A DNA stretch of 37,545 bases, taken from assembly GCA_016929855.1 (NCBI GenBank), contig JAFGHY010000043.1, positions 1 to 37,545 on the forward strand. The letters are read 5' to 3'. Made by a program: the position numbers and the translations under genes. Positions 1 through 37,545 of the stretch are shown piece by piece. Origin of the DNA: Candidatus Woesearchaeota archaeon (GTDB taxonomy: Archaea; Nanobdellota; Nanobdellia; Woesearchaeales; JAHJEM01). Position 1 is the stretch's first letter, and the number at the start of each line of letters is the position of its first letter. Under the pieces are notes generated by a model. It did no database searches. It saw only the letters and a list, made by a program, of their open reading frames with translations, and was not told where the DNA came from.

Positions 1-1
1 G

Positions 2-394
2 GCGTATAAGGAGGCTTTCAGGAACAATCTTATTGCAATTTCAAGGATTGCTAAGGCGCACGGTATAGCTGTTGTGTTCATGACTCAACCAGGCAATTTC
101 CATGAAGATAAAGTGGCGCTAATGTATGGTTACAAGGATTACAATGATGACATCCTTTATCCGAAGCCTGATGAGTTCAGGAAAATCTTTCAGGAGTACA
201 ATAAGGTGATAATGGAGGTTGCTGAGCAAGAAGGCGCCTATTTTATTGATATGAACTCAAATATAGGTGAGGATGATGACTTGTTTATTGACACAGTCCA
301 TTTCACTCCTGAAGGCATAAAGAAGTTTGCAGAATTTTATGCAAAAGATTTAAAAGTGTTTATTGAAACCGATTTAGCGAACAGGAAGTCATAG
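2..394 (+). CDS. SGNH/GDSL-family hydrolase, C-terminal fragment (5' end outside the window)
   Basis: The frame is open from base 2 (AYKEAFRNN...) to TAG 392-394. It ends with the SGNH block-V signature DTVHFT (DxxH) followed by PEGIKKFAEFYA. The GTG at 74 in the ORF track is only the first in-window start codon. Confidence 0.6.
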   Translation, partial: AYKEAFRNNLIAISRIAKAHGIAVVFMTQPGNFHEDKVALMYGYKDYNDDILYPKPDEFRKIFQEYNKVIMEVAEQEGAYFIDMNSNIGEDDDLFIDTVHFTPEGIKKFAEFYAKDLKVFIETDLANRKS

Positions 395-524
395 TCACAT
401 AGCGAATGCATGAGTTCGCTGAGGCGAGTGTTCGCTAAGTGAAGGCCTGAACAAGAGTTGACTCTTAATGTATTGTGTATGTTAATATATCAAGCAAATA
501 GGGTGGTTGGTTAGGATTCCTGAT

Positions 525-531
525 GAGGAGG
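525..531 (+). promoter_or_regulatory. Shine-Dalgarno-like GAGGAGG for the DUF5989 gene
   Basis: GAGGAGG lies 6 nt upstream of ATG 538. This favours 538 over the ATG at 523 listed in the ORF track. Confidence 0.5.
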
Positions 532-537
532 TTTGTA

Positions 538-711
538 ATGGTGAAAAAACAATCAAAGAACAAGTCCCTGCTGGGAGAGCTTTGGGCTTTTTTGAAGGTC
601 AGGAAAGCCTGGTGGTTGACACCAATAATTGTACTACTTATTATAGTTGGCCTGCTGATTATATTCGGCCAGAGCAGTGCTTTATCACCTTTCATATATG
701 CTCTGTTCTAG
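538..711 (+). CDS. DUF5989-family small membrane protein (57 aa)
   Basis: MVKKQSKNKSLLGELWAFLKVRKAWWLTPIIVLLIIVGLLIIFGQSSALSPFIYALF. It has a basic N-terminus, the K-x-WW-L-x-PII motif, a single TM and a SPFIYxLF end. This matches my memory of the conserved DUF5989 pattern. An SD sits upstream. Confidence 0.7.
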   Translation: MVKKQSKNKSLLGELWAFLKVRKAWWLTPIIVLLIIVGLLIIFGQSSALSPFIYALF

Positions 712-795
712 TCGGCATGACTGGACTTCGCATATTGCATTGCATTTCGTCGGTGAAATGGAGAACTGAAAGGTTAATGTGGATTGTTGTGGAAG

Positions 796-1980
796 ATGGC
801 AAAGAAATCAAAAAGCTCTTTTGTTACTTGGATTAAATCTAAGAAACCAGAGATAATACTCCTGCTGGTAGCGTGTGTATTCGCATTCATTATAGTGGAG
901 ACTATACTTCAGCTGACTATGCCGCCGAATGAGCATGACAAGTTGTTCTGCTATGATGAGTTTCTCGGATGGAAATTCTGCCCTGGCGCTTATGCCAAGG
1001 TAAGTTTCATCTCTGAGTTCTCTCATTCAGTACAGATAAACTCAAAAGGTATGAGGGACAGCGAAGAGATTGACCCTGCGAAAAAGAACATTGTTGTGCT
1101 GGGGGATTCTTTTGTTTCGAATGTCGGTGTTGAGAATCCTAAGGATGTTTTCACAGAGGTCTTGCAGGATGAGTATCTGAATGGAGAGTACAATGTGATT
1201 AATTTAGGGGTCAATGGCTTCGGGACTGCTCAGGAATACCTAATGCTTCAGCAGCGTGGCTACTCATACAATCCTGAGATGGTCATTCTGATATTCTATC
1301 CCCGGAATGATTTCTATGATAATACTGGGCTTTTAGAATGGCTCGAGTCGTACAGGCGTCCTAAATTCATTGTGGAGGATGACAAGCTGGTGCTAACAGG
1401 TGTCCCTGTCCCTCGCAGGGATGTGAATCAGTCATTCAAGTCGAAGGTGTATGGCGTGATAAAGAAGTCTTATGTGGTTAATGTCCTTTTCGCAGCTTTG
1501 AGCAGGATGAGCTCATGGATAGCGACGAGTGATTTTCAGAACAATATTGGAAACCTTCCTCCAGAGATTGTTCTTGCGAATGAGAGCGACCCCGATATTG
1601 CTAATGCTTATGATGTGTCTTGCAGAATCCTTTCCCAGATGAACAGCGAGCTAAAGCTGAGAGGCATTGAGTTTTATGTGTTCGTTCCTCCGAACATTTT
1701 TCAGGTGAGGGATGAGTTCTATGCGATGCTTGAGGACAGAGGTCTTACTGAAGATAAAAGGTTCTATCCTAATCAAAGGATCATAAAGTGCGGGTTGGAG
1801 AACGGCGTTAACATGATTGATATGTCGCCGACTTTCATTGAGGAAGCGAAAAAGTATGAAGGGTCGCATTTCTACTATCCTGTAGACAAGCATTGGACTG
1901 CTGAAGGAAACAAACTGGCGGCAAGGATAATCTATGACGAGCTGTTTAACAAGTCTGCTTTTGCTGTGACCAGTCCATGA
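796..1980 (+). CDS. Membrane-anchored SGNH hydrolase, AlgX/AlgJ-like (glycan O-acyl esterase/transferase candidate)
   Basis: The first ATG in the ORF is at 796. There is an N-terminal TM (IILLLVACVFAFIIVETIL). Block I is VVLGDSF, block II NLGVNGFG, and block V DKHWTAEGNKLAA, the D-x-H-W-T..G pattern typical of the AlgJ/AlgX SGNH-like branch. Confidence 0.65.
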   Translation: MAKKSKSSFVTWIKSKKPEIILLLVACVFAFIIVETILQLTMPPNEHDKLFCYDEFLGWKFCPGAYAKVSFISEFSHSVQINSKGMRDSEEIDPAKKNIVVLGDSFVSNVGVENPKDVFTEVLQDEYLNGEYNVINLGVNGFGTAQEYLMLQQRGYSYNPEMVILIFYPRNDFYDNTGLLEWLESYRRPKFIVEDDKLVLTGVPVPRRDVNQSFKSKVYGVIKKSYVVNVLFAALSRMSSWIATSDFQNNIGNLPPEIVLANESDPDIANAYDVSCRILSQMNSELKLRGIEFYVFVPPNIFQVRDEFYAMLEDRGLTEDKRFYPNQRIIKCGLENGVNMIDMSPTFIEEAKKYEGSHFYYPVDKHWTAEGNKLAARIIYDELFNKSAFAVTSP

Positions 1981-2100
1981 CCATTTACCGGCCAATTACC
2001 TATTCTGAATTAGTCTGCAATTTTTCTGCTATTCTGTTCCACAGAGTTGTGTCATTAATTATTTTCTATTGATATTTTTGTCTAAGGAATTTTAGATGAA

Positions 2101-2109
2101 TTTTTTTTT
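2101..2109 (+). terminator. Oligo-T (T9) run, candidate archaeal terminator for the SGNH operon
   Basis: T9 lies in the convergent spacer 1981-2120, about 120 nt after the stop at 1980. Confidence 0.3.
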
Positions 2110-2120
2110 CTACTGCGTGC

Positions 2121-4097
2121 TTATTGTTTTGTCAGGTAGACATCGACGTATCCCCAGTCGCTGATTTCCGGGAATGTCTTCACCAGTTCGTAATTTTCGT
2201 CGAGCGTCTCATATATGAGGTCCTGCTCTTCTTCAGGCAGGAGGCCGAGAACGTCGTAAGTCCTGTCTTTGCTCATAACCACGACCCCTGCTGTTTGCTG
2301 CATGATGTTCTGCACGTAGAGTTCAGTGTTCATTGCTTTCAGTTCCCTCACTTCATCTGTGGGTAGAGTGGTCAGGTAGGTGAAGTATCCTCTTTCAAGG
2401 CCGGGAACCACTGTTCCGCCGGCTTCAACAATCACAGGGATCTCAAACGCGAGCACATAATCTCCCTCATGTATCTGATGTTTAACGAAATCGCTGAGAT
2501 GGTGGAGGTCATCGAGCGTATTTATGGGCTTGCTGTCCCGTATCTCGAGGTTCATCTGCGGGTATTGTGTTATAGGAGCTATAAGGAGCACGCAGAGCAC
2601 AAGTATTGATGCATAGACCTTGGTTCTGAACGATATGGACTGCATCCAGTAGAACAGAAGTGCCGTTGCACCCACTGTCAGTAGAGGTATGTACTGGAAT
2701 ATGTAATTGTACGCTCCGGGTGTAGGCGTAAGTGTCACAAGCAATAGCACGACAAATGATATTAGGATGTATGTTGCCAAAAGCTTTTCTTGTAAGAAGA
2801 ATCTTGCTCGAGACTTGCTTCTCGCATGGGCCTGCATAAGTTTCCAGGTTGCAAACAGGGCTATCGCATAAACGCTCCAGTTGTGGAGCAGGTAGAGGAT
2901 GAGCACTATTATTTTGTCGAGCAGAATCCCAACAAGAGTGTTCATGCTGATTTTCACGAAAAAGTAATCCACAGTTTCCTGAAGGGGCACTGTGCTTGTT
3001 CTTTCTAGGATCCAGCCGAGCAGGCCGTAGTACGTGCGCTTTGGGCTGAGCACAAAGAAAGGGATGTAGGCTGCCGCCACAAACACTATGCCTGTAAGTA
3101 GTGCGTATAATGTTGTCCGTTGTTTTGGCTTGGTCGTTTTATTGCTGATTTTTTTGATAACAGTATTTTTATTAGTATACTTATTTTTGCTGTTTAAGTT
3201 TTTGTTATTCAGATACAGATATGCAAGCAATACTATTGCAAGCGGTGCAACAAATAGTCTCGTACCTATGGCGAGGCACATGAAGAGCATTGAGAGGACT
3301 GCCTGCAGCCAAGGCCTGATTTTCAATTGCAGGAACAGCACGCTTAACAAAAGCAGTATTGTTGTGATGTGGCCTGCTGTGTCGATTATTGTGAACTGTG
3401 ACATTACAGAGATTTGGAATGTCAATGCTGCTGTCACGAGCAGGCCTCCCCATTTGTTGGTGAGCCTTCTTGTGACTTCAAACGCAAGCCCGAGGAGGAC
3501 GAATTTGAGAACTAGTGAGATTGCCCTTTCAACGCCCAGGTTGTATCCAAAGGGCATCATGAGGAGGCTTTGAATGTACCCGAACACGTGCCCCTTGTAG
3601 TATATGAAATCCACGTAAGGCAATTTGCCTTGGCTGATAAGCTTTGCGTTGTTTATGTGGAATCCTTCGTCCTGGCCTCCTATTCGCTGGTGCTGCATAA
3701 GGTACACTCCAGCTATCAGGTTAAGCACTACAATAAGTCCGAGTGCGATACCGAAGAGCACTTTGGAATCGATTTTTTTCTGCCGCTTGCCCATCCAAGC
3801 TATGATACTTCTCTTCTTGAGCATGATAAGATATCCTAACGCCGAGGCTATTCCTGCGATTGCCAATTTTAATGGAAGTATTTTAATCTCAAAAAGTTTT
3901 CTTTGGAACATGCTGTTTGTCAGGTCAGAATTGTCTATGACATACTTGTCCAGGATTGGTTTGTAGAACATGACTGCGACGGCTGCTATTATCATCAAGA
4001 CTGCCAGAATCCAGAATATTATTTTCAGAGCGGTTTCTCCTTTTCCCATGCTTTCGCTGCTGTCAGGGATTTTCATGCAATTGGAGATTTCTGGCAT
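2121..4097 (-). CDS. GT-C fold membrane glycosyltransferase (ArnT/PMT_2, GT39/83-like)
   Basis: 658 aa with more than 10 predicted TM segments. The first extracytoplasmic loop carries GGQDEGFHINNAKLISQGKLPYVDF, the DE..(A)..G.LPY pattern of polyprenyl-phosphate-sugar dependent GT-C enzymes. It has a soluble C-terminal domain of about 130 aa. The start could instead be ATG 4076 (MKIPDSS), because of the TATA at 4098-4108. Confidence 0.6.
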   Translation of the reverse strand: MPEISNCMKIPDSSESMGKGETALKIIFWILAVLMIIAAVAVMFYKPILDKYVIDNSDLTNSMFQRKLFEIKILPLKLAIAGIASALGYLIMLKKRSIIAWMGKRQKKIDSKVLFGIALGLIVVLNLIAGVYLMQHQRIGGQDEGFHINNAKLISQGKLPYVDFIYYKGHVFGYIQSLLMMPFGYNLGVERAISLVLKFVLLGLAFEVTRRLTNKWGGLLVTAALTFQISVMSQFTIIDTAGHITTILLLLSVLFLQLKIRPWLQAVLSMLFMCLAIGTRLFVAPLAIVLLAYLYLNNKNLNSKNKYTNKNTVIKKISNKTTKPKQRTTLYALLTGIVFVAAAYIPFFVLSPKRTYYGLLGWILERTSTVPLQETVDYFFVKISMNTLVGILLDKIIVLILYLLHNWSVYAIALFATWKLMQAHARSKSRARFFLQEKLLATYILISFVVLLLVTLTPTPGAYNYIFQYIPLLTVGATALLFYWMQSISFRTKVYASILVLCVLLIAPITQYPQMNLEIRDSKPINTLDDLHHLSDFVKHQIHEGDYVLAFEIPVIVEAGGTVVPGLERGYFTYLTTLPTDEVRELKAMNTELYVQNIMQQTAGVVVMSKDRTYDVLGLLPEEEQDLIYETLDENYELVKTFPEISDWGYVDVYLTKQ

Positions 4098-4108
4098 ATT
4101 TATAAAAG
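4098..4108. promoter_or_regulatory. TATA-like element ATTTATAAAAG in a 66-bp divergent spacer
   Basis: It is centred about 27 nt from ATG 4076 on the minus strand. A second A/T box (CTTAATAAAC, 4124-4133) could serve ATG 4164 or 4097. The assignment is ambiguous. Confidence 0.35.
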
Positions 4109-4163
4109 CTTTTTTTGCAAAAACTTAATAAACATCTCTAAATACGCTTTTCCTGTGAAATCG

Positions 4164-5120
4164 ATGAACTCTGCCAAGCTATCTGTTATTGTCCCTGCCT
4201 TCAATGAGAAGAGGAACATTGTCCCTCTTTACAATGCTGTGAAGAAAGTTCTTTCTAAGATGGGGGTTGATTACGAGATTATATTCATTGATGATGGCAG
4301 TACTGACAACACTTTTGACGAGGTTAAAAGAATCATTAAGGCAGACACTAGGGTCAAGGGCATCAGTTTCACTCGGAACTTTGGCAAGGCAGCCGCACTC
4401 GACGCGGGTTTCAAGAAGTCAACAGGCAGTCTTATAGTCACAATGGATTCTGACCTGCAGGACAATCCTGAGGAGCTTCCAAAGTTCCTTTCAATGATTA
4501 ACAAAGGATATGATATGGTCGTTGGCTGGAAGTATGTTCGGCGGGACAGTTTCGCTAAGGTCATAGCGAGCAGGATGTTCAACAGCTTGATTAGGGTGAG
4601 CACCGGGCTGAAATTGCACGACAATGACAGTGGTTACAAAATGTTCAGGCGTGAGGTGATAAGCAGCCTGACTTTGTACAGTGGTTTGTACCGTTACATA
4701 CCTGTTTTTGCTCACAGGGCAGGCTACAAGGTATGTGAAGTCAAGGTCAAGCACATGCAGAGGAAGTTCGGGAAGAGCAAGTACGGCGCCAGCCGTCTAT
4801 TCAAGGGATTCTTTGACCTCATCACAATCAACTTCCTGAGCAAGTTCACTACCCGTCCACTTCATTTTTTTGGTAGCCTTGGTGGTTTTTTCATGTTTTT
4901 TGGCTTTCTCGGCGGATTGTACCTGTCATACTTGAGGTTCTTCTATGATGCAGTGATAGGAAATAGGCCTTTGCTCCTACTGAGCATTCTGCTGATTGTG
5001 ATAGGCCTGCAGATTTTTAGTGTAGGGCTGGTTGGGGAGATGATTAGCTTTCTGAACAAGAAGCAGAATCCTGAAAAGCCTTCTGATGACTATAACATCA
5101 GGGAGGTTGCTGGCGGGTAA
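4164..5120 (+). CDS. GT2 polyprenyl(dolichyl)-phosphate glycosyltransferase, GtrB/ArnC/DPM1-type, two C-terminal TMs
   Basis: Starts at MNSAKLSVIVPAFNE, so the ORF-track N-terminal extension from 3903 is discarded. Motifs: IFIDDGSTDNT, FTRNFGKAAALDAGF, VTMDSDLQDNPEE, VVGWKYVRRDS and GYKMFRRE. Two TMs follow at the C-terminus (HFFGSLGGFFMFFGFLGG and LLLLSILLIVIGLQIFSVGLVGE). Confidence 0.85.
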   Translation: MNSAKLSVIVPAFNEKRNIVPLYNAVKKVLSKMGVDYEIIFIDDGSTDNTFDEVKRIIKADTRVKGISFTRNFGKAAALDAGFKKSTGSLIVTMDSDLQDNPEELPKFLSMINKGYDMVVGWKYVRRDSFAKVIASRMFNSLIRVSTGLKLHDNDSGYKMFRREVISSLTLYSGLYRYIPVFAHRAGYKVCEVKVKHMQRKFGKSKYGASRLFKGFFDLITINFLSKFTTRPLHFFGSLGGFFMFFGFLGGLYLSYLRFFYDAVIGNRPLLLLSILLIVIGLQIFSVGLVGEMISFLNKKQNPEKPSDDYNIREVAGG

Positions 5121-5340
5121 AGGCTGTTAATTGCTGATTCACAATCCTATTTTCCGTCGGTTTTTTGGAGGTGTATCATATCAAAACTTTTAAATAAGGG
5201 GTTGCAACCCAGATTTCATATATAATTTTATATAATTTTGTTTATTATTTGTTTTATAATGGCTAAAAAGAGTCCGTAAGTACGGAGTTCATAAGTCAAG
5301 GGTTTGGTTTCCAGAGTGATTCCAGGAAAATTTATGGGTG

Positions 5341-8300
5341 ATGGTGGTTTGTATGGGGAAAAAGAAGAAATCTAGAAGAAAGTCAAATCGAATATTGCCA
5401 GCAAATAAGTCTTCTGATGATGGCTCGTCAGACATTGATGATTTCGCCCTGACGGTTGATAGGAAGCCAGAAGTGGAGGAGCGGGCATTATTGAAAAAAC
5501 GCAAAACAAGCTCAGGCTCTGCAAGTCAGGGTTCAGAGACCAGCCAGAGTTCAGAGACCAGTGTGTCTTCATCAGGAGTTTCATCAAGTTCATCGAGAGC
5601 TTCATCAAGCACATCATCAGCCACTGACATAATCACTTCCAAGGTGATGCCTATTGTCAGGCACAAGTATTTTCTGGTTGCAGTACTGCTTCTTATAAGT
5701 ATCTTCATCAGCATTTTCATGAGGTCATACTCTGGTCACATTCCTGCATCAGAGGACTGGGCCAGGTCGACTGTCTACAATTTTCACAGGGAGCAGATAT
5801 TTGCTGACAAGCAGGCAGAATATCCGAGCCTGGGAGCTGACAAGATAAACCAGCTTGTTGATCAGGAATGGCAGGCATTCTATGAAGCAAACAAGGACGC
5901 GATTGAGCAGAATGTGAAGCTTGTGCAGGATAATGTGAAGGAGAATTTTCAGATTGACCAGAACGGAGACGCCCAGACATATCTTCTGGCAATCGACCCT
6001 TACTTCTACTACAGGAGAATGTTAAACATTATTGAGACAGGGCATTCTTATGATGAAGCGAGGGAGGATGGATTGTATGATAATCACATGCAGGCACCTG
6101 TTGGGGTGCAGATGCGCTCCGACTTCCATTCGCAGTTCAGCGCTTTCATGTATAAGTTCCTTCATTTTTTTGACAGGAACCTTACGCCTTTGCAGGTTTT
6201 CTTCATGATTCCTATTATCATTGGCACGCTGGCGGTCATTCCCGCATTCTTTATCGTACGCAAGAAAGCAGGTAATTTCGGTGGTTTTGTTGCGAGCATA
6301 ATTGTGGGGATGCATCCTGCTTTTATCGGCAGGACTGCTGGCGGTTTCGCAGATACCGACGCGTACAATGTCCTATTGCCCCTTCTAATAGCATGGCTTT
6401 TCCTTGAGGCTTTCGAGGCCAAGAAGCCTTTATACAAAGCAATATTTGCCGGAGTTTCAGGAATCCTTGTCGGAGTATTTTCGTACACGTGGACTGGATG
6501 GTGGTATATTTTCTTCTTCATAATTGCAGTTCTTGCAACGTATATTATTTATCAGCTGATCATATACTTTTATGGCAGGGTGAAGCTGAGCAAGGTTTCG
6601 AAGGAGAACCTTAAGAATGTTGCACGGTCGTCTTATGTACTTGGAATATTTGCTGCACTGTCAGTGATTAGTGTGCTTATATTCAGCAATGCAGGTGTTC
6701 TCATCTCTTCTCTGACATCCCCTTTCAAGTTCACAGCGATAAAGGATGCTGCTATATCAGACCTGTGGCCGAATGTTTTCACGACGGTAGCGGAGCTGAA
6801 TCCTGCTTCGTTGTCTTCTGTTATCGGGAACATCGGGGGAAGCATGCTGTTCGTGTTCGCCCTGCTTGCCCTTGTATTCACGCTGCTGCCGAAAAACAGC
6901 CTAACAAATCTGACTGGCAAGGAAGGCCAGAAAATGTATTATTCCTGGGCGTACTTTGTTGGCTCAATAATATATTATCTGCTTATTCATAGGGCCGGTG
7001 CTCTTGTCTGGTTTAACAATCATTTGGTGCTTTATCTCATTGCGTTGCTGCTTCCGATAGGTGTTGGGATGTTGGTGCTTCTGCTGAGAGAGGATGTGAG
7101 GAAGGAGGTGGACATCAAGTATGCGATGTTTCTCATCCTGTGGCTTGCCGGCACGATATATGCTTCCACAAAAGGCATACGTTTCGTGCTTCTCCTGGTG
7201 CCTGCTTATGGCATTGCTGTGGGCCTGTTTGTGGGTCTTGTGAAAGAGAAGGTTTCCATTCTTTTCAAGAATGAGTTCAAGATACCTGTTATTGTGACTG
7301 CATCGGTGATAGTCATCGGTGTGCTTTTGTTCCTGGGAATTTTTCCTAAACCTTCTTTCGGCTACACGAGTTCGTGTCCTTTCATGCCAGAAAAGAATTT
7401 TGCTACAGGACAGCCTAGCTTCATGTGCTCGTCGCACGTGCAGGCAAAGACTGAGGTGCCCAGCATGACTGATGGCTGGTGGGATGCCTTGACAAAGATT
7501 AAGGAGAACAGCAGGGAAGACGCAATCATCAACAGCTGGTGGGATTTTGGCCACTGGTTCAAGGCAATTGCTGACAGGCCTGTGACGTTTGACGGGGCCA
7601 GCCAGAATACGCCTATGGCGCATTGGATCGGGCGTGCTTTGCTCACGGATAATGAGGCCGAGGCTATGGGCATATTGCGTATGCTGGACTGCGGAAGCTA
7701 TACTGGCGAGGAAAAGCTGAAGGAGTACACTGGTGGTGACAGCCTGACTTCCATCAAGCGCATGAAGGAGATTATATTGCTTGACAAGGATGATGCACGA
7801 GCTGCACTTAAGGATTATGGTTACTCTGATTCTGAAGTTTCTGATGTTCTGGAACTTACCCACTGTAGTCCGCCTGAGGACTTTTTCATCACTTCAGGTG
7901 ACATGGTAGGCAAGGCAGGAGTGTGGGGTCACTTTGGAGGCTGGGATTTTGATAAGGCTTTTATCTACACTACTGTGAAGAACAACAAGATGGACAAAGC
8001 AGTGAAGATTATTCAGGACAAGCTGGGAATGACTGAGCAGGAGGCCAGAAACGCTTACGTCGAGCTGACTTCCCTGACGAATGAACGCGACAAGAACTCA
8101 TGGATTAGTTCATGGCCGAATTATGTTAATATCGTTGCTTGCAGCAAAGGCTCTGACACTGACACGGGCGAAGAAATCTTTAATTGCGCGTTTAACATGA
8201 ACATTGGATCCCAGAACAACAATGTTGTTATCTTCGAAAGCGCAACGTTCTATCCAAATAATGTTTCAAAGACTTACCTGACTTTCATGGTCGTGAATCC

Positions 8301-9255
8301 TGCTACAGGGGCGAGATCGGAGTCCACACGCGGGGTTCCTGAAAAGGCAGGAATCACTGCAGAGGACGGCATTGAAGTCCATACATTTGTCGAGGAGGAG
8401 GATTCTGGTCCAGTTAGCAAGCTGAATTTCGCTTTCCTACTCGACACTGTTGACAGCAAGGCCCTGATGATAGACCCTGTGTTCATGGAATCGATGTTCA
8501 CAAAGCTCTTTTACTTGAACGGTAGGTACACCACTTATTTTGAGAAGTTCGATGACAGGACAACGACCAACAACTTGAGGATAATTACCTGGAAAGTGTC
8601 CTGGGATGGAGGCATTGACAATTCTCCTGAAATAGTTGAAGATGATCTTGTTGAGCAATCAGAAGATGGAGCCGGCCAAGAAGTTGATGAAACGAGCACA
8701 TCTGAATCTGCTGATGAGACAGAAGAAGAGCTCGGAGAGCAGACTGAAGATACAGAAGAAGGACAAAATGAGAATGAAGGAGGTGTAGAAGTGTCAGAAG
8801 GAGAAAGTGCTCTTGCTCCTGCGAAGAGAAAGGCAGTGATCACAACATCAAAGGGAGTTATTGAGTTTGAACTGTATGAGAATGAAGCGCCCATTACTAC
8901 TGCAAATTTCATCAAGTTGGCAGAGCAGGGGTTTTATGATGGATTGAGTTTCCACAGGGTAGAGCCTGGTTTTGTCATCCAGGGAGGAGACCCTAAGGGT
9001 GACGGTACTGGAGGGAGTCCGGACAAGATTCCGCTCGAAATCAGTCCATTGTTGAGGCATTGGGACGGAGCGGTGTCGATGGCGAGGGCATCAGACCCTA
9101 ACAGTGCGAGCTCGCAGTTTTTCATCACGCTTGGGGCCCAGCATTTCCTTGACGACAACTATGCTGTTTTCGGCAGGGTTATTGCAGGCAAGGACGTGCC
9201 TTCCAAGATCCAGGTTGGCGACGTGATGGAGAAAGTCGAGATAGTGGATATCTGA
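5341..9255 (+). CDS. aglB: AglB/STT3 oligosaccharyltransferase fused to a C-terminal cyclophilin-type peptidyl-prolyl isomerase
   Basis: One uninterrupted frame. It has a Ser-rich N-tail, then a multi-TM core with [25 protein letters not shown] (TIxE-type) and WWDFGHW (WWDxG, nt 7537-7551). An E/D/S/T-rich linker (about 8620-8832) precedes the cyclophilin domain (8833-9252). The start may be ATG 5341 or 5353. Confidence 0.85.
8833..9252 (+). other. Cyclophilin (PPIase) domain of the AglB fusion protein
   Basis: [61 protein letters not shown]...[21 protein letters not shown]...[12 protein letters not shown]. These are canonical cyclophilin signatures (FHRV.PGF.IQGGDP, SMA....NS..SQFFI). Confidence 0.9.
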
Positions 9256-9290
9256 GTCTGCGCAAGAGTTGATTGATAAACATTTATTGG

Positions 9291-9298
9291 TTTTTTTT
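9291..9298 (+). terminator. Oligo-T (T8) terminator candidate after aglB
   Basis: T8 run 36 nt downstream of the TGA at 9253-9255. Confidence 0.45.
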
Positions 9299-9377
9299 AC
9301 TGTTGACTGAGGTTGTTTGAGGTTAGTTTATAATTGCAAAAAACATATAAAATCATATGAAACCTTAGGTTTCAAAG

Positions 9378-9389
9378 AAATTATATTGG
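9378..9389 (+). promoter_or_regulatory. TATA box (AAATTATATTGG) for the second GtrB-like GT2 gene
   Basis: Centre is about 28 nt upstream of ATG 9412, giving leaderless geometry. It is flanked by palindromes at 9358-9374 and 9394-9403. Confidence 0.4.
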
Positions 9390-9411
9390 TTGAATGAATT
9401 CATGATTTAAA

Positions 9412-10347
9412 ATGCGTCCGAAACTATTGTCAATTGTCGTGCCCGTCTATGATGAGGTGCAGAGCCTTCCGTATCTTGAGAGCAGGATAAGCAAGATTAT
9501 GCTGGAAATGAAGCAGGATTACGAGCTCATTCTAATAGACGATGGGAGCACGGATGGCACTTACAAGAAGATGCTTCAGTTGAAGAAGCTGAACAGGCAC
9601 ATTTGCATAATCAAGTTCAGGAAGAATTTCGGCCAGACTGCCGCCATGGACGCAGGCTTTAAGCTCGCCAAAGGCGAGGTCATAGTGAGCTTGGATGCCG
9701 ACCTGCAGAACGACCCTAGGGACATTCCCCGGCTACTGGATGCCTTGGACAAGGGTTATGATGTTGTCAGCGGATGGCGTGCTGACAGGAAGGACCCTTT
9801 TGGCAAGAAGGTCTTTTCGATTTTTGCCAACAAGTATCGCAAGTGGCTGACTGGTGAGAGGATTCATGATTCCGGTTGCACTCTGAAAGCGTACAGGAAG
9901 GAATGCTTTGATGACTTGGACCTTACTGGTGAGATGCATAGGTTCATTCCTGCGCTGCTGATGTGGAAGGGTTTCAGGATTGGAGAGATACGGGTAAAGC
10001 ATCATGCAAGGAAACTCGGAAGGACGAAGTACAATGTCACCAGGCTTTTCAAGGGTTTCTTTGATATCCTTGTGGTTGTGTTCTGGCAGAAGTGGTCTAC
10101 CAAGCCAATATATTTTTTCGGACTCATAGGTGTGATGATTGAAATGCTTGGAATTCTTCTGGGAGCATACCTGTTTTATCTGAGATTTGTTCTGAAATCG
10201 GGCATCGGCAATCGTCCGCTGTTCACGCTTGATATCCTGCTCATCATACTTGGAGTGCAGTTCATCATCTTCGGTCTGCTTGCTGACATAATGTTCAAGA
10301 ATTACTATAAAGGCACACCTTCCTACAACATTCAGAAGATACTCTGA
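9412..10347 (+). CDS. GT2 polyprenyl(dolichyl)-phosphate glycosyltransferase, GtrB/ArnC/DPM1-type (paralogue of 4164-5120)
   Basis: LSIVVPVYDE, LILIDDGSTDGT, FRKNFGQTAAMDAGF, VSLDADLQNDPRD, VVSGWRADRKDP and GCTLKAYRKE, plus two C-terminal TMs. It is colinear with the 4164-5120 product (RLFKGFFD..., GNRPL...). Confidence 0.85.
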   Translation: MRPKLLSIVVPVYDEVQSLPYLESRISKIMLEMKQDYELILIDDGSTDGTYKKMLQLKKLNRHICIIKFRKNFGQTAAMDAGFKLAKGEVIVSLDADLQNDPRDIPRLLDALDKGYDVVSGWRADRKDPFGKKVFSIFANKYRKWLTGERIHDSGCTLKAYRKECFDDLDLTGEMHRFIPALLMWKGFRIGEIRVKHHARKLGRTKYNVTRLFKGFFDILVVVFWQKWSTKPIYFFGLIGVMIEMLGILLGAYLFYLRFVLKSGIGNRPLFTLDILLIILGVQFIIFGLLADIMFKNYYKGTPSYNIQKIL

Positions 10348-10417
10348 TTAGATTTCTGTATGTTTTGATTCCTGTATGTTTTTTAGGTTTTTATCCGGGT
10401 TATCTCAATCTCTTTTT

Positions 10418-10474
10418 CTATCTTTTTATTAGTCTTCTTTATTAGTCTTCTTATTTTTTCTATCTTTTTATTAG
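10418..10474. repeat. Short direct repeats in a convergent terminator region
   Basis: CTATCTTTTTATTAG occurs at 10418-10432 and again at 10460-10474; the second copy contains the stop and last codons of the minus-strand gene. Between them ATTAGTCTTCTT is tandemly doubled (10429-10452). CTGTATGTTTT is also repeated at 10356-10366 and 10372-10382. Confidence 0.6.
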
Positions 10475-11470
10475 AAGTGCCAGGCCGGTTGTGAGCAATA
10501 CCAGTATCAGAAATAGTGTGTGAATGTAAAGTCCTATGGCAAGTCCTGTCTCAAATACCACTCCGCTTGTCATGAAAAGCAGGGCATATATTATTTCAGT
10601 TGTGCCGTATCCTGCCACGAGGTATGTTGGGAGTATGTTTGACAGGAGCACCAGTCCGACGGCAATCACGACGACGAAGGGGTCTATTGTTGGATTTACT
10701 TCGTGCACGAAGAGCACGTTGACGTACGTCATTATCGTGAAGATGATCATGGTCAGGAAGAGTATGCTCAATGTTTTCCTGTAGTCTTTCAGGTTCTTGA
10801 ATTCCACGACGACTTCCTTGAGTTTCGTGAATCCCCACTTGACGAGTTTGAACTCTTTTATCAGCTTGATATTCATTATCTTGTCGAGTATCTTGACATA
10901 CGTGCTGTTGAGGAATGCCAATGATAGGAGTGCGAGCAGAATCAATGCTCCAACTATTATTATTGCAGGCATCGCGTTCAGTGCTATTTCTGGTTTGTTG
11001 CCAAGCATGATGAGGCCTAAGAAGAAAAGCGATATGACAATCAGGAAGTCAAAGAACCTGTTGATGAGTAAGAGGCCTATTGTTTTTGTCTGCGTTATTT
11101 TCCTTTTGCTCTTAAGAAGTACGAGTATGGATATTTCTCCAGTCCTGAAAGGCAGGATGACATTGTAGAAGTTATGTATGATGCTTATCTTGACCATCTG
11201 CAGCAATGGCACTTGCCTGTCCAGCAGTATGTAGAATCTGGCTCCTTTGGCGATGCTTTGTATCATGTAAAGCGCCCACGTGATAAGAATTATGTATATG
11301 CTCACAGAGGATATCATGCCAGTTATTTCCTGCCATTCTATCTTCCAGATGATAAGTGCAAGAAATACTAATGTGATAAGAGAGTATATCAGCGTCTTTA
11401 TGTTCCTTCGTCTTTTGCTGGAAGGATTTCTTGTCATGCCTTGTTCCTCATTCAATGTTACAGTAATCAT
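10460..11470 (-). CDS. Flippase-like polytopic membrane protein (UPF0104 / LPG-synthase-TM-like)
   Basis: 336 aa with a basic N-terminus (KRRRNIK) followed by about 8 TM helices and no soluble domain. This architecture and its context next to GT-C/GT2 genes fit the flippase-like domain family. Assigned from pattern only. Confidence 0.45.
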   Translation of the reverse strand: MITVTLNEEQGMTRNPSSKRRRNIKTLIYSLITLVFLALIIWKIEWQEITGMISSVSIYIILITWALYMIQSIAKGARFYILLDRQVPLLQMVKISIIHNFYNVILPFRTGEISILVLLKSKRKITQTKTIGLLLINRFFDFLIVISLFFLGLIMLGNKPEIALNAMPAIIIVGALILLALLSLAFLNSTYVKILDKIMNIKLIKEFKLVKWGFTKLKEVVVEFKNLKDYRKTLSILFLTMIIFTIMTYVNVLFVHEVNPTIDPFVVVIAVGLVLLSNILPTYLVAGYGTTEIIYALLFMTSGVVFETGLAIGLYIHTLFLILVLLTTGLALLIKR

Positions 11471-11515
11471 TGAAAATGCTATTCATTCAATCTTATGATT
11501 ATTCTCCTGAATACT

Positions 11516-13393
11516 CTAGATTACTGTTATTGTAGCCATCTCCATGCTTCCTGTGGTGGACTCGTAAGTCCATGTTTTGACTGGTTTGTTCTGGAGAAGG
11601 TCGTTCATGGTTTCCAGGCTGAAATTGCCTCCTTTCTTCAGAATGATGTATACTGGCGCTACTCCTTGCTGGGTCTGCTGTACACCCACTTGGGCCAGCT
11701 GGTAATTGTCCATGATGTACTGCACAGTGTCCGCGACATCAGGGTTCTGGAAGAACTGCAAGCCCCACTGGTAGAACACGACCCATTTTACATTGAGTTC
11801 ATCCTCGACGTAGGTCATGTTTTCATAGTTGGGTATCGCGCCAGATAAGGCTTTCCTGTCTGCGTGCCAGATTAGTCCGTAGTCCTGTCCGCTTGAGTGG
11901 ATTATTCTTTCGTCGGGAAGGCTGTTCATGTTGATGTATTCGCCGATGGCGTCCAATCCTATGAACTGTGTGTTGAACTGCCTGTCTTTCGCTTCCATGG
12001 ATTTTGAGTAGATGCTGTTGTTTTTCGTCGGGAAGAGGAAGACAAGCCAGAGCATGACCACTATCACGAATATTGTCTGGATTGTCCTGACATTGATTTT
12101 TTTCAGGGCATTTTCCTTGACGAGTGATCCGATGAAGTTGCCTATGTGCAGTGAGATGAAATAGATGATGTATGCTATCATGAATATCACGAAGGGCGCG
12201 ATAGGGTACTGGTGGTAGCTGTGTCCTCTCATCTTGTCTGCCGCTATGAAAAGAAAAATTATGCTTGCTATGCCGTATCCAAGGATGAACCTCGCGAACA
12301 TCGATATTTTTCTTGTTTTGTAGAAATTGTAGATTGTGACGCCGAGGAACACGAGCATCCCTCCAAGAGCTGCTTTCCATCCGAATGTCGTGTAGTTGTC
12401 TGCTATGTATGGGCCTAGGTTAGCCCACCATGCTTTTGTGAAGACCATGCTCCCTCCACTGTTGATGCTTGCTGTGACAATGTCTACACCGTATTCTTTG
12501 AGCGCATATTGTGAATACCAAAGCCAGAAGGGAATGAACATTGCTATTACTACGCTAATGATTAGCTCTTTTTTCTTCTGAAGCCACCATTTTGCTTTCA
12601 TCATCTTCCTGTAAGGCAGTGTGAGCAGTATCGGCACTACTGCTATTGCAAAAGAATATTTTGAGACCACAGAGAACATGATGAGTGTGGCGGCAGTTAT
12701 CATATAGCTTGGTTTTTCGTTCTTCAGCCATCTTAGGTAGAAGAAAAATCCTATCATCATCAGCCCGAGAGATGGATTTATTAGTTGGACTTGCCTGCCG
12801 AAGAAGATGAATAATGGGTTCAACGCAAAAAGTCCTGCTGTCAGGAGCGCAAAGCCTTCTTTTCTTGTAAGTTCTTTGATGATTAGGTAAGCTCCTATCA
12901 CTGCAAGCAGGTTAAACAGTATGCTTATGGTTCTTGCGATGGCAAGGCTCGGGCCGAATATCTTGAACATGAACCCTGTGATTATGGAGGTTAGAGGGAA
13001 TGAGTCTGTGTGGGCTCCGCTCGGGTCTCGGTCTATTACAGGATAGTCGAATACAGGTATGAAAAAGCCATGGTTGAAGAAACCGTCTTCTGCGAAGTTT
13101 CTAGCTTCAGTCAGATAATGGGTTTCCTTCCAGTTGTGATAGCCTAATACTGGATAGTCTACATGATAGAACCTCCATGTGGCTCCTATTATTACAATAA
13201 TGGCGAGTATCGCCCAAGGGTAGTATTTTTTGATGATGTCAAGCGAAGTCCTAGTTGAGGTATTAGGTGTGTTCGTTTGTTGTTTTGATGGGATCTCAGT
13301 TTCTGCTTTCTTCCTTTCTTCTTGATCATGATTTTTTTGCACGGGTGTTTGTTCAGATGATTTTTGCTTTGGTTTCTTCTTGTGCTTTTTCAT
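11516..13393 (-). CDS. GT-C fold membrane glycosyltransferase (ArnT/PMT_2, GT39/83-like), second copy
   Basis: 625 aa. It has a Lys-rich N-tail, a first TM, then the loop YHNWKETHYLTEARNFAEDGFF...FPL, more than 10 TMs, and a C-terminal soluble domain of about 150 aa. A 45-nt gap separates it from the downstream flippase-like gene on the same strand. Confidence 0.6.
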   Translation of the reverse strand: MKKHKKKPKQKSSEQTPVQKNHDQEERKKAETEIPSKQQTNTPNTSTRTSLDIIKKYYPWAILAIIVIIGATWRFYHVDYPVLGYHNWKETHYLTEARNFAEDGFFNHGFFIPVFDYPVIDRDPSGAHTDSFPLTSIITGFMFKIFGPSLAIARTISILFNLLAVIGAYLIIKELTRKEGFALLTAGLFALNPLFIFFGRQVQLINPSLGLMMIGFFFYLRWLKNEKPSYMITAATLIMFSVVSKYSFAIAVVPILLTLPYRKMMKAKWWLQKKKELIISVVIAMFIPFWLWYSQYALKEYGVDIVTASINSGGSMVFTKAWWANLGPYIADNYTTFGWKAALGGMLVFLGVTIYNFYKTRKISMFARFILGYGIASIIFLFIAADKMRGHSYHQYPIAPFVIFMIAYIIYFISLHIGNFIGSLVKENALKKINVRTIQTIFVIVVMLWLVFLFPTKNNSIYSKSMEAKDRQFNTQFIGLDAIGEYINMNSLPDERIIHSSGQDYGLIWHADRKALSGAIPNYENMTYVEDELNVKWVVFYQWGLQFFQNPDVADTVQYIMDNYQLAQVGVQQTQQGVAPVYIILKKGGNFSLETMNDLLQNKPVKTWTYESTTGSMEMATITVI

Positions 13394-13415
13394 GACATGG
13401 TCAAACTACGTAAAG

Positions 13416-13423
13416 TATATAAA
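13416..13423. promoter_or_regulatory. Single central TATA box (TATATAAA) in a 53-bp divergent spacer
   Basis: Its centre is about 26.5 nt from the minus-strand ATG (13393) and about 27.5 nt from the plus-strand ATG (13447). Confidence 0.5.
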
Positions 13424-13446
13424 GATTCCCAATTTTGTGTGGTTAA

Positions 13447-14205
13447 ATGCCGTCTAAAAAAACCCATTCCAAACCAGTCAGGATATCATCTAAATCAAAG
13501 GCTGGAAAAGATTATTCTCTGGATGATGTCTGGATAGTTATTCCAGCATTCAATGAGGAGAGCAAGATAGCCAATGTCGTGAGTGCTGTCAAGGAGATAG
13601 GATTCCTCAATACTGTTGTCATTGATGACGGCAGTAAGGACAACACCTATGAGCAGGCCAAAACCGCTTCTAGGCATGTAATCAGGCAGAAGAAGAACAT
13701 GGGGCAGGGCGCTGCACTCAGGGACGGGATCAATTATGCAATAAATAATGGCGCGAAGATTGTTGTGACTTTTGACAGTGACGGCCAGCACAGGCCGCAG
13801 GATCTTAAGCCGCTGATTCAGCCGATTATTGACGGTAAGTGTGATGTGGTGCTTGGCAGTAGGTTCCTGACTAAGGACTCTGTCAAAAAGGTTCCTTTTG
13901 TTAAACGCAACACTCTAAGGTTGGGTACTGCTGTGTGTTTCCTGCTTTATGGTATCAGGCTTACTGACAGCCAGTCCGGCCTGCGGGCTCTTTCTGCAAA
14001 GGCTGCGAAGAAGATACGCATCAGGGAGGACAGGATGGAGCACGCCGCAGAGATTTTCGATGAGATAATGCGCCATAAGCTTTCCTTCCAGGAAGTTCCT
14101 ATAGTAGTGAATTACACTCGTTATTCCATGTCGAAGGGGCAGGGCAGCACTGCCGCGTTCAAGCTAGGCACTAATATGCTGAAGATGAAGTTCAGGAAGA
14201 GATAA
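13447..14205 (+). CDS. GT2 family glycosyltransferase (soluble/peripheral, no TM)
   Basis: VWIVIPAFNEESKI, VVIDDGSKDNT, GQGAALRDG, VTFDSDGQHRPQD and VVLGSRF. The DxD-type motif is present and no C-terminal TMs are seen. Confidence 0.8.
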   Translation: MPSKKTHSKPVRISSKSKAGKDYSLDDVWIVIPAFNEESKIANVVSAVKEIGFLNTVVIDDGSKDNTYEQAKTASRHVIRQKKNMGQGAALRDGINYAINNGAKIVVTFDSDGQHRPQDLKPLIQPIIDGKCDVVLGSRFLTKDSVKKVPFVKRNTLRLGTAVCFLLYGIRLTDSQSGLRALSAKAAKKIRIREDRMEHAAEIFDEIMRHKLSFQEVPIVVNYTRYSMSKGQGSTAAFKLGTNMLKMKFRKR

Positions 14206-14272
14206 ATTGAGAAGACTTGAATTATGGTAATGAGTTAATTCTGGTGATGAGTTTTTTGCTGAGAAAATTTTT

Positions 14273-15427
14273 CTAAAATATTTTACTGGCGTACCTTATT
14301 AGGTTTGGTTCTTTCAATGCGAATTTTGCGAGGAGTTTAATGATGCTGTCCCTGCCGGTGTCTCCAAGTGCTTTGGCGAGGCTGTCTTTTCTGGCAGTTT
14401 CAACGAGCCTGTTCCAGTCATGGTCGCTGAATTTGTTAAACATCTTGTTTAGTCGGTAGTGCAAGTATAGGTCGAGGTTCAGTTTCCTCAGGCTTGAAGT
14501 GTAGTTTTTCCCAGACAGGATTGATTCGCTGAGTGCCTTGGCTGCAGTCATACTTTGGACTATTCCTCCGCCTGTTGTGTTCTTAACCTGACTTGCGGCG
14601 TCTCCTACCAGGAGTACTCTGTACTGCTTGTCGCTGACTGGAATTTTTGGGTTCCATTTTGGTATCATTCCGTTCTGCATTGCTAAGGGTTTGATAGGTT
14701 GGGATGGTCGAGGCGGTTTGAATGTTGTAGGTTTGATTGTTGTAGGATTACTGATGTGCTGTTTGGTGTATTGTCTGATGAAGTCATCAAAGAGTCTTTT
14801 TGCTGTGCTGGTTGGCGCGGCGATTCCTATTCGTGCATTGCCGTCTCCTTCTGGTACTGCCCAGGCGTATTCTCCGATGTGCGGGAAGAATTCTATGTCT
14901 GTGAGGTCTTTTACCTTGTAGGTGCCTTGCAGGCCTATCAGATTCTCATGGTTCTTGTACAGGCCGAAAAGGTGGGCTGTTGTTGAATTCGGGCCGTCGG
15001 CGCCTATGAGCTTGCTGAATTTGACTGTCTGAAGCTTTTTTGTTCTTGTCTCGAGAAGCTGGATATCCTGGCCTTTCCTTGCGTGCAGTCTTACTCCTGT
15101 TACGATGCGGGCACCTTTTTTTTCAGCAACGTGTGCAACACTTTGGTCAAATAAAGTCCTGTCTATGACAACATTTGGGGTCTTAAATCGCACTCTGACG
15201 GCTTTTTTATTGGGGCCGATGATTCGCGCGTATTTTATGGTGTTCTTGATGCACTTTTTCGGAGGTTTAAACAGCGGATTGATGGCCTCTGAAAGGAGGC
15301 CTGTGCACTGGACTGGTTTGCCGATTTCCTGGTGCTCTTCGTAGATGACTACGTCCTCTGCGCCTTGCTTGGCTATGTTCAGGCCTGCAAATGCACCTGC
15401 AGGTCCGCATCCTATAATGGTGATCAT
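14273..15427 (-). CDS. FAD-dependent geranylgeranyl reductase family oxidoreductase
   Basis: N-terminal Rossmann motif MITIIGCGPAGAFAG, IGADGPNS, and LLVGDAASQVKNTTGGGI, typical of archaeal GGR. A Pro/Thr/Lys-rich segment (NPTTIKPTTFKPPRPSQPIKPL) maps to nt 14684-14749. Confidence 0.8.
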   Translation of the reverse strand: MITIIGCGPAGAFAGLNIAKQGAEDVVIYEEHQEIGKPVQCTGLLSEAINPLFKPPKKCIKNTIKYARIIGPNKKAVRVRFKTPNVVIDRTLFDQSVAHVAEKKGARIVTGVRLHARKGQDIQLLETRTKKLQTVKFSKLIGADGPNSTTAHLFGLYKNHENLIGLQGTYKVKDLTDIEFFPHIGEYAWAVPEGDGNARIGIAAPTSTAKRLFDDFIRQYTKQHISNPTTIKPTTFKPPRPSQPIKPLAMQNGMIPKWNPKIPVSDKQYRVLLVGDAASQVKNTTGGGIVQSMTAAKALSESILSGKNYTSSLRKLNLDLYLHYRLNKMFNKFSDHDWNRLVETARKDSLAKALGDTGRDSIIKLLAKFALKEPNLIRYASKIF

Positions 15428-15450
15428 GACAGTTTGTAGGCTGGGCAGGG

Positions 15451-15460
15451 TTAATATAAC
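15451..15460 (-). promoter_or_regulatory. TATA box (GTTATATTAA on the minus strand) for the reductase gene
   Basis: Centre is about 28 nt upstream of the start codon at 15427. Confidence 0.45.
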
Positions 15461-15604
15461 TATTTATTTTCTATATAGTAGTTTATTACTTCATCCGCTG
15501 CAAAAAAGCCGCAAGCAGCAAGAATATTGGATGTCGGGGATTAGGTGTCAATGATTACTTTTAATTTCAAATTTATCACTCACAAGTAACAATTTATCGA
15601 AACA

Positions 15605-15612
15605 TTTATATA
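15605..15612 (+). promoter_or_regulatory. TATA box TTTATATA upstream of the surface-protein operon
   Basis: It lies about 59 nt upstream of ATG 15668, so this mRNA would carry a leader. It is bracketed by the inverted hexamers AGTAAC (15585-15590) and GTTACT (15616-15621). Confidence 0.4.
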
Positions 15613-15667
15613 TGAGTTACTACTAATGAGAGCTAACTCGCATTGTTGATATTATGCTGGTAATATT

Positions 15668-17584
15668 ATGGTATTAAAGCCTTTTCACAAAGGGTTATTG
15701 GGGGATAAAATGGTTTTTGATGGACTCACAGGAAAAGTCAAGAAAGCTTGGAATGATATGAGAGAAAATGTTCTTATTGTTAATGCCTTGCGTGCAGTTC
15801 CTTATGTAATGATGCAGTTGGCCGGTGGCCAGATTTCTTCAGCCGTGGCTGACCCTGATAGTGGGTCACAAAAAGCTTACGATACGATGAAGAACATGAA
15901 TGCTCAAACGCCTATAGAACATGTTGCAGGGGTTCCCATCACCTGCCTTGGTGATATGGAGAAGTTCCTCGCAGAGCTGAAGGCAGCTAATGAGAAGGCT
16001 GAACAGGAAGCACAAGAATCAGGTGAAGCAGAAGGTACTTATGAACTGCCAACGCAAAAAACTGCTGAAACAGCACCCAGCCATCAGGCAGCTCCTTCTG
16101 ATATCAAAACACCTTCTGATTTGAAGGATCATGATCCTATTTCTGTACATACTAGACTCCCGGTATTTGAAGAGACTTTTGTGAATGGCAGCGGCCTTGA
16201 AGATGCTGTCGTGAACAGCATTCTTGTTTATGGTGCGGGTCCGAGACCGCAGAGATTGTTTGCAGGTCCTGACGGAAGGTTCCCTACACTCACAGTCACT
16301 GAAGATCAGGCGCCAAATGTGAGGGTGTACATTGAGGGCAGTGGTCCTAATGGTTCTGTTATGGATTTCATAACCTATGACTCGGAAGGAAGGAAGGTTG
16401 TCGTTGACACTGGCGGTTTTGCAGGAACGCTTGATTGTGGATCGAATGATTACTTTGCAGTCGTTGAGTACGCTGGAATGGGTGCAAGAGTGCTTGCTAG
16501 CGTGGAAGGAAATATTGATGTAGAATGCGATGGAAAGCCAGTTAAACACGAGAGGGCTCAGCCGCCTATGTCCGGAAGGACTGTGTATCAGACCAACAAT
16601 TGGAATATTGTGATTAACGGTTCCGGTGACCATGAGAAGAGACAAGAGAGGCCTGTCTGTCATGAGCCTAAGCCCGAAGGTAAGTCAGGAGGTTCATGGT
16701 TTGTCGGTGGGGGTATGTTATTCGAGGACAACGAGAAGAGCATGCACCACACAGGTATTGATTATTCTATTGATTCAGACCAGGATGTTAAGGGTTGGAC
16801 ATTCGGAGCAGGAGGTTCGGGAAGGTTCACTATGCTTAACGGTAATGGTGCTTACGGCGCTGTCGAGCTGGACGTTAGTTCAGTAAGAGGTGACGGTAGC
16901 AGGACAGAGACTCTTGATGATGTTAAGCTTGACTTTCCAGAGACTTACAAGAATACTCAATCCAGCCTTTCAGTTGTTGGCGGATTCAGTCCTGGCGACG
17001 GTCCGGTTTGGATTGGCGGCAGCATTGACTTTGTCAATGCCTGCCATGAGTATGATCGCGGGACGTTGAACGAGCATGGCGAGTACGACCATGACGTCAC
17101 AAAGAGTGAGGAAGGCGGCGTACGCGGAGGGATAGCAGTAGGTGCGGGTATTCCTGGAGGCGCCAGCAATCACATTGCTTTTGTCTATAATCCTTGGGAG
17201 AACATAAGGGTTGACCAAGGGCATGGCATTGCAGGATATGATGTCGACCATAATGGCTGGCACGTCTTCGGTCAAGTCGGCGGCAGCATTTCTGACGATG
17301 CGAAGCTGTTTGTCAACGGTGAATTTGAAAAGGTTGCTACTGAATATGACAGAGGACATGAAGGCAGGTCCGACCAGTGGGAGTCAGACGGCTTCAGGTA
17401 CACTGATGAAGGCTACAAAGCAGGAGTTGGTGCAGGCCTGTTCTTCAGCAACGGCATTCACCTTTATGCTAATGGAACCTACTCAGATGTTGACCGTGAC
17501 ATATTTGACGGAAATCCTGTCTGGGAAGGAACTAATGAAGGTTGGAGTGCATCAATTGGAATTAATTATTACGGAGATTTTTAG
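15668..17584 (+). CDS. Hypothetical 638-aa protein with a Gly/aromatic-rich beta-strand C-terminal half ending in Phe
   Basis: Long ORF with no competing frame. An alternative start at ATG 15710 is preceded by GGGGGA. There is no clean signal peptide, only the weakly hydrophobic LIVNALRAVPYVMMQLAGGQISSAVA. An acidic/Pro-rich linker is followed, from about residue 339, by roughly 13 alternating-pattern strands, ending ...GWSASIGINYYGDF. Confidence 0.6.
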   Translation: MVLKPFHKGLLGDKMVFDGLTGKVKKAWNDMRENVLIVNALRAVPYVMMQLAGGQISSAVADPDSGSQKAYDTMKNMNAQTPIEHVAGVPITCLGDMEKFLAELKAANEKAEQEAQESGEAEGTYELPTQKTAETAPSHQAAPSDIKTPSDLKDHDPISVHTRLPVFEETFVNGSGLEDAVVNSILVYGAGPRPQRLFAGPDGRFPTLTVTEDQAPNVRVYIEGSGPNGSVMDFITYDSEGRKVVVDTGGFAGTLDCGSNDYFAVVEYAGMGARVLASVEGNIDVECDGKPVKHERAQPPMSGRTVYQTNNWNIVINGSGDHEKRQERPVCHEPKPEGKSGGSWFVGGGMLFEDNEKSMHHTGIDYSIDSDQDVKGWTFGAGGSGRFTMLNGNGAYGAVELDVSSVRGDGSRTETLDDVKLDFPETYKNTQSSLSVVGGFSPGDGPVWIGGSIDFVNACHEYDRGTLNEHGEYDHDVTKSEEGGVRGGIAVGAGIPGGASNHIAFVYNPWENIRVDQGHGIAGYDVDHNGWHVFGQVGGSISDDAKLFVNGEFEKVATEYDRGHEGRSDQWESDGFRYTDEGYKAGVGAGLFFSNGIHLYANGTYSDVDRDIFDGNPVWEGTNEGWSASIGINYYGDF

Positions 17585-17588
17585 GAGG
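17584..17588 (+). promoter_or_regulatory. Shine-Dalgarno GGAGG for the 759-aa gene
   Basis: GGAGG overlaps the upstream TAG (17582-17584) and sits 6 nt before ATG 17595, which implies translational coupling. Confidence 0.6.
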
Positions 17589-17594
17589 TTGAGA

Positions 17595-19874
17595 ATGTTA
17601 AACAAAATTTTCACAATAATGTTGGGCGTGCTTGCGTTTGTTCTTGTTTTTGCAGTGACAGCATCGTCTGTTAGTGCAGAGCTTTGCCCTGACGGGCTTG
17701 GAGGATATTGGGAAGACAATGATGGGGACTGCATCCCTAAGTATTTTGATAACTGCTGGTACATGCAAAATGCCAACCAGGCGGACAGTGACGGCGACTG
17801 TGATGAGCATGATCTCCCTTACACTAGCGACCCGCACTGCGGTGACGTATGCGACCCGGTTGATGATGACGATGATGGCCCTTACAATCATGCTCCTGAA
17901 ATCGAGCAGTTCTACGGCCAGACTGTTGCCTGTGACGAGGAATTCGATTCGGTCAGGCTTTATGTTGATGACGATCACACTGATGAAGAGGACTTGATAG
18001 TCACGGCTTACAGCCAGTACAACAGGTTGGACTCGGATATCCGTGAGACTAACGGGCACTTCTATCTTGTTGTTGACAATCCTGAATCAGGAAATGATGA
18101 GCCTATTGTCGATTATGTCCGTGTGAAGGTTAAGGATAAGGGTGGCAAATACGCTCTTAGCCCGTGGGTTAAGTTCAAGGTCCTTGCCTGTGAAGAGGAT
18201 GATGACAATATCGAAGATTTTGTGATGGACAACATTCCAGGACAAACTGTACAGTGCTATTCAAGCTTCAGCACTAAGGATTTTGATGATTACATCGACA
18301 ATTATGGAGGATATTCGAGCAGTGAGCTGGAGTTCAACATCAGGTCAATTCAGCCTCAGGTTGATTCTGAAGCCGGATTGGATTACAAGTTTTATGATAG
18401 CACGAACAGCTTCAAGGTAATCAATCCAAAGGACGGCAGGGAGAGGACTGACCGTTATGAGATTAGCGTTTCAGCAGGGGCTTCACGCCTTGCTCAGGTC
18501 ACTACAGGTTATTTCAAGGTGGTGAACTGCGATGAGGAAGACGATGAAGATGAACCGCCAGAGGATGAAGATGAGCTTTGCAGTTGCACTGACTATTACA
18601 ATGCTTATGCCCGTTATGACGGTTGGAATTTCATGCATTGGCTGCACGAGCACGACGAGTGTCGCGGCTATTACAGGGTAGAATGCCCTTTGCCGGATGA
18701 TGATGATTTCAACGACTGGGATTGTGAAGATTGCGATGATGATTGGGATTGCGACGATTGTGATTGGGATGACTGGGACTGTGACGACTGTGATAATGAT
18801 GAGATTCACATCCATTATTACTATGATTACTATGATGACCCATACAATTACTATTATGACAACTTTTACAGCCAGCCAATCTACATAATGGACGAGCCAG
18901 GCTGTATGCTGCCGGATCCTTACTCTGCAAGGATGGTCGCTGACAAGGACTGTGACAATGTTCCGGATAATGTTGACAATTGTCCTGAGGTGCACAATCC
19001 CGGACAGTGGGATGCGAACCGGAATGGTATAGGTGACAGTTGTGAAGTTGTGATCGAGAGCTTCAGCGTGCTTCCCGGCACTGACTTGAAGGAAGGTCAG
19101 GCTTTCACTGTGAGTGTTTCATTCGCCAACCTGGCGCCTGAGAAGCTGTATAACGTTCAGGTTGAGGCTGCTGTGGATGCTTTCGGCCTTTTTGGCAGTG
19201 AGCTGGTTGACAGGATGGAGATTGGCGAGACCCGGACAGTCACGTTCAGGTTTAACATTCCTCAATGCATTGACCCAAGGGATGCCATAGTCAAAGTGAA
19301 GGTCAGGTATTTTGAACGCGAGGTAATTGGAAGGAATGCCAACCTGCACATAAGTGAAGGGCAGTGTGACCTTGAGGTCGTGCATAATAGTGTTGTTGAC
19401 GTGTTTGACATCCAGGACGTTGTTGTCGGAGAGAGCACTTCATTCCCTATGCTGGTCGAGAATACTGCTAATGTTGACAAGTCTTATGTTGTCACGGTGC
19501 AGGGTGTTGACAGCTGGGGTTCGTACTATGTTGACGGCGGGAATGTTGTTATTGTTCCTGCAGGCCAGAAGAAGACAGTCAATTTGGTTGTTACTGCAAG
19601 GCAGGATATTGATTCTGGCGAGCGAGTGTTTATGGCTACGTTGACGCAGGGTTACGAGATCCAGGAGATCCTATTGACAGCTAATGTCAAGCAGAAGGAG
19701 TCTGAATCATACGGCTTTACTGGCGGTTTTGTGCTTGCTCTTAGGATTATACTTGTCATATTGCTGTTGGCTTTGGTAGTGTATGCTGTGTTTTTGGCAG
19801 TGAAGGATAAGGAGATGAAGAGTCCTGTACCTAGGGGCTATGATCCGTTGCCTGACTTCGAGACCTACAAGTAA
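17595..19874 (+). CDS. Secreted, C-terminally membrane-anchored cell-surface protein (TSP type-3 repeats, Ig/cadherin-like modules, CARDB-like domains)
   Basis: The start is set at MLNKIFTIMLGVLAFVLVFAVTASSVSA, a signal peptide, with an SD upstream. TSP3-like motifs are DNDGDCIPKYFDNC...QADSDGDCDEHD and DKDCDNVPDNVDNCPEVHNPGQWDANRNGIGDSCE. Two acidic Ig-like modules and two CARDB-like beta-sandwich segments follow. The C-terminal TM is FVLALRIILVILLLALVVYAVFLAV, with a short tail. Confidence 0.8.
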   Translation: MLNKIFTIMLGVLAFVLVFAVTASSVSAELCPDGLGGYWEDNDGDCIPKYFDNCWYMQNANQADSDGDCDEHDLPYTSDPHCGDVCDPVDDDDDGPYNHAPEIEQFYGQTVACDEEFDSVRLYVDDDHTDEEDLIVTAYSQYNRLDSDIRETNGHFYLVVDNPESGNDEPIVDYVRVKVKDKGGKYALSPWVKFKVLACEEDDDNIEDFVMDNIPGQTVQCYSSFSTKDFDDYIDNYGGYSSSELEFNIRSIQPQVDSEAGLDYKFYDSTNSFKVINPKDGRERTDRYEISVSAGASRLAQVTTGYFKVVNCDEEDDEDEPPEDEDELCSCTDYYNAYARYDGWNFMHWLHEHDECRGYYRVECPLPDDDDFNDWDCEDCDDDWDCDDCDWDDWDCDDCDNDEIHIHYYYDYYDDPYNYYYDNFYSQPIYIMDEPGCMLPDPYSARMVADKDCDNVPDNVDNCPEVHNPGQWDANRNGIGDSCEVVIESFSVLPGTDLKEGQAFTVSVSFANLAPEKLYNVQVEAAVDAFGLFGSELVDRMEIGETRTVTFRFNIPQCIDPRDAIVKVKVRYFEREVIGRNANLHISEGQCDLEVVHNSVVDVFDIQDVVVGESTSFPMLVENTANVDKSYVVTVQGVDSWGSYYVDGGNVVIVPAGQKKTVNLVVTARQDIDSGERVFMATLTQGYEIQEILLTANVKQKESESYGFTGGFVLALRIILVILLLALVVYAVFLAVKDKEMKSPVPRGYDPLPDFETYK
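18696..18869 (+). repeat. In-frame low-complexity block: (D/W/C)-rich DWDCxDCD repeats followed by a Tyr/Asp-rich stretch
   Basis: It encodes DDDDFNDWDCEDCDDDWDCDDCDWDDWDCDDCDNDE and then IHIHYYYDYYDDPYNYYYDNFY. At the DNA level there are reiterated gat/gac-tgg-gat/gac-tgt/tgc units. Confidence 0.9.
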
Positions 19875-19890
19875 GATACTTACAAGTATA

Positions 19891-19907
19891 TTTTTTCTTT
19901 GTTTTTT
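19891..19907 (+). terminator. Two T6 runs, terminator candidate after the 759-aa gene
   Basis: TTTTTTCTTTGTTTTTT starts 17 nt after the TAA at 19872-19874. Confidence 0.45.
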
Positions 19908-19973
19908 CCTGATTTGTTTTCTGCTTAAACCCGCAAATTTATAACTACTCTCCAATAGTTAACAAACGAAACC

Positions 19974-19981
19974 TTTAAATA
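19974..19981 (+). promoter_or_regulatory. TATA box TTTAAATA for the 280-aa gene
   Basis: Centre is about 29 nt upstream of ATG 20007 (leaderless geometry). Confidence 0.45.
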
Positions 19982-20006
19982 AAAATCTGCGTTCACGACT
20001 ATTAAA

Positions 20007-20849
20007 ATGGTCATTGATAAATGTATCTGCTCAGTCTATGGTACTTTTTCCAAAGTTTTTCTTGTATTTGCTCTGACAGCAGTTCTAATGCTCGTTTCCG
20101 GGTTTTCACAGAGTCCTGGATGCCAGCTGCTCGACACTTACACAGGAGAAGTGGTTTCAGACGTGAACTGCAATAATGTCCCTGATTTCATGGAACAGGC
20201 TTCGCAAAATCATATTATGCCTAAGCAGGATGCTCTCCATGATCAGGACCTTGCTGATAAGGACCTTGCTGATATAAAATTCAGATCTTACGAGCTGGAG
20301 ATAGACTATGCGAGGTACAGGGAAGTGAACAGCGGTGAAGGTATGTTCTATCCTATTGACATCATGAATCCTTCTGATTTCACTATTTTCCTCGAGCTGA
20401 AAGTGAGTGACACACGCGATTTTGCGAGCTTCAAGTTCATGCCAAGCAGCGTTATTTCAGTCAGGCCAAAGGAGACTGAAAGGGCCTACATTTACCTGGA
20501 TATTGATGAGACTGCTGGGCCTGGATGGTATGATTTCACAGTCTTTGTCTCACAGTGCGATGCTTGCGAAGCAAACCCTGAAGGAATTGACATTGAGTCT
20601 TCCAGCCTGGACATGAAACTGCAGGTGGTTGACGGTCCTAAGCATGTTGTCAGTCAGAGGCCCGGTGATTCGAGCATTATCCTTAAGTCAGGTAGCAGGG
20701 TTAGGGCAGGTACTGCCAATGACATTCTGGTTGGGGGGAACAGGGCTGTTGAAATACTGTTGATAATACTTATACTTGTCTTGCTGGTAATCGGACTTGT
20801 CATTGGGTATGACAAGCTCAGGAAACAGCAGGGTCTTCAGAATAAATGA
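20007..20849 (+). CDS. Small anchored surface protein (N-terminal signal/anchor, one beta-sandwich domain, C-terminal TM)
   Basis: The N-terminal hydrophobic segment is VFLVFALTAVLMLVSGF. The central segment (FTIFLELKVSD...PGWYDFTVFVS) resembles the repeats of the downstream 802-aa protein. The C-terminal TM is VEILLIILILVLLVIGLVIGY, followed by a basic tail. Confidence 0.65.
   Translation: MVIDKCICSVYGTFSKVFLVFALTAVLMLVSGFSQSPGCQLLDTYTGEVVSDVNCNNVPDFMEQASQNHIMPKQDALHDQDLADKDLADIKFRSYELEIDYARYREVNSGEGMFYPIDIMNPSDFTIFLELKVSDTRDFASFKFMPSSVISVRPKETERAYIYLDIDETAGPGWYDFTVFVSQCDACEANPEGIDIESSSLDMKLQVVDGPKHVVSQRPGDSSIILKSGSRVRAGTANDILVGGNRAVEILLIILILVLLVIGLVIGYDKLRKQQGLQNK
20245..20274 (+). repeat. 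Perfect 15-bp tandem duplication inside the 280-aa gene
   Basis: AGGACCTTGCTGATA occurs twice (20245-20259 and 20260-20274) and encodes (Q)DLAD-KDLAD. Confidence 0.9.
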
Positions 20850-20919
20850 TGTTAATAAAAAATTATGCTAATAAATGATGTGGGTAAGAAAAATAGAAGT
20901 TAGAAAAATACATGTGGTT

Positions 20920-23328
20920 ATGAAAATGAAGTTCAATAAAATCATCCTGGTTGCGCTGCTCGCGATTCTTCTTTCAGGTTTTGCAAGCGCAGAGTTCATC
21001 GTCAACAAATACACCAATGAGTTTGCAGTCACGAGTCCTGTGCAGGACGTCAAGGCTTGCGCCTGCGGTGTAGGCCAGGACACGATTGACGTCACGAACC
21101 ATGGCAATATCGGCGCGATATTCCAGGTTGACATCGAGACTCCTTATCCAGACTGGATGGAGGTTGCAGAGAGCAATTTCTGGATCGAGCCCGGCCAGTC
21201 CAAAGCAGTTCATATCAGCACAAGGATTCCTTGCGATTACGAGGGAGCTTTCACCTACAGGGTGAAGGTCCACACGAGCCAGGGCAGGGACAAGTTTGTT
21301 GACAGGCAGGTGCTTGCCAAGGACTGCCAGAACATCAGGGCTGACCTTTCTGTTTACGAGTCGAGCGTGTATCCTTGCACGCAGACAGAGTTTGATATCA
21401 ATGTCGAGAATACCGGCAAGCATAAAGAGACATACTACGTGGGGATGGATGAATCGTTCCTTCACGACAGTCACATCACTTTTTCAGAGGATAACATCGC
21501 GCTTCAGCCTGGTGAGACTGGAGTCGTGCATGCAGTCTTCTCTCCGCCGTGCAGCTTGTACGGTGTTATTGACATGCCTTTCATGGCATCCACTGAGCTT
21601 ACTGGCCAGTCTGTCCTCATGGACTTTGACCTGACCATTATCAGGGATTATGATTTCACAATGAGTCTGCCTGACTTGGGCATGACGTTAAACAACGGAG
21701 GAATGGAGGTGGCTGATGACGGCACTCTGAAGGTGTGCTCGAAGGTCGTGACTGAAGTCCCTGTTGATGTCAAGAACATCGCGCGTATCGCGAACACATA
21801 CACTTTTGACCTCGTCGGTCCAAGCTATGCCGGCACGGACCTGACTGAGCTGAGTGTCAATCCTGGCCAGACCAGGCAGGGCAGCCTGATATTCAATCCT
21901 TCTGGTTTGGTTGAGGGAAGCAGTTCACTCTCTCTCAAAGCAGAAAGTGCTTTGGGTGATATGCACAAGGAGCTGAAGGTCGACTATACTGTCGAGAACT
22001 GCTATGATCATGAGCTTGATATCGAGACCAACTATGCTGATGTCTGTTGCGGCCAGCATGAGTATGCTGTCAAGGTCGTAAACACGGGCAGTGTGACTGA
22101 CACTTTTCATGTTGATGCGCAGAGTGACCTTGAGGTAGGCGTGAGCCCTAAGTTTGTGGTGCTCTCTCCTGGAGAGGAGGCTCTTGTGACATTGTCTGTC
22201 GATGCGCTCTGCACTGATGAGCTTTATGAGATTAAGGTTTTCACGACGAGCGAGAAATCCGGCTTGATCGGGAAGGCAAGTCTTGTGCTGAACAGCTTGT
22301 CGCCACAGTCATGCTATGATGTACTGCTAGATCCTGTTGAGGTTAGGGTGCTGAAGGAGAACATGCTTAAGGGCGTTGAAGTTCCTGTCAAGTTCGTGCA
22401 CAACGGCCTGAAGGGTGGTGACTATAGGGTTTACATGGACAGCCAGGTCTGGGATTCTTCAACTCTAGATGAGGTGTTTAACATAGGTCCTGGAATGACA
22501 AAGTCCCTTGACCTTATGCCTGAGAATGCCGATGCTGTTGCTGAACTTAATTATGGCAGATACTTGTCGAGGATCGTGTTCATGATCGAGGACCCTGATT
22601 ATGGTCCAATTGTGTACGAGAAGAGCTTGTTCACTGACATAGTTGACCGTTCGTTGGCGAGCAAGGTCAGGCTGATGTTCAGCAAGCATCCCAACTGCAT
22701 CTTCGGCCTCATAATTTTCGTGCTTGCGACAATTGCCGCAATCCTTGTTGTTTTTAGGGACAAGTTCGACAATTTTTCGTTCGCAAAGGGGATGGTTGTT
22801 TTCAAGCGCAGGAAATGGGAGGGCATTGAGCTTTTCAGCAGATGGATGCTCATGCTGGGCGTATTTGCGCTTGCCTTTATACTATTGAGCTGGAACGGTT
22901 TTCCAAGCTTTCAACCCAAGAACGTCGAGTTGGCTGATGGTCCTCTGCTTATCCAGTGGTTCGAGGACAACCAGCATGTCATGGACTTGAATGATTATTT
23001 TGAGGACCCTGACCTTGACAGTCTGTCATACACTTCAACTTTTGTTGAGAACATTAACGTGTCAATTTCAGGAAGCAAGGTGACTTTCACGCCAGACTAC
23101 AACTGGCATGGTACCCGTCAGGTAATCTTTACTGCTGATGATGGCAAAGGCGGTGTGACTGACAGTTCTGTATTGACCTTGGAGGTTCTTGATGTTAAGG
23201 AAAAGACCTTGGGCAACATCTTCGGATTGTACTGCTGCTACATTTTCCTCGGCCTGCTGCTGCTCATATGGATTGTCGTGATGATTGACATCAGTTTGAG
23301 CCAGAAGGTTGTAATAGTGAGGAAGTGA
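20920..23328 (+). CDS. Large multi-domain surface protein (repeated CARDB/NEW3-like beta-sandwich domains, TM hairpin, extra Ig/cadherin-like domain, terminal TM)
   Basis: The start is set at MKMKFNKIILVALLAILLSGFASA, a signal peptide. At least five repeats fit the pattern C...f.v.V.NtG...d.f.v......W..v....f.l.PGe...v.v.v. TM segments occur at about 22696-22755, 22843-22893 and 23218-23290. Between the last two is DLDSLSYTS...VTFTPDYNWHGTRQVIFTADDGKGGVTDSSVLTLEVLDV. Confidence 0.8.
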   Translation: MKMKFNKIILVALLAILLSGFASAEFIVNKYTNEFAVTSPVQDVKACACGVGQDTIDVTNHGNIGAIFQVDIETPYPDWMEVAESNFWIEPGQSKAVHISTRIPCDYEGAFTYRVKVHTSQGRDKFVDRQVLAKDCQNIRADLSVYESSVYPCTQTEFDINVENTGKHKETYYVGMDESFLHDSHITFSEDNIALQPGETGVVHAVFSPPCSLYGVIDMPFMASTELTGQSVLMDFDLTIIRDYDFTMSLPDLGMTLNNGGMEVADDGTLKVCSKVVTEVPVDVKNIARIANTYTFDLVGPSYAGTDLTELSVNPGQTRQGSLIFNPSGLVEGSSSLSLKAESALGDMHKELKVDYTVENCYDHELDIETNYADVCCGQHEYAVKVVNTGSVTDTFHVDAQSDLEVGVSPKFVVLSPGEEALVTLSVDALCTDELYEIKVFTTSEKSGLIGKASLVLNSLSPQSCYDVLLDPVEVRVLKENMLKGVEVPVKFVHNGLKGGDYRVYMDSQVWDSSTLDEVFNIGPGMTKSLDLMPENADAVAELNYGRYLSRIVFMIEDPDYGPIVYEKSLFTDIVDRSLASKVRLMFSKHPNCIFGLIIFVLATIAAILVVFRDKFDNFSFAKGMVVFKRRKWEGIELFSRWMLMLGVFALAFILLSWNGFPSFQPKNVELADGPLLIQWFEDNQHVMDLNDYFEDPDLDSLSYTSTFVENINVSISGSKVTFTPDYNWHGTRQVIFTADDGKGGVTDSSVLTLEVLDVKEKTLGNIFGLYCCYIFLGLLLLIWIVVMIDISLSQKVVIVRK

Positions 23329-23368
23329 GTGAGACTAACTGCTTTTGTAGATTATATTCTTCAGTGTA

Positions 23369-23376
23369 TTTTTTTT
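23369..23376 (+). terminator. Oligo-T (T8) terminator candidate after the surface operon
   Basis: T8 lies 41 nt after the TGA at 23326-23328. Confidence 0.45.
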
Positions 23377-23452
23377 AATATATGTGTTCTTTAATATATT
23401 CTTTAGTCACAATCAATATGCGTGTAGAATTACAGCAAATTTTGCAGCAAAT

Positions 23453-23460
23453 TTTTTAAA
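23453..23460 (+). promoter_or_regulatory. TATA box TTTTTAAA for the GNAT gene
   Basis: Centre is about 26.5 nt upstream of ATG 23483. It overlaps a direct repeat of CAGCAAATTTT (23433-23443 and 23445-23455). Confidence 0.45.
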
Positions 23461-23482
23461 GGTGTTTTTGCCACTTCGTGCT

Positions 23483-24001
23483 ATGTCAGATATAAGTTTG
23501 CGATTCCAGGAAGCGGGGGATGCTGAAAGGTTCTTTAAGATACTAAATAATCCTAATTTTGTTTTCTTTTCGGCAAAGCCCAAGACTTTGAAGGATGAGA
23601 TTGAATGGCTTCAGAAGAGGGTTGAGAATAGGGAACGAAACATCTCATACGACTATGCTATCGTCTTAAGTGATGAAATCATTGGAGGGATTGGGATAAA
23701 GATTGACCAGCAAAGGCCTTACATTGCTGAAATTGGATACTTTATTGCTGAAGAATATTGGGGTAAAGGTTTTGCTGTCAGTGCAATATCTTTGGCAGAG
23801 AAGTTTGCGTTTGAGGAGCTTGGCCTCCACAGGCTTGAGATTCGTATGCATGTTGATAATTCTGCAAGTCAGAGGGTTGCAGAGAAGTCAGGCTATTTAT
23901 ATGAAGGGGTTGTTCATGGTGCGTTCAGGCTTGCAGATGAGTTTGTTGACAATCATCTTTTCTATAAGCTTAATCCTGCTCATTCACCAGGTAATCAGTA
24001 A
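23483..24001 (+). CDS. GNAT N-acetyltransferase (RimJ/RimL-like, Acetyltransf_3 type)
   Basis: Starts at MSDISLRF. The core is IIGGIGIKIDQQRPYIAEIGYFIAEEYWGKGFAVSAISLAEKFAFEELGLHRLEIRMHVDNSASQRVAEKSGYLYEG. The TATA geometry argues against the ORF-track GTG at 23384. Confidence 0.85.
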   Translation: MSDISLRFQEAGDAERFFKILNNPNFVFFSAKPKTLKDEIEWLQKRVENRERNISYDYAIVLSDEIIGGIGIKIDQQRPYIAEIGYFIAEEYWGKGFAVSAISLAEKFAFEELGLHRLEIRMHVDNSASQRVAEKSGYLYEGVVHGAFRLADEFVDNHLFYKLNPAHSPGNQ

Positions 24002-24084
24002 TTGCATCCGTTCTACTGTAGTCATTCTAAGTTGTTTTGAACCAACCAATACTTTTTTATAGGACTTTTGAATATGTTGTTGAT

Positions 24085-24843
24085 ATGAAAGAGGTGTCTT
24101 TTATTATTGATGGTGATAAGGAGGGCGGATCTTCTATTAGATCAGGTTCTACCGCGAAAAGGACTGATTCTGCTGGCTTGCGTGATATCCCTCCTGCACT
24201 CACTGTGGGCAAGCACAAGCAGCCTAAAGAGCTGAAGAAGGGCGCACACACTACAAGGAACGTCCTGACAGTGGTCTTTTTGTTGCTGGTTTTCACGTTG
24301 GCATATGCTTACCTGTTTGTCATCAATCCTGTTTTCGTGTCAAAGCCTGATGTTGAGAGGCCTGATACTCCTGCTTTGCCTGGGGATGTCAGTCTCGGTG
24401 CAGGCCAGGATGCAAGCGGGCCTGGCGGTTCTGAAGAATCTTCGCAGGCAGCTCAGGAAGAATTGGATGAGGTTGTCGAGAACTTCGAGCCCGAGCCCGA
24501 GCATGTCGATTATTTGCTGAATGAGATTGACGCTTACAAGCTTCACGAACCTCCTCTTGGCGACGAGATTCCTGTGATGGAAGTGCATATCACTGATGAC
24601 AACACTTACTTTGCAGTGCAGGTGGTTGACAACCAGATTGAGACCACTGAAGGCCGTGCTGATAATCCTGATTTGATAATTCATGGCAGTAAGCTGACTA
24701 TTCTTCAGCTGTTGAATGAGGAGAACATAATGGAGTCCATCGGCTCTTATGCTGAATCTGGTGCTGTGTGGGTTGAGCCTTTGAAGCCGGAAAGCGAATT
24801 GGCGGCCAAGGGCTATCTGGCGATATACACTGCGATTGTGTAG
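24085..24843 (+). CDS. Single-pass membrane protein with acidic linker; C-terminal domain possibly SCP2-like
   Basis: Starts at MKEVSF with a cytoplasmic basic region. The TM is VLTVVFLLLVFTLAYAYLFVI, followed by a Pro/Glu/Asp-rich linker. The C-terminal roughly 90 aa (PDLIIHGSKLTILQLLNEEN...ESGAVWVEP...LAAKGY) faintly resemble an SCP2 fold. The function is not established. Confidence 0.5.
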   Translation: MKEVSFIIDGDKEGGSSIRSGSTAKRTDSAGLRDIPPALTVGKHKQPKELKKGAHTTRNVLTVVFLLLVFTLAYAYLFVINPVFVSKPDVERPDTPALPGDVSLGAGQDASGPGGSEESSQAAQEELDEVVENFEPEPEHVDYLLNEIDAYKLHEPPLGDEIPVMEVHITDDNTYFAVQVVDNQIETTEGRADNPDLIIHGSKLTILQLLNEENIMESIGSYAESGAVWVEPLKPESELAAKGYLAIYTAIV

Positions 24844-25030
24844 TTATTTTCTCCATATTTTTATGCAATGCGACCTAGTGAACCTTAATATCGGCTCATA
24901 CTATCATATATAGCGTAGTTGTCCTACTCATTTTAGTAATAATTAGAGAAGATAGTGTGAGCGTTGTATTGCAATGAACTTTTGGATATTGCACATTTTA
25001 TTTTTTCCTACTAGTAACCGGGATGGATTG

Positions 25031-25051
25031 CATTTTCTCTTCGAGAAAATG
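25031..25051. repeat. Perfect 9-bp inverted repeat (hairpin/palindrome) in a 325-bp non-coding spacer
   Basis: CATTTTCTC-TTC-GAGAAAATG. Confidence 0.8.
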
Positions 25052-25168
25052 AGGTCGGAGTGGTTGCAGCCCAAAACCTGCTGGCAGATTTTTGGACTGT
25101 CTGGAATAAAATATCCATTAAAATTATTTCAAGTCCAGAATGATTTGTTGCGTTGCTGCTCTTCAAAC

Positions 25169-26404
25169 TCAGTATTCCCACAATTTTTTCTGACTTTTAA
25201 GGTTGTTGACGAGGATGCTGCGTTCAGTGTATACTGCTGGGTTGAAACTGAATCTTGTTTGTATCTGTTCGTGCAAGTGCTTGAGCAGTTCTTGTTTTGT
25301 GTTGAATTGTTTTGGCTGCTGCTGCATTGTTTTCCTGACTGCTTCCCTTACGACCCACACTCCCAGAGGCTGGTAGTATTCGTCTGTCACGATTCTGAAT
25401 GCGTAAACGCTGGCCTGCCTTTTCATCTCGCTGAGTTTCTCGACGATGCCGAGCTTGGCTGCATAGTATCCTCCTTGAGTGCTGCTGGCATACGAGGAGC
25501 GGCCTTTGTATGGTTCGTGGTCAGTCCAGATTTCTTCGACTATTCCTTTGGCAGGGCCTTCTTGTTTGGGTGCCACCATCTCCAGCAATTCGTAGCTCCA
25601 TACTTCAGGAAACATGCAGATGAAATAATGATTTCCCAAATGACCTCCTTCGAACATCATGTAGTTCGTGACAGGATAGTTCTTAATCTGCTTGACAAAT
25701 CCTTTGCTGATCGTGTCGTCCACTGCAGTGATGCTCCACCTTGTCGGCACGAGTATTTTGTTCTTCTGTAGGCCGAGCGTGCCCCCGCTCAAAAGTTTTG
25801 TTAGGTAGTGTTCGTCTATATTGCGTTTATACATCATTCGCATGGCATCAGATGATTTTATGTCGTCATTGACTGCACTTTCTACCAGCTTCGGAATTTT
25901 TGGATTGTTAGTCACACGCAGTTTCTTCAGCTGTACTGCAGGTCCTTGCGGTGCAGCAAAAGAATTTAGTATTAAGCTCAAATGAGGTTTTTTTGACAGT
26001 CCAACCTCGACTTCAACATTGTCGCTGGACATTGCCACTTCTTGCGCCATATCAGTGTACTTGCTGCCTTGGTCTGAACTGATTTTGCTCGGGTTTTTTA
26101 TGTGTGCTTCAAAGTTGCTGTTGATGAGTCCCATTCTTATGTCTATTATTTCCTGTATTGTTTTGTTTTGCTGACTCCACACGCGGGGGCTGTCCACGAG
26201 TTTTGGAAGGTTTTCATTGCTCAAGACGCCCATCCTGACCCTTGGGTAGCCGTGCCTGCCGACAAAAAGGTTGGGGCTTTGTCCAGAAAAATCCTGCTTT
26301 GCCTGTTTGTTGAATGTCATGCGCCTGTAGAACTCATTCTTTAAAGGACAATCCTGGTCCCTGCACAGTGCAAAACTGGTCTTACCGCATTTTGGGCATT
26401 GCAT
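25169..26404 (-). CDS. nreA: NreA-family archaeal DNA repair protein (COG1602, DUF650/DUF651-like)
   Basis: The N-terminal Cys cluster is MQCPKCGKTSFALCRDQDCPL, followed by FVGRHGYPRVRMGVL. The length is about 410 aa. The extreme C-terminus SQKKLWEY resembles a PIP box (Q-x-x-L-x-x-aromatic). Confidence 0.65.
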   Translation of the reverse strand: MQCPKCGKTSFALCRDQDCPLKNEFYRRMTFNKQAKQDFSGQSPNLFVGRHGYPRVRMGVLSNENLPKLVDSPRVWSQQNKTIQEIIDIRMGLINSNFEAHIKNPSKISSDQGSKYTDMAQEVAMSSDNVEVEVGLSKKPHLSLILNSFAAPQGPAVQLKKLRVTNNPKIPKLVESAVNDDIKSSDAMRMMYKRNIDEHYLTKLLSGGTLGLQKNKILVPTRWSITAVDDTISKGFVKQIKNYPVTNYMMFEGGHLGNHYFICMFPEVWSYELLEMVAPKQEGPAKGIVEEIWTDHEPYKGRSSYASSTQGGYYAAKLGIVEKLSEMKRQASVYAFRIVTDEYYQPLGVWVVREAVRKTMQQQPKQFNTKQELLKHLHEQIQTRFSFNPAVYTERSILVNNLKSQKKLWEY

Positions 26405-26429
26405 CTTGACTGCACGGAAGATGTTTTTT

Positions 26430-26436
26430 ATTATAA
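26430..26436 (-). promoter_or_regulatory. TATA-like element (TTATAAT on the minus strand) for nreA
   Basis: Centre is about 29 nt upstream of the start codon at 26404. Confidence 0.4.
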
Positions 26437-26480
26437 GGTTTGCTGGTGTTTGGCTAGTGTATTATATTTTTTAGAAATGC

Positions 26481-26490
26481 ATAAATAATA
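26481..26490 (+). promoter_or_regulatory. TATA box ATAAATAATA for the P-loop kinase gene
   Basis: Centre is about 26 nt upstream of ATG 26511. Confidence 0.45.
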
Positions 26491-26510
26491 TTTGTGCAAC
26501 TTCTGTTAGC

Positions 26511-26996
26511 ATGCAATTCCTACTACGACCTTCTAAGGATTCCAAGGGAACCTTGTATTTGATGAGAGGTTGGTCTGGGAGTGGAAAAAGTTATTCTGCC
26601 AATGAGATTGGAGGTTTGATTTTTTCAACTGATGATTTGTGGCTTAAAGACGGGGTTTATGTTTTTGACAAGTCCCAGATGAATGAAAAGCATGCTCAGA
26701 ATGTTGAAAGAGTGAGAGAGGCATTAGAGTTTGGGGTTGAAAGCGTGGTTGTTGACAATACAAACACGCGTTTGTGGGAGATGCGTCCGTACGCTGAATT
26801 GGTTGTACAGTTTGGTTATGCCGTTGTTATTGTTGAACCTGATGCGCCTCATCGGTTTGATGCGGCCGAGTGTGCCAGACTCTGCAGGCATGAAGGTATT
26901 AGTGAGAAAAAGGTCTTGACTCAGATGGGTCGTTTTGAGTTTTGCTTTTGCCTGGAAGATATTCTTATGGCAGAAAAGCCACATCAATACAAGTGA
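26511..26996 (+). CDS. P-loop kinase, N4BP2/CNP/T4-Pnk-like (AAA_33) polynucleotide kinase candidate
   Basis: Walker A is MRGWSGSGKSY, followed by FSTDD. VVVDNTNTRLWEMRPY and VVIVEP match the conserved DNTN...WEM.PY pattern of N4BP2-like kinase domains. Confidence 0.6.
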   Translation: MQFLLRPSKDSKGTLYLMRGWSGSGKSYSANEIGGLIFSTDDLWLKDGVYVFDKSQMNEKHAQNVERVREALEFGVESVVVDNTNTRLWEMRPYAELVVQFGYAVVIVEPDAPHRFDAAECARLCRHEGISEKKVLTQMGRFEFCFCLEDILMAEKPHQYK

Positions 26997-27010
26997 AGCA
27001 TATATGGTTT

Positions 27011-27472
27011 TTAGAACATCTTTTCCAGGAACTCCCTGAATTTTGTGTTGTCTTTGTTGTCGTAGTCTTCGTAGATTGCTATCTGGTGGGCTGTTATTAT
27101 GCGCAGGTCTTCCATGTATATGTCGATGTACCTGGTAAGAATGTACACTACAAGTGCAGAGAATGTTGTGCTTATGAATCCTGCTACGGCAAAGAAGTAT
27201 TTCTTGATGAAATCCTCTACCAATGGCGTCACTGGCAGGAATGTGCTTATCAATGAAGCGTACAGGAGGATGTAGAAGAATACCCTGAAGCTGAAGAGCA
27301 CTCTGCGGTTGATGTTTACCCTATTGAATGCTTTTTCCAGCTCGTAGAGCCTTTCCTGGTCTGCTTTCTTCTTGACAGTTACAGTATTCTTCAGATTATT
27401 CAGGTATATGCTCATCCTGAAGGTCCTATTCGACCTTAGCCTCGTGAATATAGGTTTTATGAAATTCTTCAT
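27011..27472 (-). CDS. Hypothetical two-TM membrane protein (153 aa)
   Basis: A basic N-terminal region is followed by two hydrophobic helices (VLFSFRVFFYILLYASLISTFL and YFFAVAGFISTTFSALVVYIL). Its ATG overlaps the upstream stop (ATGA at 27469-27472). Confidence 0.5.
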   Translation of the reverse strand: MKNFIKPIFTRLRSNRTFRMSIYLNNLKNTVTVKKKADQERLYELEKAFNRVNINRRVLFSFRVFFYILLYASLISTFLPVTPLVEDFIKKYFFAVAGFISTTFSALVVYILTRYIDIYMEDLRIITAHQIAIYEDYDNKDNTKFREFLEKMF

Positions 27473-27777
27473 TTTGGTGAGAGTCCTTTGACTATCAGGG
27501 CGAGTATTATCAGCACTGCTCCTACGACTAGGAAACCTAACCCGTGGTTGAGTGCGTTGACGGTTTCACTGAGGTATTTTGACACGCCCACCAGTGCGAA
27601 GATGAAACCCACCACGACAATCACGAAAACAGCAGATATCTTCAGTGCGTTGGTCACTATCAACTCGACCTTCTTCTTGGTCTGCTCGACTGTGGTGTCT
27701 ACTTTCTTCTTGATGCTGTCCACACCGCCTTGGCCTAAGAACTTCAGTACCTCTTTTAATATGCTTGAACCTGCCAT
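27469..27777 (-). CDS. Hypothetical small two-TM membrane protein (102 aa)
   Basis: An amphipathic, Lys-rich N-terminal helix is followed by two TMs (ISAVFVIVVVGFIFALVGV and LGFLVVGAVLIILALIV). It is translationally coupled to the downstream gene. Confidence 0.55.
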   Translation of the reverse strand: MAGSSILKEVLKFLGQGGVDSIKKKVDTTVEQTKKKVELIVTNALKISAVFVIVVVGFIFALVGVSKYLSETVNALNHGLGFLVVGAVLIILALIVKGLSPK

Positions 27778-27816
27778 AATCTGTACTGTAGAGGAGGTGG
27801 TATAAAAAAGTATTGC

Positions 27817-29208
27817 TTACCTTACAAGGTTTCCGGTGTGAACTGTCATTATCTGCTTTACGATTCTTTTTGTTTTTACAAGGTCGTGCTCGAATCTTTC
27901 TGAGAATTCCAAAGCTATGATACGGGCTCCTTTTTTGGAAAGCCTGCCGTTATTGTCGAGTAGTTTGTTTCTCCTGGCAAAAGTCAGCATCTCGTCCGAT
28001 ACGCTTCTTCTCTTGTCTATCATCTCCTCAATCTTCTTGAGTATAGGGTAATAGAATTCTGGTGTCAATGATTTGGCGAACCTGTACCATTTCTTGGTGT
28101 ATTCGTACAATGCTTGATCCTTGAATCCTTGGTATGCGCTGGCCTTCTGGAGTTCTTCGCGGACATAAGTGTGGGGAGGTATGAACATTATGCCTTTCTT
28201 AATCTTGAAAGGCTCGTTTATTCCCTTGTCTGCAGGTATGACTTCAATGAATTCCCTCTGTATTTTCTTCAGGCAGAACTTGATGAGTGCGCTGAGCCCG
28301 AGGTTGATGCTCATGTAGTTCATGCTCATCCCTCTCATCTCAAGCGTCCCAAGCTTGTTTATCTTGACTGGATTCCAGCTTATGTCCAGCTTGCAAGGAT
28401 AAAGGGTTTTTGGGTCTGCATTAGGATCTGCCTGCCTTATGAGCTTCTCCCACCTGGCTTGGCGCCGTTTTATGCTCCTTATCAGGTCTGTCTCTGTCTG
28501 CTTGTATGGAGGGAGTCCTCCGAACTGCTGGTGGTCATTGTACATCCCTGGATAGTTGAGTTTCTTTCCTCCCCTGTACACTAGGAGTCTTGAGTCTTTT
28601 GCAAGAACCTGTCCTTCAAAGAATGGGCTTGACTGCGTGAGGAGGGTCAGGATAGGGTCTATTGCAATCTCGAAGTTGTAGCAGTTCATCAGGCTGCGCT
28701 TGAGCTTGCTGTCCATCAGGAGCCTGAGGTCTTTCTTCTCATGGTCAAATACTCCTTTTGGCAGGGTGTAGTGGTGATGGAATCCGACTGCTTTTGTGGC
28801 TAGTGCGAACTTGTCCTTTCCGAATATCTTTTCTTGTATCTTGTACTTGCTGTCAGGGCTGGGCGTGAACTTTGTCTTGGTCCGGCCAGGGTATGTGCCG
28901 AATGGATACACGCGCAGCTTGCAGCCCCTTCCAGTATTGATGACTGCCTGGATGGATTCTATGATTTCGAGTGCTGGGTTGTACGTGTTGATGTTGGGCA
29001 GACAGCCGAGCTCTAGCATATTCTTCCCGCATTCCTTTTCGACATTCACAAAAGGGTATCTTTCCTTTACTTTGTTGCACAGGTCGAATCCTTTGTATGA
29101 CAGGCTCCCGTTGTCCTTGATTATGTGCATCTCGGTTTCTAGGCCTGTCTGAGAAATCTTTAAGGGTCTTTTTCTGCTTTGCTTTTTTGTTATGTTTATG
29201 ACTTGCAT
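27817..29208 (-). CDS. GCS2-family carboxylate-amine ligase (glutamate-cysteine ligase family 2 / YbdK-like)
   Basis: Colinear family motifs: GLETEMHII (GxExEf), NMLELGC, YPFGTYPG (GthP), VGFHHHYTLP (GlHvHv), LLTQSSPFFEG (SPf..G), SRLLVYRG and NKLGTLEMRGMS (tlEvR..D/S). Its own TATA (AATTTATG) is centred about 25 nt upstream of ATG 29208. Confidence 0.7.
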   Translation of the reverse strand: MQVINITKKQSRKRPLKISQTGLETEMHIIKDNGSLSYKGFDLCNKVKERYPFVNVEKECGKNMLELGCLPNINTYNPALEIIESIQAVINTGRGCKLRVYPFGTYPGRTKTKFTPSPDSKYKIQEKIFGKDKFALATKAVGFHHHYTLPKGVFDHEKKDLRLLMDSKLKRSLMNCYNFEIAIDPILTLLTQSSPFFEGQVLAKDSRLLVYRGGKKLNYPGMYNDHQQFGGLPPYKQTETDLIRSIKRRQARWEKLIRQADPNADPKTLYPCKLDISWNPVKINKLGTLEMRGMSMNYMSINLGLSALIKFCLKKIQREFIEVIPADKGINEPFKIKKGIMFIPPHTYVREELQKASAYQGFKDQALYEYTKKWYRFAKSLTPEFYYPILKKIEEMIDKRRSVSDEMLTFARRNKLLDNNGRLSKKGARIIALEFSERFEHDLVKTKRIVKQIMTVHTGNLVR

Positions 29209-29333
29209 TTTCTAGTACCTTTGCAGGTACATAAATTCATGGTGGTGGACAGTCCTTTTTAAGTGTTGTCATGAAATTTTTTTTTGCATTGAATCTTCAA
29301 TGTCTTTTCTCAATCCCTAAGCTTGTATAGGAT

Positions 29334-30431
29334 CTAATCTTTTTTTATTACGTCTGCCTCGTCTTCGATATCGAATATCTGCTGGAGATTTTCAGATACT
29401 TTGCGCATCCTTTTTTGTATTGTCTTCCTTCTGTCGCGAGTCATGTAAAGTTTCTTGTTGATTTCCATGCTAAACGTGAAGACTTCCGGGTAACGCTTGT
29501 GCATCCAGTTGAGAATGTAGCCTCCTTCATACGGGTCGTTCAGTCTGACTGGCTCGTATCCCATGTTGTTGAGCTTCCTCTGCATGCTCCTGACTATTGG
29601 CATATAGAATTTTGGTATGTAGTGTGTCCCGAAGCTCATCATGGGTCTTGTCTTGGTGTCGCGCATGCTGTGCCCGTCAAATATGATGTTGAACTTGTAT
29701 GTCTCTATGAGGTGGCCGAGCGTGAAGTAGAATTCAGCATATCCTTTCATGAGCTCCTTGCGCTGTTTGCCAGTCAGTTCTTGTGTCCATAGCTCTTTCA
29801 CGAACCGTTCTGAGTTGTTTTTGTATATGGCAGTTTCTGGTCCGCGATTGTAGTCGCATGCGAATCTGGAGTTCTTGCAGTCAATCCAGATGCCTCTCTT
29901 GTCCAGCACCAACGGGGAATACAGCTTGTGGGTGTCGATGTCCTCTTCAAGCCGTCTTTTTTCAGGGCTCATTATCTGTTTTTTTTGTATGTCTTTTGGC
30001 AGCCATGTGCCTGAGTGTATTGTGAGCAGGAGGACGTTGAAGTTGTTCGGCTCGTAGTTGTCGTATATTATGATTCCTCTTTTTGTTATGGTGAGCTTGA
30101 GGTCCTTGTGTTTTTCCCACACCCATTCCAGGTCCTGTTTGACGAGCTCGTAAAGTTTTCTGTCCATGAAGAAGTTCTTGAAGTAGCTCTTGTTCCTGTC
30201 CCTGTACAGGTCTTTTATGTGCCCGTTCAAAAACCTTCCGAGTATCTTGTAGTTCTTCAGTACTGAGATGAAATTTAGGTATGGTTCGTCCTCTATTCTA
30301 CGGGTTAGATGGTTCATAAGCTGGAACAGGAGAAAGCGTTTTGACAGTCCAACTGTGATTGAGGTCTTCTTGGCGTTTATCAGGATAGGGCTTATCGTGT
30401 GGAATATTTCATTTAGCTTTTCTTTTTTCAT
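29334..30431 (-). CDS. N-formylglutamate amidohydrolase (FGase) family hydrolase
   Basis: Colinear family motifs: LLLTIHSGTWLP (HxG..iP), EEDIDT, NSRFACDYNRG (SR...D.NR), IIFDGHSM (D.HS), NDPYEGGYI and FSMEINKKLYM. Confidence 0.7.
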   Translation of the reverse strand: MKKEKLNEIFHTISPILINAKKTSITVGLSKRFLLFQLMNHLTRRIEDEPYLNFISVLKNYKILGRFLNGHIKDLYRDRNKSYFKNFFMDRKLYELVKQDLEWVWEKHKDLKLTITKRGIIIYDNYEPNNFNVLLLTIHSGTWLPKDIQKKQIMSPEKRRLEEDIDTHKLYSPLVLDKRGIWIDCKNSRFACDYNRGPETAIYKNNSERFVKELWTQELTGKQRKELMKGYAEFYFTLGHLIETYKFNIIFDGHSMRDTKTRPMMSFGTHYIPKFYMPIVRSMQRKLNNMGYEPVRLNDPYEGGYILNWMHKRYPEVFTFSMEINKKLYMTRDRRKTIQKRMRKVSENLQQIFDIEDEADVIKKD

Positions 30432-30529
30432 TGTTATTCTATGTCTATCTTGAGGTTTTTTAAAAGTTGTGCAATGTCCGAAGCTTTTTTAAACGATTTT
30501 CAATCCCGGACTGTTATGGGGTGAATCCT

Positions 30530-32293
30530 ATGGTATTTGTCGAAGTCAAGGATAAGGTTCAGGACCTTGTCAGGCTGTCTGACAAGATTAAGACCCTGTT
30601 CATAAAGGCAGTGATCGTGAGTTTTCTGTTTGAGGTCGTCAAGATATTCCCTCCTTACATCTTCAAGGAGATTATTGACAATCTTGTTGTTTATGACCCT
30701 GCAGTCGGCATTACTGTTCAGCTGTTGATGTATCTGGTGCTCGGCTACTTTGCCAGTCTGTTCGTCATGACCATTTTTGAATACATTGCCTGGAAGGTGA
30801 TGATTGTCAGGATTGTTGAGAGCGAGGCTGACGTGGTGAGGAAGGCATTTCACAAGCTGCTGCACCTGGACTTGAACTATCACGAGAACAACAACACAGG
30901 CTACCTGATTAACAAGGTGCTCAAGGGCGGGCAGAGGCTTGTCGACCTGCTGTTTAACGTGAACGAGCGTTTCTTCCCCATAATGTTCCAGGCAGTTCTC
31001 ACATTGTTCTTGCTGCTTTGGGTGAGCTGGCCCGTCGGATTGAGCTTTGCCATATTCGCGCCTGTTTTCGTAGCTCTTCTCATGAGGGACAGCAAGCTCA
31101 CGCAGACGGTGAGAGAGAAGTTCCATCACTATCATGATGTATTTGCCGGTAAGATTACCCAGTCCATTTCCAATATAAGGACTGTCAAGGATTTCGGGAA
31201 TGAGCAGAAGGAGCTGAAGAAGTCAGACCATTACATGAACGAGTACGTTCAGGCCATGGAGGAGCGCAATAGAATAGGTCTCAGGAGCCTTCTGCTGGAG
31301 GACAGTGTCGTCAATGTGGCGCGCCTAATCACTCTTGCTTTGTCAGTGTACTTGATGCTTGACATGCGCATGACTGCAGGCACGCTTGTATTTGTGATTA
31401 CGTTGTCTGAGAAGGCCTACATCAACCTGTCGAGATTGAGCAGGGTCTATTACAGGATTCAGGATGCAGAGCCGAGCATCCAGAGGTTCAAGCGCATCAT
31501 GTCTACTGAGTCGAAGGTCAATGACAATCCAGGCTCTCATCACAGAATCAGTAGAGGAAGCGTCGTGTTTGATAGTGTAACTTTTAGGTACGAGAACAGC
31601 AGGAAGGGCGCCTTGAATGATGTCAGTTTTGAGATTCCGAGCAGGAGTGTTGTGGCGTTTGTGGGCAGGTCTGGGTCTGGCAAGACAACTCTTGTGAAGA
31701 TGCTACTGAGGCATTTTGATCCTAACAGAGGAGATGTCTTTATTGACGGCAGGAGTGTGAAGGACTATTCTTTCAGGAATCTGAAGGAAGGCATAAGTGT
31801 TGTCAGCCAGGATGTGGAATTGTTTAACGAGTCGATTCTTGACAACATTGCGTACGGTGTGAAGAAGGCAAACAGGGCCGATGTTGTCCGGGCGGCCAAG
31901 ATGGCGCACGCTCACGATTTCATAATGGAGTTCCAGAAGGGATACGATACTCTGGTCGGCGAGCGTGGTATCCGATTGTCTGGTGGTCAGAAGCAGAGGA
32001 TTGCTATCGCAAGGGCTATTTTGAAGAAACCTAAGATTATTGTGTTTGACGAGGCGACATCAAGTTTGGACAGCGAGAGCGAGAAGTTCATCCATGAGTC
32101 CATGTTCGGGCTTGTGGGTAAGGTGACGCTGATCATCATCGCTCATCGTTTCTCGACGATAGAGCACGCGGACAAAGTTATTCTGTTGGAGAACGGTAGG
32201 ATTGTCGAGCATGGCACGCAGAAGGAACTGATAAAGAGCAAAGGAATGTTTGCCAAGCTGAGGAGGCTGCAGAAGCTCGGCGATGTGGTTTGA
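30530..32293 (+). CDS. ABC exporter, fused TMD-NBD half transporter (MsbA/ABCB-like)
   Basis: Six TM helices precede the NBD, which has Walker A GRSGSGKTT, Q-loop VSQD, signature LSGGQKQR, Walker B IIVFDEATSSLD and H-loop IIAHR. The first ATG is at 30530; the ORF-track start at 30467 is a TTG. Confidence 0.9.
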   Translation: MVFVEVKDKVQDLVRLSDKIKTLFIKAVIVSFLFEVVKIFPPYIFKEIIDNLVVYDPAVGITVQLLMYLVLGYFASLFVMTIFEYIAWKVMIVRIVESEADVVRKAFHKLLHLDLNYHENNNTGYLINKVLKGGQRLVDLLFNVNERFFPIMFQAVLTLFLLLWVSWPVGLSFAIFAPVFVALLMRDSKLTQTVREKFHHYHDVFAGKITQSISNIRTVKDFGNEQKELKKSDHYMNEYVQAMEERNRIGLRSLLLEDSVVNVARLITLALSVYLMLDMRMTAGTLVFVITLSEKAYINLSRLSRVYYRIQDAEPSIQRFKRIMSTESKVNDNPGSHHRISRGSVVFDSVTFRYENSRKGALNDVSFEIPSRSVVAFVGRSGSGKTTLVKMLLRHFDPNRGDVFIDGRSVKDYSFRNLKEGISVVSQDVELFNESILDNIAYGVKKANRADVVRAAKMAHAHDFIMEFQKGYDTLVGERGIRLSGGQKQRIAIARAILKKPKIIVFDEATSSLDSESEKFIHESMFGLVGKVTLIIIAHRFSTIEHADKVILLENGRIVEHGTQKELIKSKGMFAKLRRLQKLGDVV

Positions 32294-32348
32294 GGCAAAG
32301 CTTAAATATTATTAGTTAATCATCAGACATTATCAAAACAGGGTTGTT

Positions 32349-33044
32349 ATGTTGAAGGTTGTTAAGTTGAAGAAAGGAAAGATTATTGTCATTGAAGGGA
32401 CTGACGGGACTGGCAAGGCCACTCAGTCTGCAAGGCTCAAGCAGCGCCTGACAGATGAAGGCTACAGTGTGAAGGAGATGGACTTTCCCCGGCATGGAGA
32501 GGTCACTGCCAGGCAGGTTGATGATTACCTGATGGGCAAGTACGGCCCTCCTGACGAGTTTAATCCTTATGCGGCCAGTGTCTTCTACGCGTGGAACAGG
32601 TACATGAACAGCTCCACAATCAAGAAGTGGCTTGAGGAGGGGAATGTCGTTGTGCTGGACCGTTATACGACAGCTAATCATGGTCATCAAGCAGGGAAGA
32701 TTAAGGACAAGAAGGAGCGTGATAGGTTCAGGAAGTGGCTTGACCTCGTAGAGTATGACATGATGGGTCTGCCGAAGCCTGACTTGTGCATCGTGCTTCA
32801 CGTGACTCCTGAGCAGACGCAGCAGCTTATCATGAAGAAGAAGAATCGTACTTACACTAAAGGTCAGAAGATGGACGGTCATGAAAACAACTTAGAACAC
32901 CTGAAGAATTCAGAGATGGCATTTCTTGAATTGGCTGAGATGTATGATTATTGCACGTTGATCGAGTGCGCTCCCCACGGAGAACTGCTTTCTATAGAGG
33001 AAATCCATAAGCTAGTGTGGGAGAAGGTCAAGGAAATCTTGTAG
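32349..33044 (+). CDS. tmk: Thymidylate kinase
   Basis: The P-loop is IIVIEGTDGTGKATQ, and the DRY-like motif is VLDRYTTANHGHQ with a LID-like basic segment. Length is about 230 aa. Confidence 0.8.
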   Translation: MLKVVKLKKGKIIVIEGTDGTGKATQSARLKQRLTDEGYSVKEMDFPRHGEVTARQVDDYLMGKYGPPDEFNPYAASVFYAWNRYMNSSTIKKWLEEGNVVVLDRYTTANHGHQAGKIKDKKERDRFRKWLDLVEYDMMGLPKPDLCIVLHVTPEQTQQLIMKKKNRTYTKGQKMDGHENNLEHLKNSEMAFLELAEMYDYCTLIECAPHGELLSIEEIHKLVWEKVKEIL

Positions 33045-33062
33045 TTTTTGAATATTCAAAAA
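33045..33062. repeat. Perfect 18-nt palindrome TTTTTGAATATTCAAAAA immediately after the tmk stop
   Basis: The sequence is self-complementary and begins with T5. It is a candidate terminator hairpin/oligo-T. A related TTCAATATTCAGAAAA occurs at about 33171-33186, near the converging gene. Confidence 0.6.
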
Positions 33063-33200
33063 GTTGCTATTGAATTCTTGGCGCAGGCGAGGCGGGGGTT
33101 GCCCCATCCGGGATGCCGAGCAGGACAAACGAACATGGTGAGTTTGGATGTCTGCCGTCAAGAAAGAATTCATTCAATATTCAGAAAAGCTAACTCTCAA

Positions 33201-34448
33201 TTAGTGCAGCAATCCTGGAAAGAAAAGCAACACAATACCTAGTATCAGCATTATGAATCCGCCGATCCATTTGCAGTGCTTTGCATACCTGTCTCCTACT
33301 GCTTTGTTGACTGCGAATGCTGCGAGCCCGAAAATAATCAGGTCGTCAAGCATGAAGAAGAACGTGTAAAGAAGGATGTAAATGTAGTACTGCCATCCTG
33401 GAAGGTTAGCGAGCGAAAGTACTTGAGTATAGACTGCAGGTATTGCTGACGAGCATACGAACTCTATGCTGTTCACGACGAATGCCAGGCCTATGATGCC
33501 TATCATGGTGGCTATGCTCATCGGTGCGTAGACGATGTGCTTCATCTTGTCCATTGTCTTCTTCTTGCTCTCAAGGTCGCCGACTTTGCATGCGAGGGGG
33601 CCTTTGGTTATGAAGACTTCCCTTAGATTGAGAAGGGCGAATCCTGTCGCGAAAATTCCGATGATTATCGTGAGGGGCCTGAAGAATCCTATCAGCAGGA
33701 ATACGTTCAGCCATGCGGTCATGAAGAGGTAGTATAATATGCCTGATGCCAGTATGAAGGTACCTACCAACAGCCAGATTCTTCGCCTGTCTTTTAGGCC
33801 GACGATGAGTCCGATGAGATACACGAGCACCCACATTGCGCAAGGGTTGAAACCGTCAACCAGTCCGAGTATGATGCTCAATGCTCCCAGCGAGAAGTCT
33901 TGGATTTTGATCTCGCCGAAAATTCCTGCATCGACTGTCTCTGGAATATCAGAAATCAGATTTTCTGTGCCTTCTATTGGGAACAGGGCTTGCTCTTCTG
34001 TGACGTTGCACGTCAGGGCTTGGCATGTTGCGAGCTTGTCCTCAATCTGCCTGCCAATCCCTTCTGCATTATCGAATCCGATTATGTATTCATCCCTAAT
34101 AAAAGCGACAGGAACACTGCCCCATCTATCCTGCGGGACGCCGAACTGTTCGTACAATTTCACAATCCTATCCCTCTTGCTGGGATTTGTGATGTCAATC
34201 TCAACAAAGTTTATGTTTGGATAGTGAGGTTTTATCTCTTCCAGCCATTCCTTCTGGGCATTACAGTGAGGGCAGGTCGGGCTGTGCAGGAAGTACACGT
34301 CCATGTCTGTGTCTGCGACAGGAACTGGCGGTTCAGCTTGTCCGTACTCGACTGCAAATAGTATTATTCCTATAAGCACTAGAAAGAGTATCATGAATCT
34401 CTTGAACTTGTCAGTCCAGCAGTCCTTCAGTGTAGATTTCACTCCCAT
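33201..34448 (-). CDS. Thioredoxin-like domain fused to a DsbD/CcdA-type thiol-disulfide transporter membrane domain
   Basis: An N-terminal TM is followed by a Trx/Grx-like domain with a CxxC (HSPTCPHCNAQKEW...VPVAFI). The polytopic domain carries LGLVDGFNPCAMWVLVYLIG, the NPC motif of CcdA/DsbD. Confidence 0.75.
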   Translation of the reverse strand: MGVKSTLKDCWTDKFKRFMILFLVLIGIILFAVEYGQAEPPVPVADTDMDVYFLHSPTCPHCNAQKEWLEEIKPHYPNINFVEIDITNPSKRDRIVKLYEQFGVPQDRWGSVPVAFIRDEYIIGFDNAEGIGRQIEDKLATCQALTCNVTEEQALFPIEGTENLISDIPETVDAGIFGEIKIQDFSLGALSIILGLVDGFNPCAMWVLVYLIGLIVGLKDRRRIWLLVGTFILASGILYYLFMTAWLNVFLLIGFFRPLTIIIGIFATGFALLNLREVFITKGPLACKVGDLESKKKTMDKMKHIVYAPMSIATMIGIIGLAFVVNSIEFVCSSAIPAVYTQVLSLANLPGWQYYIYILLYTFFFMLDDLIIFGLAAFAVNKAVGDRYAKHCKWIGGFIMLILGIVLLFFPGLLH

Positions 34449-34510
34449 TTATAAAGCGAGATTAAAAGGGGTTTATATAGATTTGGGTGTAAATTCTTTT
34501 CAGGCAACAT

Positions 34511-34816
34511 TCATATTTCCACTATCACTCCGCTCATTCCGCAGTAGAAGAATGCTTTGTTCACGGGAACGTGTTTTCTTATCCGCTGGATTTGTTTGCG
34601 GGTCTTCACGAACCTTGGCGAGCATTTGACCTCGTAGACGTCGTACTTGTGGTCCTTGACTGCTATGACGTCTATCTCTCCGATGACTCGTCTTCGCCTG
34701 TCGTTTGAATGCAGCAGAACATTTTTAGAAATATGGTCGTAATCCCCCTCGATTAGGTCGCAAAGCTCTTCAACGTACCTGTCGTGCTTGTTGAGTTTGT
34801 CGGTCGTCACTTCCAT
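34511..34816 (-). CDS. Small PD-(D/E)xK nuclease-fold protein, YraN/UPF0102-like (putative)
   Basis: 101 aa. GEIDVIAVKDHKYDVYEVKCS fits the D...(E/D)xK core seen as GEIDLIA....FVEVK in YraN-like proteins. Confidence 0.4.
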   Translation of the reverse strand: MEVTTDKLNKHDRYVEELCDLIEGDYDHISKNVLLHSNDRRRRVIGEIDVIAVKDHKYDVYEVKCSPRFVKTRKQIQRIRKHVPVNKAFFYCGMSGVIVEI

Positions 34817-34899
34817 TCCTAAAGTCAGGGCTTCAGGAACAAGAAAATATTGGTATTACGGGTATTTAAAGACTGTTGTCTTGCAGTTTCTATTTTGTG

Positions 34900-35367
34900 C
34901 TATTTTAGTATTCCCATCTTCTTGAATATCTTGATTGATAGGGGCGGCAGTGTTATATCCTTCAGCTTGTCCAGGCTAACCCATGCCACCTTGTCAGTCT
35001 CGTATGAGTCCTCGTGCTCTTCCTTCTCTCCGGTAATATTTGCCTTGAATACGATGCCGAAAGTATGGTAGTAGCGGTCCTCGTCAGCCGCGTAGTAAAG
35101 TTCGTCGACAATACAGACCGGGTCGCCTTGCAGTCGGATGTTGTATCCTGTCTCTTCCTTCACTTCTCTTTCGCAGGCTTCTGCCATTGTCTCTGTGATC
35201 TCCATTCCGCCGCCAGGGATGGTCCACATCTTGTGCTGCTTGCCATGTATTAAAAGAATTTTGTCATTCTCGATTACTACGGCATAGGCTGAAGGCCTCC
35301 ATGTTGCTTCCTTGCCTTTTGGTAGTTCGTAAAGTTTGTTGTACCAGTCTCTGAATTTTGCTGTCAT
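34900..35367 (-). CDS. NUDIX hydrolase
   Basis: The Nudix box is PGGGMEITETMAEACEREVKEETGY (GX5EX7REUXEEXGU). Its ATG overlaps the elp3 stop (ATGA at 35364-35367). Confidence 0.9.
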   Translation of the reverse strand: MTAKFRDWYNKLYELPKGKEATWRPSAYAVVIENDKILLIHGKQHKMWTIPGGGMEITETMAEACEREVKEETGYNIRLQGDPVCIVDELYYAADEDRYYHTFGIVFKANITGEKEEHEDSYETDKVAWVSLDKLKDITLPPLSIKIFKKMGILK

Positions 35368-37055
35368 AATGTTTTCACCACATACGGTTCTTCCAGCTTG
35401 TACCCTAGTTTATAATAGTATTCTCTCACTCCGACTCCGCTTATCACGATCATCTTGTCCTTGCCGTTCTGCCTGGCAATCTGTTCTGCCTTCTCGATGA
35501 GGAGTCGGCCGAAGCCTTTGTGCTGCACATCATTTTTCAGGGCTTTGTCGCCGATGTTCTTTGCCTGGCCGTACACGTGGAGCTCTCTGATTATGGCTGT
35601 AGTAGGTGTGATGTTCTTTATTAGCTGTTGGCCGGGAAACCTCAATCTCAGGAATCCTATGATGTTGTCTTCGCTCACCAATGAAATGAAGTATTCCTTT
35701 CCGCCGCTGGAGTCGTATTCTATTGTCTCTTCCTTGACTTCCTTGATTTCTTTACCGCGGATCTCACGGCAGCGTATGCACTGGCAACTGTATTTTTTCT
35801 TCTGCATAAGCTGGTCGATGTACTGCCTGAAATTTGTTAGCTTGACGCCGTCAACAGTGACTTTTGTTGGGATGTCGCGCTGGACTCGCATGATCCTGCA
35901 GTATTTTGGCACGTCCTTCTTCATCTCGCATATTATTTCTGCAGCGTCTTCTGTAGTGATGGGCTTGAACTTTCCTGCATGGTAGTCTTTTTCAAGCTCT
36001 GTGCCCGGCATGACCATCAACGGATATATTTTCAGCATGTCCGGCCTGAAGTCTGGGTTGTTAAACAATTCTTTCAATCCTTGAAGGTCTTGTTTCTTGC
36101 TCATGCCTGGAATTCCGGGCATCATGTGATAGTTCAGCTTGAAGCCGAGGTCTTTCAGTTCCTGGATGGATTTTATGTTTTCTGCAAGGCCGTGCCCTCT
36201 TTTTATCCTGTGCAGGGCGTCGTCGTAAACACTTTGTATTCCTAACTCGATTCTTGTCGTGCCATAACGCAGCATTTCTATACCGTGCTCTTTCAGCCCC
36301 CAGTCAGGCCTGGTTTCTATTGTTAAACCCACGCACTTTATGTTGCTTGTTTCGTTCCTGCGTTTTTCCTTTTCTATGTTTGTCTTGTCATGGCCTTTCT
36401 GTTTCAGCTCGAGCATCTTTTTGTGCAGGCTTGTCCTGCGCTGCTTGTCGTGGATGTCTCCGGGAAGCTCGAAGAATTTCCTGAACTTGAGGATCCTGAA
36501 ATCGCCTTGTTTAGTATAGAATTCCTTGCTGAAGTCGTTCATTGCCTTGTACGTGTTGAGGATGTAGTCTTCCTTGTACCTGGCAGGCATTGCTATGAAT
36601 GTCCCGCCCATTATTATCAGCTCGACTTTTTCCGGGCTCTGCCCGAGGACTACGTACTGTTCTAGCCTGTTGAATATCTGCAAGTACGGGTCCCATAAAT
36701 TGCGCATGCCTCGCATTGTGGCGGGCTCGTTGCCCGTGTAGGACTGGGGGACGTCTCCGAAGAATGAGCCTTTCCCGCCGGGGCACATTGTGCACGTGCC
36801 ATGGGGGCACTTCCAGGGCTTTGTCATGATAGCTACAACTGTTACTCCACTGCCAGTTCTTACTGGTTTGCTGGCCAAGTATTTCTCTAGTTTCTTGACT
36901 TGGCTTGGTTTTGCGTGCAGAAGTAAGGCGATATCTGTAGGAATTTCTTTAGCTTTGTGCTGTCCGCATAGCACAACTTTGCGTTTCATTAATTGCTCTT
37001 TAGTGTACTTGTGAGTTAGTATTTCTTCTATTAGCGCATCGTAAAGTTTTTTCAT
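35364..37055 (-). CDS. elp3: Elp3 family tRNA uridine(34) modification radical-SAM/GNAT enzyme
   Basis: The radical-SAM cluster region is CPHGTCTMCPGG, the TIM-barrel region has TIETRPD and RIELGIQS, and there is a C-terminal GNAT (HKGFGRLLIEKAEQIA). The start is set at MKKLYDAL (37055) because the TATA at 37078-37087 is centred 27 nt upstream. Confidence 0.9.
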   Translation of the reverse strand: MKKLYDALIEEILTHKYTKEQLMKRKVVLCGQHKAKEIPTDIALLLHAKPSQVKKLEKYLASKPVRTGSGVTVVAIMTKPWKCPHGTCTMCPGGKGSFFGDVPQSYTGNEPATMRGMRNLWDPYLQIFNRLEQYVVLGQSPEKVELIIMGGTFIAMPARYKEDYILNTYKAMNDFSKEFYTKQGDFRILKFRKFFELPGDIHDKQRRTSLHKKMLELKQKGHDKTNIEKEKRRNETSNIKCVGLTIETRPDWGLKEHGIEMLRYGTTRIELGIQSVYDDALHRIKRGHGLAENIKSIQELKDLGFKLNYHMMPGIPGMSKKQDLQGLKELFNNPDFRPDMLKIYPLMVMPGTELEKDYHAGKFKPITTEDAAEIICEMKKDVPKYCRIMRVQRDIPTKVTVDGVKLTNFRQYIDQLMQKKKYSCQCIRCREIRGKEIKEVKEETIEYDSSGGKEYFISLVSEDNIIGFLRLRFPGQQLIKNITPTTAIIRELHVYGQAKNIGDKALKNDVQHKGFGRLLIEKAEQIARQNGKDKMIVISGVGVREYYYKLGYKLEEPYVVKTL

Positions 37056-37077
37056 TGTTTTTTGGATATGGGGGTTG

Positions 37078-37087
37078 TTTTTAAAGG
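37078..37087 (-). promoter_or_regulatory. TATA box (CCTTTAAAAA on the minus strand) for elp3
   Basis: Centre is about 27.5 nt upstream of the ATG at 37055. Confidence 0.5.
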
Positions 37088-37545
37088 TATATTTTGTAGT
37101 GGTGATCGAAGGATTCAATAATGATTTTTTTCTCCTTGTGGTCGATTTGAATTTTGAAGGAGTAGATTCAGCGACACAGTCATTCGTACACGCTCTTATC
37201 AGCGATGTTATACGCAAGTATAGTGTTGAAATAATTGATAGGATTAGCTTCAAGAATTGCTCAACCACCATACGAAAGATTATTGAGATTGTGATCGACT
37301 ACATGCAGGAAAGCGAGATGTGAAGAATTTTTCTGAATCATGGACATCATAAAGAACGTTGAGTCTATCTTCAGGAACGCAGTTCAACTGCTAAAACTCC
37401 CGATCCCGCAACCTTCTAAAGACTGCGAGTATTGCAGGTGGATTGAACAAAACAAATAATTTCTCCGGAATTCTTTCCACAACCACTGGACAGGTTATCG
37501 CAGGATATTTTAGTGTGGTTTTGCTTTTTATTTTTATGGTAGGAA

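Follow-up and report, generated by a model that had tools for sequence, protein, structure and literature searches.

The window analysed here, a stretch of 37,545 nucleotides from a Candidatus Woesearchaeota archaeon (one of the tiny-celled DPANN archaea), raises the question of whether an archaeal oligosaccharyltransferase (OST) can carry its own peptidyl-prolyl isomerase (PPIase), and what the two activities would have to do with each other. The original prediction was that one frame joins a complete STT3/AglB core to a complete cyclophilin domain. Indeed, the ORF list contains a single uninterrupted ORF at 5338..9255 on the forward strand (1305 amino acids plus stop, GTG start), with no stop codon between the AglB part and the cyclophilin part. 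In-frame ATG codons at 5341 and 5353 are alternative starts, and the gene-caller product P0001 begins at 5353 (1300 aa) and carries precomputed Pfam matches to PF00160 and PF02516. The ORF is laid out as follows.

5338..9255, forward strand: entire AglB-cyclophilin ORF (ORF list; P0001)
5338..5664, forward strand: cytoplasmic N-terminal extension, aa 1-109 (19 K+R ahead of TM1; extensions in relatives)
5665..7344, forward strand: polytopic GT-C membrane domain of AglB, aa 110-669 (Pfam; AF2; Foldseek)
7345..8604, forward strand: extracytoplasmic globular domain of AglB, aa 670-1089 (AF2 model; conserved end; no TM segment)
8605..8829, forward strand: acidic low-complexity tether, aa 1090-1164 (composition; low pLDDT; similar tails in relatives)
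8830..9252, forward strand: cyclophilin-type PPIase domain, aa 1165-1305 (PF00160, E 3e-44; 2mvz_A; catalytic residues)

A Pfam search, suggested as a check on the original prediction, placed both domains above their cutoffs: PF02516 (STT3) matched aa 213-660 with 136 bits (cutoff 24.5), and PF00160 (Pro_isomerase) matched aa 1167-1298 with 151 bits (cutoff 21.7), covering profile positions 3-144 of 159. A weak match to STT3-PglB_core was found at aa 730-782. Since two independent Pfam domains (E 1e-39 and 1e-44) share one frame, a chance reading frame is excluded. Both spans first proposed, 8620-8832 as linker and 8833-9252 as cyclophilin, were correct within a few codons, and the proposed motif positions held, including WWDFG at nucleotides 7537-7551.

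To characterize the AglB part, we aligned it with related proteins and with human STT3A. The following motifs were identified.

5995..6012, forward strand: EL1 motif DPYFYY with the catalytic-type Asp220, aligned to D49 of STT3A
6352..6360, forward strand: DxD-type metal-binding motif D339-T-D341 in EL2 (within ADTDAY, from aa 338), aligned to the DNE motif of STT3A
6781..6795, forward strand: TIXE/SVSE-type motif T482-T-V-A-E486 (TTVAEL) in EL5
7537..7551, forward strand: WWDxG sequon-binding motif WWDFG, aa 734-738, aligned to WWDYG of STT3A
7900..7926, forward strand: D855-M-V-G-K859-A-G-V-W863, a clade-specific variant at the presumed DK/MI motif position

D220, D339xD341, TTVAE, WWDFG and DMxxKxxVW were invariant across 39 aligned sequences (in the numbering of alignment A1, D220 is D115, D339/T/D341 are D234/T235/D236, and T482-E486 are T377-E381). 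In the last of these motifs (aa 855-863) the invariant residues D, M, K, V and W can be read as D-x3-K or as M-x2-K-x3-W, and neither the DK nor the MI consensus, which builds the Ser/Thr pocket, is exactly matched; we assigned the site by comparison with the yeast and P. furiosus motifs (DINKFLWM and DWAKFNAI; DK = DxxKxxxM/I). The membrane domain extends from TM1 (aa 110-128) to the last TM (aa 651-669). Kyte-Doolittle analysis resolved about nine clear TM segments and is too coarse for an exact count, and the secondary-structure string of the AF2 model is compatible with 13 TM helices. The AglB body was modelled with a pLDDT of about 90, and the globular domain (aa 670-1089) has an alpha/beta fold with a pLDDT above 90 and ends in the clade-conserved, VWKVDW-type sequence IITWKVSW (aa 1082-1089). 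Foldseek searches with the modelled body retrieved PglB (6gxc, E 1e-15), STT3A and AglB (7e9s, 3waj), with E values from 1e-15 to 1e-9; PDB entry 9n9j was also among the structural matches. The STT3/AglB core is complete. The TIGR04154 profile (archaeo_STT3, the archaeosortase-A-associated AglB) scored 47 bits, below its cutoff of 450, and judged by this score the protein is outside that subfamily and in a separate DPANN clade. With its EL1, EL2, EL5 and WWDxG motifs intact, the ORF appears to be the organism's AglB oligosaccharyltransferase and is predicted to transfer a lipid-linked glycan to Asn.

On which side of the membrane does the cyclophilin lie? The N-terminal extension begins with a K/R-rich stretch and contains a Ser-rich low-complexity stretch (aa 57-97); the 19 Lys and Arg residues preceding TM1 fit a cytoplasmic N-terminus under the positive-inside rule. 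K/E-rich extensions occur at the matching N-terminal place in relatives. No hydrophobic or TM segment was found by Kyte-Doolittle analysis after the last TM, the highest 19-residue mean beyond aa 700 being 1.09. Because no TM segment follows aa 670, the cyclophilin lies outside the membrane, on the same side as the WWDFG domain; besides this lack of later TM segments, the argument draws on homology, and it agrees with the extracytoplasmic display originally predicted. The export and anchoring signals of most of the nearest single-domain cyclophilins (see below) also favour an outside location. The two domains are separated by a flexible acidic tether of about 75 residues (20 Glu and 8 Asp among the 80 residues of aa 1086-1165), which has no sequon and is predicted to be disordered (aa 1098-1159: pLDDT about 32, without secondary structure in AF2). 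The predicted E/D/S/T-rich linker is therefore present and acidic, but it is not specific to the fusion, since comparable acidic C-termini that lack a PPIase occur in about 70 of 204 relatives. The occurrence of this tail in PPIase-free relatives indicates that the tail came first and the PPIase was added onto it.

The cyclophilin domain was also found to be complete. The solved structure 2mvz_A aligned to it over 143 aa (E 2e-34). Residues R55, F60, Q63, A101, Q111, F113 and L122 (human CypA numbering) are kept in five of five aligned fused cyclophilins; the catalytic Arg is R1207 (CypA R55, codon 8956-8958), and N102R, W121F and H126Y are substitutions usual in prokaryotes. With these active-site residues intact, the cyclophilin is predicted to be catalytically competent. 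The equivalog models for E. coli PpiA and PpiB (NF008151/NF008057) scored below their cutoffs (102 bits versus 308 and 64 versus 297), and by these scores the domain is a cyclophilin that is orthologous to neither PpiA nor PpiB. AF2 runs on aa 106-1305 and aa 690-1305 modelled the cyclophilin poorly (pLDDT 30-70, with two and then five aligned sequences covering the domain), giving neither a confident cyclophilin model nor a docking onto the AglB active site.

An independent cyclophilin gene could in principle have been run together with aglB through assembly chimerism, a frameshift or the loss of a stop codon, and the window's exact protein is recorded from one contig only. However, the same architecture was found in an independent Nanoarchaeota MAG (GCA_043812855.1), in which the protein P0426 has the same cyclophilin subtype and the same gene order; it is 65% identical to the window protein in the cyclophilin and 39% in the AglB body, and is likely its orthologue. 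Other fusions have been recovered in two independent assemblies each (P0108, P0111, P0355), and a closed 1.84-Mb chromosome carries a parvulin fusion. The codon usage of the cyclophilin part matches that of the AglB body (r 0.67), and the fusion junction is free of repeats. Across 80 related loci no separate cyclophilin gene lies near aglB, and a separate PPIase gene of any kind within 4 kb of a non-fused aglB occurs in only one of them (L084), showing that a conserved neighbour of aglB was not the origin of the fusion. We consider an assembly artefact extremely improbable and reject it on the strength of the orthologue, the repeated recoveries, the closed chromosome, the codon usage and the repeat-free junction.

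How widespread is this architecture? Among the 285 DPANN AglB homologues collected, 29 have a C-terminal PPIase, which is a cyclophilin in 6, a parvulin in 16 (including P0111, P0409 and P0196) and an FKBP in 7 (including P0383); among species-dereplicated genomes, 5 of 80 AglBs are fused. The architecture thus occurs in about 6-10% of DPANN AglBs, and about 90% have no PPIase. In all fusions the PPIase is at the extreme C-terminus, and the window protein belongs to this class, its PPIase following a VWKVDW-type end and an acidic linker without an intervening TM segment. The fusions are scattered across the AglB tree, with at least 17 state changes in a neighbour-joining tree (17-20 across 60 bootstraps). 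With the other fused AglBs the window AglB body shares only 35-42% identity, and P0108, P0355 (Woesearchaeota, GCA_016938695.1), P0356 and P0342 carry a different, longer, PpiA/B-like cyclophilin subtype. In line with convergent recruitment, the window cyclophilin is nearer to free-standing exported cyclophilins (65-68% identity) than to these P0108-type fused ones (44-52%). A homologue search with the C-terminal half returned non-fused AglBs (the window's own protein was absent) and one parvulin fusion, P0196, and yields no count of fusions. A search of representatives with the AglB tail, linker and cyclophilin revealed one further fusion, P0342, and the nearest free-standing cyclophilins; it was headed by tandem multi-cyclophilin proteins, whose scores are summed, and fusions grouped under non-fused 50% representatives are invisible to it. 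Public records name the fusions "peptidylprolyl isomerase" or "STT3 domain-containing protein" (P0426 is 'MAG: peptidylprolyl isomerase [Nanoarchaeota archaeon]'). We found no published description or characterization of an AglB-PPIase fusion, in a literature search that covered mainly papers outside subscription journals, so that this absence is not proof. The original prediction that no OST of this architecture has been characterized thus stands as far as the literature found goes, whereas the architecture is not unique and is already in databases under generic names. We conclude that the AglB-PPIase architecture is real and recurs in uncharacterized DPANN proteins on which we found no publication. 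A survey of 196 archaeal genomes from 2021, which included only two Nanoarchaeota, reported no cyclophilins or parvulins outside the Euryarchaeota and Thaumarchaeota (PMC8530231); the fusions extend the known PPIase repertoire of DPANN archaea.

The fusion sits in a glycosylation gene cluster with the following neighbours.

3903..5120, forward strand: upstream family-2 glycosyltransferase (PF00535, E 1e-35; the domain begins at aa 94 of the mechanically called ORF; probable true start ATG 4164)
9412..10347, forward strand: downstream family-2 glycosyltransferase (same arrangement in L001, L005, L086 and L087)
10460..11470, reverse strand: LPG_synthase_TM-family membrane protein (same family adjoins the parvulin-fused AglB in L003 and L004)
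11516..13393, reverse strand: PMT_2-type GT-C glycosyltransferase (PMT/PMT_2 gene at the same relative position in L005)
13447..14205, forward strand: third family-2 glycosyltransferase of the cluster

In every fusion locus examined (the window and six other fusions) a GT2 gene lies directly 3' of the fused AglB gene. Since it is located within a glycosylation cluster with GT2 next to it, each fused gene looks like the main AglB of its locus.

We infer from this architecture that prolyl isomerization is probably coupled functionally to the N-glycosylation of exported proteins. Exported chains would emerge from the Sec channel, still unfolded, on the outside of the cell's only membrane, where AglB would scan them and glycosylate N-x-S/T sequons while they are flexible. 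The PPIase, which the linker would keep no more than tens of angstroms away, could bind proline-containing segments of the same chains and catalyze their cis/trans isomerization, which would either speed folding right after glycosylation or keep segments flexible for sequon use. Tethering would also prevent the foldase from diffusing off a cell without an outer compartment. This coupling was part of the original prediction, and the finding of cyclophilin, parvulin and FKBP at the same C-terminal place strengthens it: as the three families share only PPIase or unfolded-chain-binding activity and occupy the same position in AglB, such activity near the OST would be the selected trait. The PPIase is dispensable for AglB function, as shown by the roughly 90% of related AglBs that have none.

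The cyclophilin could, however, be a general extracytoplasmic foldase for which AglB is just a convenient and abundant surface holder, with no cooperation in glycosylation. Surface-anchored cyclophilins are known in single-membrane bacteria (L. lactis PpiA, PMC3307742), and the closest free-standing relatives of the window domain are anchored as well: cyclophilins of about 200 aa with a lipoprotein or TM anchor share 60-68% identity with it, and 39 of the nearest 50 single-domain cyclophilins have an N-terminal signal peptide, a lipobox or a TM anchor. In some of these relatives (P0229) the anchor is followed by an acidic linker resembling the window's tether. The length and disorder of that tether fit AglB as an anchor equally well, and most AglB relatives do without a PPIase. 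This explanation has difficulty with three unrelated PPIase families at one terminus of AglB, with many gains, losses and switches, unless AglB is a preferred site; moreover, an AglB anchor puts the PPIase where unfolded exported chains are processed, so that in practice it overlaps with coupling. We regard a purely anchoring role as possible but unlikely.

It is also conceivable that the PPIase fold is a peptide-binding or docking module for a partner, a surface-layer substrate or a host-cell ligand, and not an isomerase. A precedent, and the only eukaryotic PPIase resolved structurally next to an OST, is human FKBP11 at the SEC61/OST-A translocon (PDB 9n9j, the entry retrieved with the AglB body), a separate, ribosome-recruited TM protein whose ligand site is buried by CCDC134 and which has been read as an adaptor (PMC12804085). 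The conservation of the catalytic Arg and hydrophobic pocket in five aligned fused cyclophilins argues against a non-catalytic role, as do the better conservation of the cyclophilin than of the AglB body between the window protein and P0426 and the three interchangeable folds, which point to a single shared property. We consider such an adaptor improbable.

Returning to coupling, a bolder version of it would be that DPANN archaea repeatedly built a minimal one-polypeptide 'glycosylate-and-fold' machine, in which the PPIase, through binding or isomerization of prolines, gates N-glycosylation by keeping proline-proximal sequons accessible and then releasing the chain to fold, in the way that MagT1/Ost3 act on cysteine-proximal sequons. 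This version is speculative, and we hold it to be rather doubtful. If it were true, prolyl isomerization would be a general, unrecognized determinant of N-glycosylation site occupancy, and free membrane-anchored PPIases might cooperate with the AglB, STT3 or PglB of organisms that have no fusion (a Rosetta-stone inference). The fusion offers a simple single-polypeptide system for testing glycosylation-folding coupling and may guide the engineering of single-subunit OSTs for glycoprotein production.

To our knowledge, the multi-subunit OST complexes of eukaryotes are the only ones with known accessory factors that tie glycosylation to folding, and archaeal and bacterial OSTs have been treated as stand-alone enzymes. 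The covalent, convergent attachment of all three PPIase superfamilies to one archaeal OST clade is, by comparison, strong evidence that N-glycosylation of exported chains and prolyl isomerization or chaperoning act together. With A. fulgidus AglB-L (3waj, 7e9s), C. lari PglB (6gxc) and human STT3A (6s7o), the window AglB has in common the STT3 domain, the EL1/EL2 acids, the TIXE-type motif of EL5, WWDxG, and the layout of a multi-TM core with an outer domain (GT-C, CAZy GT66), at only 12-18% identity to any solved OST. Its clade is set apart from these solved OSTs by a helical EL1 insertion, DMxxKxxVW where the canonical DK/MI motif would stand, additional cytoplasmic sequence at the N-terminus and, at the C-terminus, the acidic tail and the PPIase. 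The other DPANN fusions share the domain order, with the PPIase last after an acidic linker, and the glycosylation-cluster context, but differ in their divergent AglB bodies and, apart from P0426, in having the longer cyclophilin subtype, a parvulin or an FKBP.

Among anchored foldases, PrsA of B. subtilis is a parvulin lipoprotein, a membrane-anchored extracytoplasmic PPIase. The L. lactis protein PpiA is a membrane-anchored extracytoplasmic cyclophilin (PMC3307742). Like the window PPIase, both are exported PPIases retained on the external side of the cytoplasmic membrane, where they aid the folding of secreted proteins, but they are anchored by a lipid or by one TM helix and not by an export or modification enzyme. 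In eukaryotes, Ost3p/Ost6p and MagT1/TUSC3 are OST-attached folding modulators that delay folding and affect sequon choice (PMC4137057). They work like the proposed system in being folding enzymes attached to an OST on its lumenal or external side; this is an analogy, as they are thioredoxin-fold oxidoreductases and separate subunits that act on cysteines and have no homology to the window PPIase, and Pfam found no thioredoxin-like domain in the window ORF. FKBP11 likewise places a PPIase fold next to STT3 on the lumenal side, where nascent chains are processed, whereas the PPIase of the window is covalently fused to its OST and has a conserved active site.

Positions 5338-9255 of the forward strand form one open reading frame of 1305 codons in the ORF listing, with in-frame ATG codons at 5341 and 5353; the public gene call on this contig (P0001) starts at 5353 and gives 1300 aa. 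A Pfam scan placed an STT3 and a cyclophilin domain in this same frame, confirming the predicted in-frame fusion, and the DPYFYY, ADTDAY, TTVAEL and WWDFG motifs were found where the original prediction had located them. Judged by these matches, the ORF is a member of both the STT3/AglB and the cyclophilin families.

Domains and motifs of the fusion ORF (amino acid numbering of the 1305-codon frame)
aa 213-660: STT3 domain (PF02516, 136 bits)
aa 220: DPYFYY
aa 338: ADTDAY
aa 482: TTVAEL
aa 730-782: weak match to STT3-PglB_core, around WWDFG
aa 734 (nt 7537-7551): WWDFG
aa 1167-1298: complete cyclophilin domain (PF00160, 151 bits), same frame as STT3

Human STT3A (6s7o, E 1.4e-9) could be aligned over the full length of the AglB half, with D220 corresponding to D49, D339-T-D341 to the DNE motif and WWDFG to WWDYG. 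In an alignment of 39 members of the clade, D220, D339/T340/D341, T482-T-V-A-E486 and W734-W-D-F-G738 were invariant, as were D855, M856, K859, V862 and W863; DMVGKAGVW lies at the expected position of the DK/MI motif and is an exact fit to neither consensus. The AlphaFold2 model of aa 106-1305 had a pLDDT of ~90 across the entire AglB body, and Foldseek matched it to PglB (6gxc, E 1e-15), STT3A/B, yeast Stt3 and A. fulgidus AglB (7e9s, 3waj). By profile comparison, the protein falls outside the TIGR04154 AglB subfamily. Its nearest AglBs (35-42% identity) come from MAGs of Woesearchaeota, Nanoarchaeota and other DPANN.

Over 143 residues, the cyclophilin half could be aligned with 2mvz, a cyclophilin of solved structure (E 2e-34). 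Compared with human CypA, it keeps R55, F60, Q63, A101, Q111, F113 and L122 (CypA numbering) and carries the usual prokaryotic substitutions N102R, W121F and H126Y. Its catalytic arginine is R1207, and the catalytic residues are intact. Profile comparison with the E. coli PpiA and PpiB models showed it to be an equivalog of neither. At the human OST-A translocon, FKBP11 has been suggested to act as a non-catalytic adaptor (PMC12804085); such a role for the PPIase domain of the fusion is improbable.

The predicted display of the PPIase on the outer side of the membrane was borne out. The last hydrophobic segment of the ORF is aa 651-669, and since the highest 19-residue hydropathy downstream is only 1.09, nothing re-crosses the membrane after aa 669. 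Solved OSTs all have their WWDxG domain on the extracytoplasmic or lumenal side, as they do the EL1, EL2 and EL5 catalytic loops; therefore, the cyclophilin lies outside. The N-terminus contains 19 K+R before TM1 (aa 110-128). This N-terminus (5338-5664) has a Ser-rich stretch (aa 57-97) in place of an acidic-then-basic motif, roughly (D/E)(D/E)-h-x-h-DFSKIK-x-FFKKKK, which is present in 1-5 copies in cytoplasmic N-terminal extensions of the AglB clade (P0080, with five copies, P0111 and P0002). In external loop 1, a helical insertion of ~70 residues (window ~5728-5943, aa ~131-202) precedes the catalytic D220, outside the span of the Pfam STT3 model; confidently modelled by AlphaFold2, it looks like a clade-specific elaboration of EL1.

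The AglB body ends in a conserved IITWKVSW (aa 1082-1089), from which an acidic segment leads to the cyclophilin (20 E and 8 D within the 80 residues aa 1086-1165). Its modelled pLDDT of ~32 and lack of secondary structure fit a disordered tether. The DNA encoding it (8593-8832) has a GC3 of 0.25, versus 0.55-0.57 in the AglB and cyclophilin parts on either side, because this acidic low-complexity stretch strongly favours the codons GAA and GAT. As ~70 of 204 relatives have acidic tails of 30-110 aa, often rich in sequons, without any PPIase, the tether is older than the fusion; the window tether (8605-8829) is a tail of the same kind with zero sequons. The acidic tails in the P0002-P0204 set of collected proteins are of E/T/N/S type, follow a conserved VWKVDW and are dense in N-x-S/T sequons, as in ...NETNTSELNISQNT. 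Such a sequon-packed tail of a DPANN AglB may form a self-glycosylated brush on the enzyme.

An artefactual join could also produce such a frame. No tandem repeats were found at the AglB-cyclophilin junction, and the cyclophilin part (GC3 0.57; codon usage r = 0.67 against the AglB body) is similar to the remainder of the gene and to neighbouring genes. P0426, a likely orthologue of 1208 aa from the Nanoarchaeota MAG GCA_043812855.1 (contig JBDRLR010000162.1), shares the architecture, the short cyclophilin subtype and the gene order, and has a Ser/Asp-rich linker; identity to the window protein is 65% in the cyclophilin versus 39% in the AglB body. Other fusions (P0108 and P0355 with cyclophilin, P0111 with parvulin) each occur in two independent assemblies, and the closed 1.84-Mb chromosome OY970338.1 contains a parvulin fusion. 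We conclude that the window fusion is real; an artefactual join is exceedingly improbable.

The architecture is not unique, contrary to what the original prediction had implied. With P0108, the second cyclophilin fusion, as the query, a search brought up DPANN AglBs bearing PPIases of each of the three superfamilies: cyclophilin (PF00160), parvulin (PF00639/PF13616/PF13145) and FKBP (PF00254). In all eight fusions re-scanned with Pfam, the PPIase domain sat at the very C-terminus and scored above gathering thresholds. PPIases were present in 29 of the 285 collected homologues (6 cyclophilins, 16 parvulins and 7 FKBPs), a set skewed to cyclophilin fusions because two queries held one, the parvulin and FKBP counts being free of this bias. 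In the GTDB collection dereplicated by species, five of the 80 top-ranking loci carried a fusion (4 parvulin, 1 cyclophilin). Fused aglB genes occupy the same type of locus as non-fused ones, with a family-2 glycosyltransferase (GT2) gene immediately downstream. Many of the contigs with a DPANN-type AglB bear titles such as 'uncultured Methanosarcinales archaeon', 'Methanobacteriota', 'Alphaproteobacteria bacterium', 'Bacteroidota' and 'KSB1' (loci L010, L012, L015, L016, L081 and others; proteins P0124 and P0177); these records are probably mislabelled or mis-binned.

The recurrence is convergent. Mapped onto a neighbour-joining tree built from 266 AglB bodies (867 columns), the PPIase character requires at least 17 changes (17-20 over 60 bootstraps), a figure that is indicative only, as the method is rough at such AglB distances. 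A firmer lower bound is four acquisitions, because three non-homologous PPIase families and a second cyclophilin subtype are involved. With the subtype of the window protein and P0426, free-standing exported cyclophilins share 65-68% identity, and the other, longer fused subtype (P0108, P0355, P0356 and P0342) only 44-52%.

The free-standing cyclophilins nearest to that of the window have ~200 aa; 39 of the 50 nearest have a hydrophobic N-terminal segment, with a lipobox in 17 of these 39, and in some an acidic linker comes after a TM anchor. By these sequence features, they are extracytoplasmic membrane-held foldases. The main rival to a functional coupling with AglB is that AglB serves the PPIase as an anchor only, which we regard as possible and rather unlikely. 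No conserved PPIase neighbour of non-fused aglB was found, a PPIase gene being nearby in a single locus of 80:

L084:7133-8392, minus strand: 420-aa ORF, parvulin domain at its C-terminus, ~3 kb from the non-fused aglB

A real functional coupling of the PPIase with AglB glycosylation is the reading that we consider fairly probable. The tethered PPIase would have the same substrates as AglB, namely unfolded chains exported by Sec, and could either speed their proline-limited folding after glycosylation or keep segments flexible, allowing sequons to be used; the tether would also stop the foldase from being lost from a single-membrane cell.

The fusion gene lies in a glycosylation cluster of the order GT2, AglB-cyclophilin, GT2, LPG_synthase_TM, PMT_2-type GT-C, GT2. 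An archaeal Nre protein is also encoded in the window, together with the following:

3903-5120, plus strand: upstream GT2; mechanical ORF start TTG, 87 codons ahead of the likely start ATG 4164 (MNSAKLSVIVPAF...)
20875-23328, plus strand: 817-aa protein, several weak matches (Ig-like, cadherin-like, fn3-like)
33201-34448, minus strand: 415-aa ORF; glutaredoxin or thioredoxin-like domain at aa 56-122, no assignment for the rest

As a candidate for a large surface protein, the 817-aa protein is also a possible AglB/PPIase substrate. With the GT2 started at ATG 4164, its overlap with the minus-strand ORF ending at 4097 disappears. Large window ORFs (463-887 aa) at 2121-4097 (minus), 15668-17584 (plus), 17211-19874 (plus) and 27817-29208 (minus) had no Pfam match; the second and third overlap by ~370 nt in different frames, and one of their mechanical starts is probably wrong.

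NCBI holds the fusion proteins under the names 'peptidylprolyl isomerase' or 'STT3 domain-containing protein'. It still holds, as originally claimed, that this architecture is known from no characterised OST. Full-text literature searches turned up no paper that connects AglB, STT3 or OST with a fused PPIase, and the words isomerase, chaperone, fused and folding are absent from a 2024 review of archaeal N-glycosylation. A 2021 survey of archaeal PPIases, which included two Nanoarchaeota genomes, reported cyclophilin and parvulin only from Euryarchaeota and Thaumarchaeota (PMC8530231). The sequences are thus public, and the architecture appears to be undescribed. In its way of working, the fusion would resemble eukaryotic OSTs with attached folding modulators (Ost3p/Ost6p, MagT1/TUSC3; PMC4137057) and PpiA of L. 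lactis, an anchored surface PPIase of a single-membrane bacterium (PMC3307742), although the accessory parts are unrelated in both cases.
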